Part shown: one piece after another, positions 1 through 64,000 of the stretch
Layout: every line of letters starts with the position of its first letter
How positions within the stretch are numbered: position 1 is the first letter of the stretch
Source of the DNA: a phage
DNA length: 64,000 bases
Sequence record: PZ026127.1
Strand: one strand, 5' to 3'
Made by a program: the position numbers and the translations under genes
The notes under the pieces: model-generated
The model's database searches: none
What the model was told of the DNA's origin: nothing
The model's input: only the letters and a program-made list of their open reading frames with translations

Positions 1-148
1 TTATCGTGACGTTTATTATACAAGTTATGAAAGTGTTATCAATGCAATTCGTGAAGCTTATGGATTGGATTCGTTATCTCTTGACCGCCTGTATAATGCA
101 AGCCTTTACACCAGCGGATTTATTTTAGAACAGCTACAAAAATAGTTT
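1..148 (+). CDS. 3' end of an upstream early gene (partial; possibly denB/endonuclease IV by T4 synteny)
   Basis: Open frame from window edge to TAG near 146-148; sits immediately 5' of ndd as denB does in T4; no sequence-level recognition. Confidence 0.3.
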
Positions 149-173
149 ACAACCTCGAGAATCATGTTATAAT
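145..173 (+). promoter_or_regulatory. T4-type early promoter upstream of ndd
   Basis: GTTTAC, 17 nt, TATAAT. Confidence 0.6.
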
Positions 174-222
174 GGTTCTCGTTGACTGGATAACAAACCA
201 TTAATCTACTGAGGAAATTGAT

Positions 223-672
223 ATGAATACTTATATGACTCGCCGTAACGTTCTGTCTGCTGGTGCTACTACTGTTGCTTATGTTAAGAACGGTGAATAC
301 CAAAATGGTAAACCTTCTAAAGAAATCTCTGCTCAGCCAGGCTTCTACTTCTTTGTTAAAGGTGGAGCTGATTCTCGTGTCGTAGCGGCTCGTTTTTATG
401 TCGGTAATCAACGTTCGGCCCAAGGGCTCGACGGTATCGTGGCTAACATTCGTAAGAAACGTTCTCAATCAGCTCGCACTATGGCAGTGAACGGTGTTGT
501 GTATGAAGTTCTTTATGTACCGGCTTCTAAGATGAAACCTCTGACTACCGGTTTTGGTAAGGGTCAAATTGCAATGGCTTTCACTCGCAATCATAGTTCC
601 GACCTCCAGACACTGGAAGAAATGAACCGTATGTTGGCTGATAACTTTAAATTCATCCTGCAGGCTTACTAA
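223..672 (+). CDS. ndd: Ndd nucleoid disruption protein
   Basis: 149 aa; C-terminal [23 protein letters not shown]...[20 protein letters not shown] matches remembered T4 Ndd (151 aa); early promoter and RBS upstream. Confidence 0.85.
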
Positions 673-845
673 TGAAATCTCTATTTGTAATGGGTTACCT
701 ATTAGTTTTAGCCTTATTCACATCGACCGGAGCCTTTATGGCTTTAGGTCTACCTCTTAATGATAATGTGGCTGTCGTTATGTGTGTAGGTGGTGGATTT
801 ATTTGTTTTGAACGTTTATGCAAAATGTGTGGTGTGTATGAGTAA
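672..845 (+). CDS. small hydrophobic membrane protein (57 aa), translationally coupled to ndd (TAATG)
   Basis: ATG overlaps ndd stop; hydrophobic [16 protein letters not shown]...; below ORF-track size cut-off, read by eye. Confidence 0.35.
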
Positions 846-915
846 TTTCCATAACGAACATGTGATGCAGTTCTATCGTAACAATCTTAAAACTAAAGGC
901 GTCTTCGGACGCTAA
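838..915 (+). CDS. stp: Stp peptide (suppressor of three-prime phosphatase; anti-restriction peptide that activates host PrrC)
   Basis: 25-aa [28 protein letters not shown], near-identical to remembered T4 Stp (26 aa); position between ndd and gene 52 as in T4. Confidence 0.8.
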
Positions 916-925
916 TGAGGAAAAT

Positions 926-1087
926 ATGGTTATCCTAGTTTTTATTGAACTTATTATGGCTATAGTCTGTTCAGTTTGCTTCTTTTTAGGTGTGTGGACC
1001 CCTGGTCCAATATTCTTAAGTTTTCTGCTTATTGGCTGGGTTCTTTCTACTTCTGTCGGTTTACTTAAGACGATTAAAAATGATTAA
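926..1087 (+). CDS. small membrane protein (53 aa)
   Basis: Hydrophobic ORF MVILVFIELIMAIVCSVCFFLGVW...; read by eye, not in ORF track. Confidence 0.3.
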   Translation: MVILVFIELIMAIVCSVCFFLGVWTPGPIFLSFLLIGWVLSTSVGLLKTIKND

Positions 1088-1220
1088 TAAAATCTTGGGC
1101 TACTCGTTAGCCCTTGCTGCTTTATTAGTAGCGCTGTATTATGGAGTAATGTTCGGACTTATCCAAGTTGTGCTTTTTATTTCCGATGTTATTATGGCTA
1201 TTCATTCACTAGTATGGTAA
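1032..1220 (+). CDS. small membrane protein (possible ac-like; alternative ATG start near 1080)
   Basis: 62-aa track ORF, hydrophobic; position directly upstream of gene 52 where T4 has ac; assignment by synteny only. Confidence 0.35.
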   Translation: MAGFFLLLSVYLRRLKMINKILGYSLALAALLVALYYGVMFGLIQVVLFISDVIMAIHSLVW

Positions 1221-1224
1221 AATT

Positions 1225-2553
1225 ATGGAATTAACATCTCGTGGTTTAAAAAGTATTATCGACAACGAAGCATTGGCTTATGCAATGTATACTGTCGAAA
1301 ACCGAGCCATTCCAAATATGATTGATGGCTTTAAACCTGTACAACGTTTTGTAGTTGCTCGTTGTCTTGATATGGCTCGTGGTAATAAAGAAAAATTCCA
1401 CAAACTAGCTTCTATTGCAGGTGGCGTAGCCGACCTTGGATATCACCACGGTGAAGGTTCTGCTCAGGAAGCTGGCGCTTTGATGGCTAACACGTGGAAT
1501 AACAACTATCCACTGTTAGATGGTCAGGGTAACTTTGGTTCCCGATTGGTTCAAAAAGCTGCGGCCTCTCGTTATATCTTTGCACGCATTGGAAGTAACT
1601 TTGCAAAAGTTTATAAGGACACAGAATATGCTCCGGTTCATGCTGATGTCGAACATAAGCCACCGGCTTTTTATCTGCCTATTATTCCTACTGTTCTTCT
1701 TAATGGCGTTTCCGGTATTGCAACTGGTTATGCAACTAATATTCTTCCTCATAGTTTTGATTCTGTTAAGAAAGCTGTATTGCAAGTTCTTCAGGAAAAA
1801 CGAGTAACCAAACCTAAAGTGGCTTATCCTGAATTCCGCGGTGATGTTGTTGAGATTGAACCAGGTAGTTATGAGATTCGTGGAACGTATAAGTTCACGT
1901 CTCGAACCCAAATGCATATCACAGAAATCCCATACAAATACGACCGTGAAACATATGTGGCCAAGATATTAGACCCTCTGGAAGAAAAAGGGTATATCAC
2001 ATATGATGATGACTGTGACGAGAACGGTTTCGGCTTCAAGGTTAAGATTCGTAAAGAATACGAATTGCCTACTGATGAAGATAAGAAGCATGAAAAAATC
2101 ATGAAGGACTTCGGGTTAATCGAACGTCGTTCACAAAACCTGACCGTCATTAATGAGAAAGGTAAACTTAAGGTTTACGAAGATGCAGTTGAACTGATTC
2201 GTGATTTCGTTGAGGTCCGTAAGACCTTTGTACAGAAACGTATTGATGGTAAAATCATCGAAACTGAAGAAGCTTTCAAACTGGCATTGGCTAAAGCCAC
2301 ATTTATCAAAGATGTTATTGATGGTGTAGTGGTTATCCAAGGTAAGACTCGTAAGGTTTTAACCGAAGAATTGGCCGGTAATAAAGTCTATGGCGAATAT
2401 GCCGATAAACTAGTGGCCATGAACATTTTCCATATCACTTCTGATGAAGCTAAGAAACTGGCTTTGGAAGCCAAGGCTAAGAAAGAAGAGCATCAATATT
2501 GGAAAACCACTGATGTGGTAACTGAGTATGTTAAAGATTTGGAGGCTCTATGA
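1225..2553 (+). CDS. 52: DNA topoisomerase II medium subunit
   Basis: 442 aa, same length as T4 gp52; topo II A-subunit-like N-terminus (IIDNEALAYAMYTVENRAIP...); followed by intrinsic terminator. Confidence 0.9.
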   Translation: MELTSRGLKSIIDNEALAYAMYTVENRAIPNMIDGFKPVQRFVVARCLDMARGNKEKFHKLASIAGGVADLGYHHGEGSAQEAGALMANTWNNNYPLLDGQGNFGSRLVQKAAASRYIFARIGSNFAKVYKDTEYAPVHADVEHKPPAFYLPIIPTVLLNGVSGIATGYATNILPHSFDSVKKAVLQVLQEKRVTKPKVAYPEFRGDVVEIEPGSYEIRGTYKFTSRTQMHITEIPYKYDRETYVAKILDPLEEKGYITYDDDCDENGFGFKVKIRKEYELPTDEDKKHEKIMKDFGLIERRSQNLTVINEKGKLKVYEDAVELIRDFVEVRKTFVQKRIDGKIIETEEAFKLALAKATFIKDVIDGVVVIQGKTRKVLTEELAGNKVYGEYADKLVAMNIFHITSDEAKKLALEAKAKKEEHQYWKTTDVVTEYVKDLEAL

Positions 2554-2652
2554 GCCTTGGAGTCGAGTTCTTGTTACTCTGTATCTTTGCTGTTATCCTA
2601 GGCCTGGCGACAGGCTTAGCTATAGGTTTAATAGCAGCCCACTTTAAAAAGT

Positions 2653-2677
2653 AAGGAACCTTCGGGTTCCTTTTTTT
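2653..2677 (+). terminator. intrinsic terminator after gene 52
   Basis: GGAACC-TTCG-GGTTCC stem-loop followed by T7. Confidence 0.7.
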
Positions 2678-2696
2678 GGGTTTAGTGCAAAAAAGT

Positions 2697-2728
2697 GTTT
2701 ACATCTGCTTTAAACATGATACTATAGA
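2697..2728 (+). promoter_or_regulatory. early promoter upstream of motA
   Basis: GTTTACA ... TGATACTATAGACC; member of repeated promoter family. Confidence 0.6.
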
Positions 2729-2763
2729 CCTATCAAATAAATGAACTGAAACGGAGATACAAA

Positions 2764-3399
2764 ATGTCTAAAATTACTTATATCATCAAAGCTTCTGAAG
2801 ACGTCCTGAATGAAAAAACTGCTTCGATCTTAGTACATATCATCAAGCATAACTTCATCACTTCAGGCGAAGTCCGTGAAGCCCTGAGTGAGCAATTTAG
2901 TGCAGCAGTGGTTAACTCTAACATCGGTGTATTGATTAAGAAAGGATTCATCGAAAAATCTGGTGACGGTTTAGTGGCTACAGGTGAAGCAATGGACCTG
3001 GTTCAAAAAGCTGCCGACCTGTTCGCTTCTGAAAATGCTCCAGAGATGTTGGAAAAACGTAAAACGCGTAGTTCACGTGGTGTTACTCCTGAAATGGTAA
3101 CACTGGCTGATGAAGTTAAAGCTTTATTAGAAGACCGTATCGAGATTCGTGAAATTGCTGAAAACCGTAGCAACCTTGAAGTTCGATTCGCTAAACGTAC
3201 CAATGGTATTCGTCAAATTGAAGTCCGTCGTGATGGAATGATGCGTATCTTCGGTTATAATATGACTGATAAAGAAAAACAAGTGTTTACTTCCTTGAAT
3301 CTTGATGTTAAGATTAAGACTGGTGGTAAGAATACTTATATCGACTTCCAAAACGTATCATCTGAAGTTATCAAAACCGTAACCAACGCAATTATCTGA
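2764..3399 (+). CDS. motA: MotA middle-transcription activator
   Basis: 211 aa (T4 MotA 211 aa); N-terminus MSKITYIIKAS.DVLNEKTA and ...SNIGVLIKKG..EKSGDGL match remembered T4 MotA; own early promoter. Confidence 0.85.
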   Translation: MSKITYIIKASEDVLNEKTASILVHIIKHNFITSGEVREALSEQFSAAVVNSNIGVLIKKGFIEKSGDGLVATGEAMDLVQKAADLFASENAPEMLEKRKTRSSRGVTPEMVTLADEVKALLEDRIEIREIAENRSNLEVRFAKRTNGIRQIEVRRDGMMRIFGYNMTDKEKQVFTSLNLDVKIKTGGKNTYIDFQNVSSEVIKTVTNAII

Positions 3400-3413
3400 C
3401 TGAGGAAATTATT

Positions 3414-3743
3414 ATGAACAAGCTGAATATTGTTAATGAACTTCGTCGTTGTGCAGAACCTACTCAAGAAGGTTGGGATATTTGGTACCACGGTGCTTAC
3501 CTCGGCACTATTGTTAAGATTAAAGCAGGTAAATACTTAATCATCCGTGGTGGTTCTGAAGCTTCTATGGGTATTCGCAAAAACTTTATGGCAGCAATCA
3601 GCACCTTTGTTCCGGCGGCCTACGAAGTTTATAAAGCGGACTACAAAGAATACCAGGAATCACAGCCGGTTATTCGTTCAATTGGTGTTAATAAAGCTCA
3701 ACAGAAAACTTTATGGCAACGTGTTAAAGGATGGTTCAAATGA
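3414..3743 (+). CDS. hypothetical early protein
   Basis: 109-aa ORF with RBS GAGGAAA; motA-asiA accessory region. Confidence 0.5.
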   Translation: MNKLNIVNELRRCAEPTQEGWDIWYHGAYLGTIVKIKAGKYLIIRGGSEASMGIRKNFMAAISTFVPAAYEVYKADYKEYQESQPVIRSIGVNKAQQKTLWQRVKGWFK

Positions 3744-4078
3744 TTCCGATGGAACTTGACTGGGACGGCGAAGGCCATTCCCTTAAATTAATCGAAGAGC
3801 AGCGTAATGATTGGGACGAGCGTGTAGCTCTGGTAAACGGTATTAAGAAAATTTATCAACTCAATCTCCAGATTGATAACGTTCATCTTGAATTTGGTAT
3901 GCAGTTATTACGATTTCTTGAGATTATTTTTATTGAAAAGGTAAATATAACTTCGTATGGCGAGGGCCAAACAGTTGATATTAAATTATCATCCTATTAT
4001 AAAGGTGATTTAATTGAAACTGCCACCAAAATTCAAGAATTTGCTAAAGATAATGGCCATAAGGTGATTTTCAAATGA
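3740..4078 (+). CDS. hypothetical early protein
   Basis: ATGA overlap with upstream ORF; track ORF trimmed to internal ATG. Confidence 0.45.
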
Positions 4079-4563
4079 ATCCATTAAAAGCTAAAGAATT
4101 ATCCTTTAAACACCGTCTGGCTTTATTAGATAAAGCACTTTCTCGTGAGACGCCCGAAAGTCTAGCAGCTAAATTACAGGCCTATGGCGACTACACCGAA
4201 TATACGGAAGAGGATGTTCTGGAAGAGGTTCCTGAAATCTGTTGGCAGATTGCTCATTGGAACAACAATGAAAAATATCAGCGTCGGATTGTGTGTGCAG
4301 CCAACCGCTTTAAGTTAAAAGACGGTGGGACTCTGGTTATTCCTGGTGCTCGTCATTATTCTAAAGATATGGCTGAAGTTCTCGACCAGGTAAGTGATAA
4401 ACTTGTATCAGACCATGTTTGTGGTGATGACCAAGGATTTATTGACCAATATTCAAACTATTGGACTCGCGAAGAAGCAATGATTATTGCAACTTATGCT
4501 AATCAAGTTCGTATTGAACGTGGCGGTAGTGAAAAAGAACTTTACTCTGAGGACCTTTACTAA
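4075..4563 (+). CDS. hypothetical early protein
   Basis: 162 aa; ATGA coupling; RBS AAGGTGA. Confidence 0.5.
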
Positions 4564-4844
4564 TGAATCTTAAACAACTCCAAATTGATGCAATCGAAGC
4601 CCATATTAATCATGTTAAACGTCTGAATGTCATGGTGGAAGATAATTGGGGAACTTATGTGAACCAACCAGCTTGGGATGCCTTAGACCATGAATATATA
4701 AAGAATATTAGTTCTAAGACAATCCATGGTAATATGGAAGGGTTGAAGCCGTTCCTACGTGATATGTATATTGCAACTAATAAAGAAATTATCAGCTCTC
4801 TTGAATATCAATTAAGGAAATTACGTGAACAATCTGGTAGCTAA
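4563..4844 (+). CDS. hypothetical early protein
   Basis: 93 aa; TAATG coupling. Confidence 0.5.
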   Translation: MNLKQLQIDAIEAHINHVKRLNVMVEDNWGTYVNQPAWDALDHEYIKNISSKTIHGNMEGLKPFLRDMYIATNKEIISSLEYQLRKLREQSGS

Positions 4845-4933
4845 GCACGATTTCAATAAGGCTTCTGTCCATAAGGACAAGAAGAAAAATCTTAAAGAGT
4901 CTAAACGTAAGCAGAAACATAAGGGTAAAGGCT

Positions 4934-5218
4934 ATGATTACTAAGCTCCACACACATAAAGTAACGGAACTGGTTATTCTCATCGATGAGCTTTTTAAAA
5001 TCTATGCTTCTGTACCAGCGGAAATCTTTACAGAAATTCTTTGCGATTTGGATAGTAGCTTTGCCTATATCCAGCCAGAATACGTCATTCAGTTCTTTGG
5101 TGAACGTCCCGGTTATGCTAAAGTAGTTTTTGGCCCCGGATTAGATGAAGAACAAGTTTTAAGAGAAATCCAAGAAGAAATTGATGACTTTGGATTAGAA
5201 GATTACATTGAGGAATAA
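4934..5218 (+). CDS. hypothetical acidic protein (position compatible with an Arn-like gene)
   Basis: 94 aa, highly acidic C-terminus (EEIDDFGLEDYIEE); only positional resemblance to T4 arn. Confidence 0.4.
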   Translation: MITKLHTHKVTELVILIDELFKIYASVPAEIFTEILCDLDSSFAYIQPEYVIQFFGERPGYAKVVFGPGLDEEQVLREIQEEIDDFGLEDYIEE

Positions 5219-5220
5219 TT

Positions 5221-5379
5221 ATGAGTCATAACTTAGAGAATACCGTAACAGGCATGCGTACACGTGAGCAGGAGTGCTTTGAGGAATTCCTGGGAGCTGA
5301 TTTTAAGTTCCAGGAACCAATAGAAGAGATGTATCAGGAATATGTTAAAAAGAACGAAGGACATGTTTACAATCCCTAA
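5221..5379 (+). CDS. small hypothetical protein (52 aa)
   Basis: ORF read by eye, RBS GAGGAA upstream; below track cut-off. Confidence 0.3.
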   Translation: MSHNLENTVTGMRTREQECFEEFLGADFKFQEPIEEMYQEYVKKNEGHVYNP

Positions 5380-5395
5380 GGATATGTTAGTATAG
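5365..5395 (+). promoter_or_regulatory. early promoter upstream of asiA
   Basis: GTTTAC, 17 nt, TAGTAT. Confidence 0.5.
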
Positions 5396-5434
5396 CCATA
5401 TCAGATAATGTCGTACTGAATTGAAGAGAATATT

Positions 5435-5710
5435 ATGACTAAAATTGAAATCGTTTCCGAAATTGCCACTATTGTTTCCATTTTGATTAAAACGGATTGT
5501 GAAGACATCATGCAACGTCGTGATGAGTTTATTGCCTTTTTGAATGAGTTAGGTATTCGTAATGAACATGGAAAGGAACTTAATGGTTTGTCTTATAACA
5601 AATTATTTAAGTCTTTAACTGAAGATGAGCGTGAAACTCTTATTGAGCAATTTAATGAAGGGTATGAAGATATACACCGTTATTTAATGATGTATACCTC
5701 CAATTTCTAA
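5435..5710 (+). CDS. asiA: AsiA anti-sigma70 factor
   Basis: 91 aa (T4 AsiA 90 aa); VSILIK...FIAFLNE.G...LIEQFNEGYE...RYL.MYT matches remembered AsiA. Confidence 0.85.
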   Translation: MTKIEIVSEIATIVSILIKTDCEDIMQRRDEFIAFLNELGIRNEHGKELNGLSYNKLFKSLTEDERETLIEQFNEGYEDIHRYLMMYTSNF

Positions 5711-6360
5711 CGTGTTCGACCTAATGTCCTCCCGGCTTGACCACACATAGACGAAAGTCTAGGAAATCCTAAATCCGGTTTGATATCATACCAGTACAAC
5801 GATATCGAGCCGGCGTAGACGTTATCCAAATTAAAAAACGGGCATGAAAACATATACGTGAATTGTGTTTTCTTCTTTGTAGGGAGAAACACTGATTCAG
5901 TACTTGATTCAAAATAGTTCCCGTTAACTCCCGCCATATATTCTACTGACGTTTTGTCAATTGGAAACCCTCCCGTGTTTTTTGCGTCTACCGTTTCCGG
6001 TAATTTACCCTCGTAAGCCACCATATCCACAAAATAATTCATGTTGGTTGGTCTAAAAGAATATATTGCTGTGAAGTCTGCGCCTGAAGAAGAATGCACT
6101 ATTCGGAGCTGCTCGATAGCCGCAATTTTAAATCTATTGTCCTGGTCTTGTCTAATCATTTCAGTATAAGAGGCATAAGTTGTCTCTTTGTAAAAGTTTA
6201 GAATATACTCGCCTTTATACCAAACCAATGCCATAAAGAACAATAATATTACGACTAGGACCCGGGAAAAAACAACTTTCCCGGAAGAAGTATCTTTAAA
6301 AATTCTATCAAGAAGTCCAAAAAGTAGGTCTGATAATGATATTCCTACTTTTGGTTCCAT
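5707..6360 (-). CDS. t: holin T
   Basis: 217 aa (T4 T 218 aa); LSDLLFGLLDRIFKD..GKV..SRV.VVILLFFMA.VWY and C-terminal SMCGQAGRTLGR match T4 holin; late promoter and RBS upstream. Confidence 0.9.
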   Translation of the reverse strand: MEPKVGISLSDLLFGLLDRIFKDTSSGKVVFSRVLVVILLFFMALVWYKGEYILNFYKETTYASYTEMIRQDQDNRFKIAAIEQLRIVHSSSGADFTAIYSFRPTNMNYFVDMVAYEGKLPETVDAKNTGGFPIDKTSVEYMAGVNGNYFESSTESVFLPTKKKTQFTYMFSCPFFNLDNVYAGSISLYWYDIKPDLGFPRLSSMCGQAGRTLGRTR

Positions 6361-6378
6361 ACTTTTCTCCTTTAAAGA

Positions 6379-6386
6379 TATTTATA
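6379..6386 (-). promoter_or_regulatory. late promoter of holin t
   Basis: TATAAATA on minus strand about 20 nt upstream of t start. Confidence 0.6.
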
Positions 6387-6391
6387 AATTC

Positions 6392-7189
6392 TTAACTAAG
6401 CCAAGGGCCGTAAATCGTACCGGTCGCGCCCCATGCAGGAGCAGAAACGGCAACAGCAGCTCCAGAACCGCCCGCTGCCCCAACTTTAAGAACTTTACCA
6501 CCATCATTCCATGCGTTCTGGCCTGCGGCGCCAGCATCACCGCCATGACCTGAGTGGGCGTTACCATAATTGTATCCACCGCCAGGGCTTTCATAAGAAG
6601 CACCACCACCGGAGTATCCACCACCGCCACCAGGACCAAATGGACGTCCACCACCACCACCGATATCTTGCCAGTTAGCACCTGAGTGAGGACGATACGC
6701 AATGCCACCACCGCCACCACCACCGCCACAGATAACCCCATAGTTCCAAATACGTAGTCTATGACCTATATGGTTGACTATACAATCACCGCCCCATTGA
6801 CCGTTACCGTCGCCACCTGAATGGGTCCACCCACCGTGGCCGCCTCGGCCCCACATATGCACGCCTCCATGAATAGTCAAATTGACATATTCATTAGGTG
6901 TGTCGGCATTCATAAAGAACAATGGAACATTACGGTCGTAAGATACTATATCGCCTGTGATATTAAACACAATAGGTGCGCTGCCTGCTTCAAAACAGCG
7001 GTCGCGGAACCACTGGCCATTAAAATTATGGTTTGCTGTTATGGTGTGAATTACTTCAACAGACCGACCGTTCATATTACTCATCCAAAATGGGACACCC
7101 ATTCTTAATCTTACAGCGGCTCCTGCCATCCAAGGGTCTCCTGTCTGCGCCCTTGCAGAAGTTCCTATCCACGGTCCTGCTACTGCCAT
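6392..7189 (-). CDS. 38: long tail fibre tip adhesin gp38 (T2/T6-type, glycine-rich motifs)
   Basis: Poly-glycine motifs ([23 protein letters not shown]) separating variable segments in C-terminal half; ATG with GGAGG RBS; track ORF begins at upstream TTG (7201). Confidence 0.8.
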
Positions 7190-7220
7190 ATAAACCTCCA
7201 AGGGGCCGAAGCCCCTCTTA

Positions 7221-10200
7221 TTATTTTAACAATGATTTAATTAATGCTTTAAGTTCTTCAATCTCTGATTTCAATTCTGCTATTTCTGCAGTGTGCTCAT
7301 TGATTGCAGCTGTATTTAAACCAATTACACCGTTATAGTTCAAACGAAGTAAAGCTTCACCATCAGGGTCGCCTTCAACCAATTCAGGTAAAATAGCTTG
7401 AACTTCTTGAGCAATTAAACCAGCGTTAGGTTCCCATTTCTGATTACCTTCTTCATCCAGGCCACGTTTCTGCATATAAGTGTAGCCGTTAATTTTAGAA
7501 AGCTTCTCAGAAGCATTTTCAAATTTAACAAGGTCTTTTTTAACACGAATATCAGAACGAACATAAACGTCACGGACAAATGTTGAATAGGCATCGCTTT
7601 GTTGGATTAAATGACCAAAAGAAATAATAGCTCTTCCTGTTTCAGTCCACAAAGCACCAGTGGTATCCCAAAGACCTTCATGGATATGGTAAGAACTAGA
7701 CCATGAAGCAATATGCATACCATTGGCAACCATATTGATTCGGCCGTCACCACCATGCGATAATCCTGTGTCGTTATCACCAATAGCAATACTAGGAGAG
7801 CCTAATCCATTAACAGTACCAACACCAATTGCAGGAGTCTGGACTAAAGACGGGGCGTAAAATAAACCACTAGAGTGGAATTCGAAAATACCTGCAGGAT
7901 CGTTGCCATTTTCCTGGTTACCAACACGGATAATAGCTTGGGCCCATGTATTAGTAATACGACGCATACCGAAATCAACACCCGATACATATCCTTCATT
8001 AGTAATACCAGATTTTCCTTTGATAATCGGATAATAACTATCATTACCAACATTACCAAAATCTACAAACACCGGAGCTTCTTGCTTCCATTGGTTTCCC
8101 CAATCGCCAGCCTGGTGCGCAGCCCATTGTGTACCCTTTATATAAAGACGGTCCTTATTAAAATAAAAAGTATCCGACCCTTGAGGAGCTAAACCAATTT
8201 CCCCACTATTATGAATATTAAAACCTGAATTAGTTTGGAAACTATAAAACGATAAGGCATTATCAGCGCCGCCATTACCTACATACCAGTTATTAACGCC
8301 GGCTTTTTGCCCTTTAACATAACCGGATTCGGTTGCAGCACTGTTAATAACAATAGCATCCGAGTTTGCATTAAGAGTTAAGCGGCCGGTCATCGTGTCG
8401 CCTTCTTTAGAAACACGGCTATAGACAGCACCAAGAAGATTGGTTACATCACCGGCAGAAGTAAACGTTTTCCAGATATCAGACCAGATGTTACCATTTT
8501 TGCTAATAGTAGCTTCACCACCGCCAACCTGCACGTTATCCGGGAAATTAACTGTACCATCAGCATTAAATCTTGATGTATGACCTTGGGTCCCGTCTTC
8601 TTTGTAATGATGCAAAACAAAAGTCCCGGAATTAATTTCAGTACCTAAAGACCAAACAGCTTTTCCTTGTAAGAATTTCTGCTTAACAATAGGATAATAT
8701 TTACTTACCGCGTCATCATCAATTTCTTGGAAAACAGGAGCTGCTTGTGCATATTGAATATCGTAACCGCCTGCACCTGCACCATGTCCACCGAATTTAA
8801 TATAGCCGTTCGCAGTGATCGTATTGTATCTTGACTGTAAATCTGGAATACTTACTTTACCGGTATCTAAAGCCATACTAAATGGGCGAAGTGGTCCGAT
8901 ATCACCGGACATGCCTTCACCGAATGCAGTAGGAATAATATGAAGACTTCCTTCCGAACGTCTAAAAATGACCCCGTAATCGTTGTTCCAGATGCGGAGC
9001 CCGTTAACAGCATTTGTAGTAATTTCGCCTGCGGTATGGACCGCTCTATCAACCAAAATATCTTTTTTAACAACAAGATTTTCGTTAATAGTTTGTTGTC
9101 CATTTAATACGGCCTCAACGGTATTATCTTTATTGCGCTGGATATAATGCATCCAACTTACGGCATCAGATATTTCCATCACGTTTTTACGGGTGCCGCC
9201 TACTGTATTAAATGTGTTACCCCATACGGCAATAGACATATTATCAACAGAGCTCTGACCAGTGGTATAACCTTTAAAAAGCAAAACTGAGTTGTTATTT
9301 CGGCCATCAATATTAACCGAACCACCAACAACATCAATATTACCAGGAGTAACTAACAAACCACCAGCGGTGTTAACGTTTGTAGTACCCTTACCACGGA
9401 AATAGTGGTGATAATTACCGCCTTGATAATACCCTAAAAGAGTTTGTCCGTCGCCGTAAGCATTATTATCATGATAAGTGACAACTGTAGCCAAAGCATA
9501 GTTTTCCGACGGAGGTGTTGTCATAAGAACCCCGTCCGGAGAATAACCCATAACCATTTTTCTAAGGCTTTGTGTTTCCGTAGGTCCGTAAATGAAAGTT
9601 CTTGTTCCGTTGTTTACTGTATGGAAATATCCATCCTGATGCCATTTTAACCCGGTGTCATTATCACCAAGAGCAATTGAAGCAGTTCCTAATTCAGAAT
9701 ATCCTTTAGAGTTACCTGGGGTGCCTACAGAAATAGAATGACCGGCTTTCAATCCACCAGACCAAGTAAATGACCAAAGATAGGCGTCTAATCCATCTCC
9801 AGCATACCAGGTTATCCCGTCATTATCTTTAACTTCATGGAAAATGCTCGAACTAACTGCATTTCGCATAACACGGAGATGGTTAATAGCTGTTTCACTT
9901 TCTGCCAATGGGCTATTATCGGCCATTGAATAGATATCATAATCGCCTATCTTCTTCCCGTTTGTAATAACTTTATCGGTCAGAATTTGTGGAGATGAAA
10001 TAGATTTCCATGCTGATACTTCAGGTGAAGTAAATAGTCCACTGCCTGAAAATGCATAAGTGCTTTCGCTTCCTGCAGCATAATCTTGAACGCGAATATT
10101 AACTACTTGATTGGTCAAACCCGCATTGTTAGGAGAAAAGATAATACCACGCTCACGGTCATCGCCATCAAAGAAACGAAGATGAGAAGTTGAGGCGCTC

Positions 10201-10541
10201 TTAGAAATAAGTTCTCCACCTTCGGTCATTATCCGACCTGCAGCAATAATATCACGAGTTACGCGAGCAATCCCTGTTAAATTAAAATCACCTGTTTGGG
10301 TAAAGGTACCATTTAAGGTATAATCGCCGGTCTGGTTGTAATTTCCTTTATGAATAACGTTACCGTCAATATTACCACCTTTAGCAAAGCCAAGGTCGAT
10401 GATAGCGCCAGAGTCGTCTTTAGTAAAAAGTAATCGGTCCTTTAAGTTAATAGCCAGTTCGCCTTCAGCCAACTGGGCCGGTGTTGGACGTACACCGGCT
10501 ACTTTACTTCTTTTAAATTGGATTTGCTTTAAAGTAGCCAT
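7221..10541 (-). CDS. 37: long tail fibre distal subunit gp37 with C-terminal intramolecular chaperone (S74-like) domain
   Basis: 1106 aa; synteny 36-37-38; C-terminal ...[25 protein letters not shown]...[17 protein letters not shown]... resembles self-cleaving tail-fibre chaperone domains. Confidence 0.85.
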
Positions 10542-10549
10542 AATGCCTC

Positions 10550-11197
10550 TTAATAATAACCAAAATCTTGAATAGAATCTTTAATAACAATCTGGTCAAA
10601 ACGAGGAACGTGTCCTGCGTCAGAGGCCGGATTCAGCGAAATAAAGTTAGGAGCAGCAAGTACTCCGGTCATTGTTTGCATGTTAGTATTATTTATTTGG
10701 ACTTGTTTTGCGTTATCTACTAACGATAATCCTACTTGAGCTTTAGTAGGGGTGTTGCCTGGGCTGAATACACGACCTGATTCGTCATAAACTTGACGGA
10801 ATAATGAATCACCCATTACTGTGAGGCGTTTAGCACCCACTACTGTACTTGGGTCAAATATAACGAACGGTGTACCATCTTCCGTTTCATATCCAAAAGC
10901 ACCTTTAATACGGAAAGAAGCTGTGAACGGGGCTCCGCCAGTTCTTGCTCCTAATTTAATACCGTATCCATTGGTATCATTAAAGGTCAGCCCTTTTTCA
11001 AAATACACGTTATTCTTATAATTACCACCATCTGCTTTTGAAACAAAATCGTTATCAGTGGCTTGTGGTTTATTATATTCGGTGTAAACTTTATATGTTT
11101 TGTAAAGAAGGTCATTTGATACAGGCGTTAAGGGAAAATTACCTTGGTGCCATAATACCGAACCTCCTGCTGTAGAACCTAATTTTAAATCTGCCAT
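10550..11197 (-). CDS. 36: long tail fibre distal connector gp36
   Basis: 215 aa (T4 gp36 221 aa); synteny. Confidence 0.8.
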   Translation of the reverse strand: MADLKLGSTAGGSVLWHQGNFPLTPVSNDLLYKTYKVYTEYNKPQATDNDFVSKADGGNYKNNVYFEKGLTFNDTNGYGIKLGARTGGAPFTASFRIKGAFGYETEDGTPFVIFDPSTVVGAKRLTVMGDSLFRQVYDESGRVFSPGNTPTKAQVGLSLVDNAKQVQINNTNMQTMTGVLAAPNFISLNPASDAGHVPRFDQIVIKDSIQDFGYY

Positions 11198-11240
11198 TTG
11201 AGTTTCCTTTGGGAGTTATAGCCTTTTATATATTTATGGC

Positions 11241-11273
11241 TGTAAAAACGAAAAAGGAACCCGAAGGTTCCTT
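11241..11273 (-). terminator. intrinsic terminator after gene 35
   Basis: AAGGAACC-TTCG-GGTTCCTT (minus sense) followed by U-rich tract. Confidence 0.55.
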
Positions 11274-12393
11274 AATATTTTTCTCTAAATTCAGCGACCC
11301 AAACCTGACCAGGTTTAGTGCCTGTTTTATCATATAGCTGGGCTATGGTAGTACCCATATTTTTAGTTTCCGTACCAAAGTTCATACGAATACCGTTAAC
11401 ACCAAATTCAGCAGGTTTTGGCTGAGGTTCTGATTCAGATATCTCACCGAACATAACATTTCGAACTCCGCCTTGGCCAGCCGAAGCTGTTTTTCTGGCA
11501 TAAAGAGTAAAGTCTGTAGTACCTTCAGGAACCATTACTACCCGTTCAAATGTCATCCATGCACCAGCAGGAACGTTGGAAGGAACGTCCATATTAACTG
11601 TCCCAGTTAAAGCACCTGAGGCATTAAAAAATCTAACAGACATCTGAGAAGTCCCTACGTCTTTTAAAGCTTGGTCGCGCATTAATTGAAACTTAAGGTA
11701 AAAGAATTCACCTGGTTTCATATTATAATCTGTTAATGGGGTGGTAGGAGATTCGGTAGGAAATCGCTTAATTTCATCTCCATCATTGCTTAGATAAGTG
11801 CTTTCGTCTTCAACAATTCTGACAGGATATCCTGTACCACCGACATCACTGATATCATCAAATACCACTTCCAATGGAGTAGAAACATCTTCGACCAATA
11901 CCCCATCATTATAAAGCACATGTTCCATTACTATAGCATTCCTTCCTGAAACATAAAATGCCGAATAAGACGGCTCGAAGCGGTCTATTAGCCATTTAGA
12001 TGGAAATGCGGTACTTCCTGCTGCACGGAACCAATCGATAAGTTTTTGTGAAGCATTTAATCTACCAGAAGATACTAAACAAACTATTCTATTAGCCGGT
12101 ATAGAATTTATATACGTTATAAAAGCTTCAGAAATAACATCAAAATCTTTTGTAAAACTATAAGTTTTGTTAGCCACTATTTTGGGTTCAGCACTAACAT
12201 CAATTTCTATAAGGTTTAATCCATTTTGAAAATTCTGGGAACCGAAGTTCCCATCTTGAAATTTAACATATGCTTTTGTGGTAGACTTAGTACAACTACC
12301 CGCTATACTAAGTTTATACCTTACAGCATTGTTTTCAGATAATGTAGGAACCTGGACATATCCTTGTCCAAATTCTGCCATAAATCTTTCCAT
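11272..12393 (-). CDS. 35: long tail fibre hinge/knee protein gp35
   Basis: 373 aa (T4 gp35 372 aa); synteny; RBS AAGAGG. Confidence 0.8.
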   Translation of the reverse strand: MERFMAEFGQGYVQVPTLSENNAVRYKLSIAGSCTKSTTKAYVKFQDGNFGSQNFQNGLNLIEIDVSAEPKIVANKTYSFTKDFDVISEAFITYINSIPANRIVCLVSSGRLNASQKLIDWFRAAGSTAFPSKWLIDRFEPSYSAFYVSGRNAIVMEHVLYNDGVLVEDVSTPLEVVFDDISDVGGTGYPVRIVEDESTYLSNDGDEIKRFPTESPTTPLTDYNMKPGEFFYLKFQLMRDQALKDVGTSQMSVRFFNASGALTGTVNMDVPSNVPAGAWMTFERVVMVPEGTTDFTLYARKTASAGQGGVRNVMFGEISESEPQPKPAEFGVNGIRMNFGTETKNMGTTIAQLYDKTGTKPGQVWVAEFREKY

Positions 12394-12401
12394 AATACCT
12401 C

Positions 12402-15400
12402 TTATTCAATCCACTCAAACTTAACGGATTTAGTGACCGGGTCAGGAATAATACGCACGTTACCAATACGTAACCAATCAAGGATTGTAATGTTTTTCAT
12501 GGTAGCATTATCTGCAGGTAAAGCACCCACGTCATTGGCTGTAGGCGGGTTAGCTGCTGTATAAACCATAGCAAAATCCGTCCACTCATTTTTATTTTTC
12601 TGCCAAGTACGTGTATAACGAATAGTACCACCATTCAGTCCTGTAGGGTAACATATCCAATCTTGATAACATGAATCCAAGGTATTGCCAAACTGGGTTA
12701 ACGTACCAGGGTATTTAATTTCATTTTTATCTCTATCAAAGAAATCAAACCATTGGCCTCTAAGCTTTTCATCATTAGAGCCTAAAACTGGGGCTCCTTC
12801 AGTACCATCCTCATTCAGATAATGTATTTCAGGCGAATCAAAAGTTCCATCTAACGTCAACCAACCTGTAGCTTTCCAATCTCCATCCGTTACTGAAGGC
12901 GGCTTGGTCTGAATTGTATCAATAGTTATATGACGACGTAATATCATTCTATGATAACCCGGGAACTTACTATAAGTAGCCTCGTCACTGATATCAACAG
13001 ACCAGAAGCCAACTGTTTCTGCAGTAGGAGCTTGCTCGATAAGACTTGGCTTAGTACCAAATGCACGAACTGGAGCATTAACACGGAGAACACCTGTCAT
13101 TGTGTCGCCGGCCTGGTTAACAAAGTTCCGGTCTACAATTTCTACAGCGTTTTTCTCGGTCAGAACTTTATAAGCACCGCCACCATTAGCTACGATATTT
13201 CCTGCATCTAATGTTTTAAGAACCAAATTCTGAGAATTATCGCCTAAAGACAATGTAGCACCAGAAGATTCACCTGTGGTGGTTGCGATGGTTCTTCCAT
13301 TCAGGACAAAGTTATTTTTGGCCTGGACATCATTCCCAGCACTAAGGTTATTCAGAGCAGCCACATTACCTGTAGCGGTGTTCATAGTCAATACGTTAGT
13401 CGTATCACCAATGGTTAATGTAGTTCCTGTAGATGGAGCTGTTATTTTCCATTTATTGGTTCCGTTAACAACGTTCACTGTGCCAAAGGTAGAATTCGTA
13501 GCTGTAACATCCGTAAATGTAGCAGTACTAGAAGACACCAGAGGAGCTGCCAGGTTCAATTGTTTGGTCAGGGTTAAAGAACCATTAACCGTTTGGTCGA
13601 CGTCTCTACGAATGAACTGGAGTGAATCTAGGCCATCCAATTTCTCGGAGTTCACAGCCGTAGCATTTATAGGTAAAAAGTTCTGTAAAGTTTTATTCAT
13701 CTCGTAAGATGAAACCGCATAACCCGTTTTAGGGTAGTTAGCTGCGTTCAGAACAGTATCATCGTTCTCGTAAAGGCCTGTGCCTGAGTTAAATTTAACA
13801 CCGGAACCGGTAACTTTATTTCCTGAATGGGTTAAAGCACCTTCGGTTAGTTTAACAAATCCACGACGAAGTGCAGTAGCTTCCCAAGTGGTTTCGGTCT
13901 GTACTACATATTTTAAACCAGAAGGGCTTACAGCCAGAACTTTAGAAGTTCCTGCAGTTGTTTCGGTATTCGTTGCAACACGAATAATACCTTCAGAACT
14001 TTCAGTAGATTTTTTAGAATGCAATTTCAAAGGAGTGATGATAGTTTTATCATCGGTACCAACGTTGACTTCGGTCTGGGTTGCCAGGCGAGCAGTACCA
14101 CGTTGAGTCTCATTTGCTTCTCTAATATCTAGTGTATAATGGTTCCATAAGGTTCCTGATTCAACCAAACCACTGGCTGCTGAGACAGAAGTTCTAGCAG
14201 TATCATTAAATCTTGTTTTAACTTTCAACGGAGTTGAAATAACATTATCTAACGTACCAGCATCAAATTCTACCTGTGTTGCAATTCTAGCAATACCAGT
14301 CAATCCTTCCGTAGCTTTCCTATCATTTAACGTTTTAGGCGTTACTGCACGAGTATAATCTGTTCCAGTATCAGTTTCCTGTTGCGTAGCAATTTCAATT
14401 AACCCTGTACGAGTATCAAGAGCCACACGAGCATGTAATGTTTCAGGAGAAACAGCACTGTTGGCAAATCCACTTGCAGTTTGACCTGCGTTAACTTCAG
14501 ATTGGTTAGAAAGATATACCGTACCCTGTTGAACTTGGGTAGCTTTATACTGGTCAAGAGCTTTAGGAGAAATAACCAAATTGCCTACGTTCTTATTATA
14601 AACGTTAGTACCTACGGTGTCCCTAGCAGTCGCAGGAGCGGTTCCTACAGTAGAGGTATATGTTACAATACCTGAAAGACTTTCCGAACCCTGGCGCGCT
14701 TGTAGCTTCTTAGGAGTGATGATTGTAGTATCATCTGTACCCGTGTTAGTTTCAACTTGCGTAGCAATTTCAGCAACACCACGACGAGTTTCGGTTGCAG
14801 TACGTTCGTTTAATTTCTTAGGAGAAATAATCAAATCGTCCTGGAATGCGAAGGTTGTGTCCTGGTTCACCTGAGCAGTAGTAGCAATACGAGCAATACC
14901 ACGACGAGATTCAGTCGCCACACGATTAGCTAAAGTCTGCGGAGTAATTGCCAGTTCTTTTTCAGGATTATTTTCATGGTCAACGTTTGCTTGAGTCTGG
15001 GACGCAAGGGCAATAACACCTAAACGAGCACGAGTTAAATCATCTTTAGAATCCACACGTTCTATAGTAGGAACGTTCTGGGCAACAACCCAATATTTGC
15101 CACCTGTAGTGGTGTCTTCGATATAACTCAGTTCAATAACCGGAGTATAACTTATATTGCCATTAAAGGTCAGTACGTCATTCAATACCCATTCGGTTTC
15201 TGGTGGATATTCTGAACGTTTAGGGAATTGAAGCAACTGGACGGATGAAGCAATCTTATCTCCTACGGCAGCCTTAATATTTACTGTCTGAGCTTTACGG
15301 AGATAGTTCAGAGCAATCTTAACGACATCACCCTGGGCCACACCGGTAGGTAATGTGATATTAATTGTCTGGGGTGTCGTGTTATTAGGACCAAAAACAA

Positions 15401-16373
15401 TAACACTTTCGTTAGCCAAGAGTTCAACATCGTCACGAATTACACGTAAACGAGTTTGAAGGTCGCCGTCCCAAACATACCATAATTTTTCGTTAGAGTT
15501 ATAAACGAAGAATCCATCGCCTGAGGTACGGAATTCCATGCTATGCTGATCAGGTTTACCTAATGCAGACGAAGCATCAAACGTTTCAACGATTAAGTGG
15601 AACTTACTTCCTAAACCATCGATATCAACGGTTTTAATCATATCACCTTGGTTCGCATACTTAGGAAGAGTAAACTTAATTACTGCACCTGAAGTATAAC
15701 GACGGAGAACATTATCACCGGCTTGAGCTTGGAACTGAGCGGTGTTCGGTTCTACACGAATACCACGTTCTTCGTTACCAGCTTCCCAGAAATGCCAAAG
15801 ACGGTTAGCAAAGATAAGCATGTTATAAGAAAAAGGCTTCGTAATTAAGGTCTCAGTAAACTGATTACCAAAACGAACAATTTTCTGGTTACCGCCACCA
15901 GGAGCAGAACTAGACTGAACCTTTATTTCGTTATAACCAACACGTCCACCGATATCTTTAATTACAACGGTATCGCCGTCTGTAGGGTTAGGAGGCAAGG
16001 TAAATGTAGTAAAGCTAGCAGCGGAATCCACCGCAATATATTCACCAGAAGCCAGTTGGCGTGTAGGAGATGCTACGGTAATCCATTTAGGGTCCGTACG
16101 GGTAGCGGTCCAATAACCAGGTACAAAGGTTCCTGCCGGAGCATCGATATCACGTTGAGCAACCCAGATACGTTGGTCATGGATTACGGCGAACCCTTTC
16201 TTATATCCACGCGTCTCGTCGTACGCCTGGATGGTGTTCTCATCTATAAAGAATTCAACGTTGACGCCGTCGTCTAATACATTGTAATCGGCTTTGGCAA
16301 CATTGATAACTTTCTCGCCTGCAGCATCGAGTCCGGATGTAGCACGGAAGGCAGGTTTTAAAATATCGGCCAT
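12402..16373 (-). CDS. 34: long tail fibre proximal subunit gp34
   Basis: 1323 aa (T4 gp34 1289 aa); synteny; late promoter upstream. Confidence 0.85.
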   Translation of the reverse strand: MADILKPAFRATSGLDAAGEKVINVAKADYNVLDDGVNVEFFIDENTIQAYDETRGYKKGFAVIHDQRIWVAQRDIDAPAGTFVPGYWTATRTDPKWITVASPTRQLASGEYIAVDSAASFTTFTLPPNPTDGDTVVIKDIGGRVGYNEIKVQSSSAPGGGNQKIVRFGNQFTETLITKPFSYNMLIFANRLWHFWEAGNEERGIRVEPNTAQFQAQAGDNVLRRYTSGAVIKFTLPKYANQGDMIKTVDIDGLGSKFHLIVETFDASSALGKPDQHSMEFRTSGDGFFVYNSNEKLWYVWDGDLQTRLRVIRDDVELLANESVIVFGPNNTTPQTINITLPTGVAQGDVVKIALNYLRKAQTVNIKAAVGDKIASSVQLLQFPKRSEYPPETEWVLNDVLTFNGNISYTPVIELSYIEDTTTGGKYWVVAQNVPTIERVDSKDDLTRARLGVIALASQTQANVDHENNPEKELAITPQTLANRVATESRRGIARIATTAQVNQDTTFAFQDDLIISPKKLNERTATETRRGVAEIATQVETNTGTDDTTIITPKKLQARQGSESLSGIVTYTSTVGTAPATARDTVGTNVYNKNVGNLVISPKALDQYKATQVQQGTVYLSNQSEVNAGQTASGFANSAVSPETLHARVALDTRTGLIEIATQQETDTGTDYTRAVTPKTLNDRKATEGLTGIARIATQVEFDAGTLDNVISTPLKVKTRFNDTARTSVSAASGLVESGTLWNHYTLDIREANETQRGTARLATQTEVNVGTDDKTIITPLKLHSKKSTESSEGIIRVATNTETTAGTSKVLAVSPSGLKYVVQTETTWEATALRRGFVKLTEGALTHSGNKVTGSGVKFNSGTGLYENDDTVLNAANYPKTGYAVSSYEMNKTLQNFLPINATAVNSEKLDGLDSLQFIRRDVDQTVNGSLTLTKQLNLAAPLVSSSTATFTDVTATNSTFGTVNVVNGTNKWKITAPSTGTTLTIGDTTNVLTMNTATGNVAALNNLSAGNDVQAKNNFVLNGRTIATTTGESSGATLSLGDNSQNLVLKTLDAGNIVANGGGAYKVLTEKNAVEIVDRNFVNQAGDTMTGVLRVNAPVRAFGTKPSLIEQAPTAETVGFWSVDISDEATYSKFPGYHRMILRRHITIDTIQTKPPSVTDGDWKATGWLTLDGTFDSPEIHYLNEDGTEGAPVLGSNDEKLRGQWFDFFDRDKNEIKYPGTLTQFGNTLDSCYQDWICYPTGLNGGTIRYTRTWQKNKNEWTDFAMVYTAANPPTANDVGALPADNATMKNITILDWLRIGNVRIIPDPVTKSVKFEWIE

Positions 16374-16405
16374 TTTATTTCCTTTTCGTTTTCAGGGTAT
16401 AGAAC

Positions 16406-16413
16406 TATTTATA
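16406..16413 (-). promoter_or_regulatory. late promoter of gene 34
   Basis: TATAAATA on minus strand upstream of gene 34. Confidence 0.6.
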
Positions 16414-16420
16414 GCAAGAT

Positions 16421-16449
16421 GTTTACTTCCTTAAAACCCATGATATAAT
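16421..16449 (+). promoter_or_regulatory. early promoter upstream of rnh
   Basis: GTTTAC, 17 nt, TATAAT. Confidence 0.6.
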
Positions 16450-16480
16450 GGACCTCTCAACTACTTGAACAGAGGTTCAT

Positions 16481-17428
16481 ATGAACGATTTAGATTTTTT
16501 ACTTCCTGAAGAAGACCAACAAAAAGATGGATTTTTACTCCTAGATTTCAGCCAAATCATTATGGCTGCGGCTTTCCAAGAGTTTGGTGAGAATGCTGGA
16601 TTTCCTAAAGTAACTACAGCAATGCTTCGACACCTCGTGTTGAATTCAATTAAGAAAAACATTAAAGACTTTAAAAAACAAGGTTACAGCCAACTGGTTA
16701 TTTGTGTTGACAACTCTAAATCAGGTTATTGGCGTCGTCGCTATTCACCTTATTATAAGAAAAACCGTGCTAAGGCTCGTGAAGAATCATTATTTGATTG
16801 GGAAGGCTTATTTACGGCAATGCATATTATTGTTGATGAGCTTGAACATAACATGCCTTATATTGTTATGAACATCGATACTGTCGAGGCCGATGACCAT
16901 ATTGCTGTTTTAACCCGAATCCTCACGGCTTTAGGCCATCCTGTTATGATCGGTTCTTCGGATGGTGACTTTACCCAGCTCCATAAATTCCCTGGGGTAA
17001 AACAATGGTCTCCAATGCAGAAAAAATTCGTCAAAACAAAATCTGGCGATTCATTGCTTGATTGCGTGACTAAGGTTGTTAAAGGTGACCGTAAAGATAA
17101 CGTCGCGAGTATTAAAGTTCGTGGTGATTACTGGTTGACGATGGTTGAAGGCGAACGTACTCCTAGCACTCGTGCCAAGGAACTTGAAGCAATTGCTCTG
17201 AATTATTATGACCATGATATAATTAAAACACTTCTTACTGAAGAACAATATGAACGTTTCTGTGAAAACCAAATCTTAATTGATATGGACTTTATTCCAG
17301 ATGATATTGTTGCTTTAATTACTGAAAGATATAATACGTATAACAAACCTTCGAAATCTAAAGTCTATCCTTATTTCGTTAAATCTGGTTTGTCTAAACT
17401 AACCGCTACAGTAGCTGATTTTTATTAA
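16481..17428 (+). CDS. rnh: RNase H (5'-3' exonuclease, FEN-like)
   Basis: 315 aa; IDNSKSGYWRR...YYKKNR.KAREES.FDWEG, EADDHIAVL, SSDGDFTQLHK, KQWSPM.KK match T4 RNase H. Confidence 0.9.
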   Translation: MNDLDFLLPEEDQQKDGFLLLDFSQIIMAAAFQEFGENAGFPKVTTAMLRHLVLNSIKKNIKDFKKQGYSQLVICVDNSKSGYWRRRYSPYYKKNRAKAREESLFDWEGLFTAMHIIVDELEHNMPYIVMNIDTVEADDHIAVLTRILTALGHPVMIGSSDGDFTQLHKFPGVKQWSPMQKKFVKTKSGDSLLDCVTKVVKGDRKDNVASIKVRGDYWLTMVEGERTPSTRAKELEAIALNYYDHDIIKTLLTEEQYERFCENQILIDMDFIPDDIVALITERYNTYNKPSKSKVYPYFVKSGLSKLTATVADFY

Positions 17429-17438
17429 GGTGAATATA

Positions 17439-17708
17439 ATGGCTAAAGAAAAAGTGAAAGTTGAATTCAATCAAGAAGAACATGGTAACACATTGGCACA
17501 ACTGATTAAGTCGGCTTCTGATACTAAATTAAAAATGGAAGCTTACGGTGACGAAATTAAAGATATCAAAGACCGTGCTAAGACTGAACTTGGTGTAGAC
17601 GGTAAAATGTTTAACCAACTGTTCTCTCTGTACCATAAAGGCACTCGTGAACGTTTCGAAGACGAAAAAACTGAAGTGGTAGAACTGTATGACACAATCT
17701 TTGAATGA
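17439..17708 (+). CDS. dsbA: DsbA double-stranded DNA-binding protein (late transcription enhancer)
   Basis: 89 aa from ATG (T4 DsbA 89 aa); synteny rnh-dsbA-33; track ORF starts at upstream GTG. Confidence 0.7.
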   Translation: MAKEKVKVEFNQEEHGNTLAQLIKSASDTKLKMEAYGDEIKDIKDRAKTELGVDGKMFNQLFSLYHKGTRERFEDEKTEVVELYDTIFE

Positions 17709-17991
17709 TTTTGATGGAGCGGTTAATACCGCTTCCGAACCTGTCCATGTGCTCGTAAACAAACAACAGAATGGCCTTGATATTGAGGCCTTTGTTGAAG
17801 CTGAAGGTTGTAGTTACCTCGAAGCGGCTACCGCATGGTTGGAAGAGAACAGCATCCCTGAAGGTAACTTTGCTCGTTATTTGCCTGCAGGAATTATTGA
17901 TAAAATTATGAACGAAGCCATTGATGATAACTTGCTTCGACCTTCAATGGCTCGAACGCAAAAAACTAATACTCTGGATTTCTTGTTATGA
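17689..17991 (+). CDS. 33: late transcription co-activator gp33
   Basis: 100 aa; synteny between dsbA and 59; overlaps dsbA 3' end. Confidence 0.6.
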   Translation: MTQSLNDFDGAVNTASEPVHVLVNKQQNGLDIEAFVEAEGCSYLEAATAWLEENSIPEGNFARYLPAGIIDKIMNEAIDDNLLRPSMARTQKTNTLDFLL

Positions 17992-18641
17992 TTAAGATTC
18001 GCATGCCACCAAACAATAACCGTATGGTGAATGGTAAGAGCGTATATTCACTATACTTAATGCTCAAACATCACTTCAATGCCAAATACGACGTTATAAA
18101 ATATAACTGGGTCATGCGAATCTCTGATACGGCTTATCAAAAACGTCGTGACAAATATTTCTTTGAGAAATTGAGTGATAAATACACTTTGAAAGAGCTT
18201 GCTCTTATTTTCATGAGTAACTTGGTGGCTAACCAAGACGCATGGATTGGCGACATCAGTGATGCCGACGCCTTAGTCTTTTACCGAGAATATATCGGTA
18301 GACTTAAAAGAATAAAACAAGTTTTTGAGGATGATATCAAAAACATCTATTATTTCAGTAAGAAAGTGGAAGTTAAAGCGCTTTCTGAAATTTTTGATTA
18401 TAATAAAAAAGTTAACTCGAGCTATATTTTTAAGCTCCTTCAATCGAATGTTATTTCATTCGAAACGTTTATTTTGCTTGATTCATTTATGGATATAATT
18501 GATAAACATGATGAACAGACCAACGATTTAGTGTGGTCTAAGTATTCGACTAAATTAAATGCTTATAAGAAAATTCTTATAATCGATAATTTAGAAGCTC
18601 GTAAATTGTTCATTGAAACTATCAAATCTTGTAAGTTTTAA
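17988..18641 (+). CDS. 59: helicase loader gp59
   Basis: 217 aa (T4 gp59 217 aa); DVIKYNWVMR.SD.AYQKRRDKYFF.KLS.KY.LKELALIF.SNLVANQDAWIGDISDADALVFYREYIGRLK near-identical to T4. Confidence 0.9.
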   Translation: MIKIRMPPNNNRMVNGKSVYSLYLMLKHHFNAKYDVIKYNWVMRISDTAYQKRRDKYFFEKLSDKYTLKELALIFMSNLVANQDAWIGDISDADALVFYREYIGRLKRIKQVFEDDIKNIYYFSKKVEVKALSEIFDYNKKVNSSYIFKLLQSNVISFETFILLDSFMDIIDKHDEQTNDLVWSKYSTKLNAYKKILIIDNLEARKLFIETIKSCKF

Positions 18642-18666
18642 TGCTTCAAACCAACTGTGTTAATAT
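18640..18666 (+). promoter_or_regulatory. MotA-dependent middle promoter of gene 32
   Basis: MotA box AATGCTTCA about 12 nt upstream of TAATAT -10. Confidence 0.5.
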
Positions 18667-18730
18667 ACTAACTCAATCTGTTAAAAACTGTTAATAAAAT
18701 ATAACTGCTAAATCTGCTAAGGTAAATAAT
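18667..18730 (+). promoter_or_regulatory. gene 32 5' leader / putative autoregulatory translational operator
   Basis: AU-rich leader with repeated CUG(U/C)UAA-like motifs immediately upstream of gene 32 ATG; T4 gp32 autoregulates translation via its leader. Confidence 0.45.
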
Positions 18731-19636
18731 ATGTTTAAACGTAAAGACCCTTCCCAACTGGCTGCTCAACTGTCTGCAATGAAAGGTGGTTCTTCTTTCT
18801 CTTCCGATGATAAAGCTGAATGGAAATTGAAAGATGACAATGGCGTTGGTACTGCGGTAATTCGTTTCCTACCTTCGAAAAACGAAGAAAATCCATCTCC
18901 ATTCATTAAGCTCGTTAACCACGGCTTTAAGAAAAATGGTCAATGGTACATTGAAAACTGTACGTCTACACACGGTGATTTCGATTCATGTCCTGTATGT
19001 AAATACATGAACCAGAATGATACCTTTAATACTAATAATGCCGAATACAAACTGATGAAACGTAAAACTTCCTTCTGGGCTAACATCCTTGTTATTAAGG
19101 ATAGTGCAGTGCCTGCTAACGAAGGTAAAGTGTTTAAATTCCGTTTCGGTCAGAAAATTATGGATAAAATCAACCAGATGGTTGAAGTTGATACCGATAT
19201 TGGTGAAGTGCCGGTTGACGTAACATGTCCGTTTGATGGTGCGAACTTCGTACTGAAATCTAAGAAAGTTGGCGACTTCAAGAACTATGACGATTCCAAA
19301 TTCATGGGTCAGTCTGAAATTCCTAACATCAATGATGAAGCTTACCAAGCTAAATTGATGGAAGAAATGCACGACCTTTCTAAACTGCTCGATTTCAAAT
19401 CATTCGAAACTAACGAAGCCAAGTTTAAGAAAGTTGTTGGTACAGCTGCTCTTGGTGGTGCTGCCGCTAAAGCTTCTGCAGCCGCTGATAAGATTGGTGA
19501 TGACCTGGACGCATTCAGTGCAGACCTTGATGCATATGATTCTAAACCATCTACACCGACTCGTTCCACTACTCCTGAGCCGTCAGTAAGTCCTTCTGAT
19601 GACGATGGTCTGGACGACCTGTTAGCTGGTCTATAA
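18731..19636 (+). CDS. 32: single-stranded DNA-binding protein gp32
   Basis: 301 aa (T4 gp32 301 aa); IRFLPSKN...[27 protein letters not shown] and acidic C-terminus match T4 gp32. Confidence 0.95.
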
Positions 19637-19652
19637 GTTATTGATTTATAAT

Positions 19653-19677
19653 GGGAAGACTTCGGTCTTCCCTTTTT
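19653..19677 (+). terminator. intrinsic terminator after gene 32
   Basis: GGGAAGAC-TTCG-GTCTTCCC followed by T5. Confidence 0.7.
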
Positions 19678-19688
19678 GGCATTTAATG

Positions 19689-19717
19689 GTTTACAACGCC
19701 TTTAAACATGATACTAT
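19689..19717 (+). promoter_or_regulatory. early promoter (frd-upstream cluster, first)
   Basis: GTTTACAACGCCTTTAAACATGATACTAT; identical copy at 20401. Confidence 0.6.
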
Positions 19718-19746
19718 AGACCTATCAACTACATGAGGAAATAAAA

Positions 19747-20136
19747 ATGGAAATCGGTAAAACTTATGAACTTCGTCCTGAATGCATTAAAGACTTTATT
19801 GAAATGGACGAATATGAAAATAATAAAAGCATGGTCGGCCTTATCCAAGACAACGGCGGTTGGTTTGAAGTAAAGGATATGGTGACTATGGATGGCGACA
19901 AATTTGTGACTGAAATCGAATGCGCCAACGGCGAGATTTATAATGAAGTTGGGTTGGTGCCAAATTATTTTGAGTTGCATGAAGACGAGTTCTATTGCTT
20001 CCGTGAATATGTTGTGGAAGATAAAGAAATCGATGAGCCTATTGCTAAGGCCGGTGTGACTCAAATCCATTGCATTGTCACCGAACAGAACGTTGACCAA
20101 ATCATTGAACTTTTGCAAAAAACTTTTAAGGCCTAA
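19747..20136 (+). CDS. hypothetical early protein (frd-upstream cluster)
   Basis: 129-aa ORF with own early promoter and RBS. Confidence 0.5.
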   Translation: MEIGKTYELRPECIKDFIEMDEYENNKSMVGLIQDNGGWFEVKDMVTMDGDKFVTEIECANGEIYNEVGLVPNYFELHEDEFYCFREYVVEDKEIDEPIAKAGVTQIHCIVTEQNVDQIIELLQKTFKA

Positions 20137-20137
20137 T

Positions 20138-20398
20138 ATGACTAAAGATGATTTCCTGGATGCAGTAGAAAAAGCCAGTGAGAAATTTGAAGTGATGGGT
20201 GTACGAGTTCATAAAGACCGAAATTACGGGCTCGATATCCAAACTTATTCATTATGGCTTGTAGGTGAACATAGTCTTGTAACCACCTTAGTTATGGGTG
20301 TTGATGCCCAACCTTTACTGGTTAAATTTAGAAGTATGGAAAAAGCTACCAAAGAAATGATTAAACTTGGTAAATGGCTTGATAAAATTCAAAAATAA
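20138..20398 (+). CDS. hypothetical early protein
   Basis: 86 aa from ATG; track ORF extended upstream. Confidence 0.45.
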   Translation: MTKDDFLDAVEKASEKFEVMGVRVHKDRNYGLDIQTYSLWLVGEHSLVTTLVMGVDAQPLLVKFRSMEKATKEMIKLGKWLDKIQK

Positions 20399-20400
20399 AT

Positions 20401-20429
20401 GTTTACAACGCCTTTAAACATGATACTAT
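20401..20429 (+). promoter_or_regulatory. early promoter (repeat copy)
   Basis: 41-nt identity with promoter at 19689. Confidence 0.6.
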
Positions 20430-20461
20430 AGACCTATCAACTAATGAGTGAGGAAAATAAA

Positions 20462-20689
20462 ATGGCTAAGGTTAATATTGATATCGTTGATTTTGAATAC
20501 ACTTACGAAGTTATCCGTAATCGTTATCCTTCTTTAGTTATGACCCATATTAAAGATACTCAATTCTGTAGTATGCAAATTGAAGTCCAAGGTCCTCTTG
20601 AAGACCTTACCCGCTTTATGGCTGACGAGTATTGTGACGGTATGCACCCGGAAGACGCTAAATTTTATATGGGCTTAATTCAAAAATAA
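20462..20689 (+). CDS. hypothetical early protein
   Basis: 75 aa; RBS GAGGAAAATAAA; own early promoter. Confidence 0.5.
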
Positions 20690-20719
20690 GTTTACACCAG
20701 GCTATGGTAGTGATACTAT
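20690..20719 (+). promoter_or_regulatory. early promoter
   Basis: GTTTACA ... TGATACTAT. Confidence 0.55.
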
Positions 20720-20744
20720 AGCCTTATCAACTAAGGAGAATAAA

Positions 20745-22433
<1,689 letters not shown>

Positions 22434-22494
22434 AAATTCAAATAATCTGTACTCTGTTTTTGGTTATTATGGTCGGGCTGAATTTGGTGCTATA

Positions 22495-22788
22495 ATGAGA
22501 GTCTGTAGAGTTGTTAACAAGTATAAAGAAGATTTTGATGTCAACATCCAACGTGGAACTATGTGGGGTAATCCATTTAAAGATGGAACCCGCGAGGAAA
22601 ACATCAAGAACTTTAAAGAATACTTTATTGCTAAAATAAAATCGGGCGAAATTAAAAGAGAACATCTTGAAACCCTTAGAGGTATGCGTATAGCGTGTAC
22701 CTGTAAACCTAAGGACTGTCATGGGGATGTGATAGCCTTGATTGTTAACAAACTTTTCAAAGACACGTTCTCATTAGAAGACCTATAA
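22495..22788 (+). CDS. hypothetical protein with GNPF and C.C...C.HGD motifs
   Basis: 97-aa ORF between td and nrdA; conserved-looking WGNPF and CTCKPKDCHGD motifs; family not confidently identified. Confidence 0.45.
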   Translation: MRVCRVVNKYKEDFDVNIQRGTMWGNPFKDGTREENIKNFKEYFIAKIKSGEIKREHLETLRGMRIACTCKPKDCHGDVIALIVNKLFKDTFSLEDL

Positions 22789-22854
22789 ATATCAGTCCAT
22801 GCTTAACAGGTTCTATGATAGAATAATTGTAGAACCTAACATATTGAGGAAATT

Positions 22855-25110
22855 ATGCAAGTACAAAAAAGTAGTGGTGTATCCCAAGATTTTGACGCAC
22901 AAAAAATTATTAAAGTTCTGACTTGGGGCTGTGAAGGAACCCAAATCGACCCCTATGAATTATACGAAGAAATCAAATCTCATCTTCGTGATGGTATGAC
23001 TACCAAAGATATCCAAAATCTGACTGTTAAGGTAGCAGCCAACCTTATTTCAGTTGAAGAGCCTGATTACCAATATGTTGCTGCAAAGCAATTGATGTTT
23101 GCACTGCGTAAAGAAGTTTATGGCCAGTTCGAACCACGTAGCTTTATCGACCATATTTCCTATTGTGTTAACGAAGGTAAATATGACCCTGAATTGCTGT
23201 CTCGATATTCTGCAGAAGAAATTACTTTCTTAGAATCTCATATCAAGCATGAACGTGACTTTGAATTGACCTATGCAGGTGCGATGCAGCTGAAAGAGAA
23301 ATATCTGGTTAAAGATAAGACTACGGGTAAAATCTACGAAACCCCTCAGTTCGCTATCATGTGTATTGGCATGGCCTTACACCAAGAAGAGCCAGGTAAT
23401 CGTTTGGCACATATTATTCGTTTTTATGATGCTGTAAGTACCCGTCAGGTTTCATTACCAACTCCTATTATGGCTGGAGCACGTACACCTACCCGTCAAT
23501 TTAGTTCTTGTGTGGTTATTGAAGCAGGCGACTCACTGAAATCTATTAACAAAACTGCTAACTCAATAATTGAATACATTTCTAAACGTGCAGGTATTGG
23601 TATCAACGTTGGTATGATTCGTGCTGAAGGTTCTCGTATTGGCATGGGTGAAGTCAAACATACTGGCGTTATTCCATTCTGGAAACATTTCCAGACTGCT
23701 GTTAAATCATGTTCACAAGGTGGAATCCGTGGCGGCGCTGCTACTGCTTATTATCCTATTTGGCATTTGGAAGTTGAAAATCTGCTCGTTCTGAAAAACA
23801 ACAAAGGCGTAGATGAGAACCGTATTCGTCATATGGACTACGGAATCCAGATGAACGACCTTATGATGGAACGTTTCGGTAAAAATGATTACATCACGCT
23901 GTTTAGTCCTCATGAAATGGGTGGTGAGCTTTATTATTCTTATTTCGAAGACCAAGACCGTTTCCGTGAATTGTATGAAGCAGCTGAAAAAGACCCTAGT
24001 ATTCGTAAGAAACGTATTAAAGCACGTGACCTCTTCGAATTGTTCATGACCGAACGTTCAGGCACTGCACGAATTTATCCTCAGTTCGTTGATAACACTA
24101 ACAACTTCACACCATTTATTCGTGAAAAAGCTCCTATTCGACAGAGCAACTTGTGTTGTGAAATTGCTATCCCGACTACTGACGTGAATAGTCCGGACGC
24201 TGAAATTGGTTTGTGTACGTTGTCTGCATTCGTATTGGATAACTTCGATTGGCAGGACCAAGACAAAATCAACGAGCTCGCTGAAGTCCAGGTACGTGCA
24301 CTTGATAACCTATTGGACTACCAAGATTATCCTGTTCCTGAAGCTCTGAAGGCCAAGAAACGTCGTAATCTAGGTGTTGGTGTTACTAACTACGCCGCTT
24401 GGTTGGCAAGCAACTTTGCTTCTTATGAAGACGCTAATGATTTAACTCATGAACTGTTTGAGAGATTACAATATGGACTTATCCGAGCATCAATCAAGTT
24501 GGCCGAAGAAAAAGGACCTTGCGAGTATTATTCAGACACTAAATGGTCTCGAGGCGAATTACCTATCGACTGGTACAATAAAAAGATTGACCAAATCGCA
24601 GCCCCTAACTATGTTTGTGACTGGACGTCGTTGCGGGAAGACTTGGCTAAACATGGCATCCGTAATAGCACATTATCAGCACTTATGCCGTGTGAATCAA
24701 GCAGCCAGGTTTCCAACTCTACAAACGGTATCGAACCTCCACGTGGTCCGGTAAGTATTAAAGAATCTAAAGAAGGTAACTTCCGTCAGGTAGTTCCTAA
24801 TGTAGAACATAACCAAGGACTCTACGATTACGCTTGGAGCCTCGCTAAGAAAGGTAATAAACCTTATCTTACCCAAGTGGCAATAGCGTTGAAATGGGTG
24901 TGTCAATCAGCATCAGCGAATACATATTACGACCCGCAGATTTTCCCAAAAGGAAAAGTTCCGATGTCGGTAATGCTTGATGACCTGCTGTATTTCTGGT
25001 ACTACGGCGGTAAGAACCTTTACTATCATAACACCCGTGATGGCTCTGGTACTGATGACTACGAAATCGAAACTCCTAAAGCCGACGATTGTGCAGCTTG
25101 TAAGCTTTAA
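22855..25110 (+). CDS. nrdA: ribonucleotide reductase large subunit
   Basis: 751 aa (T4 NrdA 754 aa); class Ia RNR features including C-terminal Cys pair (CAACKL). Confidence 0.95.
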   Translation: MQVQKSSGVSQDFDAQKIIKVLTWGCEGTQIDPYELYEEIKSHLRDGMTTKDIQNLTVKVAANLISVEEPDYQYVAAKQLMFALRKEVYGQFEPRSFIDHISYCVNEGKYDPELLSRYSAEEITFLESHIKHERDFELTYAGAMQLKEKYLVKDKTTGKIYETPQFAIMCIGMALHQEEPGNRLAHIIRFYDAVSTRQVSLPTPIMAGARTPTRQFSSCVVIEAGDSLKSINKTANSIIEYISKRAGIGINVGMIRAEGSRIGMGEVKHTGVIPFWKHFQTAVKSCSQGGIRGGAATAYYPIWHLEVENLLVLKNNKGVDENRIRHMDYGIQMNDLMMERFGKNDYITLFSPHEMGGELYYSYFEDQDRFRELYEAAEKDPSIRKKRIKARDLFELFMTERSGTARIYPQFVDNTNNFTPFIREKAPIRQSNLCCEIAIPTTDVNSPDAEIGLCTLSAFVLDNFDWQDQDKINELAEVQVRALDNLLDYQDYPVPEALKAKKRRNLGVGVTNYAAWLASNFASYEDANDLTHELFERLQYGLIRASIKLAEEKGPCEYYSDTKWSRGELPIDWYNKKIDQIAAPNYVCDWTSLREDLAKHGIRNSTLSALMPCESSSQVSNSTNGIEPPRGPVSIKESKEGNFRQVVPNVEHNQGLYDYAWSLAKKGNKPYLTQVAIALKWVCQSASANTYYDPQIFPKGKVPMSVMLDDLLYFWYYGGKNLYYHNTRDGSGTDDYEIETPKADDCAACKL

Positions 25111-25163
25111 TAAAATCTGATTATAATTGACTCATGGATGAGTCACTAACAAATGAGAATAAC

Positions 25164-26342
25164 ATGTCTACAGTTTTTAATACCACCCCAGTTGATGTTT
25201 TAGTCGAACCGATGTTCTTTGGTTCAGGATTGGGTATTGCCCGTTATGATATCCAACGTCATAAAGTATTCGAAGAGCTTTGTGAAAAGCAGTTGAGTTT
25301 TTTCTGGCGTCCAGAAGAAGTCAACTTGATGATGGATGCTGCTCAATTTAATAAGCTTCCACAATTCCAACAAAATATTTTTACCAATAACCTGAAGTAT
25401 CAATCACTTCTGGATAGTATCCAAGGACGTGCTCCTTCTGCTGCACTTCAAGCCTTGATTTCAGACCCTAGCCTTGATACATGGGTGGCTACATGGACCT
25501 TTAGTGAGACTATTCACTCTCGTTCATATACCCATATCATGCGTAACCTCTATACAGACCCGTCAAAGGTATTTGATGAAATTCTGTTAGATGACGCTAT
25601 TATGAAACGTGCCGAATCTATTGGTCGTTATTACGACGACGTTATTGAGAAAACTCGCTATTGGCAGAATGCTAAAGCTGATATCGAATACCAAAAAGAA
25701 ATTAATGCAGACGAAGACGATATTGAAGATGCTATTGAGCATGAGATGTATTGGAAGCGTGAGCTAATGAAATCCCTTTACCTTTGCCTTCATGTAATCA
25801 ACGCATTGGAAGCTATTCGTTTTTATGTATCTTTCGCATGCACCTTTAACTTCCATAAAAACATGGAAATCATGGAAGGTAATGCTAAGATTATGAAGTT
25901 CATTGCACGTGATGAACAGCTTCACCTTAAAGGTACTCAGTACATTATTCGTCAACTCCAACTTGGTACTGACGGTGACGAATGGGTTAAAATTGCTCAA
26001 GAGTGTGAACAAGAAGCAGTTGATATTTTCATGGAAGTTAACCGTCAAGAAAAAGAATGGGCTGCTCATCTGTTCAAAGATGGTACTTGCCCTGGATTAA
26101 ATACTCAGAACATGGGTGCTTTTGTCGATTACCTGACAGTTTCTCGTATGAAGCAATGTGGCTTACCGTGTCCTATTACTGATGCTCCTGCCCGCCATCC
26201 TTATCCTTGGATTCGCGAATACCTGAACTCTGATGCTGTACAGGCTGCTCCTCAGGAAGTGGAAATCAGTTCTTACCTTGTAGCACAAATTGATAACGAT
26301 GTCGATGAAAAAGTAATGGCATCGTACAAGAAATATTTTTAA
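25164..26342 (+). CDS. nrdB: ribonucleotide reductase small subunit (uninterrupted)
   Basis: MSTVFNT.PVDVL.EPMFFG start matches T4 NrdB; continuous ORF, no intron; alternative upstream ATG at 25134. Confidence 0.9.
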   Translation: MSTVFNTTPVDVLVEPMFFGSGLGIARYDIQRHKVFEELCEKQLSFFWRPEEVNLMMDAAQFNKLPQFQQNIFTNNLKYQSLLDSIQGRAPSAALQALISDPSLDTWVATWTFSETIHSRSYTHIMRNLYTDPSKVFDEILLDDAIMKRAESIGRYYDDVIEKTRYWQNAKADIEYQKEINADEDDIEDAIEHEMYWKRELMKSLYLCLHVINALEAIRFYVSFACTFNFHKNMEIMEGNAKIMKFIARDEQLHLKGTQYIIRQLQLGTDGDEWVKIAQECEQEAVDIFMEVNRQEKEWAAHLFKDGTCPGLNTQNMGAFVDYLTVSRMKQCGLPCPITDAPARHPYPWIREYLNSDAVQAAPQEVEISSYLVAQIDNDVDEKVMASYKKYF

Positions 26343-26369
26343 GGAATGGGGCTTCGGCCCCTTATTGCT

Positions 26370-26783
26370 ATGAAAGAAATCGCAGACGAATTTAGCTTTA
26401 TCAAGTACGTCACCCTAGAACTCCAAGATGACGCCAGCATTGCTCCACTCACAGTACCAAATAAACAAAATGTCATATATGCTATAGCGGTTGATGATAT
26501 ACTAGTCTACATCGGGAAGACTAAAAATCTTCGTAAGCGCATCAACTACTACCGAACCGCTATTAATCGTAAGGACCAAACGTCAGATTCGACCAAGTCC
26601 ATTCTGATTCATGAAGCATTAATGGCAGGTAAAAAGGTAGAGTTCTATGCACGGCAGTGCTTTAATCTGTCGATGACTAACGAACTTGGAACTATGTCAG
26701 TTGAGACCATGTCTCTTGAAGAGCCAATGTTCATAAAGAAATTTAATCCACCTTGGAATACCCAACATAGGATAAAGCAATGA
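26370..26783 (+). CDS. denA: endonuclease II (GIY-YIG family)
   Basis: MKEIA.E.SFIKY..LEL.D...I..L..PNK.NVIYAIA..D.LVYIGKTKNLRKRINYYRTAINRKD.TSDSTKS near-identical to T4 DenA. Confidence 0.85.
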   Translation: MKEIADEFSFIKYVTLELQDDASIAPLTVPNKQNVIYAIAVDDILVYIGKTKNLRKRINYYRTAINRKDQTSDSTKSILIHEALMAGKKVEFYARQCFNLSMTNELGTMSVETMSLEEPMFIKKFNPPWNTQHRIKQ

Positions 26784-27928
26784 TTGAATTATATGATAAC
26801 TTGATGGCCCTGGTTAAAAACTCGACTAAATCTAAGTTCTTCTTTAAAGACTTTCAGAGTGCGCTAGGAGTCAACTATCGCATCTTTAGTTATAACTATG
26901 CATCGTACAGTGATTGGTTGGAAGACGGCGCACTAGAGTGCCGAGGCATTATGTTTGAAATGGACGAGAACGGTCCAGTACGTATTGCTGCTCGTCCTAT
27001 GCAAAAGTTCTTTAACCTTGACGAAAACCCTCTGACCATCGGTCTAGATTTGTCACCAGAAAATATTGACCTCGTAATGGCTAAGGAAGATGGTTCTCTG
27101 ATTTCTACATTCATGGACCGACAGTATCTTTCTGTTAAATCTAAAGGCTCTATCCATTCATCAATGGTGCATGATTCTTTACGGTTCCTTCGTCTCCCTG
27201 AGAACGAGGCTTTTGCCGCACGTCTAGAAGAAATCACCAAAGCTGGGTATACCTGCAACCTTGAATATGTTGCACCTACCAACCGTATCGTGCTGGCTTA
27301 CCAAGAAACAAATCTCATCCTGTTGAACGTTCGTAATAATGAAACCGGTGAATATATTCCATATGCGGAATTGTTTAAGGACGGCGCACTGCGTAAGCAT
27401 TTGGTTGAAAGCTATGAGCTCGCTGAGGGCGATTTCGTAGAAAACATCCGTAAGCAGGAAGGCATTGAAGGTTTCATCTTTGTACTGAAAGATGGTACGT
27501 TCTTTAAACTCAAAACCGCCTGGTACAGTGCACTGCATCATACCAAAGATTCCATTAACAACAACGAACGTTTGTTTGAAGTTGTAGTGGCTGGTGGAAC
27601 TGATGACCTTCGTGGTCTGTTCAGTACAGATTCCTTTGCTATCGAGAAAATCGATGCCTTTGAACGCATCCATTTAGATTACCTAGAACAATCATTAGCC
27701 TTGTTAGAAGCAGCTTACTCTCAACTCAAAGGTCGCGACCGTAAAGACTATGCCGTTACTGGACAGCTAATCCTTAAGGACTTCCCAGGGTTGTTCTCTA
27801 TTCTTATGCAGGCGTACGTAGGCGGTATTAATTATGATACGGTCATGGACCAGATTAACTCTGTGTTCTTGAAAAATCATAAGGCCCAAATCCCTGAAAA
27901 ATATTTGAAAGAAATTGTGGTAGAGTAG
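26780..27928 (+). CDS. rnlA: RNA ligase 1
   Basis: 382 aa; YRIFSYNYASYSDWL...ALECRGIMFEMD...PVRIA.RPM.KFFNL.ENP match T4 Rnl1. Confidence 0.9.
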   Translation: MIELYDNLMALVKNSTKSKFFFKDFQSALGVNYRIFSYNYASYSDWLEDGALECRGIMFEMDENGPVRIAARPMQKFFNLDENPLTIGLDLSPENIDLVMAKEDGSLISTFMDRQYLSVKSKGSIHSSMVHDSLRFLRLPENEAFAARLEEITKAGYTCNLEYVAPTNRIVLAYQETNLILLNVRNNETGEYIPYAELFKDGALRKHLVESYELAEGDFVENIRKQEGIEGFIFVLKDGTFFKLKTAWYSALHHTKDSINNNERLFEVVVAGGTDDLRGLFSTDSFAIEKIDAFERIHLDYLEQSLALLEAAYSQLKGRDRKDYAVTGQLILKDFPGLFSILMQAYVGGINYDTVMDQINSVFLKNHKAQIPEKYLKEIVVE

Positions 27929-27956
27929 TTTACATCTCCTCATGACGTGTTAGTAT
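27926..27956 (+). promoter_or_regulatory. early promoter upstream of alc-like gene
   Basis: GTTTACA, 17 nt, TAGTAT. Confidence 0.5.
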
Positions 27957-27986
27957 AGACTTACCAACTAATGAGGAGAAAACAAA

Positions 27987-28487
27987 ATGAATATGCAAAT
28001 GATTACTAACGAAATGGTTGTTAAGGCTTTTGGTGACTCTACTGACGGCATCCAAGTTTTTAAAGGTTCTCGTGCAGTAGGTTACCTGACCGATCTTCGT
28101 GTCACTTTAGCTAAAAATGCTAAAAAGAAAATCAAGCAAAAAGAATACTCTACCCGTTATGCAGAAGAAAAGCGTGAAGCCATGCCGGAAGCTGTTAACT
28201 CTATGGTTGAGTTTCTCCAAAATAACCTTTCCAAGTACGATGCCGAGGTATTCATTAATATTAGCCAACCTAATGTTAAAATCTCAGGCATCACTTTCTA
28301 TTTGATTTGTGACCCATTAAGCGACAAGTTTAATCGCCTTGGCATTTCAAGTCCTTACCATACTGCTGAAGAATTATGTTTTATGTTTGAAACGTATAAA
28401 ATTCAGTGTGAAAATCCTAAAACGGTTCTTATTAATTCCCTGTCACGTGATGACATCATCGAGATTATTACCAAATGTCTAAATTAA
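27987..28487 (+). CDS. hypothetical early protein (position and size compatible with Alc)
   Basis: 166 aa (T4 Alc 167 aa); synteny rnlA-alc-pseT.3; no sequence-level confirmation. Confidence 0.45.
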   Translation: MNMQMITNEMVVKAFGDSTDGIQVFKGSRAVGYLTDLRVTLAKNAKKKIKQKEYSTRYAEEKREAMPEAVNSMVEFLQNNLSKYDAEVFINISQPNVKISGITFYLICDPLSDKFNRLGISSPYHTAEELCFMFETYKIQCENPKTVLINSLSRDDIIEIITKCLN

Positions 28488-28828
28488 GTATTTACCTTTT
28501 AGCTGGAGCCATTGCAGTAGGTGCTTATGGTTTTATTTCGTATCAATCAAGTCGTATTGATACCCTTACTGAAGAACTGAAAACAACCCAGCAAACGGCC
28601 AAACAGAATGCCGAAGCCGTAGATGACCTACGTGGCCAATACTCTGATATTGAATTCCGTACTACTGAAATGAATGCCCGAATGGATAAAATTAAGGTAG
28701 AAAATGAAAAGCTCCGTAAAGATTCGAAGAAGGCGCACGTGGTGGCAAGTAAGCCAGGATTGGTCGAAAAACAAATCAACAAGTCCTTCGATTCCTTTAC
28801 AGAAGACTTCAGGAGCATTACAGAATGA
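28475..28828 (+). CDS. i-spanin (inner-membrane spanin, Rz-like)
   Basis: 117 aa; N-terminal TM helix (LSIYLLAGAIAVGAYGFISY) then charged coiled-coil region; synteny with T4 pseT.3. Confidence 0.65.
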   Translation: MSKLSIYLLAGAIAVGAYGFISYQSSRIDTLTEELKTTQQTAKQNAEAVDDLRGQYSDIEFRTTEMNARMDKIKVENEKLRKDSKKAHVVASKPGLVEKQINKSFDSFTEDFRSITE

Positions 28829-29115
28829 TTAAATTATCTGTGGTAGTATTATCTATTGGCTTGTTAGTTGGATGTGCCCAGGACATCCCTGTAGTGCCTA
28901 AGCAACAACTACATCCTTCATGGCCACAACCTATTGCCAAACATAATGTTAAATGGCAGGTTAAGGTAATCGATGGTAAAGCTTGGGTTGGAATGCCATT
29001 TGAAGATTCCCAAGAACATCGTATTTGGTTGAATGACGTAAAAAGATATGTACAAGACCAGAAATCTATGTTATGTTATTATCGTTCTGGACTAAAAGAG
29101 GAGAAGTGCAAATGA
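28825..29115 (+). CDS. o-spanin (outer-membrane lipoprotein spanin, Rz1-like)
   Basis: 96 aa; lipoprotein signal with lipobox LLVGC; proline-rich mature region; ATGA overlap with i-spanin. Confidence 0.65.
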   Translation: MIKLSVVVLSIGLLVGCAQDIPVVPKQQLHPSWPQPIAKHNVKWQVKVIDGKAWVGMPFEDSQEHRIWLNDVKRYVQDQKSMLCYYRSGLKEEKCK

Positions 29116-29218
29116 TTGAAGCGTGTACTGATGGATGGGATATCGTTCGATTCGGTTTTGTCTGCTTTTGTTTTGGAATTCTGATTAGTATATGTATTGG
29201 CGGTCTTTTCGGAAAGTA

Positions 29219-29248
29219 GTTTACAAACTCATGGGAGCAGAGTATAAT
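29219..29248 (+). promoter_or_regulatory. early promoter
   Basis: GTTTAC, 18 nt, TATAAT. Confidence 0.55.
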
Positions 29249-29282
29249 GCTCCTACGGATTATAAAAATCGAGGAAATTATT

Positions 29283-29761
29283 ATGACTTTACGTGATAAC
29301 AGTTTTGTGGCTAAGCCTGAATACATTTCAGGCGTTAAATCTCCTGTATTACAAAAGCTCTTAAAATTAGGGTCCTGTGCAAGTACACCAATTGAAAAGA
29401 AGGCAACTTTCGATTTTGCTTGGGCTATGGTAGACGGTATTGATGTAGTAAGACAGGTATCTTTTTATGCTCCAGGGTCTATTGAGCCTTCGCAGATTAT
29501 TAATTTGAATGGAAGTAATTATATTACCGTCCAACAGTGGTATCGTATGATGCGCCCGGTTTGGGAATACCCTGAATTCATTGAAGAGTACAATGAAAAA
29601 GAACGTATTCGCGAGCTAGTAAAAAGTTTTGAATATGCGGCTAAACGCCATGGACAAATGCAATCCGCAGTAACCCTCGGTGATGTTCCTGAAAGTGTTG
29701 CTTACGAATCAGGTAAAACCCTTAAAACTTGCCGTGAAGAACTTTATAAGGAACTTGGTGT

Positions 29762-29765
<4 letters not shown>
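29283..29765 (+). CDS. hypothetical early protein
   Basis: 160 aa from ATG with RBS GAGGAAA and own early promoter. Confidence 0.5.
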
Positions 29766-30965
<1,200 letters not shown>

Positions 30966-30966
<1 letters not shown>

Positions 30967-31163
30967 TGAATAATATCGAAAAGATTTTTCGTACAATCGA
31001 AGAAATTGAAAAACGTAAATGCTTTTTCTTCGGTGTATGGCCTTTAACTGATGGACGTATTGGCCTGGATGTTATGGACTATAAAGATGAAGACAAGGTC
31101 GATGGTGGTATTTTTAAATCCGCTCCTGAACTCCTTGCCTTCTTGGAAGAACATTATGTATAA
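30966..31163 (+). CDS. hypothetical small protein
   Basis: 65 aa; TAATG coupling with pseT. Confidence 0.4.
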
Positions 31164-31371
31164 CAAACACCACGAAGTTGAAGAAGAAGCTTATAAAGAG
31201 CTTCAGAAACTGGTAGGTCAGAATATGTCTCCTACCCTCATTAACTCACTAGCAGCCCTTCGTAATGACCTCAATGAACGTTACAAAGGCGAGTACTATG
31301 TTGAGTTCGTTCCTCTGACTGAAGTCGTTGACCGGTTTATTGTTAACGTGAAGGTCCATACAGTACACTGA
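31156..31371 (+). CDS. hypothetical small protein
   Basis: 71 aa; ATGTATAA overlap; RBS GGAAGA. Confidence 0.45.
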   Translation: MYNKHHEVEEEAYKELQKLVGQNMSPTLINSLAALRNDLNERYKGEYYVEFVPLTEVVDRFIVNVKVHTVH

Positions 31372-31378
31372 GGTAATT

Positions 31379-31657
31379 ATGTTCCCTACTTATTCTGAAA
31401 TTGTTAAAGTAGTTTTTAGTCAGATTGTATCTGATTACCTATACGAACCCGTCGACACGTCGACTGAACTAAAGGTGCATGGTCGTTTGTCTGCTATTCT
31501 GGAAATCATGTTCCCGGATGCAGTTGATGCAATCACTGTTCAACTCACGCCTGGTGCAGCAATTGCAATTGTCCCATTTAAAATTGATAACCACATTTTG
31601 GCTATTTCATGCAAAATGGACTTCCAGAAACAAACGGTAGTTGTCGAAGCAATTTAA
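31379..31657 (+). CDS. hypothetical protein
   Basis: 92 aa; RBS GAGGTAA. Confidence 0.5.
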   Translation: MFPTYSEIVKVVFSQIVSDYLYEPVDTSTELKVHGRLSAILEIMFPDAVDAITVQLTPGAAIAIVPFKIDNHILAISCKMDFQKQTVVVEAI

Positions 31658-31659
31658 GT

Positions 31660-31689
31660 GTTTACACTATGGTAGGACTGTGGTATAGT
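31660..31689 (+). promoter_or_regulatory. early promoter
   Basis: GTTTACA, 18 nt, TATAGT; -10 flanked by inverted repeat GGTAGGACT/AGTCCTACC. Confidence 0.55.
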
Positions 31690-31719
31690 AGTCCTACCGA
31701 AACAAATGAGGAAATCGAA

Positions 31720-32274
31720 ATGAGCCAGTTCTTTGAAGAGCGTAAGTTTTATAAGTTCGTTGGTGAATACACTAAAAACAAATTCACTAATAACGGTGCT
31801 TATGGCCTCAATACAGCTTTTGCTAAGTATGTGGGTATGAATCCGTTTGAAGTTGAAATTGATTACCATAACGGGAAGCCACGTGTAAGCCGAATTCGTG
31901 TATATGACGAGATGATGTTTGTCGACCCGAGCAAAATGACAGGTAATCCTAATGATGCAAATAGTGTTCTTTTTAATTCATCAGGCTTTTTTAGCCATGA
32001 ATTCGAATACTTTATCGAAGTGGTAGACCCTAAAGAACTGCAGTTAGTTTTCCAGAACCCTGAAATCAAACCTATTAAAACTCCGGCCGATTGGAAAGTG
32101 CTTATTGTTAAAAATGGTAAGATTGAAGTTCATTCTCGCCATAACACAAAGGAACAAGCCGATCGTCAGGCTGAAGAGCTTTTGACTAATTCGTTCCAAC
32201 AAGTGTGTTATATTGTTAAAGGCGACGTTACCCAAGCTACCACTACCAAACAACTTAAGTTGGAGACCATCTAA
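31720..32274 (+). CDS. hypothetical protein
   Basis: 184 aa from ATG with RBS GAGGAAA and own early promoter; track ORF extended upstream. Confidence 0.5.
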   Translation: MSQFFEERKFYKFVGEYTKNKFTNNGAYGLNTAFAKYVGMNPFEVEIDYHNGKPRVSRIRVYDEMMFVDPSKMTGNPNDANSVLFNSSGFFSHEFEYFIEVVDPKELQLVFQNPEIKPIKTPADWKVLIVKNGKIEVHSRHNTKEQADRQAEELLTNSFQQVCYIVKGDVTQATTTKQLKLETI

Positions 32275-32510
32275 TGCTGAGCGAACAACCTATTACTGTA
32301 GAGCAGTTCCAAGTTAAAGTTAAAGAATTTGCTCAGGCCCTGATTAATAAGGTTTCTGTACATTTTCCTGATGCAACTCTGCGAGTAATCCAGGAAACAC
32401 CACGTGCGGTATTGGTTATAGTTAATCTTAAAAATGGCGGCCAGGTTACCCAATTGAAACTTGGTTCTGATGGTCTGGTCGAAGCGCAGCGGGTGTATAT
32501 TGATGCTTAA
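32274..32510 (+). CDS. hypothetical small protein
   Basis: 78 aa; coupled. Confidence 0.5.
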   Translation: MLSEQPITVEQFQVKVKEFAQALINKVSVHFPDATLRVIQETPRAVLVIVNLKNGGQVTQLKLGSDGLVEAQRVYIDA

Positions 32511-32841
32511 TTTAAAACCGGCAGTTAATGCCACCTTACAATCTGACGAAGACGGAGACCATCGAGGTCTCTCTGAAAAGGCTACTCAGTACATCAAAGA
32601 CCTTTTTAAACTGAGTGAAGATTTCCAAAGCATCCATACTTCAACATATGATGCTGTGCTGGCTACTGTTCTTCCGGTTGAAATTGGTGATCGAATTCCG
32701 GCAGCGGTATTTTTCGATAAACAAAAACGCTTCCCAGACGGTTATGGTATATTAACCTCACGTGTGAAATCTATCACTAAACTTCGTACCGATTTATATC
32801 GTGTCGAAACCAATAATACAGCTTATCTAGTGGTGATGTAA
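32503..32841 (+). CDS. hypothetical protein
   Basis: about 112 aa from internal ATG overlapping upstream stop. Confidence 0.4.
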   Translation: MLNLKPAVNATLQSDEDGDHRGLSEKATQYIKDLFKLSEDFQSIHTSTYDAVLATVLPVEIGDRIPAAVFFDKQKRFPDGYGILTSRVKSITKLRTDLYRVETNNTAYLVVM

Positions 32842-33386
32842 TGAAAGCAAGCACATACCTTCAGATTGCATATCTGATTTCTCAAGAATCAAAATGTTGT
32901 TCGTGGAAAGTGGGTGCGGTTATCGAAAAGAATGGTCGCATTATCTCTACAGGCTATAACGGTTCGCCTTCTGGTGGTGTTAACTGTTGTGACCATGCTG
33001 TGGAACAGGACTGGACCCGTGTTGTGTATGACCCAGCGCGGATGTCGCATAAATCTGTTCTTCTTAAAGAACACCGCATGGCTCACGCTGCATGGTCATC
33101 TAAAAATGAAATCCATGCTGAACTGAATGCTATTTTGTTTGCAGCTCGTACCGGAAGTTCTATTGATGGCGCTACGATGTACGTGACATTATCTCCGTGC
33201 GCCGATTGTGCTAAGTCTATTGCGCAGTCTGGAATTAAAACATTGGTTTATGCTGAGCTCTATGACCGAAATCCTGAAGGGTGGGACGATATCCTCCGTG
33301 AATCAGGCATCGAAGTTATCCAGTATAATCGTACAGGTCTCCGTTCTTTGAACTGGGAATCAATTCAAAACTATTGCGGTGAATAA
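32841..33386 (+). CDS. cd: dCMP deaminase
   Basis: 181 aa; cytidine/deoxycytidylate deaminase zinc motifs HAE.NAI and PC..C (SPCADCAKSIAQSGIKTLVY). Confidence 0.9.
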   Translation: MKASTYLQIAYLISQESKCCSWKVGAVIEKNGRIISTGYNGSPSGGVNCCDHAVEQDWTRVVYDPARMSHKSVLLKEHRMAHAAWSSKNEIHAELNAILFAARTGSSIDGATMYVTLSPCADCAKSIAQSGIKTLVYAELYDRNPEGWDDILRESGIEVIQYNRTGLRSLNWESIQNYCGE

Positions 33387-33691
33387 TGAATATTTTATTT
33401 GAAAAACCTAAACAAGTGGTTACTGTTGATTACACAGATACATTTATTGATGCTCTTCTCCAAAAAGGTATCAAATCTATTAAAGTAGGTCCACTTTATG
33501 TTATTGAACAGCTTAAAGGCAATTCTACTGGCGAAATTTCGACTCATTCTACTAGTGATATCGAATATGTTATCGACCAATTGGTAAATGTAAACCCAGA
33601 ATTGGTATTAGTCCGTGAAGTTCGTAAAGAAACTCGTGGCGGCGAAACCAAGTATATTGTCCGCATTGATTATATAAAAATCGAAGGCTAA
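33386..33691 (+). CDS. hypothetical protein
   Basis: 101 aa; TAATG coupling. Confidence 0.5.
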   Translation: MNILFEKPKQVVTVDYTDTFIDALLQKGIKSIKVGPLYVIEQLKGNSTGEISTHSTSDIEYVIDQLVNVNPELVLVREVRKETRGGETKYIVRIDYIKIEG

Positions 33692-33714
33692 GCATCCTAA
33701 TTGAAGGAAACAAA

Positions 33715-33948
33715 ATGAAATTTCGTTTAGTTAAGTTTTCAGGTCTGAACTCAAAAGGTGAAAACCTGATAGCTTATTCAGTAGAATATAAAAAGTACTT
33801 TTTCTCTCGTTGGAAATCGTACTATAAATCCGAGTGGGTTCGCGCTGAAATGAAATATAAAACGGTGCCTATTCTTGATAATTGCCATAGCCTATTAAGA
33901 GCTCTAAAAGAGCGTAATGCAACCACTATCAAAACTATTCTGGAATAA
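33715..33948 (+). CDS. hypothetical protein
   Basis: 77 aa; RBS GAAGGAAA. Confidence 0.5.
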   Translation: MKFRLVKFSGLNSKGENLIAYSVEYKKYFFSRWKSYYKSEWVRAEMKYKTVPILDNCHSLLRALKERNATTIKTILE

Positions 33949-33950
33949 TT

Positions 33951-34250
33951 ATGATTTTAACCGAACAAGAAACTATTCGTCTCCGTGAAAAAGTCAAGAC
34001 TATTTTGTCTGTTGGTTTTCACGAAGTCCTGTTTGAAAAAGCTGATGGTAGTGCCCGTCGTATGACTTGTACTCGCGACTTAGACCTGCTGCCGTATAAA
34101 GAAGTCCAGGCCCCTGGGCCAGAAGCCAATAAAGAACCTGTTAATTATATCAGAGTATTTGATACCAAGGTTAATGATTGGCGCTCATTCCGTTTCGATA
34201 AGCTGATTTCTATTAACGGCCTTCAGACTGAAACTCTGCTTGTCCTGTAA
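33951..34250 (+). CDS. hypothetical protein
   Basis: 99 aa. Confidence 0.5.
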   Translation: MILTEQETIRLREKVKTILSVGFHEVLFEKADGSARRMTCTRDLDLLPYKEVQAPGPEANKEPVNYIRVFDTKVNDWRSFRFDKLISINGLQTETLLVL

Positions 34251-34308
34251 TATGCTTTAAGAATAGCGTGTTATTATTAATCTATCAACAAAACAATATG
34301 GATTAAAT

Positions 34309-34632
34309 ATGGAACTTCCTATTAAAGCGGTCGGAGAATATGTTATTCTCGTTTCCGAACCAAAACAAGCCGGTGATGAAGAAACTACTGCATCTGGTAT
34401 CGTTATTGGCAAACTTCATCAAGGTGAAATCCCTGAACTTTGTGAAATTTATTCTGTAGGACCTGATGTCCCTGAAGATTTTTGTGAAGTAGGCGATTTG
34501 ACTCCACTTCCTGTTGGTAAGATTGCTAACGTGCCTCATCCGTTGGTTGCATTGGGTATTAAACAACCTAAAGAAATTAAACAAAAATTCGTTACCTGTC
34601 ACTATAAAGCTATTCCTTGCCTTTATAAGTGA
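34309..34632 (+). CDS. 31: co-chaperonin gp31 (GroES-like)
   Basis: 107 aa (T4 gp31 111 aa); [52 protein letters not shown] near-identical to T4. Confidence 0.9.
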
Positions 34633-34640
34633 TATAAATA
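34633..34640 (+). promoter_or_regulatory. late promoter-like TATAAATA downstream of gene 31
   Basis: Exact TATAAATA on plus strand; about 140 nt upstream of rIII. Confidence 0.4.
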
Positions 34641-34778
34641 ATAATATGGATTGGCTGCCGGACTAGTTAGTTAACCGGAGAATCCTAAGCGGTGGACTAC
34701 AACTGAGAGACTTGCCGAAAGGAAGTGAAATTCAGAAGAACGTGTCCACCAATCTTTATCTCGAATTGAGAAACTAAA

Positions 34779-35027
34779 ATGAACAAACAATTGAATCACG
34801 CTCTTGAACTGCAACGCAACGCTTGGAACAACGGTCACGAAAACTACGGCGCATCTATTGATGTTGAGGCCGAAGCACTGGAAATCCTGCGTTATTTCAA
34901 ACATCTGAATCCTGCTCAGGCTACTCTGGCTGCTGAACTGGAAGCTAAAGATGAACTGAAATTTGCTAAGCCTTTGGCTTCAGCAGCTCGTAAAGCAGTA
35001 CGTCATTTTATTATTACCCTGAAGTAA
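34779..35027 (+). CDS. rIII: RIII lysis-inhibition accessory protein
   Basis: 82 aa (T4 RIII 82 aa); position between 31 and the 30.x cluster. Confidence 0.65.
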   Translation: MNKQLNHALELQRNAWNNGHENYGASIDVEAEALEILRYFKHLNPAQATLAAELEAKDELKFAKPLASAARKAVRHFIITLK

Positions 35028-35289
35028 GTTAAATCGAGGAGCCGTCGAACTGTTTGATTAATGATTTGCGAATCATTATAGTTTTAAGACCCCAACAGTT
35101 TTACGGTGTACCTCTTGAATGTATTTTGTACTATCACGCGTCAGAAAAAGGTTATCTGTCTAAGTCGTGGTTGGTATGATGACGAGGTTTATGGTTATCC
35201 TGTCGTTAAATATCCGAAACCTATGTTCCCCTTGAGGGCTTGCGCAGGCAACGCCAATAAGTCCTGCATCCTAATTTAAGAGATTTAAA

Positions 35290-35451
35290 ATGGCCAAGAA
35301 AGAAGTTAAAGTAGTTGACGGTACCTCTAAACGCGCTGGTTACAAGCGTGCGTCCAACAAGCGTATCGATCAGGTAGTTGATAAGCTTCAAGCTCGTGCT
35401 CGTGCGGTATTGCGTGCAGATGCTGCTTGCTTTGGTAAGCCTCAGGCATAA
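35290..35451 (+). CDS. small basic protein (53 aa)
   Basis: ORF read by eye, Lys/Arg-rich; followed by intrinsic terminator. Confidence 0.35.
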   Translation: MAKKEVKVVDGTSKRAGYKRASNKRIDQVVDKLQARARAVLRADAACFGKPQA

Positions 35452-35454
35452 GTT

Positions 35455-35480
35455 ATGGGACTCTTCGGAGTCCCATTTTT
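35455..35480 (+). terminator. intrinsic terminator
   Basis: GGGACTC-TTCG-GAGTCCC followed by ATTTTTGTTT. Confidence 0.65.
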
Positions 35481-35502
35481 GTTTCTAAATCTTTAAAAAA
35501 TG

Positions 35503-35531
35503 GTGTACATCTCCGGTAGGCATGATACTAT
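35503..35531 (+). promoter_or_regulatory. early promoter (variant -35 GTGTAC)
   Basis: GTGTAC, 17 nt, TACTAT. Confidence 0.5.
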
Positions 35532-35562
35532 AGACATGTACTAAATAATACGAAAACAAACT
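35531..35562 (+). repeat. promoter-proximal leader repeat, copy 1
   Basis: TAGACATGTACTAAATAATACGAAAACAAACT; near-identical copy at 35974-36005. Confidence 0.7.
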
Positions 35563-35572
35563 GGAGAATAAA

Positions 35573-35941
35573 ATGAAAATCAATCTTAACTCATATATCA
35601 AATGTAAAGACCACGACGGTTACAAAGCAATCGAAACTAAAGAAATGCAATGGCACTTGTACAAAGAACAATTTGAATTTGTAGGTTGCATGACTCCGGA
35701 AGGTCCTTCTGATGACTTCTCTTGGAAAATTATGGTAACAAACTTTTTTACCGGTGATACCTACGAACTGAAAACTATCATAACCGGTAAGATTCGTTGT
35801 AAGACCTATGAAGATGAAGAAACCGGTTATTCTGAAGATGTTACATGGTATCAAAATGGTCGCACTACTGCTGATGAGTTGATTGAAAAAATGAAAGCCA
35901 AAGGTGAATTAAATTTAGATAATTGGATTAAAGTTGCATAA
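35573..35941 (+). CDS. hypothetical early protein
   Basis: 122 aa; RBS GGAGAATAAA; own early promoter. Confidence 0.5.
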   Translation: MKINLNSYIKCKDHDGYKAIETKEMQWHLYKEQFEFVGCMTPEGPSDDFSWKIMVTNFFTGDTYELKTIITGKIRCKTYEDEETGYSEDVTWYQNGRTTADELIEKMKAKGELNLDNWIKVA

Positions 35942-35945
35942 AACA

Positions 35946-35976
35946 GTTTACTTTGGTACAGGTTGTGTTATTATAG
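35946..35976 (+). promoter_or_regulatory. early promoter
   Basis: GTTTAC, 17 nt, TATTAT; flanked by inverted repeat GGTACAGG/CCTGTACC. Confidence 0.55.
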
Positions 35977-36005
35977 ACCTGTACCAAATAATACGAAAAC
36001 AAACT
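35974..36005 (+). repeat. promoter-proximal leader repeat, copy 2
   Basis: TAGACCTGTACCAAATAATACGAAAACAAACT (2 mismatches to copy 1). Confidence 0.7.
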
Positions 36006-36023
36006 AAACCAAAGGATAATAAA

Positions 36024-36389
36024 ATGAACTACATCAACTTCGAACGTAAATATGTTTCTATCGGTGCGGTTGGTTCTAACGAATACATGTGTTTATGGGA
36101 GCATAAAAACGGTTCAGTTTGCGAAATCGACCATTGGGTTTCTCCTGATTATGTTTATATGCGATTTGAAAATGGTATCACTCTTTCAATCACTAAAGAA
36201 GGTTCTTCTTTTAAAATAGCTTTAGATGATGATTTCCGTCAACGTGATTTAGGTACTCATCCTTGCTGGAACGGCGTTAATCGTAAGCTTCTGGTTAAAA
36301 CTTGGATTCGTCACATCCTGAGCAACCGAGCTAAACCTGAACACCTGGAAGCAATCTTTGATGTAGTTCTGAACGAATTCGACATCTAA
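36024..36389 (+). CDS. hypothetical early protein
   Basis: 121 aa from ATG; shares promoter-leader repeat with upstream gene. Confidence 0.5.
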   Translation: MNYINFERKYVSIGAVGSNEYMCLWEHKNGSVCEIDHWVSPDYVYMRFENGITLSITKEGSSFKIALDDDFRQRDLGTHPCWNGVNRKLLVKTWIRHILSNRAKPEHLEAIFDVVLNEFDI

Positions 36390-36399
36390 TCTTAAAAAT

Positions 36400-36418
36400 G
36401 GAGGCTTCGGCCTCCTTT
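36400..36418 (+). terminator. hairpin/weak terminator
   Basis: GGAGGC-TTCG-GCCTCC followed by TTT. Confidence 0.4.
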
Positions 36419-36430
36419 GAGGAAAATATT

Positions 36431-36718
36431 ATGTTTATGACCACTTATTTCGATACTCGTAAAAATTTCTGTGAAGTTGTTTTCTCTAAAGCAGGTAAAG
36501 ACGTTCCTGCCGACAAACAACCCACTCGTGAATCTATTAAGGCCTATGCTGATGTTGTATGCCCGGTAGAATTCCGTACTGTTAATGGTCGTGATACCCT
36601 AGCAATCACTAAGCTCAACCATGATATCAATATCGACCCAAGTGTCGCCCGTGAAGTCAATACCTCTGACATCTATGGTGGTAATGTTAAATCACACGGC
36701 TTTCAGATGAGGTTCTAA
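36431..36718 (+). CDS. hypothetical protein
   Basis: 95 aa from ATG with RBS GAGGAAAA; upstream ATG of track ORF lies inside a hairpin. Confidence 0.5.
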   Translation: MFMTTYFDTRKNFCEVVFSKAGKDVPADKQPTRESIKAYADVVCPVEFRTVNGRDTLAITKLNHDINIDPSVAREVNTSDIYGGNVKSHGFQMRF

Positions 36719-36912
36719 TGCAACTATTTTTATCGCAAACAGTCCAGTTAAAAGGCGTAGGTATTCCTGGAATGATTTCAAAGGTTCTACCTGCTTTTAA
36801 ATTAGGTAATGTTACTATTAAAGAAGCCTACACCGTCTTATGGGTCGATGGAACTGAAGACGTTCGCATGGGCGGTGAACTGTCTGTAATCAAATGTTTA
36901 AAGCGAGGATAA
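36718..36912 (+). CDS. hypothetical small protein
   Basis: 64 aa; TAATG coupling. Confidence 0.45.
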   Translation: MQLFLSQTVQLKGVGIPGMISKVLPAFKLGNVTIKEAYTVLWVDGTEDVRMGGELSVIKCLKRG

Positions 36913-36913
36913 T

Positions 36914-37126
36914 ATGTTTAAGAAATTGATTCAGAAATTATTAGGTACGGAAATGGTCGAAGTGACTTATCGTGTGACTGATTTATCTCCTGTGCATCCG
37001 CAAGATGAACCATATACTAAAACAATTAAAATGCTGAAATCTGATGGCGGATTATCTATTGAAGACCGTCTACCTGGTTATGGTCATTGGGCTGATGTCG
37101 AAATTATAAGTGTCAAAGATGTCTGA
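36914..37126 (+). CDS. hypothetical small protein
   Basis: 70 aa. Confidence 0.45.
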   Translation: MFKKLIQKLLGTEMVEVTYRVTDLSPVHPQDEPYTKTIKMLKSDGGLSIEDRLPGYGHWADVEIISVKDV

Positions 37127-37577
37127 GTTAGAAATAAGAAGCAATTTTCCATGGCCATCGTGTGCATTAAGTAACTTTGCTAAATGGCCTTTCGTTATGG
37201 ATGGTATCCAATTTGGTGGGCTCGAAGGATTCCTCCAAGGATGTAAGGTGAGAAATCATGAACAACAAAAACGTATATTTGGGATGTCCGGTCTGGCCGC
37301 ACAACAAACTGGAAGAGCTTATGCTAGAGCTGCGGACCGTGGGACGCTGTTCTGGCTTGGAATTCCCTTTTCAAGATACTCTACATCATGGAAAGAGTTG
37401 TATACAAATGCATATTTTGAAGCAGCGCTCCAAAACAAAGGATTCCGCGACGCATTACAAGCTACAAAGGGCAAAGTTTTAAAGCATTCGATGGCGAGCC
37501 ACCTTACAGAATGTGATACAATACTAACTGAAAAAGAGTTTATCGACATCCTAAACAAATTGAGAGATTTATTATGA
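37119..37577 (+). CDS. NADAR-family (YbiA-like) protein, putative ADP-ribose/N-glycoside hydrolase
   Basis: ALSNFAKWPFVMDGIQF.G.EGFLQ resembles the signature N-terminal motif of E. coli YbiA/NADAR domain (DFSNFAAWPIKVDG); track ORF starts at GTG 37110. Confidence 0.6.
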   Translation: MSELEIRSNFPWPSCALSNFAKWPFVMDGIQFGGLEGFLQGCKVRNHEQQKRIFGMSGLAAQQTGRAYARAADRGTLFWLGIPFSRYSTSWKELYTNAYFEAALQNKGFRDALQATKGKVLKHSMASHLTECDTILTEKEFIDILNKLRDLL

Positions 37578-38212
37578 AACCAGTTATCTTAACAGATATC
37601 GATGGAGTATGTTTAAGTTGGCAGTCCGGCTTGCCTTATTTCGCACAGAAATATAATTTGCCTTTAGAACATATTTTGAATATGATTCAGGACGAACGTT
37701 TCTTATCTCCTGGTGAGCTGTTTAATTGTGATAATGAATTAGGCGCTCGTTTAATCGAGAAGTACAATCAGTCAGATTTTATTCGTTATCTGTCTCCTTA
37801 CATGGACGCATTAAAACATATCAACAAGCTCAAAAAAGACTTCGATTTTGTAGCCGTGACTGCGCTAGGCGACTCAATTGATGCACTGCTGAATAGACAA
37901 TTCAATTTGAATGCTTTGTTCCCTGGCGCATTCAAGGAGATTCTGATGTGTGGTCATTCAGAATCAAAAGAAGACCTCTTCATAAGAGCTAAAAATACGT
38001 ACGGTAAACGTATTAAGTTTTATGTTGATGATTTGGCTCACCACTGTGATGCTGCATCTAATGTTCTCATGGATATCCAAGTTTATTGGTTAGCTCGTGG
38101 TGAACGTGACTTTAAACCTAATTTAGCCGTAAAGGTTAATTCATGGGACGATATCGCAGCAATCGAATCCCTTCGTAATAATGCCGCAGTTGAATGGATT
38201 GCTCGAGGTTAA
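37574..38212 (+). CDS. HAD-superfamily-like hydrolase (putative phosphatase/nucleotidase)
   Basis: N-terminal ILTDIDGV motif (HAD motif I DxDG); 212 aa; ATGA coupling with NADAR gene. Confidence 0.45.
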   Translation: MKPVILTDIDGVCLSWQSGLPYFAQKYNLPLEHILNMIQDERFLSPGELFNCDNELGARLIEKYNQSDFIRYLSPYMDALKHINKLKKDFDFVAVTALGDSIDALLNRQFNLNALFPGAFKEILMCGHSESKEDLFIRAKNTYGKRIKFYVDDLAHHCDAASNVLMDIQVYWLARGERDFKPNLAVKVNSWDDIAAIESLRNNAAVEWIARG

Positions 38213-38213
38213 T

Positions 38214-38492
38214 ATGTTTGTAGTTCATACAATTTCAGACTATGGTCCTACCACTACAATGGATTATGGTCATGTAAACCAGTTTATTCGTCATGTGAAT
38301 CATGATTACTCATTTGATGTAAATCCGGCTAAAGACCATCCTGTTTGGCGCGAATGCGTCGAACAGGGATTCATTTATGTCCACTTTATGTCCAAGTTCA
38401 AATCTGATGGGCGAATGAGATTTGTGTTCTCTTATCATAAGCGATTAGACTTGCTTTTGGCTGATGTGGCTTATAATAGAATCCATGACTAA
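38214..38492 (+). CDS. hypothetical protein
   Basis: about 92 aa from ATG; His-rich. Confidence 0.4.
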   Translation: MFVVHTISDYGPTTTMDYGHVNQFIRHVNHDYSFDVNPAKDHPVWRECVEQGFIYVHFMSKFKSDGRMRFVFSYHKRLDLLLADVAYNRIHD

Positions 38493-38502
38493 TGAGGTGA
38501 TT

Positions 38503-40026
38503 ATGATTTTAGATATTTTAAACGAAATTGCTGCTATTGATTCTACTAAAGCTAAAGAAGCCATTATTGCTCGTGAAAAGGACAATGAGCTTCTGAAACG
38601 TGTTTATCGTATGGCGTATACCCGTCGTCTGAACTACGGTATTAAAAAGTGGCCAGAACCTGGATTTACATCTCAATCCTTTGGTATGATTACTCTTGAA
38701 GACCTTCTTGATTTCGCTGAATTCACATTAGCCACACGTAAGATTACGGGTAATGCGGCTATTGAAGAACTGGCTCAAATCATTGCTGATGCTAAGGCCC
38801 CGGATGCCGAGGTATTACGTCGTGTAATGATGCGCGACCTTGAATGTGGTGCATCGATTTCTATTGCTAACAAGGTTTGGAAAGGTTTAATCCCTGAACA
38901 ACCGCAGATGTTGGCGAGTTCTTATGATGAAGCTTTGATTAAGAAAAATATTAAATGGCCAGCGTTTGCTCAATTAAAAGCTGATGGCGCTCGTTGTTTT
39001 GCTGAAGTTCGTAATGATGGTGTGACGTTCCTTACTCGTGGTGGTAATGAATACCAAGGGCTTCATCTTTTAGCTGCTGAATTAATGGTGATGACCGAAG
39101 AAGCTCGTCAACGTCATCCTAATGGTGTTATGATTGATGGTGAATTAGTTTACCATACTCCTAAAGTAGAACCTAAAGCATCTAATGATTTGTTTAGTAT
39201 GTTTGATGAGGAACTTCCTGAATTAAGTAAGGCTAAGGAATTCCAAACTGTCGCCGATCGTTCCACTTCAAACGGCTTGGCTAACAAGGCTCTTCAAGGA
39301 ACTATTACTCCGACCGAAGCCGCAGGTATGGTATTACAGGCATGGGATTATGTCCCATTGGATGTCGTATATTCCGAAGGTAAAATTAAAGGCGATAAGT
39401 ATGATGTACGCTTTACAGCCTTAGAACTTATGGTTGCCCATAATGTCGTATTGCATGGTACAACGCGTGTTGAAGCTATTGAAAACCAATGGGTTAACAA
39501 TTTGGCTGAAGCTAAAGCGGTTTATAAGAAATATATCGGTAAACGCTTGGAAGGTATTATCCTTAAGAACATGGACTCCTACTGGGAGAACCGCCGTTCT
39601 AAGAATCTTATCAAGTTCAAAGAAGTAATCGATATTGCTTTAGAAGTAGTAGGTTACTATGAACACTCGAAGGACCCCAATAAGATTGGCGGTATAGAGT
39701 TAGTATCACGTTGTCGTCGTATTACAACTGACTGTGGTTCTGGTTTTAAAGATACCACCCATAAGAAAGATAAATCTGGTAAAAAGGTATTGATTCCATT
39801 GGAAGATCGTCCTGATTTAGACCGTGAACTTCTTATGAAACAAGCCCGTGAAGGTAAGTTGATTGGGCGTATTGCCGACTGTGAATGTAATGGGTGGGTT
39901 CATTCTAAAGGACGCACTGATACTGTAAGTATTTTCCTTCCAACTATTAAAGGTTGGCGTTTCGATAAAACGGAAGCCGATTCATTTGAAGATGTATTTG
40001 GCGATTGGTCTCAAACTGGACTATAA
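38503..40026 (+). CDS. 30: ATP-dependent DNA ligase
   Basis: MILDILNEIA.I.STKAK start and ...FAQLKADGARCFAEVR (adenylation Lys motif KxDG), ECNGW match T4 DNA ligase; RBS GAGGTGA. Confidence 0.9.
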   Translation: MILDILNEIAAIDSTKAKEAIIAREKDNELLKRVYRMAYTRRLNYGIKKWPEPGFTSQSFGMITLEDLLDFAEFTLATRKITGNAAIEELAQIIADAKAPDAEVLRRVMMRDLECGASISIANKVWKGLIPEQPQMLASSYDEALIKKNIKWPAFAQLKADGARCFAEVRNDGVTFLTRGGNEYQGLHLLAAELMVMTEEARQRHPNGVMIDGELVYHTPKVEPKASNDLFSMFDEELPELSKAKEFQTVADRSTSNGLANKALQGTITPTEAAGMVLQAWDYVPLDVVYSEGKIKGDKYDVRFTALELMVAHNVVLHGTTRVEAIENQWVNNLAEAKAVYKKYIGKRLEGIILKNMDSYWENRRSKNLIKFKEVIDIALEVVGYYEHSKDPNKIGGIELVSRCRRITTDCGSGFKDTTHKKDKSGKKVLIPLEDRPDLDRELLMKQAREGKLIGRIADCECNGWVHSKGRTDTVSIFLPTIKGWRFDKTEADSFEDVFGDWSQTGL

Positions 40027-40027
40027 T

Positions 40028-40210
40028 ATGAAAGCTTATTTAGAAACCGTGGTTATTGGATATAAAGAAGGTGGCGATGTCTCCACCGCAGTGTCCCAAA
40101 TTGTCCTTGAATTTGAAAATGAAATCGCATTCGCTGATTTTAAAGATAATTTCGACCGCTATGAAAAGGGTCCTAAATTTGAAGTATACCGTACGTTGCT
40201 ACCACTTTAA
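40028..40210 (+). CDS. hypothetical small protein
   Basis: 60 aa from ATG overlapping ligase stop; followed by terminator. Confidence 0.4.
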   Translation: MKAYLETVVIGYKEGGDVSTAVSQIVLEFENEIAFADFKDNFDRYEKGPKFEVYRTLLPL

Positions 40211-40227
40211 GGCCTTCGGGCCTTTTC
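40209..40227 (+). terminator. intrinsic terminator before alt array
   Basis: AAGGCC-TTCG-GGCCTT followed by TTCT. Confidence 0.5.
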
Positions 40228-40260
40228 TGGCATAAATAAGGTTATTAAAGAGGAATTATT

Positions 40261-42156
40261 ATGTCCGAACAATTGAATGAGGTATTTGACGGCGCTATAG
40301 ATTTATCAGCTGTCAATTTAAACCCTAAACTTAAAGTACCGCAGATTTGGAATATAAAGGCTGAAGGTAATGAGAACCTTGTTGCACGCATGGTTTCATA
40401 TACTTCTGAAGGTGATACAATCCGCCAAGTTAAACCGGGTGACAAATACGTTCATATTATTTTAATGAGCCTATCATCTAAAGGGGCCCCGGCAGAACTC
40501 AAAGGTGGTTTAGGTAGTAACCCCATTTCCGCTATTCGTTCTATATTTGATACGGTTTATGAACAAGTTAAAAAGCTCCGTATGGATGCCGTTATGTTCC
40601 GTTTTCCTACTAAGAAAATGAAAGGTCAGGAAAAAGCTGTACAACGAGTTCTAGCCAAATTAATAGCTACTAGAGCAGGTGGGCAATTCAAGGTCCTTGA
40701 TGCCTTGTATCAATATACAGGCAAACATTCATATGTTTTTATCTATCGTAAAAATAAAAATATAGAATCAATAAACGGTATTCCTAATATTAATCCGGAA
40801 TTGTATACTAAAGTCGAATCTGAAGTCGGTGATGTGTATGTTTCAAAGAAAACAGGCGAAGATGTTACCAAATTAGAAGCTATAGCTAAGTCTATAGACG
40901 AAATAGAAAAATCACGTTCTGATAAAATGGTTATAACCAAGACTAAGGTTTCTAAACGGGCCGCTATAAATGCGTTATATTCTACCGCCGAGCCTACAGG
41001 ATTGAGTAAATTTTCGGCAGAGCACAAAAAAGCTTATGCAGATTATTCTGCTACTAGTTCCGTTCATTCTTCTGAAGATTCTAAAGAAAGCCAAATAGCT
41101 TTAGCCAGTAATAAAATATTAAAAGACGCCTCTAAAGAAATGGCAGAATATTTGGATTATATTTTTAACGGTGTTAATCCATCATTTGAAGTAGACGAGC
41201 GCAAACTTAAACTAATTGCTGATATAAAGTTTGCTTTAGAGGCATCAGATTCTTTAGATAAATCTAATAGTGTCATAGAGGCTTTAAAATCAGGTAAATC
41301 TCATGTAGACATTCTTAGACTAGTCGCTGCGGCCCTTTTAGATGATTCAGTTAAAGGTACTTGGGCTAGAGAATCTAAAATCAAGGAAGTAATAAAATCC
41401 TTAGTAGCAGTTTATACAAAATCTATCCAACCGTTGTTTAAGATATCTGATAATCCTAATTTATCCAAACCTCAAGAAGAGGCAGTCAAAAAGTATACTC
41501 GTGGCGGCTACAACCATATAAACAACTTTTTGCTAGGTAAAACAGATACCACCGATGAAATGATAAAAATGATTGGTGAGTTGGATTCTACATTTGAAAA
41601 TGGTACAAAACTTCCTAAAGGAACCATAGTGTATCGTTCTCAGATAATGCCTACCGAAATGGCTTTGAATTCTATAAAACATAAGGTGATGTATCTTCCT
41701 ATTTTTGCATCAACTTCATTGGCTCCTAATATTTTCGGTGAAATGGGTCATGCTCAATCCAACTTAGACCCTGAAGCTCTTTCTAGCGATATAGATAGTA
41801 ATCTTGAAGACACCATTAAAAGTGCGACCGGAAGTGCTAGAGATACCATTAAGCTAGGGCTAATTATTAAAGGTGCTGATAAAATTAAGGTTATTGTGCC
41901 CGGTGACTTGGCTAATTGGTCTACAGAAACCGAAGTAATTCTTCCTCGTGGGGTTATGCTTAAGATTAATAAAGTATACGGTGCTTCCAAGGGACCTATG
42001 GGTTCAATTGGTAAATATGTTTTAGTGGAATGTGAAGTTGTAGCTACCGAGCAAATCACAGAGGAAAATTCATATAGCACCGGATTCTCGTTTGGAAATT
42101 ATGATAGAATTATGTATGAAGATTCTATGGAAAAATTAGCAAATTTATTTAAATAG
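40261..42156 (+). CDS. Alt-like ADP-ribosyltransferase, paralog 1
   Basis: 631 aa; conserved Alt-type N-terminal module; C-terminal R-S-ExE ART signature (YRSQ, FASTSL, TETEVILPRG). Confidence 0.8.
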   Translation: MSEQLNEVFDGAIDLSAVNLNPKLKVPQIWNIKAEGNENLVARMVSYTSEGDTIRQVKPGDKYVHIILMSLSSKGAPAELKGGLGSNPISAIRSIFDTVYEQVKKLRMDAVMFRFPTKKMKGQEKAVQRVLAKLIATRAGGQFKVLDALYQYTGKHSYVFIYRKNKNIESINGIPNINPELYTKVESEVGDVYVSKKTGEDVTKLEAIAKSIDEIEKSRSDKMVITKTKVSKRAAINALYSTAEPTGLSKFSAEHKKAYADYSATSSVHSSEDSKESQIALASNKILKDASKEMAEYLDYIFNGVNPSFEVDERKLKLIADIKFALEASDSLDKSNSVIEALKSGKSHVDILRLVAAALLDDSVKGTWARESKIKEVIKSLVAVYTKSIQPLFKISDNPNLSKPQEEAVKKYTRGGYNHINNFLLGKTDTTDEMIKMIGELDSTFENGTKLPKGTIVYRSQIMPTEMALNSIKHKVMYLPIFASTSLAPNIFGEMGHAQSNLDPEALSSDIDSNLEDTIKSATGSARDTIKLGLIIKGADKIKVIVPGDLANWSTETEVILPRGVMLKINKVYGASKGPMGSIGKYVLVECEVVATEQITEENSYSTGFSFGNYDRIMYEDSMEKLANLFK

Positions 42157-42164
42157 GATAGATT

Positions 42165-44246
42165 ATGACCCAATTAAATGAAGTGTTCGAGTCCGAAGGT
42201 ACACTGCCTGTTGTGAACTTGAACCCAAAACTTAAAGTACCTCAGATTTGGAAGATTGGAGACGCGGAGTCTCAGTTAGTAGCACGTATGGTATCCTATG
42301 CTTCTGAAGGCGATGCTATTAAACAGGTTAAGATGGGTGATAAATATGCCCACGTTATCCTTATGAGCCTTTCAGCTAAAGGTTCGCCTGCCGAACTTAA
42401 AGGCGGCTTAGGCCCTACTCCTGTAGATGCGATTAATACTATTTTTGATGTAGTTTATGACCAAGTTAAAAAGCTTCGTATGGATGCCGTGATGTTCCGT
42501 TTTCCTACCAAGAAAATGAAAGGTCAAGGCCCTATCGTTCAACGTATTATCCAACGTTTGGTAGCACAGAAAACCGGTGGACGTTTTAAAGTGGTTCCGG
42601 CTATGTACCAATTTACCGGTAAACATACTTACATCCTGGTAGTCCGTAAACAAGCTGATATCGAAGATATCAAAGGTATGCCTGGAATTAATGCTGAATT
42701 GTATACTAAGGTAGATTCTGATGTCGGTGAAGTTTATATTTCCAAAAAAGAAGGTGTGCAGGTTACTAAAGAAACTGCTATTGCTGGCAGTATTGCTAAG
42801 GTTGAAGAACGTCGCACTGATAAAATGGTTATAACCAAGACTAAGATTTCTAGGCGCGCCATTGCAGCAAGCCAATCATTGGAATCTTATCGTAATGAAA
42901 GTGAATTGTTTAAGAAATATGAAGCTACTGCAGCGGATTTTAATAAACCGGCAACAGTTCCATTAATCCCTGAGGCTCAGGAAATGGTTACTAATAACAA
43001 TTCTCCTGCGGCTAAAAATAAGGTTGCTAATATAGTGGCTGAAGGCACTGCTGAAGAATTGCATTACGATTATAAAATGTTTCCTCTTCACGGTATAGGT
43101 GAAATCCAAGAGAAAATTAAAGAGAAAATTCTTACAGCAATAAAAAACGAACCTTTGACATCTGTTAAAGCTCTAGAAAAATATGCCTCTGCTATTAATA
43201 CCGTTTTCGAAGAATACAAAGGTGAATGGCTGGCTATCCATAACAGAACTCGTAAAGGCCAACCTGATGACCTTTGGAACGAATTGACAGAGGCCAAGTG
43301 GAAAGCAGCCAAGACTAAGTTCATTAAAAAACGTGTATATAGTTTTGCTGGTGTGGGTGGCGGTATTATGGTTGATATTACTATTGCTCGTGAGGGCTCT
43401 AAATATACCCCATCACAAAAGCGCGGAATCAGAGAATATTGTGGTTCAGGATATACAGACATAAATAATCTTCTTTTAGGACGTTATAATCCTCAGAACT
43501 ATGAGGTTATGAGCGAAAAAGATATCGAATCTGCAGTTAATAATTTGGATTCTGCTTTTGAAAACGGCGACCGTATACCAGAAGGCATCACAGTTTATCG
43601 CGCACAGAGTATGACTGCTCCTATATACGAAGCACTAGTTAAAAATAAAGTGTTCTATTTCAGAAATTTTGTATCTACTTCTTTAACTCCTATCATTTTC
43701 GGACGTTTTGGTGTTACCCACGCAGGTATTGGTCTTTTAGAACCTGAAGTTCGCAATGAATTGACAGTCGATAAAAATGAAGAAGGAATAACTATTAACC
43801 CTAATGAAATAAGAGCGTATAAAGAAAACCCTGATTACGTTAAAGTTCAAATAGGATGGGTAATTGATGGAGCCCATAAAGTTAATGTCGTATATCCAGG
43901 AAATCTCGGAATAGCAACTGAAGCCGAAGTTATTCTGCCGCGTGGATTAATGGTCAAAGTTAATAAAATAACAGATGCTTCTAATAATGATGGAACAACA
44001 TCTAGTAATACAAAACTCATCCAAGCTGAAGTTATGACAACAGATGAGCTTCAAGAATCTGTGGTATATGATGGTGACGTACTAATGGAAACCGGCGAGC
44101 TGGTCGTGTATCAAGATGATTTCGATACTTCCGAAAGCCCTGTATCTTTTGATTCATTTGTTAAATCTACACGGTTTGATGTACTGCCTCTTTTGGCTTC
44201 ATGCATAGACCTCTATGACATCCCAGAAAAATTCATCCAAGGGTAA
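42165..44246 (+). CDS. alt: Alt-like ADP-ribosyltransferase, paralog 2
   Basis: 693 aa (T4 Alt 682 aa); same N-terminal module; YRAQ, FVSTSL, TEAEVILPRG. Confidence 0.8.
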   Translation: MTQLNEVFESEGTLPVVNLNPKLKVPQIWKIGDAESQLVARMVSYASEGDAIKQVKMGDKYAHVILMSLSAKGSPAELKGGLGPTPVDAINTIFDVVYDQVKKLRMDAVMFRFPTKKMKGQGPIVQRIIQRLVAQKTGGRFKVVPAMYQFTGKHTYILVVRKQADIEDIKGMPGINAELYTKVDSDVGEVYISKKEGVQVTKETAIAGSIAKVEERRTDKMVITKTKISRRAIAASQSLESYRNESELFKKYEATAADFNKPATVPLIPEAQEMVTNNNSPAAKNKVANIVAEGTAEELHYDYKMFPLHGIGEIQEKIKEKILTAIKNEPLTSVKALEKYASAINTVFEEYKGEWLAIHNRTRKGQPDDLWNELTEAKWKAAKTKFIKKRVYSFAGVGGGIMVDITIAREGSKYTPSQKRGIREYCGSGYTDINNLLLGRYNPQNYEVMSEKDIESAVNNLDSAFENGDRIPEGITVYRAQSMTAPIYEALVKNKVFYFRNFVSTSLTPIIFGRFGVTHAGIGLLEPEVRNELTVDKNEEGITINPNEIRAYKENPDYVKVQIGWVIDGAHKVNVVYPGNLGIATEAEVILPRGLMVKVNKITDASNNDGTTSSNTKLIQAEVMTTDELQESVVYDGDVLMETGELVVYQDDFDTSESPVSFDSFVKSTRFDVLPLLASCIDLYDIPEKFIQG

Positions 44247-44249
44247 ATA

Positions 44250-46373
44250 ATGGAAAATTTAAACGAGGTTTTTGATAGTGATTCCGCTAAAAACTATCCA
44301 GTAACAAATCTTAAACCGGGTTCCGGTATTCCACAGATTTTCTCTATCCAAGCACCAGGTAACGATAACCTGGTTGCTCGCATGGTATCTTATGCGTCTG
44401 AAGGCGACGCTATTAAGATGGTTAAGGCGGGCGATAAGTACGTCCATGTTATCTTAATGAGTTTATCTGCTAAAGGCGCTCCGGCAGAACTCAAGGGTGG
44501 GTTGGGTACCGATCCACTCGGTACACTGAACACCATTTTCGATACCATATACGAACAAATAAACAAACTTAAAATGGACGCGGTTTTATTCCGTTTCCCT
44601 ACTAAGAAAATGAAAGGTAAAGGCCCTACCGTTCAGCGCGTATTAGCTCGTTTGGCTATGGCCCGTACCGGTGGTAAGTTTAAAGTTGTTGACGACATGT
44701 TCCAATTCAGCGGAAAACATACCTACGTTCTTTTAGTACGTCGTGGTGCTAATATTGAAGATATCAAGGGTATGCCTGAAATTAATGCCGATCTTTATAC
44801 TAAAGTTGAGTCTAAAGTTGGCGAAGTGTATGTTTCTAAGAAAACCGGCCAGGCCGTAAGTAAGGTCGAAGCAGTAGCGGCATCTATTGCACAAGTTGAA
44901 GAGAAACGTACTGATAAGGCTGTCATTACCCGTACTAAGATTTCCCGTCGTATGGCAGCAGCCGCACAGTATTCTACTGCCGAGCCTGAAACTTTGTCCC
45001 CTAAAGAATTGCAGGTTTATAACGAGTTTGAAGCTTCTGTACCGGTTCACACGGCTGAAGGCCCTGAGAATGAAGGTATTGAACAGATTAGTCAGAACTT
45101 TAAAAAAGGTGCTATTACTAAAATGCGCCAGGCTTCTCAGTTTAAATCTAAGAGCGAGGACCTTGCCAACTTTAGATACACTATTGCTCTCACACACGCT
45201 TTAATGACTGATAGTAAATTTAAACTAAATTATGCTAATAGAGATAAACAAGGGTTTGAAATTTACTCTAATAATATGGCATTTTTTAATACAGAAGTCG
45301 ATAGACTTTTAAGTGGCCTTTCGCAAATCAATACAACCAATAGTCTGGATATTATTAAGAAAATTGTTAATAACCTGAGTACCCGTTTTAAGGGTTCCCC
45401 TTCAGAGAAAGCATCTAGAATTGCTTTCGCTATGGAAGCCGTTTATAAACTGGTTAACGATTCTATTAGTGATGCATATGCTTATTCAGGCGAGCTCATT
45501 AAACCTAAGGACCTAACCAAAGACGAAAGCAATGCTATTATTGAATATTGCGCGGCTGAATATGCTCCTATGAACTTATTCCTTTTAGGTAAACCTGAAT
45601 CCGAAAACAATACAACGGCTATTAAATTGATTAAGGATTTAGACTCGGCATTTACTAAGGGTATTAAACTTCCTAAGGGTACTATTTTGTATCGTGGTCA
45701 GGATTTGCCATACAAAATTCTGCGCCATAATATCGATAACAAAACATTTTACTTTAAGAACTTTGTGTCAGCCTCACTAAAACCTAACATCTTTGGTGAA
45801 TTTGGTAAAAATTATATGGCCCTCGACAACCAAGCCGTTTTTGTTGGCGGTGAAGGTTCTTTATCCTCCGCTGATGAGTTGTTTAAATTGGCTAGTGGTA
45901 GTTCGTCTGATGTAGGTGAAGTCGATGACGAAGAGGTAGAATGGGAAGAAGACGAGTTTGGTAATCCAATTGCACCTGAAGGTCCTGCAGATAGAATTGC
46001 TGAAATTGGTATGGTTATTCGAGGTGCTGAAGCAGTTAAAGTTATCGCTCCTGGTGACCTTACAGAATATGCCGAAGAAGCAGAAATTATCCTTCCGCGT
46101 GGATTATTGTTGAAGGTTGATAAAGTAGCGGCTTTTGCCATGAATGATAGAGTATCTCACAAATACCTTATGGAAGCTACCGTAACACCTCCTTCAGAGC
46201 TCAGCGAATCTGTTTACGATGGTGACCATTTGATGGAAACTGGTGAAGTTCGCCTGATGGATGGGTTCAGTCAATTCTTGGTTAATGAATCTGTTTCTGA
46301 AAGCAACGAGGCTATGGAAATCCTTGCAGCGTCTTTGGATATCTCTTCTTTATCAAATAAATTCAAAATGTAG
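44250..46373 (+). CDS. Alt-like ADP-ribosyltransferase, paralog 3
   Basis: 707 aa; same N-terminal module; YRGQ, FVSASL, EEAEIILPRG. Confidence 0.8.
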   Translation: MENLNEVFDSDSAKNYPVTNLKPGSGIPQIFSIQAPGNDNLVARMVSYASEGDAIKMVKAGDKYVHVILMSLSAKGAPAELKGGLGTDPLGTLNTIFDTIYEQINKLKMDAVLFRFPTKKMKGKGPTVQRVLARLAMARTGGKFKVVDDMFQFSGKHTYVLLVRRGANIEDIKGMPEINADLYTKVESKVGEVYVSKKTGQAVSKVEAVAASIAQVEEKRTDKAVITRTKISRRMAAAAQYSTAEPETLSPKELQVYNEFEASVPVHTAEGPENEGIEQISQNFKKGAITKMRQASQFKSKSEDLANFRYTIALTHALMTDSKFKLNYANRDKQGFEIYSNNMAFFNTEVDRLLSGLSQINTTNSLDIIKKIVNNLSTRFKGSPSEKASRIAFAMEAVYKLVNDSISDAYAYSGELIKPKDLTKDESNAIIEYCAAEYAPMNLFLLGKPESENNTTAIKLIKDLDSAFTKGIKLPKGTILYRGQDLPYKILRHNIDNKTFYFKNFVSASLKPNIFGEFGKNYMALDNQAVFVGGEGSLSSADELFKLASGSSSDVGEVDDEEVEWEEDEFGNPIAPEGPADRIAEIGMVIRGAEAVKVIAPGDLTEYAEEAEIILPRGLLLKVDKVAAFAMNDRVSHKYLMEATVTPPSELSESVYDGDHLMETGEVRLMDGFSQFLVNESVSESNEAMEILAASLDISSLSNKFKM

Positions 46374-46402
46374 TTTACAACACCACAAGGATGTGGTACT
46401 AT
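46373..46402 (+). promoter_or_regulatory. early promoter
   Basis: GTTTACA, 18 nt, TACTAT. Confidence 0.55.
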
Positions 46403-46430
46403 TACCTTACACAAACATGAGGAGAACATT

Positions 46431-46721
46431 ATGAAATCTGCATTCCGTTTTAATGGTCAAGAACTGGTAGTTGAAAACGTTATCCCTGCTTCTGAAGAGT
46501 TTGACAGTGCAGTGGGTAATGAATTACGTCGAGTTTTCGGTGAAGACAAACAGTTTGATATCCGACCTGTTGAGAATTTTTCTTATCCAGAACAAACCGA
46601 AAACATTTTTAACGGTGTAGTGACAGGACAACTCGAATCCGAAGCTCCTATTTCGGTTACGGTGTTTGTTAAAAAGCAACCACTAATGACCACAGCAGGT
46701 TTCATTTCGTTCCGTAAATAA
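46431..46721 (+). CDS. hypothetical protein
   Basis: 96 aa; own early promoter and RBS GAGGAGAA; followed by bidirectional terminator. Confidence 0.5.
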   Translation: MKSAFRFNGQELVVENVIPASEEFDSAVGNELRRVFGEDKQFDIRPVENFSYPEQTENIFNGVVTGQLESEAPISVTVFVKKQPLMTTAGFISFRK

Positions 46722-46727
46722 ACCCCT

Positions 46728-46755
46728 AAAGGAGAGCATATGCTCTCCTTTTTTG
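46728..46755. terminator. bidirectional terminator between convergent + and - gene blocks
   Basis: Perfect palindrome AAAGGAGAGCATATGCTCTCCTTTT with T-run. Confidence 0.7.
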
Positions 46756-47685
46756 TTATAACAACCTCGATATTCCACTATTAACCAATCCTGTTAATCC
46801 ACTAGAAGCTCCTGAAAGTCGGCTTAATTTAGCTACTGAAGAACTCAGGGAATTGCTCTCACTTATACCCGCCACGCCTTTAAGGACTTTATCTTCCAAC
46901 CATTCATAAGCAGCTTGTTTGCCAACTGCACCAGTCTGTACACTTCTATAAGCAAATGTAACATCAAATGAAGCAATTTGGTTATCACCGTCGTAAGATA
47001 ATTCCGGGGAAGATACGCTCATTGGAACGCAACCATTAAGCATTACTACCGTATGTGGTAATCCATTACGGGAATGAAGGTTGACTTGAATGTCAGCTTC
47101 AACATCCTCCGGTAATGCTCTTAATTGTGTAATAGGGTCTTGAACACTATTGACCCAATCATTAAAAGCACGGTAGTTAGCAGCTTCAGAATCCATACGG
47201 AAGCTTAATACTAATGGAGAATATTCTCTTCCGGTAATTTTGATGTTAGGTGAGTTGTGGTTCAAATCCATTTCATAGTTCAAAGTATTATCCGGGATTT
47301 TAACGGCGTGGACTAAAAGACCTGCCGTAGGATAGGCCATATTGAAAAAATCCATCAGATATGTACCTACTTCAAACTCTCCTAGTAAGCTCTGCACAAC
47401 CCTGGATGACATAGCTCCAATCAAATATTTACTTATGCCTGACTTACGAATCAACTTCTGAGTGCCCGCTGTCACTAATGTCGTAACACCTTGGGTCAAC
47501 TCTCCTTGTGTAATACCAAACAAATCGCTATTCAATGGGATATTGTTAAATAAAGCTCCACCGAACTGGTCGAGGAGCGCTTGAGATTTAGAAGAAGGAA
47601 CCGTTGCAAATACCACACTAAACAGGTTATTCCTTTGTAGGTCAATATTAATTGCCTGATTCTGAAATTCTTGTAAAGTATACAT
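46756..47685 (-). CDS. 54: baseplate tail-tube initiator gp54
   Basis: 309 aa (T4 gp54 320 aa); synteny 54-48-29. Confidence 0.75.
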   Translation of the reverse strand: MYTLQEFQNQAINIDLQRNNLFSVVFATVPSSKSQALLDQFGGALFNNIPLNSDLFGITQGELTQGVTTLVTAGTQKLIRKSGISKYLIGAMSSRVVQSLLGEFEVGTYLMDFFNMAYPTAGLLVHAVKIPDNTLNYEMDLNHNSPNIKITGREYSPLVLSFRMDSEAANYRAFNDWVNSVQDPITQLRALPEDVEADIQVNLHSRNGLPHTVVMLNGCVPMSVSSPELSYDGDNQIASFDVTFAYRSVQTGAVGKQAAYEWLEDKVLKGVAGISESNSLSSSVAKLSRLSGASSGLTGLVNSGISRLL

Positions 47686-48773
47686 TAGAATCCTTCCGTA
47701 TAAAGTGAGCCACGGTTCAGAGTAATAATTTCACGGAAAGTAACTTCTAAACTAAACGTAGATGGTAAGTTAGGAGCAATAGCCAATCCGTTAAAATGGC
47801 CGTCCGGAGTTTTATCAAAACGGATACTCTGGATTTGGCATGGACCAAAAATATCTTCACGACCATCATATGAACTGCTATCGCCAAAGTTTCGGATATA
47901 CCAAATGGTCGGGTTACTTACCACAATAACATTAGAAAGGAAGCTTGTAATACTTTCCCCTAATAGCTTACCGTCAAACTTGTCAATAGCTTCTTTTTTA
48001 AACGTAGAACGATACCAGGTATCAATCTTCTCTTTTAATTCACCAGCGAAGGCTGAGTTGCCGGTTTCACCATAAGAATAGTAATTAAAGATTTCGTATA
48101 TTTTAATAATCTGGATAAGGTCTTGGGCGTTTCGTGGAGTCATTTCCCAGGTAAATACCTTAGTACGGTTATCCGGCCCTGCATACATACTACGGGCGGT
48201 AGTGTATATCTGCTCGCCTGAATCAGCCATTACGCCGTTAGTTACAGATTCCAATGCACCAAATACTGCAGTACTTGCAATGTTACTTAAAATACCTGTA
48301 GCAGTACCACCACCTTTAGTAATTAATGATTCACCGACATCATTAAATTTATGCGACACCGAATCCACGTCAGATTTAGAACGTGGGAGTAAAATATTTG
48401 CCAAAGCTTGGTTGTCAAATTTAACGCCCTTAGTATTTCCAGCAAATAAGTTTTTAACAGCACTATATGTTCCACTATTGCCTGTTAATTTGCTGGCTGC
48501 ACTTGAGAACTTTTTAGTCATTTGACTCGAACGGTCGTTACGCAAATCCGGAGATACACGAGAACTAAAATTATATGCGGTAAAAAGCAATCCATTTTTA
48601 TAGAGGTCGTTTAATACCATATCGGTTGAGGTATCATTACCTGAAGCCCGCTCAGCTGGATACTGAGCGGTTACCGTGGTTTTTATTGGTGGTGTTTTAG
48701 ATTGACCTGCGGAGGTCTTTGAACCTCCTTTAAACAAGGAGGCTACATCAAAGTCAAGTTCTTTTACTTTCAT
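47685..48773 (-). CDS. 48: baseplate tail-tube junction protein gp48
   Basis: 362 aa (T4 gp48 364 aa); synteny. Confidence 0.75.
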   Translation of the reverse strand: MKVKELDFDVASLFKGGSKTSAGQSKTPPIKTTVTAQYPAERASGNDTSTDMVLNDLYKNGLLFTAYNFSSRVSPDLRNDRSSQMTKKFSSAASKLTGNSGTYSAVKNLFAGNTKGVKFDNQALANILLPRSKSDVDSVSHKFNDVGESLITKGGGTATGILSNIASTAVFGALESVTNGVMADSGEQIYTTARSMYAGPDNRTKVFTWEMTPRNAQDLIQIIKIYEIFNYYSYGETGNSAFAGELKEKIDTWYRSTFKKEAIDKFDGKLLGESITSFLSNVIVVSNPTIWYIRNFGDSSSYDGREDIFGPCQIQSIRFDKTPDGHFNGLAIAPNLPSTFSLEVTFREIITLNRGSLYTEGF

Positions 48774-48781
48774 TATTAATC

Positions 48782-50518
48782 CTAATTAACTTTAGTAGCT
48801 TGACGCATACCAGGAGCAGGAGTAGAGGACTGTGGGGGCATATTATAGCTTGTCTTACTCGTTTTCTTGATATTCGTTTGCTGATTTATTTGAGTTGGAG
48901 CTTGCTGACTATATTTAGCATTTTCCTTTGCTCTCATTTGCTCATCAACCTTTTTAACCTGGGTATTTTCAGGAGATTCCGCTACAGAAGCAGGTTTAGG
49001 CTTTTCAGCTTCATTAAATTTCTCTAAAGATTTATTCATCTTATCAAGTAATTGCTGGATATTAAGGTCTTTCGGTGCCCCACCTTTAGCCATAATAGGG
49101 TCGGCCAATTGTTTCTCGATATCAGCTTTAAATGCTTTAGCATTTTCGATATCTTTAGAATCTGGCTTCATTATATTATCAGCGGTTTGTGTCAAACGAA
49201 TAATATCAGCCTGAGCTTTATCACGTTTCTTGAAATACTCTAAACGTTCTTCTTCAGGGAGGTCACGGAAGCTTGTGTCAATTCCACCTGCGCGTAATTG
49301 GTCGGCTTGTTCTTTAGTAAGATTACCGTATTTCTCTGCCTGGTTTATAAGCTCAGGTTTATCCTTATACTTCTTATTCATTTTCTCGGCTGTTTCTAAA
49401 GCCTCGGCTGAACGTCTATCATGGTACTTGGCCACTTTAGTTTGGTCTTCATCGTCCAAAGTGGCTCCGGTATTTTGCTGATATGACATTAAAGCAGAAG
49501 CCTCTACGTTTTCAGCTAAATCACCCATACCAGGTATTTTACTTAAAATAGCAGAAATCAACTTAGAAATACCAAGCATTAAAAGTTGTGCCATATTTTT
49601 GGTAAGATTAACCATACCACGAATAATAGCTTCAGCCAGACCTAACCAGTTTCCTTCACTAAACATGGCTTCAGCATTCTTGGCCCATGTCATTAGCCCT
49701 TCAAGTAATGGTCCCCACTCTTTAAACTTATCGTTAAATTCTTTCCACCCTGACTCAAATTGGTCCATGAAATATTGGAAGTATACGCGAATGGCATCTA
49801 TACCAAATATTAAAAGGACTAAACCTGCTGCGAGTTTAGCAGCTTCAGCGGCAGCGGTAATGGTATACTTAAAAAGCATGCCTGAAATTCTATCAGCGAC
49901 GCCTATAGAAGCTTTAAATCCCTTTTCAGTTATTTTAGTAAGGGCTTCGATTTTCTCGGAAAGAGAAGTCTTATCACCTTCTTTACCTTCATCTGAATTT
50001 TTAGGAGGCTCAGGCATAAATTCGGCGTCAGGTTTATTATCTTCAGGTGGAAGAATATCTTCAACAACAGCAGGAACTTTAGGAGTTTCGGCCTTAGGTT
50101 CTTCTGGAATAGAGTCTTCAATAACCTTTAATGAGCTCCCTTCCGGTGGAATAGAAATACCAGAAAATTTAGCCTCCAACATATTAGAAAGCTTATTAAT
50201 CTTTTCGTTTAATGCATCCGAAAGAGCTTTAGACTGTTGGGTTTGTTCTGATATGGCTTCGGCCGTTAATTCTGTTCCAGCGACAACATCTTGGACGCTT
50301 TTGTCTACTCGGTCTACAGAATTAATAATCTGGTTAGACTTTGTCTCAACAACTTCAGAGAGCAATTCAGACGCCGCCTGGGAATCGGATAAAACATCTG
50401 ATATATTTCCTAATTCGTCGTTCTGAGTTTGGGCTAGCGCCTCAGCACGACGCTGAGGAGCCATTTCTTCAATCAGTTTATTGCGACGAAAACTATTCTG
50501 ATTAGATTCGTTCTTCAT
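48782..50518 (-). CDS. 29: tail tape measure / baseplate hub protein gp29
   Basis: 578 aa (T4 gp29 590 aa); long predicted helical/coiled-coil regions; synteny. Confidence 0.8.
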   Translation of the reverse strand: MKNESNQNSFRRNKLIEEMAPQRRAEALAQTQNDELGNISDVLSDSQAASELLSEVVETKSNQIINSVDRVDKSVQDVVAGTELTAEAISEQTQQSKALSDALNEKINKLSNMLEAKFSGISIPPEGSSLKVIEDSIPEEPKAETPKVPAVVEDILPPEDNKPDAEFMPEPPKNSDEGKEGDKTSLSEKIEALTKITEKGFKASIGVADRISGMLFKYTITAAAEAAKLAAGLVLLIFGIDAIRVYFQYFMDQFESGWKEFNDKFKEWGPLLEGLMTWAKNAEAMFSEGNWLGLAEAIIRGMVNLTKNMAQLLMLGISKLISAILSKIPGMGDLAENVEASALMSYQQNTGATLDDEDQTKVAKYHDRRSAEALETAEKMNKKYKDKPELINQAEKYGNLTKEQADQLRAGGIDTSFRDLPEEERLEYFKKRDKAQADIIRLTQTADNIMKPDSKDIENAKAFKADIEKQLADPIMAKGGAPKDLNIQQLLDKMNKSLEKFNEAEKPKPASVAESPENTQVKKVDEQMRAKENAKYSQQAPTQINQQTNIKKTSKTSYNMPPQSSTPAPGMRQATKVN

Positions 50519-51029
50519 TTAAGATATCCATGATTTTAAGCAATCCTTTGATAGGACCATTAGGACCAGGGATAGCTACAGTAGAAGTTATATCGTCGGC
50601 CCATGTAGCAACAAAGGCAGGCATATCCAGAAAATCTGGTACATCATCACCAAGATAAAGAGATTGTAGTACACTATCAACAGGACCAAATGTTTGAAAT
50701 GGTTCGTGTGATTTAAATTTAAATGTCTTACCTTGGAACTGGAATTCAAGTCGTTGGCAAATATAAAGGTCATTTAAATTATATGTGAATCCATCTTTAG
50801 TTACTTTTTCTTTTAATCGTCCGTTGAATTCTAAAAGGTGTAAAGCAGCAAAATCTGTTTCTGCTGCAGACAGTCCTTTACAAATGGATTCCATTGTCAT
50901 ATAGAGGGCCTTGTAAGGGTCCTTTTCATCTTTAACCAATTTCTGGTGTTTAAGACCCAATTTAGGAATGGAAATCTCTTTGTCACCCAGCGTTATTTTC
51001 TTGATCGGGAGTATCAGTTTTAAGTTCAT
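50502..51029 (-). CDS. 28: baseplate hub distal subunit gp28
   Basis: about 175 aa from internal ATG with RBS (T4 gp28 177 aa); track ORF extended. Confidence 0.65.
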
Positions 51030-52152
51030 TTTTAACCTTCGGCGGTTCTTCAATCTTAATAGGCTTACCATTAGTAAACATATAAAGGTTTGTAATTGAT
51101 GTATTGTTACTCACTTCATGAATAACTTCGTCTACATAAAAATCGTACTGGAATTGGTTTTTAGGGTCATAGAAATTAATCTTATCGCCTGGAGTTAGTT
51201 CAAAGTTACCATATACCTTACAATGAGCGTATCCATCGTATTGGGCCATAGTAACTAATCTATCGGCTTCTTCAAAACCGTTTCGGTAGGTATAATCAGA
51301 ATATCCACCGGAGCGAGAAACCAATATACTGTTTTGCCCGTCACCAAAAGTAATTCGTGTGGCGTTTTTGTCTAAGAAAGAGTGGGCGTATACAGTAGCG
51401 TTTTCATATGGTTTTCTGGAATGTTGGTTGGCTTTAGTTAACCATTCAAAATCAAATGCGATAGGTGTATCCATATCTTGAACGTATTGACCTATTAATC
51501 GCGGCTCACCCACTACAAAATTAATAGGCTCTTGGTTAACCATAAATTCGTAGTCCATGATAGAAATACCATCTATATCTTCCCAGACAAATACAAATTT
51601 ATCAGATTCAACGGCCATACCTACTTCTCGTACAAATTCCATATAACGGTCCATTGAATCACACCAAGGAACATTAGGAACGTAAACGTTTATCCCGTTC
51701 AAAGGAGGAGCAAGAAGCGGACGGTCTTGATAAATAACACCAATCATTTCAGTTAATGTTTCTTGAACACTCGGGAAGAACATACGACTAAATTTAAGAT
51801 TCTCTAAAAAGTGGATTGGGGCGAGTTGTATTGTTATGATATTGTCGCCCTTCGAATCCACTCCTACAGCAAAGTGTTTACTTCCATAAATTCTTGATTG
51901 GGTACGTTCAGAGTTAGCATTCTTAACAGAAATTTGAATAATCTGCTCACCATCCATTTTAGTATGAAGGTTCTTTGCATCATAAAACTGAAGCAACCCT
52001 TCATTACTACCGTAAAGCCCATCTCGCATTGTTAGAGTAGTAAATGTCGCGCCTAGTTCAACAAAACGATGCTCTAACCAGGCGTCATAATCTTCGTAAA
52101 GGCGTATACTAATATTAGGAAAGCCTTCACGTTGCATAGTTTTTGAACTCAT
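50983..52152 (-). CDS. 27: baseplate hub subunit gp27
   Basis: 389 aa (T4 gp27 391 aa); synteny. Confidence 0.85.
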
Positions 52153-52901
52153 TTCTTAAGGTCCTTTTCAACCAAAGACAAAGCAATACCGCGTTCGATT
52201 GGAATCATCTGCATAATGCTTTCTAATGAATAATTGTTCTTTACCAGTAAATGGTTTATTTGGTAAAATAAAAATATCTCATCCGGGTTGACTATAAGCT
52301 TAAACACCTCTAAAATATCGGTATACGTAATTGTTCTACGATTACAGCATCCATATTTTAGTTCAAAATTAATAGGGCTAGTTTGTTTGACTATATCCTC
52401 TAAAGTGGATAAGTCTATAGCATCTATTACGGCTAATTGGTCTTCTTCAGAAAGGTCAGTCCAATTATATTTCCCGTTTTCATCTTCCACGGTTTGGAGG
52501 GTGTTCAGAATCAATTCGGATTTGTCTTGATATTCTATTTCCGGAAATTTGAATGTTAGCTTCAAGCCGGCCACTTCAATTGTGGGATTATCTAACTTGG
52601 TCTGTTTCAAATTGAATAAAACTTGTCTATCCTTTTCACACTTACTACAAGTGTATCGGATAGGAATTTTGGTCTTGCCGAGTGATGACGTATAAAGTTC
52701 AATGAACATATATGGGCGCCATGACATAGGATATTCACCGAAGTATTCTTCCAGTAACTCATCTAAAATTTGTTTTTGCTCTTCAGGCGATTTATTATTC
52801 ATGTCATTTCGAATCAAAATAAAATCACGATAATCAGCTACTGTAAAAGGTTTAAATCGGTGGACTCCATCAGGCATTTCACAACGTACTATATTAGCCA
52901 T
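52149..52901 (-). CDS. 51: baseplate hub assembly catalyst gp51
   Basis: 250 aa from ATG with RBS GAGGA (T4 gp51 249 aa); track ORF begins at upstream TTG. Confidence 0.75.
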
Positions 52902-52921
52902 AGGGTGTCCTCTTATTGATG

Positions 52922-52933
52922 TATTTATAAATA
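52922..52933. promoter_or_regulatory. overlapping divergent late promoters (gene 51 leftward, gene 26 rightward)
   Basis: TATTTATAAATA contains TATAAATA on both strands. Confidence 0.6.
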
Positions 52934-52951
52934 AGCTTAAAGGAGAAGACA

Positions 52952-53575
52952 ATGAATTATACTTTTGACGTAAAAATTAAAAACAAAACCATAAAATACA
53001 GAGCATTTACCCTCAGAGAGTATAAGGACTTGCTCCAAGCTAAATTAGAAGGCAGAATAGAGTCCTTTATCAATGAACTCATTTCGAATTGCACAGATGC
53101 TCGTGATTTAAACAAGCAAGAATCTGAGCTCCTGGTGATAAACCTGTGGGCCCATTCATTAGCTGAAGTGAATATAGAACGTGAGTGGGTTTGTAGTTGC
53201 GGTCGCTCACAGGTTGTTCCTATGACACTAACTCGCGCAACATTAGGTAAAGAGCCAGATGTTATTAAAGACTTTGGCAACTTTAAAATTGTTTTCAGAT
53301 ATCCTAAACTCTTTGAAGATAAAAATAGGGCTATGATGGTCGCAGGGTGTATCGATTATATTTTAACTTCTGCAGGCGAAAAGCTTTTTCTTTCCGATTT
53401 AAGCGATGCGGAACTTGATGACCTTTATTCTGCGATAACAGAAAAAGACATAAAAGAAGTTTATGATGCACTAGTCGCCCCTAAGCCTATTTTGGCTATA
53501 CCTATTTCTTGTGAATGTGGTGAACATACCGTCCACGTTATTGAGGGACTTAAAGAGTTCTTTAAGGTGATGTAA
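52952..53575 (+). CDS. 26: baseplate hub subunit gp26
   Basis: 207 aa (T4 gp26 208 aa); divergent from gene 51 with late promoters between; RBS AAAGGAGAAG. Confidence 0.75.
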   Translation: MNYTFDVKIKNKTIKYRAFTLREYKDLLQAKLEGRIESFINELISNCTDARDLNKQESELLVINLWAHSLAEVNIEREWVCSCGRSQVVPMTLTRATLGKEPDVIKDFGNFKIVFRYPKLFEDKNRAMMVAGCIDYILTSAGEKLFLSDLSDAELDDLYSAITEKDIKEVYDALVAPKPILAIPISCECGEHTVHVIEGLKEFFKVM

Positions 53576-53964
53576 TGAATATCAATAAAATGTATTCAGA
53601 TTTAGACCCTGAAATGAGGACGTCTTGGAATAGAGACGTCGCTAAAGCTACAGGTGCTCGTGCAGTTAAAAATAGTTTGTTAGGCATTATTACTACTCGC
53701 AAAGGTTCACGCCCTTTTATGCCTGAATTTGGTTGTGACATCAGTAACCAATTGTTTGAGAATATCACCCCATTAATCACGGATACCATTAAGCGTAATA
53801 TAGTTTCCGCAGTGCGGAACTTCGAGCCTCGAATCTCTGCCTTGGCTGTAGGTGTAACACCCGTGTATGATGATAACTCGATTATAGTAACGGTTCAGTT
53901 TAGTATAGTTGATGACCCGGATACATTAGAGCAAATTAGAATCCAGCTCTCACAGAGTGGTTAA
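53575..53964 (+). CDS. 25: baseplate wedge subunit gp25 (lysozyme-like fold)
   Basis: 129 aa; YSD.DPEM...WN.DV.....G.R..KNSLLGIITTRKGSRPF.PEFGCD.S.QLFEN.TPL matches T4 gp25. Confidence 0.85.
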   Translation: MNINKMYSDLDPEMRTSWNRDVAKATGARAVKNSLLGIITTRKGSRPFMPEFGCDISNQLFENITPLITDTIKRNIVSAVRNFEPRISALAVGVTPVYDDNSIIVTVQFSIVDDPDTLEQIRIQLSQSG

Positions 53965-53991
53965 TTGCTGTTCAAATGAATAGTGTATAAT
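53964..53991 (+). promoter_or_regulatory. putative MotA-dependent middle promoter of uvsY
   Basis: MotA-box-like ATTGCTGTT centred about -30 relative to TATAAT; uvsY is middle-transcribed in T4. Confidence 0.4.
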
Positions 53992-54022
53992 GGTCCTATG
54001 GTTATTACACAGGAAACATGCG

Positions 54023-54457
54023 ATGAGTAAAGAGATTGAATATAAGTTGGAGTCGTTTCAAGATGCATTAGACGAGGATTTAAAGATTGATGGAACTCGT
54101 TTACAATATGAAGTACAGAACAACGTTTTGCTGCACAGCAAATGGCTAAGGCTGTATACGAATTGTAAGAAAGAAATAATGAGATTAGAAATCCAGAAAA
54201 AGACCTCACTTAAGAAGCGATTAGATTTCTACACGGGACGTGGAGAGCCTGGTGATGAGGTTTGTATGGACCAATATGAGAAGTCTGAATTAAAGACCGT
54301 TATGGCTGCGGATTCTAGTGTAATTAAAATCGACACATCAATTCAGTATTGGGCTTTATTACAAGACTTTTGTAGTTCAGCACTTGATGCTATTAAGGCG
54401 CGTGGTTTTAACCTTAAGACCATGCATGAGATGAGACAATTTGAGGCGGGCAAATGA
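54023..54457 (+). CDS. uvsY: UvsY recombination mediator
   Basis: TRLQYE...NNV.L.SKWL, YEKSE.KTV..AD..V.K.DTS.QYW..L.DFCS.ALDAIK.RGF..K...MR.FEAGK match T4 UvsY. Confidence 0.9.
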   Translation: MSKEIEYKLESFQDALDEDLKIDGTRLQYEVQNNVLLHSKWLRLYTNCKKEIMRLEIQKKTSLKKRLDFYTGRGEPGDEVCMDQYEKSELKTVMAADSSVIKIDTSIQYWALLQDFCSSALDAIKARGFNLKTMHEMRQFEAGK

Positions 54458-54558
54458 GTTATCGTAAACCAGTCATCAATAAATGCCCTAAACCATCTAA
54501 AGAGCGGATGGACGAACTCCAAAAATTCATTAATGCTGCTTTAGCAAGTAATAAATAG
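54454..54558 (+). CDS. small protein (34 aa), uvsY.-1-like
   Basis: ATGA overlap with uvsY; read by eye. Confidence 0.3.
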   Translation: MSYRKPVINKCPKPSKERMDELQKFINAALASNK

Positions 54559-54586
54559 GTATGTAAGTTAAACTAAGGAGACAATC

Positions 54587-54754
54587 ATGTCAGATAAGAT
54601 TTGCGTTGTCTGTAAAACTCCAATCGATGCTGCATTGGTTGTTGAAACAGAAAAAGGTCCGGTTCATCCGGGCTCATGCTATAATTACGTTCAAAGCCTG
54701 CCGGTTACGGAAAACACTGAAGAACAGCTGAACGAAACCCAATTACTACTTTAG
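54587..54754 (+). CDS. small Cys-containing protein (55 aa), uvsY.-2-like
   Basis: RBS AAGGAG; CVVC ... HPGSC suggests a small zinc-binding fold; read by eye. Confidence 0.4.
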   Translation: MSDKICVVCKTPIDAALVVETEKGPVHPGSCYNYVQSLPVTENTEEQLNETQLLL

Positions 54755-54783
54755 TCTAGTGTGTATAGCCATTTATGGTTATT

Positions 54784-54811
54784 GGCCCTTCCGAAAGGTT
54801 GGGCCTTTTTT
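54784..54811 (+). terminator. intrinsic terminator after uvsY operon (convergent with uvsW.1)
   Basis: GGCCC...GGGCC stem followed by T6. Confidence 0.65.
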
Positions 54812-54813
54812 GT

Positions 54814-55041
54814 TTAGAAATCTTCCTCTTCCTCGTCGTCCATCGACTCCAATTCAGCTCTCTTACCAGCCAATGCATCACGCACGCTAATATCATCCGA
54901 ATCACGAAGTTCGGCTTCCTTACTACGAGTTTTGTAATACTTTTCCAATTCCTTCAGACCATCCATAGTCTGACAAGAACCAATTTTAGCCATGAAGCTT
55001 TCAATAGATGCTTCTTGAATAACTTCTTTAAAGGTTTTCAT
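54814..55041 (-). CDS. uvsW.1: UvsW.1 small acidic protein
   Basis: 75 aa; acidic C-terminus (SMDDEEEEDF); immediately downstream of uvsW with ATGA overlap as in T4. Confidence 0.7.
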   Translation of the reverse strand: MKTFKEVIQEASIESFMAKIGSCQTMDGLKELEKYYKTRSKEAELRDSDDISVRDALAGKRAELESMDDEEEEDF

Positions 55042-56534
55042 AAATCCACCTGTTTCATTACGTAATTAAATTTCTCATCAGCATAACGTTGAATACGTTC
55101 TAAAGCGTGTTTGAGGGCGTAGTTCAAATGAACATATTTCTTTTTAGCCGTAGCTGATTTAGGCTTAACACCCATGTCGTCGATGATATCCCACACCTGT
55201 GCTGTTGGTTTAGAGGCATGTTTACGGAGTACACGACCAATTGTCTGGAGTACAATGATTTTAGATTTTACTGGATGGGCAAATACAACGTGGTGAAGGT
55301 TCTTAACGGAAATACCAGTAGAGAACACACCATAACTTGCCACAACAATAATACCCTTACCATTTTCCGCCATTACTTTCAGAGCATTACGCGTTTCGGT
55401 ATTAACTTCACCTGATACGTAATAAACTTCTTTATGTTGCTCTTTAACCATTTCAAAAAGAGTTTTACCGTGTTCGATGTTTTTAAACATCAGGAATACG
55501 TTCTCTTCTTTCTTAGCGAGTTTAACAGCTAAATTAGCAACCCATTTATTACGACGAGTAGCCTTAGTAATGACCTTGATTTCTGATTGGTAATCTTTAC
55601 CTTTCATTTTAACCGTGAATTCGTCTGGGTATCGAAGGAAAATACTGTTGATTTTAAGGTCAGTAACCTGTCCTTCTTCCATTAACTGGGAGGTGGATAC
55701 TGGCTTAAACACATCACCAAACAAGCCCATATATTGCATTAAATTAGCTTTACCATCTTTTAAAGAACCCGACAAACCGAATTTAAACATACAGTTGGTT
55801 AGGCCTTCGATGATAGTAGAAATAGATTTACCTGTAGCCAAATGGCATTCGTCGTTCATAAACATACCGAACTGAGCAAACCATTCTTTAGGTTGCTTGA
55901 TAGCGGTTTGATAAGTTGAAACATAAATCATTGCATCGGAATCACGAGCAGTACCTGAACGAATACCAAGCATTGCGGCTTTAGGGAACAGACGATAATC
56001 GATGAAGTCGTTAATCATCTGGTCGACAAGTGCAGTAGTAGGAACTAAGATGAGGATTTTACCTTCATAGTTCTCAACGTAATATCGACTCAGGAGTGCC
56101 TGGATTAATGATTTACCTGCAGATGTAGGTAAATTCAGAATTGCGCGACGTTTTGTCAGGCCGTTGTATACGGCTTCATTCTGATACCAATGAGGCTCAA
56201 TCTTGGTAGACCCTGAATAAATTTCTTGAGAAGCCACCCATGAATCAAAATCTTCACGAGAAATATCTTCCTGTTCAAGAATACGTGGGTCAATCCACAG
56301 AGAGTATTCAAATTGTTCAGCGAACTTTTTAATTTGAGGGACCAATCCATAAGGAAGTTTACGGTTGTAATCCAGAAGGCGAATACGTCCGTCCCATTGG
56401 CCATAACGAAATTTAGGGTTGAATTTATATCCATCAGCTTCAAAGCTAAAATAGTCTCTGAGTTCGTAGAATGTAGATTCATCGCATTCAATACGGACAT
56501 GACTAAAATTATCAAAATGTACTTGAATTTGCAT
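55038..56534 (-). CDS. uvsW: UvsW RNA-DNA/DNA helicase (SF2)
   Basis: 498 aa; HWYQ...LNLPTSAGKS (Walker A), MNDECH (DExH), VASYGVFSTGISVKNLHHVV, QTIGRVLRKH match T4 UvsW. Confidence 0.9.
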   Translation of the reverse strand: MQIQVHFDNFSHVRIECDESTFYELRDYFSFEADGYKFNPKFRYGQWDGRIRLLDYNRKLPYGLVPQIKKFAEQFEYSLWIDPRILEQEDISREDFDSWVASQEIYSGSTKIEPHWYQNEAVYNGLTKRRAILNLPTSAGKSLIQALLSRYYVENYEGKILILVPTTALVDQMINDFIDYRLFPKAAMLGIRSGTARDSDAMIYVSTYQTAIKQPKEWFAQFGMFMNDECHLATGKSISTIIEGLTNCMFKFGLSGSLKDGKANLMQYMGLFGDVFKPVSTSQLMEEGQVTDLKINSIFLRYPDEFTVKMKGKDYQSEIKVITKATRRNKWVANLAVKLAKKEENVFLMFKNIEHGKTLFEMVKEQHKEVYYVSGEVNTETRNALKVMAENGKGIIVVASYGVFSTGISVKNLHHVVFAHPVKSKIIVLQTIGRVLRKHASKPTAQVWDIIDDMGVKPKSATAKKKYVHLNYALKHALERIQRYADEKFNYVMKQVDL

Positions 56535-56548
56535 AAGTAATTCTCAGT

Positions 56549-56570
56549 TATAAATATAGTTATATTTATA
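56549..56570. promoter_or_regulatory. divergent late promoters (inh rightward, uvsW leftward)
   Basis: plus TATAAATA at 56549-56556; minus TATAAATA at 56563-56570. Confidence 0.55.
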
Positions 56571-56589
56571 CACCAACAAGAGACTAATT

Positions 56590-57261
56590 ATGGATACTCA
56601 ATATATTGAAGAGCTTCGTGCACTCGAAGATAAAAAAGAAGCTAAAGCTAAGTTAATCGAATACGGCGAACAGTTCGGTTTAAAACTTAAGAAAACCCGT
56701 TCGTTTGATAATTTGATTATCGATATCTCTGAAGGCCTTAAAGCCTTGGCTGACGAACCACTTCCAGAAACCGAAGGGTTGTCCATTTCTGATTTGATTG
56801 ATGCTGCCGACGAACTTACAGGTGCTAACGAATTTGTTGATGGTGCTGAACCAGCTAAAGAAGAAGCCACCCTGTTGTTCGATGCCCCTGAGGCTGCAGT
56901 AGAAGTCGTTGAGGTAGCCGAACTTCCTAAGGTAGAGATTATCGAAGAGGATGTTCCATTTGACGAAGAGAAATTCAAAGGGGCTATAGCCAAGGTTGTT
57001 GAATCTGAAAAACCCGTATTCTCTTTACCTGAAAACTTCAGTCCTAATCTTTTGCTTATCGGTAAGAACCCAGGTTATTGCACCGTTCCTTGGTGGATTT
57101 ACCAATGGATTTCTGAGACCCCGGATTGGAAAGAACGTCCAACTGCTTTCCAACATCCTTCTGCCCACCAAACATTATTTAGTCTGATTTATTACATTAA
57201 TCGTAATGGTTCAGTATTAGTACGTGAAACTCGTAACTCATCTTTTGTCACTTTAAAATAA
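56590..57261 (+). CDS. inh: Inh inhibitor of prohead protease
   Basis: 223 aa (T4 Inh about 226 aa); position between uvsW and hoc; late promoter upstream. Confidence 0.65.
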   Translation: MDTQYIEELRALEDKKEAKAKLIEYGEQFGLKLKKTRSFDNLIIDISEGLKALADEPLPETEGLSISDLIDAADELTGANEFVDGAEPAKEEATLLFDAPEAAVEVVEVAELPKVEIIEEDVPFDEEKFKGAIAKVVESEKPVFSLPENFSPNLLLIGKNPGYCTVPWWIYQWISETPDWKERPTAFQHPSAHQTLFSLIYYINRNGSVLVRETRNSSFVTLK

Positions 57262-57270
57262 GGGTTTATT

Positions 57271-58404
57271 ATGGCTTATACCGTAGATATGGCTCCTTTG
57301 GCGGCTACGGCCGTTATTGGAGCAACAACCAATTTCACTGCGACCGGTTCCGGTGCTGCAGCTGAAGGTACCGAATCATTTGTCTGGACCGTTGATGGCG
57401 TTCCTCAATCTTCTGTGACTGCTGCAATGGATTATGTTGCTGTTGGCCCAGCAGGCAGCAAGACTATTAAAGTTGTTGCAACAACTACACCAGCGGACGG
57501 CGAACCAGAAACAGCTGAAGCCGAAACAACTTTAACTATCCAGAATAAAACAATGCCTGCTATTACATTGACTTTAGACCCTGCCTCTGTTTCTAAAGAA
57601 GTCGGCCAATCTCAAGTTGTTACTGCTAACGTGACGGGTGCGCCTGCTGGTGCAACAATTGCTTATGTTTGGAAACGTAACACTAGCGTAATCCCAGGTC
57701 AAACTGGTAAAACTATTACTGTTACCGAATCAGCAGAAGCAAATTATACATTGAACTGCGAAGTTACTGTTTCTGCACCCGATTATAATAATGGCACCGC
57801 AACTAAAGGAGCGGCGGTAACTTTTGTTAAGAAAACTATGTCGGGTGTTTCTGTTAATTTAACGCCAGCCTCTATTAATGTACCTGAAGGAACTCCGGCT
57901 TCTTTTAAAGCGGACGTAGTCGGCGCTCCTGCTGGTGCTACTTTTGCCTATTCTTGGAAGAAAGACGGTTCTCCTGTAGTTGGCACCACGGATACTCTAG
58001 CAATCGATACAAGCACTGAAGGTTCACAGGTTATTGAAGTTTCTGTTGTGGTTTCGGCGACTGATTATAACCCGGTGACTGTTACAAAAACTGGTAATGT
58101 AACAATCACGGCTAAAGTCGCTCCTGAACCAGAGGGCGAATTACCTTACGTTCATCCGCTACCAGTTCGCAATTCGGCTTATATCTGGTGTGGTTGGTGG
58201 GTTATGGATGAAATCCAGAAAATGACTCTTGAAGGCAAAGACTGGAAAACAGATGACCCGGATAGCCCGTATTATTTGCACCGATACACGCTTCAAAAAA
58301 TGATTACCGACTATCCAGAGGTTGATGTACAAGAATCTCGTAATGGTCGAATTATTCATCGCACCGCTTTAGAAGCTGGTATTATATACGATTACGTTTA
58401 CTAA
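57271..58404 (+). CDS. hoc: Hoc highly immunogenic outer capsid protein
   Basis: 377 aa (T4 Hoc 376 aa); Ig-like repeats; C-terminal VTVTKTGNVT.TAKVAPEPEGELPYVHPLP.R.SAYIWCGWWVMDEIQKMT.EGKDWKTDDPDS.YYLHRYTLQKM near-identical to T4. Confidence 0.9.
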   Translation: MAYTVDMAPLAATAVIGATTNFTATGSGAAAEGTESFVWTVDGVPQSSVTAAMDYVAVGPAGSKTIKVVATTTPADGEPETAEAETTLTIQNKTMPAITLTLDPASVSKEVGQSQVVTANVTGAPAGATIAYVWKRNTSVIPGQTGKTITVTESAEANYTLNCEVTVSAPDYNNGTATKGAAVTFVKKTMSGVSVNLTPASINVPEGTPASFKADVVGAPAGATFAYSWKKDGSPVVGTTDTLAIDTSTEGSQVIEVSVVVSATDYNPVTVTKTGNVTITAKVAPEPEGELPYVHPLPVRNSAYIWCGWWVMDEIQKMTLEGKDWKTDDPDSPYYLHRYTLQKMITDYPEVDVQESRNGRIIHRTALEAGIIYDYVY

Positions 58405-58406
58405 TT

Positions 58407-58428
58407 ATGGGCCTTGCGGCCCATTTTG
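58407..58428 (+). terminator. intrinsic terminator after hoc
   Basis: ATGGGCC-TTGC-GGCCCAT followed by TTTT. Confidence 0.65.
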
Positions 58429-58448
58429 CATTAAAGTACAAAATTACT

Positions 58449-58478
58449 GTTTACAAGTTAAAAATCCTATGTTAAGAT
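58449..58478 (+). promoter_or_regulatory. early promoter-like element
   Basis: GTTTACA ... GTTAAGAT; weaker -10. Confidence 0.4.
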
Positions 58479-58507
58479 GGGTTTACCAACTCAACGAGAG
58501 AATTGTT

Positions 58508-58717
58508 ATGGATAAGGTTAAAGTACATTTTTTACACGAATCTGGGTTGAATTTTATAGAAATTGCTAAAAAAATGGGCGGGACCGCTAAGGATATGGCC
58601 AAAGCATGGGTTGATGTAGAACAAGCCAAGGTCAAATTTAAAGCGAAAGAAAAGGTTGTTTATCGTAAAAGATTGAACAACAAGGTTCGGCGCAAAGCGC
58701 GTTCTGGTTCAAAGTAA
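58508..58717 (+). CDS. small basic protein
   Basis: 69 aa from ATG; Lys/Arg-rich C-terminus; own early promoter. Confidence 0.45.
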   Translation: MDKVKVHFLHESGLNFIEIAKKMGGTAKDMAKAWVDVEQAKVKFKAKEKVVYRKRLNNKVRRKARSGSK

Positions 58718-58745
58718 TATGCTTTAAATTTAGGTGTGATATAAT
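58718..58745 (+). promoter_or_regulatory. putative middle promoter upstream of rnlB
   Basis: MotA box TGCTTTA 13 nt upstream of TATAAT. Confidence 0.45.
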
Positions 58746-58831
58746 GGGTCTAGGTCCTTCCGTTAAACCATTTGGCTTGGTGACAGAAGACTACTAGCTC
58801 TTCTATTTAATTATATTTATTATGGTGATTT

Positions 58832-59839
58832 ATGTTCAAGAAATATAGCAGTCTCGAAAACCACTACAACAATAAGTTTATCGAAAAACTCCGTACTAAT
58901 GGTTTGACTGGTGGTGAATGGGTAGCACGTGAAAAGATTCACGGGACCAACTTTAGTTTAATCATAGAACGTGACGCAGTCACATGCGCCAAGCGCACTG
59001 GCCCTATCCTCCCTGCTGAAGATTTCTATGGTTATGAAATTGTACTTAAGAACTATGCTGATTCTATTAAATCTGTTCAACATCTAATTGAATCGATTAA
59101 TTACCAGTCATATCAGATTTACGGTGAATTCGCTGGGCCAGGTATCCAGAAGAATGTGGACTATGGTGATAAAGACTTTTATGTGTTCGATATCCGAGTT
59201 ACTAAGGAAGATGGTACTGAATCTGTTCTAACCGATACATTGATGGAAGCCTTTTGTATTATTCATAAGTTTAAGGTAGCTCCATGTCTGGCTACTGGTA
59301 GCTTTGAAGACCTTATTAAATTACCTAATGACTTTGATTCGGTTATTCCTGATTATAATTTTGCGGTGGATAACGCTGGCCTAACTATTGCAAACTCGAC
59401 AGACTTTATTCCTAAGGTAGAAGGTAAAGTATTCACGGCTGAAGGCTTTGTACTTAAACCCGATATTCCTATCTGGCTTCCTAATGGAAATCGTGTAGCG
59501 ATTAAATGCAAGAACTCTAAATTCAGCGAGAAGAAAAAGTCTGATAAGCCTATTAAGGTGGCTGTAGTTTTATCCCAAGATGATATGGATTTGCTGTGGC
59601 AATTCACTGATTATGTGACAGTTAACCGTATCAATAACGTTATCAGTAAGATTGGTGAAGTATCTAAAAAGGATTTTGGAAAGGTAATGGGCTTGACAGT
59701 CCAAGATATCTTAGAAGAAGCTGCCCGTGAAGAATTAGAATTAACTGATGCAGAAAATCCTGTTGAAGTTAAAAAGCAGCTCGTTGAGTGTGTAAAAGAT
59801 ACCCTACGAGCCGTATGGATTGAACTAGTATCCAAATAA
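58832..59839 (+). CDS. rnlB: RNA ligase 2
   Basis: 335 aa (T4 Rnl2 334 aa); [74 protein letters not shown] near-identical to T4. Confidence 0.9.
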
Positions 59840-59845
59840 ATGATA

Positions 59846-59868
59846 AAGGGACCTTACGGTCCCTTTTT
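59846..59868 (+). terminator. intrinsic terminator after rnlB
   Basis: GGGACC-TTAC-GGTCCC followed by TTTTT. Confidence 0.65.
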
Positions 59869-61150
59869 AGTTTTTATCCAATGGGGGAAGTTTTACACCA
59901 AGATAAGAACTCAATTGACTTTGATTAGCCATTTTATCCATATCCGCCCCATCGATAATACGAGCTTCTTTGTCGTCTTTAGCGACAGTATAAGGATTCG
60001 CAGTCAATGCATATCGAGCCAATAAAGATATGGTAGGTTGCAATGAATCCGGGTCTACAATAACCTTGAATTCACCTACTGAAGTATCACCTTCATCATC
60101 AACCTCTTCGAGCCCTTCCGTATAAGGCGCATAATACAAAGATGCGACCGTCTGCCCTTCACCCATCCAGGCATTTACACCGACAATAACATAATCACAC
60201 GGACTATTCATATCAGCATAAAGTGGTAGACCATTTTTAAGTATACCATAAGCTAATTCGTCTTGGTCTTCTTTTTTCTCAACCCAACCGGATGCAGCGA
60301 GAATAGCAGCACAACGAGAAGAAGCTACTGCATAAGTACCTGCAAACGAAGTCTGGCGTTGAACAGCAGAATTCATTTCACACATATAGTAATACAAGGT
60401 ACGCGCTCGGTCTTGGGCGTTATCATATTGTGGGTCTGTTAAGTTCAAGACACCTTTCTCAGAAACTCCTTCGACTTTAAAACGAGAACTTACCGTAATT
60501 AAGGACTGTAATACGTCTTTATTAATTTCTTCAGCCATTTGAATAGCCAAAATATTGTCTATAAAGTCTGGTGCATTAAACCCGTTGGATTCTAAATCCT
60601 GGGCCAGTTCCACAGTCAAAGAAGTTTTAAGTTTACGCGATTTAACTTCAGTCTGCCACTTATCAATGCGGAACCCTGCTTCAGCAATCTCAGGATGGCC
60701 TTTTTCAAATTTATTGGTAAAGGCTGCATCAGACATCATACGAATATGGCCTGCTGCAATAGCTTCTGAAATAACTTCACTCAAATCGGTTTCAGTTGTT
60801 CCTGCAAACGGAGAAGCTTCTAATACCTTGAAAACCACACTTTCGAATTGGAACATATCACCAACAGCATATGCTTCATCTTTATCGGTGAACTCTGGAA
60901 TGTTTTTACGTTCAAACATACCAATTTCGCCCGCAAAAGTGGCTCCACCGAGATAAGTCATTTTATCGTCTGGGTTTAAAACACGGACACCATATAATGC
61001 TGCAACAGGTTGAGTAGTTTTTTGTTCAGCAACAAGGGCTTTAAAAATTCTTTTATTAGTTGCCTGGGTATATGAAAGAAGATTAGGACGGGCGACCTGG
61101 TTGGCCGCCGTCAAAGTTGATTCTTGTATTAATGCATTAATCTTTTTCAT
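59867..61150 (-). CDS. second gp24-like capsid vertex protein (divergent paralog)
   Basis: 427 aa; shares gp24/gp23-fold motifs with the adjacent gene (SRKLKT.LTVELAQD.ESNGF.AP.F...LLA..MA.EINKDVLQSLITVS, PYTVAKDDKEARIIDG) but with many substitutions. Confidence 0.8.
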   Translation of the reverse strand: MKKINALIQESTLTAANQVARPNLLSYTQATNKRIFKALVAEQKTTQPVAALYGVRVLNPDDKMTYLGGATFAGEIGMFERKNIPEFTDKDEAYAVGDMFQFESVVFKVLEASPFAGTTETDLSEVISEAIAAGHIRMMSDAAFTNKFEKGHPEIAEAGFRIDKWQTEVKSRKLKTSLTVELAQDLESNGFNAPDFIDNILAIQMAEEINKDVLQSLITVSSRFKVEGVSEKGVLNLTDPQYDNAQDRARTLYYYMCEMNSAVQRQTSFAGTYAVASSRCAAILAASGWVEKKEDQDELAYGILKNGLPLYADMNSPCDYVIVGVNAWMGEGQTVASLYYAPYTEGLEEVDDEGDTSVGEFKVIVDPDSLQPTISLLARYALTANPYTVAKDDKEARIIDGADMDKMANQSQLSSYLGVKLPPLDKN

Positions 61151-62431
61151 TTATGCCTCGTAAATAATTGGAGGAAGTTTAACACCAAGCAGATAAGACA
61201 TGTTACTCTGGCCTGCCATTAAATCCATATTAGTTGCGTCTATAACACGAGCTTCTTTATCATCTTTAGCAACGGTATACGGGTTTGCTGAAAGTGCATA
61301 ACGAACCATCAGAGAAATAGCCGGTTGCAAACTATCAGGGTCTACAATAACTTTATAGGCGCCAACATGTTCTTGGTCGTCTAAATCCAGACCTTCGGTA
61401 TACGGAGCATAGAAAATAGAACCAACTACTTCATTACCACCGTAATCTTCTTTAACGCCTACGATAACATAATCTAAAGGACTATTAACATCACAGAATA
61501 CAGGCAATCCGTTAATCAAATAACCATAAGCAGTTTCTGGGAGCCAAGCTTCATCTTCAGGTTTGTGTTTCAACCAACCTGAACCAGCGAGCATCGCAGC
61601 AACACGACTAGATGCGACAACAAACGTACCTGAATAAGAAGTGGTTTTCTGAATTTCAGAATTCATCTCACAAACCATTTCGTATAATTTACGTGCAGAT
61701 TCTGGAGCACTGTCATAAGACAAATCGACAATACCGTTATCAGACACACCAGTAACTTTATAGCGTTTAGATACAGTTATTAGAGACTGCAGAACGTCTT
61801 TATTAATTTCATCAGCCATTACAGTGGCTAAAAGGTCTTCTAAGAACGCAGGGGCGTCGAAGCCATTAGATTCCATGTCTTGGGCTAGTTCTACAGTCAA
61901 AGCGGTTTTAAGCTTACGGGACTTAACAGGGGCGTTCCATTTATTAACCTGGAATACTGCATTGCTAATTTCAACATCACCTGCTTCGAATTTTTCTGTG
62001 TGAGCCGCATCAGGAACCAGACGACATGTTAATGACACTAAACCTTCTTGAAGAGCATCAGCCAATTCTGTGGCGCTAGTGGACGCGAGTGGGCTTGCTT
62101 TAAGAGCCTTATAAACCACATTCTGGTACTTGAAATATTCACCCTGAGCAATCGCCTGGGCCTTATCTGTGAGTTCTGGGATAGTTTCACGGTCTTTAGA
62201 ACCAACTTCACCACCATAAGAGGCACCTGTCTGGAAACTAAATTCATTATCAGGGGTAAGATATTTGACACCATACAGTGCAGCAATAGGCTGGCTAGTA
62301 CGTTGTTCGGCGATAATATCACGGTAAATCAATTTGGTTGTAGCACGGGTCAAAGCAACAAGATTAGGGCGACCCAATGAGTTGCTGGAAGTAGTTGTTG
62401 ACTCGCGCAGTAATTCGTTAATCTTTGCCAT
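61151..62431 (-). CDS. 24: capsid vertex protein gp24
   Basis: 426 aa; N-terminus MAKINELLRESTTT.SNS.GRPNLVALTRATTKLIY and C-terminal region closely match remembered T4 gp24 (427 aa); late promoter upstream. Confidence 0.85.
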   Translation of the reverse strand: MAKINELLRESTTTSSNSLGRPNLVALTRATTKLIYRDIIAEQRTSQPIAALYGVKYLTPDNEFSFQTGASYGGEVGSKDRETIPELTDKAQAIAQGEYFKYQNVVYKALKASPLASTSATELADALQEGLVSLTCRLVPDAAHTEKFEAGDVEISNAVFQVNKWNAPVKSRKLKTALTVELAQDMESNGFDAPAFLEDLLATVMADEINKDVLQSLITVSKRYKVTGVSDNGIVDLSYDSAPESARKLYEMVCEMNSEIQKTTSYSGTFVVASSRVAAMLAGSGWLKHKPEDEAWLPETAYGYLINGLPVFCDVNSPLDYVIVGVKEDYGGNEVVGSIFYAPYTEGLDLDDQEHVGAYKVIVDPDSLQPAISLMVRYALSANPYTVAKDDKEARVIDATNMDLMAGQSNMSYLLGVKLPPIIYEA

Positions 62432-62459
62432 TGCGCTTTCCTTATTGAGGGTATATGTT

Positions 62460-62467
62460 TATTTATA
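62460..62467 (-). promoter_or_regulatory. late promoter of gene 24
   Basis: TATAAATA on minus strand upstream of gene 24 start (62431). Confidence 0.55.
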
Positions 62468-62473
62468 AAAGTT

Positions 62474-62503
62474 GTTTACAGCAAGATTCTCACATGTTAC
62501 TAT
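62474..62503 (+). promoter_or_regulatory. early promoter upstream of the 93-aa ORF and segD
   Basis: GTTTACA, 18 nt, TACTATAGACCTATCAA. Confidence 0.55.
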
Positions 62504-62517
62504 AGACCTATCAAAAC

Positions 62518-62799
62518 ATGAGGAGATTAAAAATGAACAAGTTAAACTTTATTCGTACTACTCTTTCCGCTCTTGATAAAGACATCAAAGCTCTGGTAGA
62601 AAAATTCGGTAACAATCCTAATGGTAATGCAGTGAATGCCTTAGTTAAGAAATACGAAGCCATGGCTTATGCTACCGACTTCTGGTGGAACGGTGAATAC
62701 TCTACCCATACCAAAGACAAATCTGGTAACTGGCTGAAAATCCAAGAAAATCGTATTGACTTCCGTGATATCATCAACCGTCGTGTCAAAGCAGCGTAA
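62518..62799 (+). CDS. hypothetical early protein
   Basis: 93 aa; RBS GAGGAGA; own early promoter. Confidence 0.5.
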   Translation: MRRLKMNKLNFIRTTLSALDKDIKALVEKFGNNPNGNAVNALVKKYEAMAYATDFWWNGEYSTHTKDKSGNWLKIQENRIDFRDIINRRVKAA

Positions 62800-62802
62800 A
62801 AT

Positions 62803-63474
62803 ATGAATTATTTAATTTACAAAATAACCAATCTCATTAATAACAAGATTTATGTTGGAGCTCATGCCACTACAGATGTTAACGATTCTTATATGGGCTC
62901 CGGGGTTAACATAGTAAAATCCATAAAGAAATACGGTTTAGAGAATTTTAAAAAGGAAATCCTTTTCAATTTCGAAACATCTGAAGAGATGTATGCTAAG
63001 GAAGCCGAACTAGTTGACGAGGCTTTTGTCATGAGAACGGATACTTATAACGCAGCCTTAGGCGGCAAGGGTAATCCTGTTATAGTAGCTTTACAGGAAC
63101 CTGGGTATCGTGAGATGTTATCCGAAAAGACAAAAGCCGGCATGACTGAAGAAGTACGAGCAAGACTTTCAAAAATGAAAATGGGTATGAAATATTCTCA
63201 AGAAACCCAAGACAAAAAATCAAAAGCTATGAAAGACCTCTATAAAACTAAAAGCCATCCCAGAACCGGTAAGAAACACAGCGAAGAATCCAAGGCTAAA
63301 ATTAGAGCGGGTTCTAATAAAGGTCAAAAGATTGTTTTTGTTGATATTATGATTAAAGGTCTTAAATTCTCCCATTATGATGATGCAGCAAAACATTTTA
63401 ACGTGAGCGCCAAAACCATCCGTAATTGGATTAAAGAAACTAGACCACAATTTGCAGATTGCTATAAGGTGTAG
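62803..63474 (+). CDS. segD: free-standing GIY-YIG homing endonuclease (SegD-like)
   Basis: 223 aa (T4 SegD 223 aa); N-terminal YLIYKITN...KIYVGAH GIY-YIG motif, repeated K/S-rich NUMOD-like middle, C-terminal DNA-binding-like region; sits between genes 23 and 24 as segD does in T4. Confidence 0.75.
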   Translation: MNYLIYKITNLINNKIYVGAHATTDVNDSYMGSGVNIVKSIKKYGLENFKKEILFNFETSEEMYAKEAELVDEAFVMRTDTYNAALGGKGNPVIVALQEPGYREMLSEKTKAGMTEEVRARLSKMKMGMKYSQETQDKKSKAMKDLYKTKSHPRTGKKHSEESKAKIRAGSNKGQKIVFVDIMIKGLKFSHYDDAAKHFNVSAKTIRNWIKETRPQFADCYKV

Positions 63475-63484
63475 AAACAAGAAT

Positions 63485-63502
63485 GGGAGACCGAAGTCTC
63501 CC
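63485..63502. terminator. hairpin between convergent segD and gene 23
   Basis: GGGAGAC-CGAA-GTCTCCC; weak U-tract on either strand. Confidence 0.4.
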
Positions 63503-63533
63503 AAATAATTTTAAGAATTAATAACTTATGTTA

Positions 63534-64000
63534 TTAAATTCCTTTCACGTACACACGTCTAAAGTAACCATTCAGACCAAGGCTGTTAACGATGTCAGGC
63601 ATACCATTCTGGATACGTTTGGTAGGAGCCTGAGCAGCAGGGTCAGCGAACGGGTTGATACCGATACCGTAACGAGTTTTGAAGCCCATTACCGGTTGGA
63701 AGTTCTTCGGATCGGAACCACGCAGCGGGGTCAGTGCAACGTACGGAGCATAGTAGATACCTGCGTCCATTTCGTTAGCGCCTTTATAACCAATGGTGAA
63801 GTAATCGGAACGTGCATACTGGTCGATGTAAACGCGATATTTACCACCAAGAACACCGGCAAATACTGCTTTGGTTGTGTCAACGTTGAAACCTTGACCC
63901 AGACCTTGAGCTGCATAACTTACAGAAGTATCAACTGCAGCCAGTACGTTAACTACGTTACGGGAAGCGATGATGAAGTTACCAGCACCACGACCGGTCT
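63534..64000 (-). CDS. 23: major capsid protein gp23 (3' part; gene continues beyond window)
   Basis: C-terminus MDAGIYYAPYVALTPLRGSDPKNFQPVMGFKTRYGIGINPFA...FRRVYVKGI near-identical to T4 gp23; frame upstream of 63770 unclear in my reading (track shows a frame break). Confidence 0.8.
   Translation of the reverse strand, partial: TGRGAGNFIIASRNVVNVLAAVDTSVSYAAQGLGQGFNVDTTKAVFAGVLGGKYRVYIDQYARSDYFTIGYKGANEMDAGIYYAPYVALTPLRGSDPKNFQPVMGFKTRYGIGINPFADPAAQAPTKRIQNGMPDIVNSLGLNGYFRRVYVKGI

Follow-up and report, generated by a model that had tools for sequence, protein, structure and literature searches.

The DNA analysed here, a stretch of 64,000 nucleotides from a phage (record PZ026127.1; hereafter the window), belongs to a JS98-like T4-type phage (Dhakavirus), and its ndd-52 region is 97.5% identical to that of phage IME341, with QL01, WG01, C6 and JS98 also close. 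Positions 672-1220, flanked by ndd and the topoisomerase gene 52, are filled by four micro-genes on the + strand, ORF1 (672-845, 57 aa), stp (838-915, 25 aa), ORF3 (926-1087, 53 aa) and 52.1 (1080-1220, 46 aa), exactly where a sequence-only reading had placed four tiny genes. Of these 549 nt, 98.2% lie in same-strand, ATG-initiated ORFs of 25 codons or more, a value reached by none of 5000 shuffles (mean 27.6%, maximum 94.7%). Synonymous changes exceed non-synonymous ones in each of the four (Fisher one-sided p 3e-7 to 6e-4), which identifies them as conserved coding sequences and rules out chance ORFs. The conservation in related phages, on which the sequence-only reading had let its proposal depend, is thus present, with dN/dS of about 0.05-0.5 and ORF3 against JS98 as the one exception; dN/dS of gene 52 against T4 was left out of the results, because an indel had misaligned the sequences and made the value unreliable.

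All four products match catalogued families, namely phrog_5941 (ORF1), PF08133 (stp), phrog_9347 (ORF3) and PF24129 (52.1). The earlier description of the neighbours of stp as uncharacterised holds insofar as the ORF1 and ORF3 families are annotated as hypothetical in related genomes, but both are existing PHROG families and the fourth ORF is gp52.1 of T4 (DUF7396). ORF1, ORF3 and 52.1 encode strongly hydrophobic products, as had been proposed (GRAVY 1.21, 1.69 and 1.75), whereas the 25-aa stp product is hydrophilic (-0.94). A search of positions 1-3000 against Rfam returned no RNA family, its single match being a chance snoRNA (E 0.63). The cluster is an ordinary, already catalogued one, and there is no sign of a new kind of system.

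Upstream of ndd lies a putative promoter of the sigma-70/T4-early type on the + strand (146..173, TTTACA-16 nt-TG-TATAAT, 11 of 12 consensus matches and an extended -10 TG), from which the early transcript of the cluster presumably originates. It is followed by ndd itself (223..672, +), which encodes the nucleoid disruption protein of 149 aa (Pfam PF06591, Phage_T4_Ndd, E 1.1e-68) and whose stop shares bases with the ATG of ORF1 (TAATG). The genes of the cluster are packed end to end, either in this manner or by 8-nt overlaps of the form ATGAxTAA, as between ORF1 and stp (ATGAGTAA) and between ORF3 and 52.1 (ATGATTAA). Shine-Dalgarno sequences are weak or missing at ORF1, stp and 52.1, so that translation of these genes most probably depends on coupling to the respective upstream gene, while ORF3 has a strong site of its own (GAGGA, 917..921, +) inside the TGAGGAAAAYATG junction. 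The 52.1 stop at 1220 lies 4 nt upstream of the ATG of gene 52 (1225..2553, +; topoisomerase II medium subunit, 442 aa), the Shine-Dalgarno sequence of which is weak. A fifth hydrophobic micro-ORF of 34 aa (2550..2654, +; family phrog_16377) overlaps the gene 52 stop, has a strong Shine-Dalgarno sequence (GGAGG) and sits where T4 has motA.1, to which it shows no similarity. Ahead of the motA promoter, with motA at 2764-3399, a hairpin resembling an intrinsic terminator (AAGGAACC-TTCG-GGTTCCTT, then a T-run; 2653..2680, +) is likely to be the end of the transcription unit. The T4-type early operon would therewith run from the early promoter through ndd, ORF1, stp, ORF3, 52.1, gene 52 and the 34-aa ORF to the terminator. 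RNAs of 52.1, ac and stp were classed as early in a proteome study of T4, and the region is dispensable in T4, since the deletion sa-delta-9, which removes 52.1 to denB, still gave a phage yield of 50% of the wild type (PMC6071114).

The best understood member of the cluster is stp. Its product scores 72.1 bits (cut-off 25) against PF08133 (Nuclease_act), with its residues 1-25 on profile positions 1-25 of 26, and also matches phrog_6763 (E 1.6e-20). It agrees with the first 25 residues of T4 Stp throughout, which bears out the earlier identification of the 25-aa ORF. The codon for Gln26 of T4, CAG, is replaced by TAA. At the nucleotide level stp is 98.7% identical to T4, compared with 73% for ndd and 73-81% for gene 52. 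Judged by its sequence, Stp is a soluble basic peptide that represents the T4-type allele of this PrrC activator and inhibitor of type Ic restriction. Stp was reported to bind and block the host type Ic restriction enzymes EcoprrI and EcoR124I, and its N-proximal 18 residues, all of which are conserved in the window, were implicated in the interaction with EcoprrI (reviewed in PMC3014915). Blocking of type Ic enzymes would unleash the anticodon nuclease PrrC in prr+ hosts. As the window also encodes homologues of pseT (Pnk, polynucleotide kinase/phosphatase; 30061..30963, +; 89.7% identity over 301 aa) and rnlA (RNA ligase 1; 26780..27904, +; tblastn with T4 RnlA, 49.6% identity over 377 aa, E 1e-117), the tRNA damage caused by Stp-activated PrrC could be repaired by the phage, the Pnk and RnlA pair mending it.

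The last codons of stp (G-V-F-G-R) and the first base of its stop codon are spanned by a C(UUCG)G tetraloop hairpin (GGCGUC-UUCG-GACGCU; 898..913, +) with a folding energy of -9.3 kcal/mol (z = -2.2), a value reached by 6 of 200 shuffles. It is present in both stp alleles across 14 loci, with U-G or loop changes, and presumably acts in RNA stability or processing. The notion that G-V-F-G-R is conserved merely for encoding this hairpin was rejected, since an Stp-like peptide of Drexlerviridae retains K-G-V-F-G-K with different codons and the hairpin absent.

ORF1, which does not occur in T4, matches phrog_5941 over its full length (1-57 of 57, E 1.3e-27). With ORF1 as tblastn query 222 phage records were obtained, and in each mapped locus that has ORF1 the gene directly follows ndd, 1-5 nt from the end of the ndd coding region. 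Its dN/dS is 0.24-0.51, and the C-terminal tail is conserved (F-E-R-L/I...C-G-V). The AF2 model (pLDDT 69) consists of helices 2-24 and 31-53, and a two-helix membrane hairpin is accordingly predicted. A profile search of 1.84 billion representatives yielded only about a dozen clusters, with lengths of 47-61 aa; three long Cys-rich matches to the profile were treated as compositional false positives. Searches of Pfam, NCBIfam and PADLOC returned nothing for ORF1 or ORF3.

The product of 52.1 scores 78 bits (cut-off 27) against PF24129 (DUF7396) over residues 1-46 of 46, and is identical to T4 gp52.1 in 44 of 46 residues, the only substitutions being K3N and L41I. Of 30 loci examined, 28 have the gene directly upstream of gene 52; the exceptions are vB_EcoM_005, in which 52.1 is internally deleted, and PM2, which yielded no intact ORF with an ATG start. 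In the AF2 model (pLDDT 96.7) gp52.1 is a single helix of 44 residues (2-45) and not a hairpin. Within the gene lies a counterpart of the T4 promoter P52 (1171..1202, +) with the MotA box TGCTTTT (1171-1177), a 12-nt spacer and the -10 element TATTAT (1190-1195); the last base of the box is T as against A in the consensus, and T4 likewise has T. The start of P52 in T4 is given as 165227 (PMC2988021, where it is printed as 65227 in the table), which is nt 123 of T4 52.1 and matches window position ~1202. The 3' half of 52.1 would hence also serve as the middle promoter P52, dependent on MotA, and would sustain transcription of gene 52 once early transcription ends. A second candidate promoter of MotA type lies in the 5' half of 52.1 (1118..1142, +; TGCTTTA-12 nt-TATTAT). 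It is matched exactly only in the window and its three close relatives JS98, C6 and L008, occurs in T4 with a shorter spacer, and does not figure in the T4 promoter list (PMC2988021).

In a comparison of 12 sequences from several genera, no nucleotide stretch of 52.1 was better conserved than the P52 element, and the unusual conservation of the gene may in part be due to the embedded promoter. Taken further, this coincidence of the most conserved nucleotides with the MotA box and -10 element would fit a reading in which certain micro-ORFs, 52.1 in particular, are leader frames without a functional protein product, conserved for regulatory signals in DNA or RNA such as P52, the hairpins and translational coupling into gene 52. 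The abutment of 52.1 on a gene with a weak Shine-Dalgarno sequence, the internal deletion in vB_EcoM_005 and the T4 proteome study, which gives gp52.1, Ac and Stp as NA at the protein level, point the same way. However, of the changes between 52.1 and its T4 counterpart, which are distributed along the entire gene, 13 are synonymous and 3 non-synonymous (dN/dS 0.05), residues beyond the promoter are kept as well (L-Y-Y-G, S-L-x-W), and length and frame are retained in Klebsiella and Enterobacter phages despite a dS of ~1; moreover, no known regulatory element is present in ORF1 and ORF3. Leader frames of this kind are therefore considered unlikely.

The slot between stp and 52.1, which in T4 is held by ac, is filled by ORF3 in the window. 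The placement of ac between ndd and gene 52 of T4 by the sequence-only reading was correct, but a comparison with T4 ac revealed no homologue in the window. ORF3 matches phrog_9347 over its full length (1-53 of 53, E 4.1e-26), a family with 77 phage records, and is predicted to form a two-helix membrane hairpin; the family alignment shows a conserved turn, G-(V/A)-W-x-P. Its dN/dS is 0.18-0.27 where changes suffice, and 0.69 against JS98, a comparison with just 10 differences. Five Ac-type queries (T4 Ac, the JS98 Ac-like protein and those of Jiaodavirus, EcS1 and Kanagawavirus) gave a best E of 0.3 in tblastn over the 64 kb, while T4 Ac matched a 47-aa Jiaodavirus protein (E 9e-8) and a 49-aa JS98 protein matched Jiaodavirus genes (E 7e-8).

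It is nevertheless conceivable that ORF3 and T4 Ac are diverged orthologues and that ORF3, like Ac, renders infected cells sensitive to acridines. Both occupy the stp-52.1 slot, are of similar length (53 vs 51 aa) with a hairpin-like hydrophobic pattern, overlap 52.1 by 8 nt and end in N-D, and the AugustSocin/Bas38 record names an ORF3-type gene ‘acridine resistance protein’. The shared ending, however, is imposed by the conserved start of 52.1, which it overlaps (AAT GAT TAA over ATG ATT AA), and the two proteins gave no alignment in BLASTP. Between the two families the hhalign probability was 0.3%, the Ac motif S-V-(I/F)-S-Q-A-x-x-Q-G is missing from ORF3, and Ac-type and ORF3-type genes lie side by side in JS98 and EcS1, all of which renders orthology very unlikely. 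The window is, on these comparisons, without an ac homologue, and the ORF3 family differs from the Ac family. Labels such as that of Bas38 are positional and lack a basis in homology. ORF3 occurs without Ac in the window phage, QL01, WG01 and Bas38; the window phage is predicted to behave like an ac mutant on acriflavine, and phages with ORF3 but without Ac in general are expected to tolerate it. No acriflavine data for Bas38 were found in the literature.

Across the ndd-52 gap five mutually unrelated families of tiny genes occur (hhalign probability <2% for all pairs). The comparison with the small genes next to ndd in T4 that the sequence-only reading had suggested disclosed no relationship, as hhalign connected the five families neither to ndd.1-ndd.6 nor to motA.1. 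ORF1 is 94.6% identical to that of a Tequatrovirus-like phage and ORF3 90.8% identical to that of Tequatrovirus Bas38; the TGAGGAAAAYATG junction after stp is kept regardless of the gene that follows, with 12 of 13 bases invariant, and a recombination scar was detected in JS98. By sequence comparison, the micro-genes are accessory cassettes swapped between T4-like genera at conserved junctions. Exchange would take place at three of them, the ndd stop, the stp hairpin with the adjoining Shine-Dalgarno sequence, and the 52.1 start, and the cluster is an example of the way in which very small accessory genes pass from one T4-like genus to another at fixed junctions.

Taken together, an early operon with Stp, membrane micro-proteins, cassette exchange, a lacking ac and an embedded P52 is regarded as the most suitable reading of the locus, with a probability of roughly 0.8. 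The main yield is a corrected and tidied annotation and the recognition of a phage lineage without ac. Homology searches with ORF1, ORF3 and 52.1 returned only hypothetical proteins, so that a mechanism can be proposed by analogy only; a search of 5.8 billion proteins likewise gave just 4, 6 and 13 close relatives, all hypothetical, because such small ORFs are rarely called, and no Ribo-seq data for small ORFs of T4 were found in the literature. We infer translation, membrane insertion and binding partners for all three. Mutually unrelated, they would enter the inner membrane at an early stage of infection and would bind membrane complexes of host or phage without catalysis; our best guess is that they are small inner-membrane modulators of host envelope proteins. 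Bacterial small membrane-protein regulators, the subject of PMC12648545, are a comparable class. An action on host membrane or transport functions, as the sequence-only reading had suggested, is plausible from hydrophobicity and the analogy to T4 Ac, for which an impairment of AcrAB-TolC efflux is an unproven proposal (bioRxiv 10.1101/2025.06.30.662393).

The slot between stp and 52.1 contains a member of the Ac or of the ORF3 family, and in some phages one of each. Doubtful is the idea that it is a swap site for non-homologous two-helix micro-proteins, each of which would disable a different host inner-membrane machine, e.g., a particular efflux pump or transporter; if so, phages with ORF3 only should be acriflavine-tolerant, yet sensitise the host to another compound. 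A second possibility, likewise doubtful, is that gp52.1 tethers the phage topoisomerase to the membrane; in older T4 literature gp39 and gp52 were reported as membrane-associated. The three membrane peptides are candidate phage effectors on host envelope functions, including the phosphatidylglycerol phenotype of T4. That one of them is the factor stimulating host phosphatidylglycerol synthesis after T4-type infection is most improbable, for although sa-delta-9 (loss of 52.1, ac, stp, ndd, ndd.1-ndd.6 and denB) abolishes this stimulation (PMC6071114) and 52.1, stp and ndd are kept in the window, the deletion removes more than 10 genes with nothing to single out 52.1, ORF1 and ORF3 are missing from T4 and hence cannot explain its phenotype, and Pfam and other profile searches found no similarity to lipid-synthesis proteins.

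Compared with known systems, stp agrees with that of T4 in its order after ndd, its orientation, the company of Pnk and RnlA in the genome, residues 1-25 of the product, the terminal UUCG hairpin and the downstream Shine-Dalgarno junction. Unlike in T4, the terminal Gln26 is lacking and the stp start overlaps ORF1 instead of ndd, because ORF1 as an extra gene separates the two. The 52.1 gene and its promoter resemble T4 in their position 4 nt before gene 52 and in having MotA box, spacer and -10 element at the same nucleotides, but T takes the place of A at the base corresponding to the T4 start site. ORF3 shares with T4 Ac the genomic slot, the size, the hydrophobic pattern and the 52.1 overlap, a likeness that is positional and architectural only. 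Among bacterial small membrane-protein regulators, AcrZ is a 49-aa partner of AcrB with a single TM helix. The three hydrophobic peptides are like it in size class, in the lack of catalytic motifs and in their presumed binding to a larger membrane complex; they differ in being phage-encoded and without homology to AcrZ, and ORF1 and ORF3 are predicted hairpins as opposed to its single TM helix.

The window was assigned by megablast to Dhakavirus, the JS98-like T4-type coliphages, and its ndd-52 stretch is 97.5% identical to that of IME341, with C6, QL01, WG01 and JS98 also close. On the plus strand, an early-type promoter (146-173) is followed by ndd (223-672), ORF1 (672-845, 57 aa), stp (838-915, 25 aa), ORF3 (926-1087, 53 aa), 52.1 (ORF4; 1080-1220, 46 aa) and gene 52 (1225-2553). 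The sequence-only reading had described four tiny genes between ndd and gene 52, and the ORF map showed its coordinates and descriptions to be correct. ORFs on this strand occupy 98.2% of 672-1220, a share not attained in any of 5000 shuffles, and each of the four displays a synonymous excess (Fisher one-sided p 3e-7 to 6e-4). Estimated from relatives divergent enough to be informative, dN/dS is 0.24 for ORF1 and 0.27 for ORF3 (both against Gaprivervirus TH44), 0.10 between the two stp alleles and 0.05 for 52.1 against T4. Frame and length are preserved in phages of Klebsiella, Enterobacter, Serratia, Pectobacterium and Edwardsiella. Such a cluster is ordinary in T4-type genomes and has been catalogued before; as an observation it was confirmed, and its interpretation was partly supported.

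The starts of the predicted genes appear arranged for coupled translation: ndd and ORF1 meet in TAATG, ORF1 and stp overlap by 8 nt (ATGAGTAA), as do ORF3 and 52.1 (ATGATTAA), and 4 nt separate 52.1 from gene 52. Strong ribosome-binding sites precede only ORF3 (GAGGA) and a 34-aa ORF after gene 52 (GGAGG). In a multi-omics study of T4, the RNAs of 52.1, ac and stp were of the early class, with the protein class given as NA.

The region had also been linked to ac, the gene of the T4 acridine sensitivity protein. T4 does carry ac between stp and 52.1 (ndd-stp-ac-52.1-52), but this part of the reading does not extend to the window. T4 Ac and ORF3 gave no alignment whatever, an Ac-type and an ORF3-type gene lie side by side in both JS98 and EcS1, and no Ac-type sequence was found across the whole 64 kb; ORF3 is therefore no Ac homologue, and ac is missing from this phage. 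The N-D C-terminus common to Ac and ORF3 arises because both genes overlap the start of 52.1, which is conserved (AAT GAT TAA over ATG ATT AA). In the records of AugustSocin/Bas38 (MZ501052, 1501-1662) and vB_EcoM-ZQ3 (MW630116), an ORF3-family gene and, in one case, a gene under the 52.1 match are named 'acridine resistance protein'; these labels appear to be positional and unsupported by similarity to T4 Ac.

Mapping of the ORFs in 30 loci from about ten genera resolved the ndd-52 gap into five tiny-gene families: the ORF1 type (A), Stp with two alleles (B), the Ac type (C), the ORF3 type (D) and gp52.1 (E). Family C comprises T4 Ac, a 49-aa protein of JS98, a 47-aa protein of Jiaodavirus and a 45-aa protein of EcS1 with the common motif S-V-(I/F)-S-Q-A-x-x-Q-G; T4 Ac matches the Jiaodavirus protein (E 9e-8), and the JS98 protein matches Jiaodavirus genes (E 7e-8). 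No relationship between families was detected (hhalign probability below 2% in all pairs), nor any match to other T4 micro-ORFs of the region. Among 50,697 phage records, Stp matched 614, chiefly phages of Escherichia, Shigella, Yersinia and Salmonella, gp52.1 at least 730 (filtering limits sensitivity), T4-type Ac 463, JS98/Jiaodavirus Ac-type 38, ORF1 222, chiefly Klebsiella T4-likes, and ORF3 77. ORF1 adjoins ndd in every mapped locus that has it.

The gap is a modular cassette array. Identity to T4 varies sharply across the region, from 98.7% of nucleotides in stp to 73% in ndd and 73-81% in gene 52, and ORF1 and ORF3 share 94.6% and 90.8% identity with the Tequatrovirus-like phage SholemSchwarzbard and with Tequatrovirus Bas38, respectively; therefore, cassettes have recently moved between genera. 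Three junctions are fixed: one is the ndd stop, another the hairpin at the 3' end of stp together with TGAGGAAAAYATG, in which 12 of 13 bases are invariant whichever gene comes after, and the third the 52.1 start. In JS98 (NC_010105, 2353-2490), a frameshifted 5' fragment of 52.1 (~70 nt) runs into the 3' portion of a stp of T4 type and is followed by ORF3-52.1-52, with a second, partial stp present; this recombination scar looks like two alternative arrays joined.

The 25-aa ORF was rightly recognised as a T4-like Stp: it matches PF08133 with 72 bits (cut-off 25) and equals residues 1-25 of T4 Stp, Gln26 being absent because CAG has become TAA. As established in T4, Stp blocks restriction of type Ic (EcoprrI, EcoR124I), an action that frees PrrC, and the tRNA-Lys cut by PrrC is mended by Pnk and RNA ligase 1 (PMC3014915). 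In the window, Pnk (30061-30963, plus strand) is 89.7% and RnlA (26780-27904, plus strand) 49.6% identical to T4, a further sign of mosaic ancestry in this tRNA-repair pair. Over its final codons, stp folds into a C(UUCG)G hairpin (898-913; -9.3 kcal/mol, z = -2.2) that is retained in both alleles. Beyond the sequence-only reading, Stp-like peptides occur outside the T4 group, in the T1-like Drexlerviridae Veterinaerplatzvirus T145P1 (OZ035793, 1183-1275, 30 residues) and Tunavirus LHE71 (OP455115, 1501-1581, MSNWHNEHIMQFYRNRIKKLLNSTNC), whose records annotate no feature across either ORF. The hairpin was rejected as sole cause of the conserved G-V-F-G-R tail, since a Drexlerviridae Stp-like peptide has K-G-V-F-G-K in other codons and no hairpin. 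T1-like Drexlerviridae phages are presumed to have unmodified DNA; if so, their peptides fit anti-restriction as the primary role of Stp.

ORF4 matches DUF7396 with 78 bits (cut-off 27) and shares 44 of 46 residues with T4 gp52.1. Its gene also embeds a predicted counterpart of P52, the MotA-dependent middle promoter of gene 52, a feature not in the sequence-only reading. In T4, P52 starts at 165227 (printed as 65227; Hinton review), which by the 52.1 coordinates is nucleotide 123 of that gene; the window carries the same element on the plus strand (TGCTTTT, 1171-1177; 12 nt; TATTAT, 1190-1195). Across 12 sequences from several genera, no other nucleotide run of 52.1 is as conserved as this one, so part of the striking conservation of gp52.1 probably reflects dual coding with the promoter. 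A second, candidate MotA-like site (1118-1142) is less widely conserved than P52. In vB_EcoM_005 (IMG/VR copy of a 155,101-bp record), ~90 nt are deleted internally, so that ORF3 runs into the 3' end of 52.1 out of frame. Most of 52.1 and probably the MotA box of P52 are lost; either the isolate is naturally 52.1-null or the assembly is at fault. Some Dhakavirus records annotate gene 52 with a 17-codon N-terminal extension (459 versus 442 aa; C6, 2503-3882; WG01, 1837 onward), and in these two the sequence directly 3' of 52.1 is ATGGCTGA..., not ATGGAATT....

ORF1 (phrog_5941) and ORF3 (phrog_9347), neither with an assigned function, look like helical hairpins, as predicted for ORF1 by an AF2 model with helices 2-24 and 31-53 (pLDDT 69) and for ORF3 by two hydrophobic runs around a conserved G-V-W-T-P-G-P turn; gp52.1 is modelled as a single 44-residue helix (pLDDT 96.7). 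The W-T-P-G-P turn is encoded by a perfect inverted repeat (TGGACC-CCT-GGTCCA, 995-1009, plus strand). Another (GGGCTA-CTCGT-TAGCCC, 1097-1113, plus strand) lies in coding sequence near the 52.1 5' end, its stem retained in T4 and also in JS98, there with one wobble pair, its loop variable. T4 can do without the genes from 52.1 through denB: with the sa-delta-9 deletion it retains 50% of wild-type phage yield and loses the stimulation of phosphatidylglycerol synthesis (PMC6071114); impairment of AcrAB-TolC by T4 Ac is an unproven proposal (bioRxiv 10.1101/2025.06.30.662393). With low confidence, the three hydrophobic peptides ORF1, ORF3 and gp52.1 may be regarded as early inner-membrane micro-proteins acting through binding to larger membrane complexes.

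Downstream, the hydrophobic 34-aa ORF (2550-2654, plus strand; phrog_16377) overlaps the stop of gene 52, and the final bases of its own stop codon open a terminator-like hairpin (2653-2680, plus strand) with a T-run; motA comes next and has a promoter of its own. Though without similarity to it, the 34-aa ORF stands in the place equivalent to that of motA.1 in T4.

Follow-up and report, generated by a model that had tools for sequence, protein, structure and literature searches.

What do the small, tightly coupled genes between motA and asiA do for a T-even phage, and do they act against host defences? We addressed this question in a 64,000-nucleotide stretch of sequence record PZ026127.1 (hereafter the window). 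The source phage is a Dhakavirus, a T-even phage resembling JS10, Bp7 and IME341; Dhakaviruses match the locus at 90–97% (megablast) and carry genes annotated there as arn.4, arn.3 and arn.2. Judged by sequence and by synteny with T4 and RB69, the cluster is the Dhakavirus version of the named, mostly uncharacterised T4 arn operon. Our overall reading, to which we give a probability of about 0.7, is that the region comprises seven small genes, coupled in translation and probably transcribed together with motA, that most likely form an anti-defence/host-takeover cassette, for which we infer an Arn-like role of ORF5 and a CmdT-binding role of Arn.3.

Table 1. Features of the motA–asiA region of the window.
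Feature	Coordinates	Strand	Product or remark	Evidence
Early-promoter-like site before motA	2698..2725	+	Sigma-70-type, TTTACA-16-TACTAT, TG upstream	Consensus scan
motA	2764..3399	+	Left boundary	Pfam MotA_activ E 3.6e-39, MotCF E 9e-14; 50% identity to T4 MotA
ORF1	3414..3743	+	arn.4 orthologue, 109 aa	
ORF2	3731/3740..4078	+	Lineage-specific insertion, 115/112 aa	
ORF3	4075..4563	+	arn.3 orthologue, 162 aa	
CmdA-like module in arn.3	4099..4194	+	Residues 9–40	PADLOC, BLASTP, hhalign
ORF4	4563..4844	+	arn.2 orthologue, 93 aa	
Seventh gene	4825..4944	+	DUF7230, 39 aa	
ORF5	4934..5218	+	Diverged arn, 94 aa	
ORF6	5221..5379	+	asiA.1 orthologue, 52 aa	
Early-promoter-like site for asiA	5366..5393	+	TTTACA-16-TAGTAT, TG; within ORF6 3′ end	Consensus scan only
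asiA	5435..5710	+	Right boundary	Pfam AsiA E 6e-22; 51% identity to T4 AsiA

An earlier note on this DNA had described six tightly coupled ORFs between the two flanking genes and had placed them in the region corresponding to that of T4 arn. Both points hold: the ORFs, all on the plus strand, are joined by ATGA overlaps (ORF1/2 and ORF2/3), a TAATG overlap (ORF3/4) and a gap of only 2 nt (ORF5/6), and the gene order is the same in T4 and RB69, with orthologues supported by pairwise identity. The count of six falls one short, since the 89-nt "gap" between ORF4 and ORF5 contains a conserved 39-aa ORF. Nor are the products unassignable and devoid of recognisable domains, as had been supposed: five of the six are orthologous to named T4 genes (identities to T4 of 78–84% for arn.4, 73–76% for arn.3, 38% for arn.2, 25% for arn and 41% for the N-terminus of asiA.1), and all six match PHROG families (E about 1e-35 to 1e-73). 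Homology of the whole set to characterised housekeeping genes was not found, because the T4 homologues, arn excepted, remain uncharacterised (bioRxiv 10.64898/2026.06.19.733364). The suggestion that T-even genomes differ most here applies to part of the cluster: across 40 T-even-type loci, ORF2, arn.1, arn and asiA.1 are variable slots, whereas arn.4, arn.3 and the DUF7230 gene form a conserved core (39–40 of 40 loci).

The early-promoter-like site upstream of motA is the likely start of a motA–arn transcript. A terminator-like hairpin (2653–2672) lies just upstream of it, and no terminator-like site was detected on the plus strand between 3400 and 5400. No MotA-box/-10 motif was found directly upstream of ORF1, the only nearby one (2820–2843) lying inside motA, and no Rfam family was matched in 2400–6000. 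In T2, arn.4 to arn form a single transcript, and the T2/T4 operon is stabilised by the host sRNA ArcZ (bioRxiv 10.64898/2026.06.19.733364). The ArcZ seed complement CCAGGGAAAT, located at the 3′ end of T4 arn.2, is absent from this phage's cluster, suggesting that this phage probably does not share the ArcZ/RNase E control reported for T2.

In Arn.3 (ORF3) a two-helix module at the N-terminus is joined by a linker to a conserved core, which is modelled as a confidently folded domain of ~110 aa (pLDDT above 90). By way of a precomputed assignment on its homologues, the protein belongs to Pfam PF26092 (T4_Y16D); the core motifs RIVCAANR, GxRHY, QGFxDQ, TREEA and LxSEDLY are all present, and their columns are invariant in a 41-sequence alignment; R93, H94, Q120, D124 and R132 are among the invariant residues of the core. 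The core has no relative among solved structures. In a Foldseek search of BFVD all matches were to phage proteins without a characterised function, apart from some entries named "large polyvalent protein" that matched weakly and with low TM scores, which we take as a lead only. Longer fusion proteins yielded no Pfam domain. Guilt by association was rejected as a guide to its function, since in 35 loci outside T-even phages no neighbouring family recurs beyond close relatives. Sub-threshold Pfam matches to DNA_gyraseB and Prok-E2_B (ORF3) and to mSLOG and Ntox17 (Arn.3 homologues) were treated as noise.

The N-terminal module gave a more specific lead. It matched the PADLOC model PD-T4-9_B (E 1.7e-8), as did 15 of 41 Arn.3 homologues (best E 2e-12). 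The antitoxin CmdA was located through a primer in the supplement of PMC11618068 followed by blastn against E. coli genomes; tblastn on plasmids and phages, a pattern scan of genome contigs and a PDB profile search had not retrieved it, and a tblastn match in Cupriavidus proved to be a chance match inside a porin gene. BLASTP aligned the module with residues 2–33 of CmdA from E. coli N2250 at 18/32 identities (56%, E 3e-9), and hhalign of the Arn.3 family against CmdA gave 96% (E 4e-9). The match spans exactly the two predicted helices of the module (residues 11–23 and 27–36), CmdA has every one of the module's seven invariant residues (F, R, L, L, P, S, L), and no other CmdA match occurs within the window. 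These sequence comparisons establish that the N-terminus of Arn.3 is homologous to CmdA, which accounts for automated reports of a "PD-T4-9 defence component" in phage genomes.

CmdA is an N-terminal helix pair followed by a disordered tail that ends in LAA (PMC11618068). The combination, in Arn.3, of a CmdA-like module with a stable fold replacing the disordered tail and LAA degron suggests that Arn.3 may be an antitoxin mimic. The two-helix module would bind an mRNA ADP-ribosyltransferase toxin of the CmdT family, or else a different partner, and the T4_Y16D core, standing in for the chaperone-addiction tail and degron, would make the mimic chaperone-independent, ClpXP-resistant and stable. 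Among Arn.3 homologues the module is swapped, lost or duplicated (N-termini in other phages read MIPMELDW..., carry tandem duplicated modules or lack any), as expected for an arms-race adaptor. A more ambitious version, which we advance tentatively and regard as rather unlikely, would make Arn.3 a modular anti-abortive-infection factor: its toxin-binding helices, pirated from CmdA and followed by a degradation-resistant globular domain where CmdA has its chaperone-addiction tail, would go on silencing mRNA ADP-ribosyltransferases of the CmdT family once the host antitoxin is destroyed, the alternative N-termini would be interchangeable adaptors, and the arn operon would be a multi-gene anti-defence island.

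CmdTAC is an abortive-infection system directed specifically at Tevenvirinae, and that of ECOR22 cuts plating of T2, T4, T6 and 10 of 12 BASEL Tevenvirinae by 100- to 100,000-fold, the two BASEL phages that escape being Bas35 and Bas38. In T4, escape mutations were mapped to alt.-3 and not to arn.3. Since most T-even phages are restricted and escape maps elsewhere, any inhibition of ECOR22 CmdTAC by Arn.3 would at best fall short of being general. The continued restriction of phages that carry the module is also consistent with a competing explanation, in which the similarity records ancestry without functional interplay. CmdA would then derive from the N-terminal part of an Arn.3-type phage gene, domesticated by a host or prophage, or else the phage would have captured the module long ago; the module would now be a generic helical hairpin, serving dimerisation or packing on the core, and the activity of Arn.3 would reside in the T4_Y16D core, unrelated to CmdT. 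The closest homologue (P0110) resembles CmdA past the helices and into the first strand of the core (28/65 identical, E 2e-14), which looks like shared descent of a longer segment; most homologues have the core without the module, and the core also occurs in 38 loci outside the motA–asiA context, again with no recurrent neighbour. Set against this are the 56% identity and the retention of every invariant residue across the phage/host divide while the remaining protein is unrelated, a sign that selection has gone on acting on the same binding surface, and the occurrence of the module in the very phage group that CmdTAC targets, beside a proven anti-restriction gene. We consider the ancestry explanation a serious contender, at somewhat under an even chance.

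The second candidate for an anti-defence function is ORF5. The earlier note had called its product strongly acidic, and it is: 21 D+E against 6 K+R, a pI of 4.17 and a net charge of -15, compared with -9 in T4 Arn. At 25–26% identity to T4 Arn the sequence statistics alone are marginal. T4 Arn was nevertheless the top, full-length match in a PDB phmmer search (E 0.008), and comparison with Arn also gave phrog_3151 at E 1e-6 and hhalign at 75% (E 2.6e-5); T4 Arn was not among the matches (E <= 0.001) when 1.8 billion proteins were searched with an HMM built from the ORF5 family. The two proteins share acidic columns and the same C-terminus, the gene lies in the arn operon immediately upstream of asiA.1/asiA as T4 arn does, and the predicted fold is that of T4 Arn (PDB 3WX4), a structure included in the PDB set used to train AlphaFold.

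The review PMC12707154 (citing Ho et al. 2014) describes T4 Arn as a DNA mimic that inhibits McrBC and in addition binds H-NS. By analogy, ORF5 is a predicted DNA-mimic inhibitor of McrBC-type restriction. The acidic, probably dimeric protein would occupy the DNA-binding site of McrBC-type (type IV) enzymes, and possibly that of H-NS, and would thereby shield cytosine-hypermodified phage DNA whose sugar modification is still incomplete. The related phage JS10 has a thymidylate-synthase-family gene in the gene-42 slot and a sugar-nucleotide enzyme, fitting hmC-type hypermodified DNA, the substrate class of McrBC. The ORF5 lineage comprises 13 phage records at 76–88% identity; its sister group, in Mosigvirus, stands at about 32%. 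T4-type Arn is confined to Tequatrovirus (at least 88% identity in 485 records). Many Dhakaviruses, such as NC-G and QL01, precisely lack the arn-like gene, which is thus dispensable.

The H-NS activity also bears on whether the cluster serves chiefly host takeover and not anti-defence. The Arn-like mimic would in that case titrate H-NS or other nucleoid or DNA-binding proteins, and the neighbouring genes would join MotA and AsiA in modulating the nucleoid or the transcription or translation of the host. T4 Arn inhibits DNA binding by H-NS, according to the same review (PMC12707154, citing Ho et al. 2014), the genes for two middle-transcription factors flank the cluster, its conserved core is not made of fast-turnover accessories, and the DUF7230 peptide is strongly basic, as expected of a nucleic-acid or ribosome binder. 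However, the anti-McrBC phenotype of T4 Arn is described as genetically defined, the arn slot shows the turnover typical of anti-defence genes, alternating among three very divergent lineages and standing empty in some phages, and the CmdA-like module points to a defence system. We judge a predominantly host-takeover role unlikely. The promoter-proximal run that would form the anti-defence/host-takeover cassette we favour consists, in order, of arn.4, the lineage-specific ORF, arn.3, arn.2, the DUF7230 mini-protein gene, the arn-like gene and asiA.1.

The remaining genes are described here in order. ORF1 encodes a basic protein (pI 9.7) whose full length of 109 aa shows 83% identity to the T4 frame and 77% to RB69 Arn.4. 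It matches phrog_1594 (E 2e-53) and, through full-length homology to T4/RB69 Arn.4, falls into the Pfam family PF26821, whose name, Phage_T4_Y16F, was taken from the record of a homologue. Found in 39 of 40 T-even-type loci, arn.4 shows 0 non-synonymous against 16–17 synonymous changes relative to JS10 and IME341. A role for Arn.4 as a CmdT-like toxin partner was rejected (hhalign 0.2%).

ORF2 may start at an ATGA-coupled ATG at 3740 (112 aa) or at an alternative ATG at 3731 (115 aa). No homologue was found in T4 or RB69; the protein matches phrog_14178 (E 5e-68), its relatives form only five clusters among 5.8 billion proteins, and the gene is present in 7 of 78 Arn.3 loci (dN/dS 0.03–0.14). 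The N-termini of Arn.3 homologues from other genera (P0021, P0035 and P0044) match ORF2 residues 1–20, and the junction TTCAAATGA occurs twice, once at each end of ORF2. A sub-threshold Pfam match to Ribosomal_S10 was treated as noise.

ORF4 is related to Arn.2 over its full length, with 62% identity to the RB69 copy, and matches phrog_1844 (E 1e-40; dN/dS 0.02–0.04). Weak NCBIfam and PDB matches to the ribosome hibernation factors RaiA/HPF (E 0.06–0.15), obtained with both the ORF4 protein and its family profile, involve a C-terminal helix only and appear in just 1 of 13 family members, and were set aside as a chance helix match. The lysine-rich 39-aa product (pI 10.1) of the seventh gene is read from a GTG start behind an AAGGA Shine-Dalgarno sequence, and matches Pfam PF23876 (DUF7230; 49.0 bits against a cutoff of 27, E 6.4e-13) and phrog_1359 (E 8e-23). 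It is present in 40 of 40 T-even-type loci, with amino acid identities of 82–85% in T4 and RB69 (82–95% when TH57 and JS10 are included) while both flanks diverge, and its substitutions relative to T4 are mostly synonymous (15.5 S / 7.5 N). The acidic ORF6 product has 41% identity to T4 AsiA.1 across its first 29 aa (MSHNLE...) and matches phrog_5245 (E 7e-35), and its gene occupies the same position as in T4 and RB69.

The six ORFs give dN/dS values of 0–0.28 against JS10, IME341 and TH57, and the substitution patterns indicate that purifying selection acts on all seven genes, marking the ORFs as real genes and not chance frames. That ORF2, ORF6 or the 39-aa ORF are chance frames or decaying remnants, as their shortness (39–112 aa), the few relatives of ORF2 and ORF5 (4–5 clusters) and the resemblance of ORF2 to the outcome of an insertion that split an ancestral arn.3 might suggest, is highly improbable and largely refuted by their dN/dS of 0.03–0.28 with many synonymous changes, the frames being intact across genera, equipped with Shine-Dalgarno sequences and start/stop coupling, and covered by Pfam and PHROG families.

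Taken by itself, the cluster is unremarkable and already annotated in T-even genomes, and three results go beyond that annotation. The T4 reference genome carries no annotation for the DUF7230 mini-gene, though this gene is as conserved as its named neighbours. The arn slot holds at least three very divergent Arn-fold lineages (Tequatrovirus, Mosigvirus and Dhakavirus/Gaprivervirus), which widens a one-member DNA-mimic family and provides natural variants for probing McrBC-type recognition. The homology of Arn.3 to CmdA offers the first concrete, cheaply testable hypothesis for a gene carried by hundreds of sequenced T-even phages.

Compared with the T2/T4 arn operon, the cluster shares its flanks (motA and asiA), its order and the arn.4–arn.3 and arn.3–arn.2 coupling, but lacks arn.1 and has the additional ORF2 between arn.4 and arn.3. 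ORF5 is more acidic than T4 Arn (PDB 3WX4) and belongs to a separate, small lineage. CmdA is the product of a prophage defence gene and ends in a disordered chaperone-addiction tail and the C-terminus ...ELDLAA; Arn.3 is a phage protein in which the module is fused to the folded T4_Y16D domain, has neither tail nor degron, and ends in ...SEDLY. The CmdTAC operon of E. coli N2250 has the order CmdT-CmdA-SecB, whereas arn.3 is flanked by ORF2/arn.4 and arn.2; neither an upstream ADP-ribosyltransferase toxin nor a downstream SecB-like chaperone was found at arn.3, CmdT is unmatched in the window (best E 1.2), and none of the cluster proteins resembles it at profile level. A precedent for the proposed role of Arn.3 is T4 Dmd, an early protein that acts against RnlA/LsoA as a substitute antitoxin in place of the labile host antitoxin, to which it is not homologous. 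The concept would be the same for Arn.3, except that its module, unlike Dmd, is homologous to the antitoxin. Ocr of T7 and ArdA are acidic DNA mimics that likewise block restriction enzymes (PMC12707154), but they are unrelated to Arn in sequence and fold, and their main targets are type I R-M and BREX systems, whereas the target of the Arn family is type IV McrBC.

The window DNA is 90–97% identical to Dhakavirus T-even phages (JS10, Bp7, IME08, IME341, PSD9, and KIT01), and several Dhakavirus records already give the names arn.4, arn.3, and arn.2 to genes of this region. Six plus-strand ORFs (ORF1–ORF6) lie between motA and asiA as the earlier note had listed them, with ATGA overlaps at ORF1/ORF2 and ORF2/ORF3, TAATG at ORF3/ORF4, and a 2-nt spacing at ORF5/ORF6. 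Nei–Gojobori comparisons with JS10, IME341, and TH57 gave dN/dS values of 0–0.28 for every ORF, with numerous synonymous changes; all are genuine protein-coding genes. The T4 reference has the order motA, arn.4, arn.3, arn.2, arn.1, arn, asiA.1, asiA, and RB69 has the same order with the unnamed ORF259c in the arn slot. BLASTP and tblastn searches identified T4 counterparts for five of the ORFs, and the earlier statement that no ORF of the cluster could be assigned by sequence is therefore wrong for those five; ORF2 showed no counterpart in T4 or RB69 by either search. The cluster was also undercounted, as a DUF7230 gene fills the gap between ORF4 and ORF5. It is the T-even arn operon, comprising seven genes, five of them orthologous to named T4 genes. 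The T4 counterparts other than arn are themselves uncharacterised, and arn.1–arn.4 were still termed unknown in a preprint of June 2026 dealing with the arn transcript of T2 (bioRxiv 10.64898/2026.06.19.733364).

Genes and sequence signals of the motA–asiA region (window coordinates; identities by BLASTP and tblastn)
Feature	Position	Strand	Remarks
Sigma-70-type promoter-like site	2698–2725	+	Before motA; consensus match
motA	2764–3399	+	Left flank; Pfam E = 4e-39
MotA-box/-10 motif	2820–2843		Within motA; consensus match
ORF1 (arn.4)	3414–3743	+	T4 Arn.4, 83% over the full 109-codon T4 frame
ORF2	3731/3740–4078	+	
ORF3 (arn.3)	4075–4563	+	T4 Arn.3, 73–76% identity
ORF4 (arn.2)	4563–4844	+	T4 Arn.2, 38% identity; 62% to the RB69 copy
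DUF7230 gene	4825–4944	+	39 aa, lysine-rich; GTG start, AAGGA ahead of start; covers the 89-nt ORF4–ORF5 gap
ORF5 (arn-like)	4934–5218	+	T4 Arn, 25–26% identity, full length
ORF6 (asiA.1)	5221–5379	+	T4 AsiA.1, 41% identity, first 29 residues
Sigma-70-type promoter-like site	5366–5393	+	Before asiA; consensus match
asiA	5435–5710	+	Right flank; Pfam E = 6e-22

The ancestral arn.4 start codon is ATA in the T4 reference (NC_000866 ~162954–162956, complement; 3455–3457 of the T4 locus L004), where the annotated gene starts at an internal Met (68 aa); the 41 codons upstream remain an open frame with 83% identity to the window. Other T4-like contigs have an ATG and a 109-aa product, and the T4 entry probably reflects mis-annotation or a start-codon mutation.

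The product of the seventh gene, MNNLVAKHDFNKASVHKDKKKNLKESKRKQKHKGKGYDY (pI 10.1), scored above the Pfam threshold for DUF7230 (49 bits, E = 6e-13) and also matched phrog_1359. The gene shares 20 nt with arn.2 and 11 nt with ORF5. At the protein level it is 82–95% identical in T4, RB69, TH57, and JS10 (82–85% for T4 and RB69), the flanks on either side cannot be aligned between genera, and 15.5 synonymous and 7.5 non-synonymous differences separate it from the T4 gene. Present in 40/40 T-even-type loci examined, it matches the best of the region's named genes in conservation. The T4 copy (NC_000866 161583–161699, complement; L004 2084–2200), which shares sequence with the arn.1 3′ end and the arn 5′ end, carries no annotation in the T4 reference.

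Across the same 40 loci, arn.4, arn.3, the DUF7230 gene, motA, and asiA are constant (39–40/40 for the first three), and the other slots vary: arn.2 occurs in 32, arn.1 in 21, asiA.1 in 17, arn of either type in 16, and ORF2 in 7. Relatives of ORF2 fall into five clusters only. Its two ends (3740–3800 and 4066–4080) are informative: the first 20 residues equal the Arn.3 N-termini of Serratia phage X20 and other phages outside this genus, and ORF2 has a copy of the junction TTCAAATGA on either side, suggesting insertion by recombination at the coupled stop/start. ORF2 thus resembles an insert that broke up or pushed aside the beginning of an ancestral arn.3. In the Gaprivervirus TH57, arn.3 and arn.2 are 96% and the arn-like gene 88% identical to the window, whereas MotA is 41% and AsiA 78% identical; the cassette thus moves between genera, pointing to horizontal exchange.

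No terminator-like site was found inside the cluster, and Rfam gave no family matches in the region. A pairing site for the sRNA ArcZ, CCAGGGAAAT, has been described at the arn.2 3′ end of T2 (bioRxiv 10.64898/2026.06.19.733364); the same seed complement occurs at the T4 arn.2 3′ end (L004 ~2377–2400) and was not found at the arn.2 3′ end here (4800–4850). Also missing from the window are arn.1 and the intergenic RNase E region upstream of it. In the whole window, the MotA-box-like motif TGCTT-N13-15-TANNNT has 25 occurrences vs. 11.9 expected (none of 100 shuffles reached 25), which is what middle transcription by MotA/AsiA would lead one to expect. Outside the cluster, the minus-strand gene at 6392–7201 encodes a 269-aa glycine-rich protein with GGGGGG runs. 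It adjoins the holin gene, forms a local GC peak (0.56 vs. about 0.39 around it), and holds the position of gp38, like the adhesins of the T2/T6 type; the RB69 counterpart is annotated tail fiber / host specificity.

ORF5 matched phrog_3151, “inhibitor of McrBC restriction” (E = 1e-6), and a search of the whole PDB returned the T4 Arn structure 3WX4 as top match (E = 0.008), aligned end to end. The hhalign probability of the Dhakavirus and Mosigvirus ORF5 family against T4 Arn was 75% (E = 2.6e-5), and the ORF5 profile, searched against 1.8 billion representatives, found its own family, one Mosigvirus-type relative, and nothing else. ORF5 is the more acidic of the two proteins (net charge –15 vs. 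–9 for T4 Arn), and they have acidic columns and a C-terminal ...EDY(I/F)E in common. On sequence alone the homology is suggestive; structural comparison bears out the earlier hunch about this acidic 94-aa protein, ORF5 being a likely Arn homologue and a putative anti-restriction DNA mimic. T4-type Arn (485 records, all at least 88% identical) is confined to Tequatrovirus, and the ORF5 type comprises 13 phage records at 76–88% identity together with some 167 Mosigvirus records at about 32%. One fold is thus represented in the arn slot by three lineages that have diverged deeply. Many Dhakaviruses, e.g., NC-G and QL01, cleanly lack an arn-like gene.

The review PMC12707154, citing Ho et al. 2014, describes T4 Arn as an H-NS binder that blocks McrBC restriction of non-glucosylated hmC DNA, with DNA mimicry proposed. 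In JS10, a close relative, a thymidylate-synthase-family gene, probably encoding a dCMP hydroxymethylase, holds the gene-42 position, and a nucleotidyl-transferase/kinase fusion adjoins it. This gene set is consistent with hmC-type sugar-modified DNA, so that an McrBC inhibitor is biologically sensible, a role ORF5 may fill; it also suggests a Dhakavirus hmC sugar other than glucose. At the site of T4 b-gt and gene 42, JS10 (4759–5457 and 6370–8043 of L097, JS10 18000–36000) encodes the thymidylate-synthase-family protein, the fusion (557 aa), and several unknowns.

ORF3 has 383 detectable homologues with Pfam PF26092, named T4_Y16D after an uncharacterised T4 protein. Conservation lies in the last ~110 residues, where RIVCAANR, GxRHY, QGFxDQ, TREEA, and LxSEDLY contain positions that are invariant or nearly so. 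Foldseek against viral models recovered this fold in many unrelated phages; “large polyvalent protein” entries also matched, weakly and at low TM. The core lies outside the motA–asiA context in 38/78 viral loci, and no recurrent neighbour was found beside it in those 38. A full-text search for arn.3 returned the 2026 T2 preprint alone.

PADLOC matched ORF3 residues 9–41 to positions 2–34 of PD-T4-9_B (E = 1.7e-8). The profile was matched by 15/41 Arn.3 homologues (best 2e-12), always at positions 1–31 of 77. PD-T4-9 is CmdTAC, comprising the mRNA ADP-ribosyltransferase toxin CmdT, the antitoxin CmdA, and the SecB-like chaperone CmdC (PMC11618068). With the cmdA 5′ end taken from primer CV115 in the supplement of that paper, blastn located the locus in three complete E. 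coli genomes. Strain N2250, from which the sequence was read, encodes CmdT (192 aa), CmdA (77 aa), and a SecB-like gene adjoining a P2-type portal gene. The locus is rare (3/5,426 complete E. coli genomes match a 54-nt probe), and the two copies inspected occupy an identical P2-like prophage spot, flanked by a DinI-like gene and the portal gene. The CmdA N-terminus, MLSFEQRMALLNKALQQYNPESLYEKLSSY, is identical to window Arn.3 at 18/32 positions (E = 3e-9), and the alignment of CmdA with the closest Arn.3 homologue spans 65 residues, 28 of them identical (E = 2e-14); hhalign gave 96% for the Arn.3 family against CmdA. Each of the seven residues that never vary in the Arn.3 module recurs in CmdA, and the match coincides with predicted Arn.3 helices 11–23 and 27–36. 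CmdA had no second match in the 64-kb window; CmdT had no match there at all and is unrelated to all cluster proteins. Homologues variously have the module, carry another in its place, lack it, or have it twice: it is more degenerate in T4 (PADLOC E = 0.009), some phages begin Arn.3 with a different N-terminal sequence, and one 203-aa relative carries two different modules in tandem, Dhakavirus-type then T4-type, before a single core. A “PD-T4-9” component has been reported in phage genomes, uninterpreted (bioRxiv 10.1101/2024.12.24.630238, 10.1101/2024.10.26.620412); this enriched “defence component” most likely represents Arn.3 N-terminal modules, not a phage-carried defence system.

Infection leads to degradation of CmdA and thereby frees CmdT, and a stable phage protein with CmdA helices could hold CmdT-family toxins inactive. 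Such antitoxin mimicry by Arn.3 is an attractive reading, which we regard as less likely than not (roughly three chances in ten). Against it, ECOR22 CmdTAC restricts T2, T4, T6, and 10/12 BASEL Tevenvirinae 100- to 100,000-fold, T4 escape mutants map to alt.-3 (PMC11618068), and most proteins with a homologous core are without the module. Ancestry alone may therefore account for the similarity, CmdA being a domesticated piece of an Arn.3-type gene or the reverse, or the module may be specific to other CmdT variants. Arn.3 as a TAC antitoxin proper was rejected: disordered tail, degron, toxin, and chaperone are all missing.

The observation of an accessory cluster is real but was mis-described, and the cluster as such is already known. 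The ORF5 type is a new, diverged lineage of the known Arn kind, and the Arn.3–CmdA homology is a new, testable lead. Compared with CmdA, Arn.3 carries the part that is left once the tail and degron are removed, fused to a folded domain.

Follow-up and report, generated by a model that had tools for sequence, protein, structure and literature searches.

The distal long tail fibre tip of a Dhakavirus: gp37 with a Peptidase_S74 chaperone domain and a gp38 adhesin predicted to bind OmpA

The region at 6392-10541 of the window (the whole 64,000-nucleotide stretch of phage DNA analysed) encodes, with a probability we put at roughly four in five, the distal tip of a Dhakavirus long tail fibre working through the series of steps proposed below. 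The architecture itself, a gp37 with an S74 chaperone capped by a gp38 adhesin, is close to certain, and OmpA, an outer-membrane protein of E. coli, is, on the strength of loop similarity, the probable primary receptor of the phage. The module is a standard, well-understood T-even tip and a new allele of a textbook arrangement.

Gene order and the two fibre proteins

The phage is a Dhakavirus; over the backbone, its genome shows ~97.6% identity to those of WG01 and PSD9. The genome keeps the T-even gene order 34-35-36-37-38-t, and 6 of 6 genes match the corresponding PHROGs. Gene 38 lies between gene 37 and the holin gene t with a 31-nt gap on each side, a 37-38-t layout common to KIT01, WG01, QL01, FB, LHE83, PP01, RB69, T2, T6 and FL12. 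The first-pass annotation had the boundaries of the module exactly right. The exact gp37 and gp38 sequences have no occurrence in a collection of 15 billion proteins. The two genes and their parts are as follows; sequence, domain matches and alignments are direct observations.

7221..10541, minus strand: gene 37, long tail fibre distal subunit precursor, 1106 aa, 119.5 kDa (phrog_1699, E=0; Pfam Gp34_trimer and Peptidase_S74)
8880..9191, minus strand: gp34-like trimerisation segment in the gp37 shaft, aa 451-554 (PF21446, 1.1e-06; T4 gp34 structures PDB 4UXE/5NXF, ~1e-13)
7557..10541, minus strand: predicted mature gp37, aa 1-995, 107.2 kDa, with a DVYVR tip as putative gp38 docking end (by alignment to the S16 cleavage site)
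7224..7556, minus strand: intramolecular chaperone/Peptidase_S74, aa 996-1106, 12.3 kDa, from S996-D-I-R-V-K1001, with a predicted coiled coil at its end (PF13884)
6392..7189, minus strand: gene 38, tail fibre tip adhesin, 265 aa, 27.0 kDa (PF21721 and PF05268, phrog_2056, PDB 6F45_D and 9V85)
7073..7189, minus strand: gp38 N-terminal attachment domain, aa 1-39, with Trp7, Trp20 and Trp35 (Gp38_N)
6395..6841, minus strand: gp38 receptor-binding domain, aa 117-265, hypervariable segments set between glycine-rich motifs (by alignment to 9V85 and 6F45_D)
6704..6727, minus strand: gp38 G8 tract, aa 155-162, equivalent of the S16 central PGII helix 151-GGGGGGGG-158

Residues 996-1055 of the 1106 in gp37 match PF13884, Peptidase_S74, at 1e-12 (48.5 bits, cut-off 22), a module that terminates more than 15 tail-fibre PHROGs. 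Residues 912-1106 align with the C-terminus of S16 gp37 at 4.7e-46, and the last 113 aa match 6F45_A at 6.2e-33, with weaker direct matches to the ICA domain of MYRF (7DC3) and to another tail fibre (8JOV). These results support the earlier suggestion that gp37 ends in a chaperone domain of the self-cleaving type. The motif VY(V/I)RSDxRxK occurs in T2, T6, PP01, RB69, FL08, AV119 and LHE83 and in all four of the close Dhakaviruses, and Peptidase_S74 was also scored in gp37 of T2, T6, PP01 and FB. From endosialidase and MYRF family work, we take Ser996 and Lys1001 to be the catalytic dyad. Drexler and colleagues are said to have found autoproteolytic release in T2 as well, in 1986. The stretch DVYVR^S996DIRVK1001 aligns with MYRF DLRAK and with the S16 site DLNVS^SDRRIKK quoted in PMC7917993, and a release of 111 aa is predicted. 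The same paper, citing Dunne 2018, reports autoproteolytic release for S16 gp37, and such release is stated for T-even-like phages generally (PMC9569957). That the S74-like domain might be a non-cleaving relic, with the gp37 C-terminus retained, is very improbable: Ser996 and Lys1001 are both present, aa 1001-1100 are 98-100% identical to six viable phages (KIT01, WG01, QL01, FB, PP01 and FL08), and an uncleaved chaperone would cover the gp38 docking surface (PMC7917993, PMC9569957).

The gene 38 product matches PF05268, GP38, at 1.3e-62 (212 bits, cut-off 25) over the entire model, 1-218, PF21721, Gp38_N, at 6.3e-19 (68.1 bits, cut-off 25), and phrog_2056 at 4.7e-103. Its entire length aligns with the S16 adhesin crystal structure 6F45_D (4.9e-44), and its residues 35-263 align with the PP01 receptor-binding domain 9V85 (1.6e-60). 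Both alignments are ungapped to lightly gapped and form the sequence basis for a putative fold of beta-helix plus three-layer polyglycine-II sandwich. Trp7, Trp20 and Trp35 occupy the same positions as the S16 tryptophans, which have a role in attachment to gp37 (PMC6851490, where the central PGII helix is also described). The poly-glycine tracts noted previously in the C-terminal half are there as claimed: the G8 tract, encoded by a mix of GGT and GGC codons, a G5 tract at aa 177-181, and G5-YS-G3 at aa 187-196. Over aa 117-265, 35% of the residues are glycine. Among 100,000 shuffles of gp38, a run of at least eight glycines appeared in 0.17% and at least three runs of at least five in 0.02%. 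Because of these tracts, GC rises locally to 56% in the C-terminal half of gp38, against 40% in gp37. In an alignment with 15 other adhesins the tracts and the RGG/GGD motifs fall in the same columns; the segments that separate them vary.

Classification of gp38 as an adhesin of the T2/T6/S16 type is thus upheld by the S16 and PP01 alignments and by the two Pfam domains shared with T2 and T6 gp38. A T4-type, non-virion assembly chaperone, with the receptor-binding tip on gp37 itself, has next to no probability. Only the position after gene 37 and the label "distal long tail fiber assembly catalyst" on some relatives' database records speak for it; BLASTP against T4 gp38 found no similarity, the best hit having an E of 6.9 over 7 residues, with no end-to-end alignment. 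T4 gp38 is without any Pfam match, whereas the window gp38 matches the GP38 adhesin family at 1e-62, and gp37 carries S74 in place of the Collar and Phage_fiber tip domains of T4.

By homology, we infer cleavage, stoichiometry and receptor as follows. Three gp37 chains would form the distal half-fibre, helped to trimerise by an internal Peptidase_S74-type chaperone that makes up the final 111 residues of each chain. After trimer formation each chaperone would cut itself off between Arg995 and Ser996, with Ser996 as nucleophile and Lys1001 as its partner, to leave a 995-aa mature gp37 with a blunt DVYVR-strand end. On the model of the S16 crystal structure, the end of the gp37 trimer would be capped by a single gp38 monomer, whose N-terminal three-helix domain would fill three symmetry-related pockets with Trp7, Trp20 and Trp35. 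The glycine tracts would build the polyglycine-II sandwich and let five short loops (aa 120-125, 165-175, 189-192, 207-211 and 227-233) face the cell surface, where they are predicted to bind extracellular loops of OmpA. As with the closest adhesins that have been tested, the phage probably depends to some extent on the LPS core too. The reversible attachment of several fibres may then trigger deployment of the baseplate, in the manner of other T-even phages.

Receptor loops and the predicted receptor

Loops A-E were mapped by alignment from the gp38 loops of PP01 (PMC12892980).

6815..6832, minus strand: predicted receptor loop A, aa 120-125, GWTHSG; sequence shared with AV111, KIT01 and FL08
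6665..6697, minus strand: predicted receptor loop B, aa 165-175; same sequence in AV111 and KIT01; includes Arg-x-His-Ser-Gly-Ala
6614..6625, minus strand: predicted receptor loop C, aa 189-192; shorter than that of PP01, identical throughout the OmpA cluster
6557..6571, minus strand: predicted receptor loop D, aa 207-211, NYGNA; identical to AV111; KIT01, WG01, QL01 and FB have D207
6491..6511, minus strand: predicted receptor loop E, aa 227-233, WNDGGKV; same sequence in KIT01, WQDGGKA in AV111

Receptor-binding-domain identity is 93% to AV111, 84% to LHE83, 81% to RB32, and 79% to FL08 and AV119. Average-linkage clustering of receptor-binding domains at 35% distance joins the window sequence to all five of these OmpA references. 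T6, T2, PP01, S16, RB69 and FL12 fall outside the cluster, at 38-50% identity; the receptors of these others are Tsx for T6, FadL/OmpF for T2, OmpC for PP01 and S16, and OmpA "type 2" for FL12. For AV111, a requirement for OmpA and LPS was established with deletion mutants (PMC10844046). For LHE83, a resistant mutant had an ompA frameshift, and knockout and complementation agree (PMC10987938). RB32 uses OmpA plus LPS, and swapping the gene 38 segment that contains the HVS transferred its specificity (PMC3157838). FL08 and AV119 are assigned OmpA "type 1" (PMC12032242). The view that sequence would not reveal the receptor therefore seems too pessimistic, as the loops fall in a cluster whose OmpA dependence is experimental, and the comparison with phages of known receptor that had been proposed as a check points to OmpA. 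In the papers covered, no receptor is reported for KIT01, WG01, QL01 and FB, the closest relatives with this adhesin.

Loops A-D are identical to those of AV111, and across the five loops each differs by at most two residues; the receptor-binding domains differ at 10 positions. The Arg-x-His-Ser-Gly-Ala stretch in loop B has been modelled as an OmpA contact (Lutz et al.). Of the type 1 OmpA contacts derived in silico, R166, H168-S-G-A, D219 (in GGDAG) and R182 are present in the window gp38, and two are altered: P167 stands in place of V, a change shared with AV111 and RB32, and the C-terminal Arg gives way to ...GPWLS, as in AV111.

A primary receptor other than OmpA (OmpC, Tsx, OmpF, LamB, LPS or O-antigen), reached through a few retargeting loop substitutions, is unlikely, though documented cases give it some footing. 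A single gp38 loop substitution, Q206L, that separates RB51 from RB68 switches the receptor from OmpF to OmpW (bioRxiv 10.64898/2026.04.02.716166), and RB49-type gp38 uses O-antigens besides OmpA (PMC9569957). LHE83 still adsorbs at ~50% to BL21 without ompA (PMC10987938), and OmpA may therefore not be the sole receptor of the adhesin class. At positions 207 and 215 the window gp38 also carries N and H in contrast to the D and R of its Dhakavirus kin, and its A239 is unique among the 16 sequences compared. Against this, N207 and H215 are the residues of OmpA-dependent AV111, loops A-D are those of AV111 too, and every reference outside the type 1 OmpA cluster is distant in the receptor-binding domain. 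OmpA remains the probable primary receptor.

The loops, earlier described as variable and as the likely determinants of specificity, are not the variable part among the nearest relatives; gp37 varies instead. The window gp38 is 94-95% identical at the amino acid level to those of KIT01, WG01, QL01 and FB (97-98% in the receptor-binding domain), while gp37 shows 58-91% identity to these four relatives with the same adhesin. The gp37 of the window is itself a patchwork. It is 91% identical to that of FB overall, and in 50-residue bins over aa 601-1106 the figure is 96-100%, with one bin at 90%. Thus aa 600-1106 are nearly FB-identical; aa 1-600 come from other lineages, with aa 1-450 closest to KIT01 and LHE83. 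Between WG01 and QL01, the gp38 receptor-binding domains are identical and gp37 just 58% identical. Such an invariant gp38 beside a mosaic gp37 in one genus is a small pointer to the fibre shaft as a host-range determinant worth attention.

A role for the mosaic gp37 shaft, or for gp37 and gp38 together, in largely setting host range in this clade, with gp38 as a near-constant OmpA anchor, is a serious minority possibility; it would complement the OmpA-binding tip rather than exclude it. Besides the WG01/QL01 pair and the patchwork just described, WG01 reportedly gained a wider host range when it received segments of QL01 gene 37 (Chen et al. 2017, according to the reviews PMC13517834 and PMC11938639), and k-mers predictive of porin use lie in Gp37 as well as Gp38 (bioRxiv 10.64898/2026.04.02.716166). 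Weighing the other way, Pfam and PHROG searches recognised no binding domain in the variable shaft, recombination or antigenic drift could alone produce shaft mosaicism, and gp38 swaps alone fully switch the receptor of T6-like phages (bioRxiv 10.64898/2026.04.02.716166). More speculative still is a version in which the recombining shaft (aa ~450-950) is the real host-range variable, acting through a second, lateral contact with surface polysaccharide or LPS, while gp38 stays a nearly fixed OmpA anchor. If so, the window would be a fresh natural recombinant, with an FB-like distal shaft, a KIT01/LHE83-like proximal shaft, and its own N-terminal patch in gp38.

Comparison with known fibre tips

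The S16 gp37-gp38 tip (PDB 6F45; Dunne et al. 2018) shares the two-protein architecture, the cleavage motif, the three Trp prongs and the G8 helix. It differs in a gp38 of 43% identity with unrelated loops, in its receptor, Salmonella OmpC, and in a chaperone of 113 aa versus 111 aa here. PP01 (PDB 9V85; PMC12892980) is the best match among solved structures: by alignment the beta-helix and PGII sandwich would be shared, gp37 aa 1001-1100 are 100% identical, and the N-terminal 40 aa of gp38 are 85% identical. The PP01 receptor-binding domain, however, is 45-46% identical, loops A-E are unlike, and the receptor is OmpC of O157. The type 1 OmpA adhesins (AV111, LHE83, RB32/RB33, FL08 and AV119) belong to the same hypervariable-segment family as the window gp38. 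Their sources include other genera (Mosigvirus, Tequatrovirus), and they show 10-32 receptor-binding-domain substitutions; FL08, AV119 and RB32 end in ...GPRV, unlike the ...GPWLS of the window. KIT01, WG01, QL01 and vB_EcoM_FB share genus and synteny but differ at the N-terminal 32 aa of gp38, where the first ~100 nt of the window gene form a small, different mosaic patch.

T2 shares the Pfam architecture of both proteins and the RSDIRxK motif, but its gp38 is 42% identical, its gp37 34%, and its receptor FadL/OmpF; "S16/Ox2/RB32-like" fits the module more closely than "T2-like". Endosialidases, T5 pb1 and MYRF ICA have in common with gp37 the PF13884 domain, its S-D-x-R-x-K start and its C-terminal place on a trimeric fibre. 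Unlike these, the chaperone here sits on a T-even shaft whose post-cleavage C-terminus would dock a separate adhesin instead of being the functional end. T4 shares the locus and a homologous shaft (34%, 1e-97), with homology limited to gp37 aa 1-661; its gp37 tip, with Collar and Phage_fiber domains and no Peptidase_S74, binds the receptor itself, and its gp38 is a chaperone unrelated to the window gp38.

The module carries little weight for basic biology. An S74 gp37 with a polyglycine gp38 is the majority arrangement in T-even-like phages, known from two crystal structures and an expanding receptor-prediction literature. Its practical value is modest: OmpA can be predicted for the window phage and for KIT01, WG01, QL01 and FB, which is useful for phage cocktails aimed at different receptors.

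Intergenic signals

7200..7217, minus strand: intercistronic hairpin between genes 37 and 38, core sequence GGGGC-UUCG-GCCCC at 7202-7215
7195-7199, minus strand: gene 38 ribosome binding site GGAGG, after the hairpin and 5 nt upstream of ATG 7189
6379..6386, minus strand: TATAAATA, T4 late-promoter core, 19 nt upstream of holin gene t, at the downstream boundary of the module

Across the window, the count of TATAAATA is not above chance, and its position alone is suggestive. A gp38 start at TTG 7201, as given in the list of open reading frames, was rejected: it lies inside the intergenic hairpin, ATG 7189 is preceded by GGAGG, and all homologues start MAV. The hairpin folds at -14.1 kcal/mol, with a z of only -1.66. 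It is conserved in KIT01, PP01, RB69 and FL08; AV119 has a one-base deletion directly 3' of it, and in WG01, QL01 and FB its loop is UUCA.

The long-tail-fiber cluster and the nature of gp38

ORF listing shows a complete T-even long-tail-fiber cluster on the minus strand of the window, with all six products matching the corresponding PHROG families (E values from 2e-57 to 0):

12402-16373, minus strand, gene 34 (ORF and PHROG match)
11272-12393, minus strand, gene 35 (ORF and PHROG match)
10550-11197, minus strand, gene 36 (ORF and PHROG match)
7221-10541, minus strand, gene 37, 1106 aa (ORF and PHROG match)
6392-7189, minus strand, gene 38, 265 aa (ORF and PHROG match)
5707-6360, minus strand, holin gene t (ORF and PHROG match)

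The first-pass annotation had placed a receptor-recognition module at 6392-10541, coordinates that coincide exactly with the far ends of genes 38 and 37; its observation is confirmed and its interpretation supported. Within a thoroughly characterized system, the module is one new allele; the present analysis adds a predicted cleavage site, a loop map, and an OmpA prediction. The window backbone is 97.6% identical to Dhakaviruses WG01 and PSD9. In the fiber region the best identity is 90.8%, to phage vB_EcoM_FB (FB), and a collection of 15 billion proteins contains neither gp37 nor gp38 in exactly this form. Residues 57-130 of gp35, the proximal hinge connector (11272-12393, minus strand), match the Pfam ILEI/FAM3 family at 28.4 bits (cut-off 27); T4 gp35 matches it too, at 35.9 bits, so the match is a general property of gp35, not peculiar to this phage.

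Gene 38 begins at the ATG at 7189: GGAGG precedes it, and every homolog starts MAV. An upstream TTG start given by the ORF listing was rejected, as it falls within an intergenic hairpin. ORFs of 95-119 aa overlapping gene 38 in other frames (6382-6741, minus; 6821-7108, plus; 7033-7338, plus) are not genes but by-products of its GC-rich glycine-codon stretch, with translations rich in Val, Ala and Pro.

That gp38 is a fiber-tip adhesin, rather than an assembly chaperone of the T4 type, is borne out by several comparisons. Pfam model GP38 is covered in full at 212 bits (cut-off 25), and Gp38_N scores 68 bits. Residues 1-264 align with the crystal structure of the S16 adhesin (6F45_D, 4.9e-44), and residues 35-263 with the receptor-binding domain of PP01 gp38 (9V85, 1.6e-60). 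S16 gp38 inserts three tryptophans into gp37 (PMC6851490), and the window protein has its own at identical positions, Trp7, Trp20 and Trp35. T2 and T6 gp38 share its two-domain architecture. The chaperone reading is ruled out: BLASTP against T4 gp38 returned only a seven-residue match with an E value of 6.9, and in a control search of T4 proteins T4 gp38 matched no Pfam family.

The poly-glycine tracts ascribed to gp38 are present at residues 155-162 (G8), 177-181 (G5) and 187-196, and glycine makes up 35% of residues 117-265, the receptor-binding half. By alignment, the G8 tract is the counterpart of the central polyglycine-II helix of S16. In protein shuffles, a run of at least eight occurred in 0.17% of trials, and at least three runs of at least five in 0.02%. 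The tracts are coded by a mixture of GGT and GGC and account for a local GC content of 56%, against 40% in gene 37; a plus-strand repeat search found nothing beyond glycine-codon repeats (CCACCACC...). Because the low-complexity filter masked this half of the protein, tblastn of gp38 against phage genomes aligned residues 1-176 only, and the glycine-rich half was instead compared by blastn of the DNA encoding the C-terminal half and by local MAFFT alignments.

The C-terminal chaperone domain of gp37

As had been proposed, gp37 ends in a domain resembling the auto-proteolytic chaperone of other fibers. Residues 996-1055 match Pfam Peptidase_S74 at 48.5 bits (cut-off 22). Structure 6F45 also contains a fragment of S16 gp37, with which residues 912-1106 align (4.7e-46). 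The cleavage site of S16 gp37, DLNVS^SDRRIKK (PMC7917993), aligns with DVYVR^SDIRVKK in the window protein, which predicts a cut between Arg995 and Ser996; such a cut would free the last 111 aa (12.3 kDa), and mature gp37 would be 107.2 kDa. The cleavage motif occurs also in T2, T6, PP01, RB69, FL08, AV119, LHE83 and four close Dhakaviruses, and gp37 of T2, T6, PP01 and FB matches S74. The S-D-x-R-x-K spacing is that expected for a Ser/Lys pair of this family from work on endosialidase and MYRF; a search of the accessible literature for the endosialidase Ser911/Lys916 dyad returned no papers. T4 gp37, in contrast, carries Collar and Phage_fiber tip domains instead of S74 and is homologous to the window gp37 over residues 1-661 only. 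The gp37/gp38 arrangement seen here is that of the great majority of T-even-like phages (PMC9569957).

Prediction of the receptor

The window adhesin was aligned with fifteen others, taken from annotated genomes and the S16 structure, and identity was computed over residues 117-265.

Table. Identity of gp38 receptor-binding halves to that of the window, with receptor and source
Phage; identity; receptor; source
KIT01, WG01, QL01, FB; 97-98%; none found in the literature searched
AV111; 93%; OmpA and LPS; PMC10844046
LHE83; 84%; OmpA; PMC10987938
RB32; 81%; OmpA plus LPS; PMC3157838
FL08, AV119; 79%; OmpA "type 1"; PMC12032242
RB69; 50%; OmpF, FhuA and LPS core (Trojet et al.); PMC3157838
PP01; 45%; OmpC; PMC12892980
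T6; 43%; Tsx; PMC3157838
S16; 43%; OmpC; PMC7917993 (ref. Marti et al. 2013)
T2; 41%; FadL/OmpF; PMC3157838
FL12; 38%; OmpA "type 2"; PMC12032242

The first-pass annotation had held that the receptor cannot be read from sequence, which proved too cautious, since alignment with phages of known receptor separates OmpA users, at 79-93%, from the rest, at 38-50% (including FL12, of OmpA "type 2"). OmpA use by LHE83 was established through a frameshift in a resistant mutant, knockout and complementation (PMC10987938), while for RB32 specificity moved with a swap of the gene 38 segment containing the HVS (PMC3157838). Five loops of the PP01 structure (PMC12892980), transferred through the alignment, give predicted loops A-E at residues 120-125, 165-175, 189-192, 207-211 and 227-233; AV111 is identical to the window in loops A-D and differs at two residues in loop E. 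On the receptor-binding-half identities and the loop match to AV111, OmpA is the best receptor prediction for this phage, with a probability of roughly three in four. We place it no higher because single loop substitutions can retarget gp38, as from RB51 to RB68 (bioRxiv 10.64898/2026.04.02.716166), because LHE83 still keeps half its adsorption when the host lacks OmpA (PMC10987938), and because the nearest subgroup has no receptor-typed members.

In our alignment, FL12 gp38 (L016:9509-10288), of OmpA "type 2", clusters with gp38 of the Tsx binder T6 (L011), whereas Lutz et al. 2025 write that type 1 is closer to Tsx binders. The difference may come either from a wording slip there or from the larger size of their tree (223 sequences).

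Mosaic gp37, near-constant gp38 and signals between the genes

The nearest relative of gp37 changes along its length, making the protein a patchwork (shaft, 7557-10541, minus strand). KIT01 and LHE83 are closest over residues 1-450; over residues 601-1106 every 50-residue bin has 96-100% identity to FB, except one at 90%; QL01 shows 24-76% identity over most of the shaft. All close relatives conserve the N-terminal 50 and the last ~150 residues, the tip plus chaperone. Within Dhakavirus, gp37 (49-91% amino acid identity) is far more divergent than gp38, which is 94-100% identical among the window phage and its four closest relatives, with LHE83 apart at about 78%. WG01 and QL01 have identical receptor-binding domains but gp37 proteins only 58% identical, and two reviews report a wider host range when QL01 gene 37 segments are placed in WG01 (PMC13517834, PMC11938639). 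In this clade, then, the proposed specificity loops appear to set the receptor class but are not where strains differ. Variable gp37 beside near-constant gp38 is the one point that goes somewhat beyond earlier work, and part of it is in print already.

Gene 38 opens with a micro-mosaic patch of ~100 nt (7090-7189, minus strand; residues 1-32): its initial ~55 nt resemble PP01, not the relatives in Dhakavirus, and the ~45 nt after that are unique; from this unique stretch come A22 and V26, found in no other adhesin compared. Beyond the patch gp38 matches FB and WG01. Just before it, the last ~150 nt of gene 37 are identical to KIT01, and FB differs at three bases, although its gp37 tip protein is identical to that of the window.

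A tetraloop hairpin, GGGGC-UUCG-GCCCC (7200-7217, minus strand), lies after the stop codon of gene 37 and before the ribosome-binding site of gene 38. It is conserved in KIT01, PP01, RB69 and FL08; in AV119 one base is deleted directly 3' of it, and in WG01, QL01 and FB the loop reads UUCA. A terminator is unsupported, the fold z-score being only -1.66 and no T-run following; because of the missing T-run, a role in mRNA stability or translational coupling appears more likely.

The T4 late-promoter core TATAAATA occurs nine times in the window against 7.1 expected, a count not above chance. Exact copies lie at 6379-6386 (minus strand), 19 nt upstream of holin gene t, and at 16406-16413 (minus strand), 33 nt upstream of gene 34, and none precedes genes 35-38. 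This placement suggests that genes 34-38 form a single late transcript and that t is under its own promoter.

What the first reader, a model, noticed from the sequence alone, without database searches (positions are those of the whole stretch)
34633..34778. Structured 146-nt intergenic region between gene 31 and rIII beginning with a TATAAATA late-promoter motif
The 31-rIII spacer has no ORF over a few codons. It starts with an exact TATAAATA immediately after the gene 31 stop and contains long-range complementary segments (GGATTGG...CCGGAGAATCC and GGTGGAC...GTCCACC), consistent with a structured 5' UTR of rIII or a small RNA. The rIII start has only a weak Shine-Dalgarno, so leader structure could matter for its translation.
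Basis: seen in the sequence. Interest (0 to 1): 0.45.

Follow-up and report, generated by a model that had tools for sequence, protein, structure and literature searches.

The report
Conserved three-hairpin leader of phage rIII
The 146-base gap between the head-chaperone gene 31 and the lysis-timing gene rIII of this T4-type phage is a real, evolutionarily conserved folded RNA leader (late promoter, two hairpins, then a small hairpin that hides the ribosome-binding site). It most likely tunes how stable and how well translated the rIII message is: an unannotated but mechanistically ordinary control element.

Summary
TATAAATA (34633-34640) directly follows the gene 31 stop codon, and both complementary segment pairs exist.

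Homologous spacers from about 50 distinct T4-type phages (several genera, plus T2 and T6) share one architecture:
- TATAAATA.
- HP1, starting 5 or 8 nt later.
- A 4-5 nt linker.
- HP2.
- An 8-10 nt A/U-rich spacer.
- HP3, NCUC-loop-GAGN, with the Shine-Dalgarno in its 3' arm.
- 7-9 nt, then AUG.

Covariation is strong. The HP2 base stem is 96-99% paired, and nearly all its pairs show compensatory changes. No shuffle (0 of 500) reached the observed score, and register-shifted controls collapsed. G-U pairs place the RNA on the + strand.

Hairpin interiors are swapped or deleted between close relatives while the base stems persist. No Rfam family matches, and there is no tRNA, conserved ORF, paralogue in the window, or annotation in 889 phage records.

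Best reading: a cis-acting leader, which is also the 31-rIII intercistronic element. HP1 would be a protective hairpin at the 5' end. HP2 would be a barrier or leaky terminator. HP3 would occlude the ribosome-binding site beside an A/U-rich standby tract.

A separate late small RNA is not excluded. It is weakly supported in this phage, whose U tract after HP2 is poor.

Verdict: a new member of a known kind, of moderate interest.

The parts
34630..34632 (+). Stop codon (TGA) of gene 31 (gp31 co-chaperonin, ORF 34309-34632)
   Evidence: The homologous region in phage QL01 and others is annotated head assembly cochaperone.
34633..34640 (+). TATAAATA, T4-type late promoter box
   Evidence: Exact match. 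It is present at the same place upstream of rIII in all but one distinct homologue that reached far enough upstream, followed by an AT-rich segment as described for T4 late promoters (PMC2988020).
34641..34647 (+). AT-rich initiation segment (ATAATAT). The late transcription start is expected near 34646. This is inferred, not mapped.
   Evidence: Inference from 'TATA box about one helical turn upstream of the start' (PMC2988020). HP1 starts 8 nt after the box in 32 of 43 leaders and 5 nt after it in 10 of 43.
34648..34685 (+). HP1. Base stem GGAUU/AAUCC (34648-34652 with 34681-34685). Inner stem CCGG/CCGG (34658-34661 with 34675-34678). The apical loop carries AGUUAAC.
   Evidence: MFE fold. 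Covariation of the base stem: GGAUU/AAUCC, GAAUUG/CAAUUC, GAAGAG/CUCUUC, GUAAUCU/AGAUUAC. The inner stem covaries as CCGG/CCGG, UCGG/CCGA, CUGG/CCAG, CCAG/CUGG.
34686..34690 (+). Single-stranded linker UAAGC (consensus UAWRY, 4-5 nt)
34691..34750 (+). HP2. Base stem GGUGGAC/GUCCACC (34691-34697 with 34744-34750). Middle stem CUGAG/UUCAG (34703-34707 with 34731-34735). Distal stem ACUU-G-CC/GGAAGU (34710-34716 with 34721-34726). GAAA tetraloop at 34717-34720.
   Evidence: MFE fold. The base stem is 96.4% paired with 6 of 7 pairs compensatory on the MAFFT alignment, and 98.8% paired with 7 of 7 on the model-fitted alignment. The inner stems are compensatory in RNAalifold. There are 16 G-U cells and 0 A-C cells, which places the RNA on the + strand.
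34751..34758 (+). A/U-rich single-stranded spacer AAUCUUUA. It may be a ribosome standby or S1 site, an RNase E target, or a weak terminator tail.
   Evidence: Its length is 8-10 nt and it is A/U-rich in nearly all leaders. At least 5 of the first 8 nt are U in 15 of 43 leaders; here the count is 4. It does not meet the terminator criteria in this window.
34759..34771 (+). HP3, UCUC-GAAUU-GAGA. The 3' arm, GAGA (34768-34771), is the rIII Shine-Dalgarno.
   Evidence: Fold, -2.2 kcal/mol. In 45 of 45 leaders with this element the outer pair is complementary: CCUC/GAGG 36, UCUC/GAGA 8, ACUC/GAGU 1.
34779..35027 (+). rIII coding sequence (82 aa), the gene served by the leader
   Evidence: It is 89% identical to T4 RIII, and the region is annotated rIII lysis inhibition accessory protein in many records.

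Best explanation
The spacer is a cis-acting structured RNA. It is the roughly 135-nt 5' leader of a late rIII mRNA that starts a few bases after TATAAATA. It is also the intercistronic segment of read-through transcripts coming from gene 31.

It has three modules.
1. HP1 sits 0-2 nt from the expected 5' end. It most likely protects the message from 5'-end-dependent decay by RNase E or RNase G.
2. HP2 is a stable stem followed by an A/U-rich tract. It most likely acts as a barrier or leaky terminator. It would give gene 31 transcripts a stable 3' end and attenuate flow into rIII.
3. HP3 pairs the Shine-Dalgarno with an upstream anti-SD (NCUC). The single-stranded A/U tract in front could serve as a ribosome standby or S1 site.

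The combined outcome would be a long-lived but poorly translated message.

Shown here: the conserved architecture, the base pairing, the strand and the fixed geometry. Inferred, not shown: the transcription start, the stabilisation, any termination and the translational effect.
For: Conservation.
- The spacer is as conserved as the flanking genes: 80.6% identity to T4 over the spacer against 81.5% over 31-spacer-rIII.
- It matches 889 phage records.

Architecture.
- 33 of 33 independently folded three-hairpin leaders give the same layout, with z-scores from -0.8 to -5.9.

Covariation of the HP1 and HP2 outer stems on a MAFFT alignment.
- 88.3% of cells are paired against 68.5% in shuffles.
- The covariation score is 0.488 against 0.18, reached by 0 of 500 shuffles.
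- Slid controls score at most 0.163.
- An accidentally mis-registered structure gave only 43% paired.
- RNAalifold on 13 close relatives finds 10 of 23 pairs with compensatory changes.

HP3 is always complementary, with three pair types at its outer position.

Geometry.
- HP1 starts 5 or 8 nt after the TATA box.
- The linker is 4-5 nt.
- The spacer is 8-10 nt.
- The distance from HP3 to AUG is 7-9 nt.

Distant relatives.
- Phages that place a true terminator before TATAAATA still begin the rIII leader with a hairpin (L066, L072, L075).

Natural deletions and swaps.
- These keep the base stems. T6 and RB14 reduce HP1 to GAAUUG-AGUUU-CAAUUC. JS98 swaps the HP1 interior.

Comparison within the window.
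- Other TATAAATA sites have leaders of about 15-35 nt without 5' hairpins.

Literature.
- T4 rIII is stated to have a late promoter, and RIII accumulates up to about 35 min (PMC9409239).
- Over-expressed rIII slows cell growth (PMC6832632).
- Inhibitory SD hairpins are established in T4 genes e, soc, 49 and I-TevI (PMC3014915).
- 3' ends of T4 prereplicative transcripts are thought to mark stable RNA ends rather than termination sites (PMC6024815).
Against: - No transcript data were available. The start site is only inferred.
- HP3 is weak (-2.2 kcal/mol here), so its effect on translation may be small.
- In this window the tail after HP2 is not terminator-like.
- The interchangeable interiors carry conserved unpaired nucleotides: a GAAA tetraloop, the UACAA/AAGAACGUG internal loop and the AGUUAAC loop. 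That is more conservation than a generic stabilising hairpin needs and hints at a specific partner.
- Placing the late promoter upstream of a terminator-like hairpin is odd for a plain leader.
- Much of the sequence set is phylogenetically related, so shuffle statistics overstate independence.
Confidence: 0.55

Rival explanations
1. It is a stand-alone late small RNA. Transcription from TATAAATA would end at the U-rich tract after HP2 and release an RNA of about 100-110 nt (HP1-linker-HP2). This RNA would act in trans or as a decoy. rIII expression would then depend only on read-through. The arrangement resembles lambda PR'-tR' or the Stx phage StxS RNA.
For: - In about a third of lineages HP2 plus its tail looks like a canonical intrinsic terminator: at least 5 U in the first 8 nt in 15 of 43 leaders. 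L054 meets the terminator scan criteria.
- Only 8-10 nt separate HP2 from the SD hairpin, so no second promoter fits there.
- The interiors carry conserved unpaired nucleotides.
- No trans-acting sRNA has yet been characterised in T4, so one could have been overlooked (PMC3014915).
- There is a precedent for late-promoter-proximal termination producing a regulatory RNA (PMC7547250, listed).
Against: - In this window, in T4, L047 and L070 the tail does not meet terminator criteria.
- The interiors are deleted or exchanged between close relatives, which is unlike a seed-bearing sRNA.
- The only invariably single-stranded stretch is a 4-5 nt linker.
- No evidence was found for a discrete transcript.
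Confidence: 0.15
2. It is mainly a processing and 3'-end element for gene 31 mRNA. RNase E would cut the A/U-rich spacer. HP1-HP2 would then cap the 3' end of the gene 31 message against exonucleases, leaving rIII on a separate, less stable RNA. The hairpins would serve gene 31 rather than rIII.
For: - The A/U-rich single-stranded tract flanked by stable hairpins is the usual context of RNase E sites (established knowledge).
- T4 3' ends are thought to mark stable RNA ends (PMC6024815).
- A MotA-box-like middle promoter lies upstream of gene 31 (34253-34277), so read-through transcripts carry the whole element.
Against: - HP1 keeps a fixed distance from TATAAATA. Distant phages keep a 5' hairpin after the promoter even when the terminator lies upstream of it. 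Both tie HP1 to the late 5' end rather than to the gene 31 3' end.
- This reading does not explain the HP3 covariation.
Confidence: 0.15
3. It is a protein-binding translational operator. The conserved loops and the A/U tract would bind a specific protein, such as ribosomal protein S1 modulated by RIII itself (feedback), RegA, or another phage RNA-binding protein.
For: - RIII binds the C-terminal domains of S1 (PMC9409239).
- S1 binds A/U-rich single strands (established knowledge), and such a tract sits immediately upstream of the occluded SD.
- Loop nucleotides are conserved.
- T4 genes 32 and 43 use leader operators (PMC3014915).
Against: - The hairpin interiors are not conserved across genera and can be reduced to 4-6 nt loops (L054, L070, T6). 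No single binding site is therefore universal.
- The GGAG in HP1 (34677-34680) departs from the RegB/S1 consensus GGAGRAYARAA at positions 8, 9 and 10, and it is base-paired.
- No binding data exist.
Confidence: 0.1
4. It has no RNA function. The hairpins would be neutral by-products of recombination or remnants of inserted palindromic DNA, or the region would encode a tiny peptide.
For: - Interior modules are exchanged between phages.
- An NUG lies near the predicted start, with a 6-codon ORF in this window and in T4.
Against: - Compensatory changes maintain the pairing.
- G-U pairs occur without any A-C pairs, which indicates an RNA of the + strand.
- The geometry is fixed.
- The mini-ORF varies from 1 to about 10 codons, is absent or start-stop only in many phages, and has no SD.
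- The modules are single-copy per genome and occur only at this locus.
Confidence: 0.04

Closest known systems
Inhibitory SD-sequestering hairpins of T4 genes e, soc, 49 and I-TevI (PMC3014915)
   Same: A T4-type late promoter sits next to a hairpin that pairs the Shine-Dalgarno of a lysis-related or late gene. The hairpin is conserved among T-even relatives.
   Different: In those genes the 5' arm lies upstream of or across the late promoter, so late transcripts escape the hairpin. Here both arms of HP3 (34759-34771) lie about 120 nt downstream of TATAAATA, so early, middle and late transcripts all carry the occluded SD. Two further hairpins precede it.
5'-terminal stem-loop mRNA stabilisers of the ompA type (Emory, Bouvet and Belasco 1992; from my own knowledge)
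   Same: The hairpin begins within about 0-2 nt of the predicted 5' end, any stable stem suffices, and the interior sequence is free to vary. This matches the swaps and deletions seen in HP1.
   Different: The start site and any effect on half-life are untested here. The HP1 interior carries a conserved loop motif that a pure stabiliser would not need.
Late promoter followed by a proximal terminator that yields a short RNA (lambda PR'-tR' 6S RNA; Stx phage StxS, PMC7547250)
   Same: The order is late promoter, then a structured RNA of about 100 nt, then a hairpin with a U-rich tail, then the late gene.
   Different: No antiterminator is known for T4 late transcription. The U tract is poor in this phage and in T4. 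The downstream gene starts only about 28 nt after HP2.
Translational operators of T4 genes 32 and 43 (PMC3014915)
   Same: [quoted passage not shown]
   Different: Those operators have a defined protein-binding hairpin or pseudoknot with a conserved loop. Here no universally conserved loop exists, and no binding protein is known.
Intrinsic (Rho-independent) terminator between gene 31 and rIII in distant T4-like phages (L065, L072, L075)
   Same: It occupies the same intergenic position as HP2, and HP2 is terminator-like in some lineages (L054, L048, L057, L062).
   Different: In the distant phages the terminator precedes TATAAATA. In this window the hairpin follows the promoter, is 60 nt long with internal loops, and lacks a U run.

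Membership tests
T4-type late promoter | Exact TATAAATA box on the coding strand | tested here: met
   34633-34640
T4-type late promoter | AT-rich segment immediately downstream, with no -35 element required | tested here: met
   ATAATAT at 34641-34647. Homologues have ATAAT, TTATT or AAATT. Criterion taken from PMC2988020.
T4-type late promoter | Positional conservation upstream of the same gene in relatives | tested here: met
   Present in all but one distinct locus that reached far enough upstream. A chance occurrence alone would not be significant.
T4-type late promoter | gp55/gp33/gp45-dependent initiation about 6 nt downstream | not testable with these tools
   It needs primer extension or dRNA-seq. 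PMC9409239 states that T4 rIII has a late promoter, without giving coordinates.
Conserved structured RNA (cis-regulatory leader) | Helices supported by compensatory substitutions beyond shuffled and register-shifted controls | tested here: met
   Accidental mis-registered control.
Conserved structured RNA (cis-regulatory leader) | Strand assignment from G-U versus A-C pairs | tested here: met
   HP2 has 16 G-U cells and 0 A-C cells.
SD-sequestering hairpin | Shine-Dalgarno bases paired in a conserved helix | tested here: met
   NCUC/GAGN is complementary in 45 of 45 leaders, with three pair types at the outer position.
T4 e/soc/49/I-TevI class of late-promoter-relieved SD hairpins | The 5' arm lies upstream of or across the late promoter, so late transcripts lack it | tested here: not met
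   Both arms (34759-34762 and 34768-34771) lie downstream of TATAAATA 34633-34640. Criterion taken from PMC3014915.
5'-terminal stem-loop mRNA stabiliser | Stem begins within a few unpaired nucleotides of the 5' end | tested here: inconclusive
   HP1 starts 5 or 8 nt after the TATA box in 42 of 43 leaders. This is consistent with 0-2 unpaired nt only if the start is where late promoters usually initiate, and the start is not mapped.
5'-terminal stem-loop mRNA stabiliser | Removing the stem shortens mRNA half-life in an RNase E-dependent way | not testable with these tools
   An experiment is required.
Intrinsic terminator | G+C-rich stem followed directly by a U run | tested here: not met
   None was found in window 33900-35400 or in T4. 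The tail AAUCUUUA has 4 U in 8 nt. The criterion is met in homologue L054 and, by tail composition, in 15 of 43 leaders.
Rfam families, tRNA and tmRNA | Match to a curated covariance model or to ARAGORN | tested here: not met
   Only chance-level Rfam hits appear (E of at least 0.79) in the window region and in 19 homologous loci. ARAGORN finds no tRNA.
RegB/S1 cleavage site | Single-stranded GGAGRAYARAA | tested here: not met
   GGAGAAUCCUA (34677-34687) has C at positions 8 and 9 and U at position 10, is base-paired, and is absent in T4.
Riboswitch or ribozyme | Conserved ligand-binding or catalytic core across homologues | tested here: not met
   The interiors of HP1 and HP2 are replaced or deleted between genera. 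The minimal versions have loops of 4-6 nt.
Sigma-70 (early) promoter inside the spacer | -35 and -10 hexamers with 16-18 bp spacing, conserved | tested here: not met
   The only match, TTGCCT-17-AATAAT (34617-34645), overlaps the gene 31 end and is not present in T4.

The most novel reading that the evidence does not exclude
The most novel reading not excluded has three linked parts.
- The late promoter drives an abundant, discrete RNA of about 100 nt (HP1-linker-HP2).
- Its interchangeable interior modules are specific binding sites or decoys for host or phage factors.
- rIII translation is coupled to it through the A/U tract, ribosomal protein S1 and RIII itself.

If true, this would be the first conserved regulatory RNA of T-even phages, and a feedback loop for lysis inhibition.
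Probability: 0.12. Interest if true: 0.7.

Novelty: new member of a known kind. Interest (0 to 1): 0.4.

Why it matters
rIII is one of the classical rapid-lysis genes. Its product helps hold T-even phages in lysis inhibition and has recently been shown to bind ribosomal protein S1.

T4 genomes are tightly packed, and late leaders are usually 15-35 nt. A conserved structured leader of 90-160 nt across several genera is therefore unusual, yet it is unannotated in the 889 matching phage records.

The leader suggests that rIII output is set post-transcriptionally, by message stability, attenuation and SD occlusion. That gives a concrete handle for testing how the duration of lysis inhibition is controlled.

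The natural module swaps inside fixed base stems form a ready-made mutational series. They could also help phage engineers who need stable, low-translation expression cassettes.

The mechanisms proposed are all well known, so the finding refines annotation rather than changing concepts.

Tried and rejected
- Rfam, on the window region and on 19 homologous loci: only chance-level hits.
- tRNA and tmRNA: none.
- Paralogues of the spacer in the 64-kb window, by short-word blastn: none.
- Further copies in the window of the whole-leader covariance model R1: one hit only, 99.5 bits.
- Further copies in the window of the HP1-interior model R2, with filters off: one hit only.
- Genome-wide repeats of four interior modules in 50,697 phage records: always one place per genome, at this locus.
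- RegB site at the GGAG in HP1: fails the consensus, is base-paired, and is not conserved.
- Sigma-70 promoter within the spacer: not conserved.
- Intrinsic terminator in this window: criteria not met.
- Coding potential: the mini-ORFs are not conserved.
- Antisense RNA: the minus strand folds almost as well (z = -2.1), but the G-U pattern favours the + strand.
- Loop-to-TIR kissing interaction, UUAGUU 34667-34672 with AACUAA 34772-34777: seen by eye, but absent in T4, so treated as chance.
- Literature searches for a prior description of this structure found none.
- Two papers that might describe the T4 spacer could not be read: Raudonikiene and Nivinskas 1992, recalled from memory and looked up by PubMed id, and the 2003 T4 genome review.
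- My first structure string for the count of structure pairs was off by one or two columns. It was corrected.

Full report
**What the window is.** The 719 bases from 34309 to 35027 are 100% identical to Escherichia phage QL01 and about 81% identical to T4. The spacer itself is 100% identical to phage Bp7 and vB_EcoM_005. This is therefore a T4-type phage whose closest relatives include the Dhakavirus JS98. ORF 34309-34632 is gp31, the GroES-like head-assembly co-chaperonin. ORF 34779-35027 is RIII, 82 aa and 89% identical to T4 RIII. In T4 the gene order is cd, 31.2, 31.1, 31, rIII, 30.9, all on one strand.

**Check of the observation.**
- TGA stop at 34630-34632, then TATAAATA at 34633-34640.
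- GGATT at 34648-34652 pairs with AATCC at 34681-34685.
- GGTGGAC at 34691-34697 pairs with GTCCACC at 34744-34750.
- A weak SD, GAGA, at 34768-34771, 7 nt before the ATG at 34779.

The + strand RNA folds into three hairpins at -34 kcal/mol, z = -2.4. The minus strand folds nearly as well, z = -2.1, so a single-sequence fold cannot decide the question.

There are two small corrections.
- A mechanical 21-codon TTG ORF (34712-34777) and a 6-codon ATG ORF (34646-34666) exist, but neither is conserved.
- TATAAATA by itself is not rarer than chance in this AT-rich window: 9 sites against 7.1 expected.

**Comparative evidence.** The spacer matches 889 phage records, with no feature annotated under it in the records listed. 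It is about as conserved as the flanking genes: 80.6% identity to T4 against 81.5% over the whole 31-rIII stretch.

I collected the rIII upstream region from three sources:
- IMG/VR contigs.
- Metagenome contigs.
- GenBank phages, including T4, T2, T6, RB14, ST0 and ESCO47.

This gave 51 distinct leaders. In a broad set of enterobacterial T4-type phages the layout is the same:
- TATAAATA next to or overlapping the gene 31 stop.
- HP1.
- A 4-5 nt linker (UAWRY).
- HP2, with consensus base stem GGUGGAN/NUCCACC.
- An 8-10 nt A/U-rich spacer.
- HP3 (NCUC, a 4-8 nt loop, GAGN).
- 7-9 nt, then AUG.

Each of the 33 three-hairpin leaders from the first collection, folded on its own, gave this architecture. 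The z-scores ran from -0.8 to -5.9.

**Covariation.** On a plain MAFFT alignment of 33 leaders (A2), I counted the outer stems of HP1 and HP2.
- 88.3% of cells are paired, against 68.5% after shuffling.
- 75 cells have changes on both sides, against 20.8 after shuffling.
- The covariation score is 0.488 against 0.18, and no shuffle (0 of 500) reached it.
- Sliding the 3' partner by 1-3 columns drops the score to 0.163 or less.
- HP2 alone is 96.4% paired, and 6 of its 7 pairs show compensatory changes.

My first, mis-registered structure string gave only 43% paired. That served as an unplanned negative control.

A covariance model built from A2 finds exactly one strong hit in the window: 34633-34781, 99.5 bits, E = 9e-13. 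It also finds 47 homologous loci. On that model-fitted alignment HP2 is 98.8% paired, with all 7 pairs compensatory. This alignment leans towards the model's structure.

RNAalifold on 13 close relatives independently predicts HP1, the HP2 base stem and two inner HP2 stems. Of its 23 pairs, 10 show compensatory changes. For example, the distal stem ACUU.CC/GGAAGU in the window becomes AUCU.UC/GAAGAU in T4, around an invariant GAAA tetraloop.

HP2 contains 16 G-U cells and no A-C cells, so the RNA is read from the + strand.

HP3 was scored directly. All 45 leaders with this element are complementary at the outer pair: CCUC/GAGG 36, UCUC/GAGA 8, ACUC/GAGU 1.

**Geometry and comparison with other late promoters.** HP1 begins 8 nt after TATAAATA in 32 of 43 leaders, and 5 nt after it in 10 of 43. 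T4 late promoters initiate about one helical turn downstream of the upstream end of the box, in an AT-rich segment (PMC2988020). HP1 should therefore sit 0-2 nt from the 5' end. This is an inference, because no start site has been mapped here.

More distant T4-like phages (L065, L072, L075) place a G+C-rich hairpin with a T run before TATAAATA. L066, L072 and L075 still start the rIII leader with a small hairpin.

Seven of the eight other TATAAATA sites in this window lie 17-36 nt from an ATG and show no 5' hairpin. The eighth is the nrdA site noted below. The 138-nt structured rIII leader is atypical.

**Hairpin interiors.** The interiors behave as exchangeable modules.
- JS98 (RIII 98% identical) keeps the GGAUUGG...AAUCC base of HP1 but has a different interior.
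- T6 and RB14 reduce the T4 HP1 to GAAUUG-AGUUU-CAAUUC.
- The YCGGA...AGUUAMCCGR module of the window's HP1 sits in HP2 of L059 and L076.

Each module is single-copy per genome and confined to this locus. The base stems are therefore the selected core.

Even so, the modules keep conserved unpaired nucleotides. I cannot explain this (note).

**Mechanism.** My best reading is a cis-acting leader and intercistronic element.
- HP1 would act as a 5'-terminal protective stem-loop. This is the ompA-type principle, which I cite from my own knowledge.
- HP2 would act as a barrier or leaky terminator. It would also give gene 31 transcripts a stable 3' end. T4 3' ends are thought to mark stable RNA ends (PMC6024815).
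- HP3 would occlude the SD, with the A/U tract serving as a standby or S1 site.

This fits the biology in three ways.
- RIII accumulates until about 35 min (PMC9409239).
- Over-expression of rIII slows cell growth (PMC6832632).
- Lysis inhibition must be sustained, so a long-lived but weakly translated message would be useful.

The terminator role is uncertain.
- The tail in this window (AAUCUUUA) and the tail in T4 fail the terminator scan.
- L054 passes the scan.
- 15 of 43 leaders have at least 5 U in the first 8 nt.

**Rival explanations.**
- A discrete late small RNA, terminated after HP2. Its appeal is that the promoter lies upstream of a terminator-like hairpin.
- An element that mainly serves processing and 3'-end stability of the gene 31 message.
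- A protein operator. The idea of RIII-S1 feedback is suggested only by the RIII-S1 interaction reported in PMC9409239.
- No RNA function, or a tiny peptide. The covariation, the strand asymmetry and the non-conserved mini-ORFs largely exclude this.

**Comparison with known systems.** The closest known elements are the SD-sequestering hairpins of T4 genes e, soc, 49 and I-TevI (PMC3014915). Their defining feature is a 5' arm upstream of the late promoter, so that late transcripts escape the hairpin. That feature is not met here. The rIII leader works like them only in the sense of SD occlusion, and it is not a member of that class.
- No Rfam family matches.
- The GGAG in HP1 is not a RegB site.
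- No conserved sigma-70 promoter lies inside the spacer.

PMC9409239 states that T4 rIII has early, middle and late promoters, so the late promoter itself is known. I found no description of the conserved three-hairpin structure. However, the 1992 paper on rIII (recalled from memory) and the 2003 T4 genome review could not be read.

**Verdict.** This is a real, selected RNA structure. It is best classed as a new member of a known kind, namely structured cis-regulatory mRNA leaders. Interest is moderate at 0.4. It gives T4 biologists a clean, testable handle on rIII regulation, but no new principle is demonstrated.

Noticed in passing
window 34253-34277 (+): TGCTTTA (a MotA-box-like motif), then 12 nt, then TATTAT, about 30 nt upstream of the gene 31 start. 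It looks like the MotA-dependent middle promoter known for T4 gene 31. If so, middle transcripts would read through the whole spacer.
   Followed up: no
window 35054-35082 (+): A sigma-70-like promoter, TTGATT-17-TATAGT, sits directly after the rIII stop. Its spacer is itself an inverted repeat: AATGATT-TGCG-AATCATT (35060-35077). It is reminiscent of the promoter-early-stem-loop cassettes described for T4-type phages (from memory).
   Followed up: no
window 22784-22854 (+): TATAAATA and a MotA-like ATGCTTAAC are followed by a perfect 12-bp hairpin (AGGUUCUAUGAU...GUAGAACCU) in the leader of the 751-aa nrdA-like ORF that starts at 22855. This is the only other TATAAATA site in the window with a structured leader.
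   Followed up: partly
L036 (JS98), L099 (T6), L104 (RB14), L059, L076, L068 compared with window 34648-34750: The interiors of HP1 and HP2 are swapped, deleted or moved between the two hairpin positions in different phages, even between phages with 98% identical RIII. The base stems stay fixed. The modules are single-copy per genome and confined to this locus, yet they keep conserved unpaired nucleotides (for example AUGCG..CCAAAUGGG..GGCUC, and a YUAAAC loop with a UACC bulge).
   Followed up: partly
window 34646-34666 (+): An NUG codon sits at the predicted late transcription start in almost all leaders. It is AUG here, opening a 6-codon ORF (MDWLPD*). T4 has MNWVSE*. Other phages have AUG-UAA or UUG-UAA, and L035 has ACG. 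The ORF is not conserved, but the near-constant NUG at the start is unexplained. A leaderless mini-ORF cannot be fully excluded.
   Followed up: partly
window 52922-52933 and 56549-56570: Back-to-back TATAAATA boxes lie on opposite strands. One pair overlaps as TATTTATAAATA at 52922-52933. The other pair is at 56549 (+) and 56563 (-). Each box is followed by a short leader and an ATG, so these are possible divergent late promoters.
   Followed up: no
L065, L072, L075 (distant T4-like phages), upstream of rIII: Here the order is: gene 31 stop, then a G+C-rich hairpin with a T run (a canonical terminator), then TATAAATA, then a short hairpin, then ATG. The terminator and the promoter are therefore in the opposite order from this window.
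   Followed up: partly
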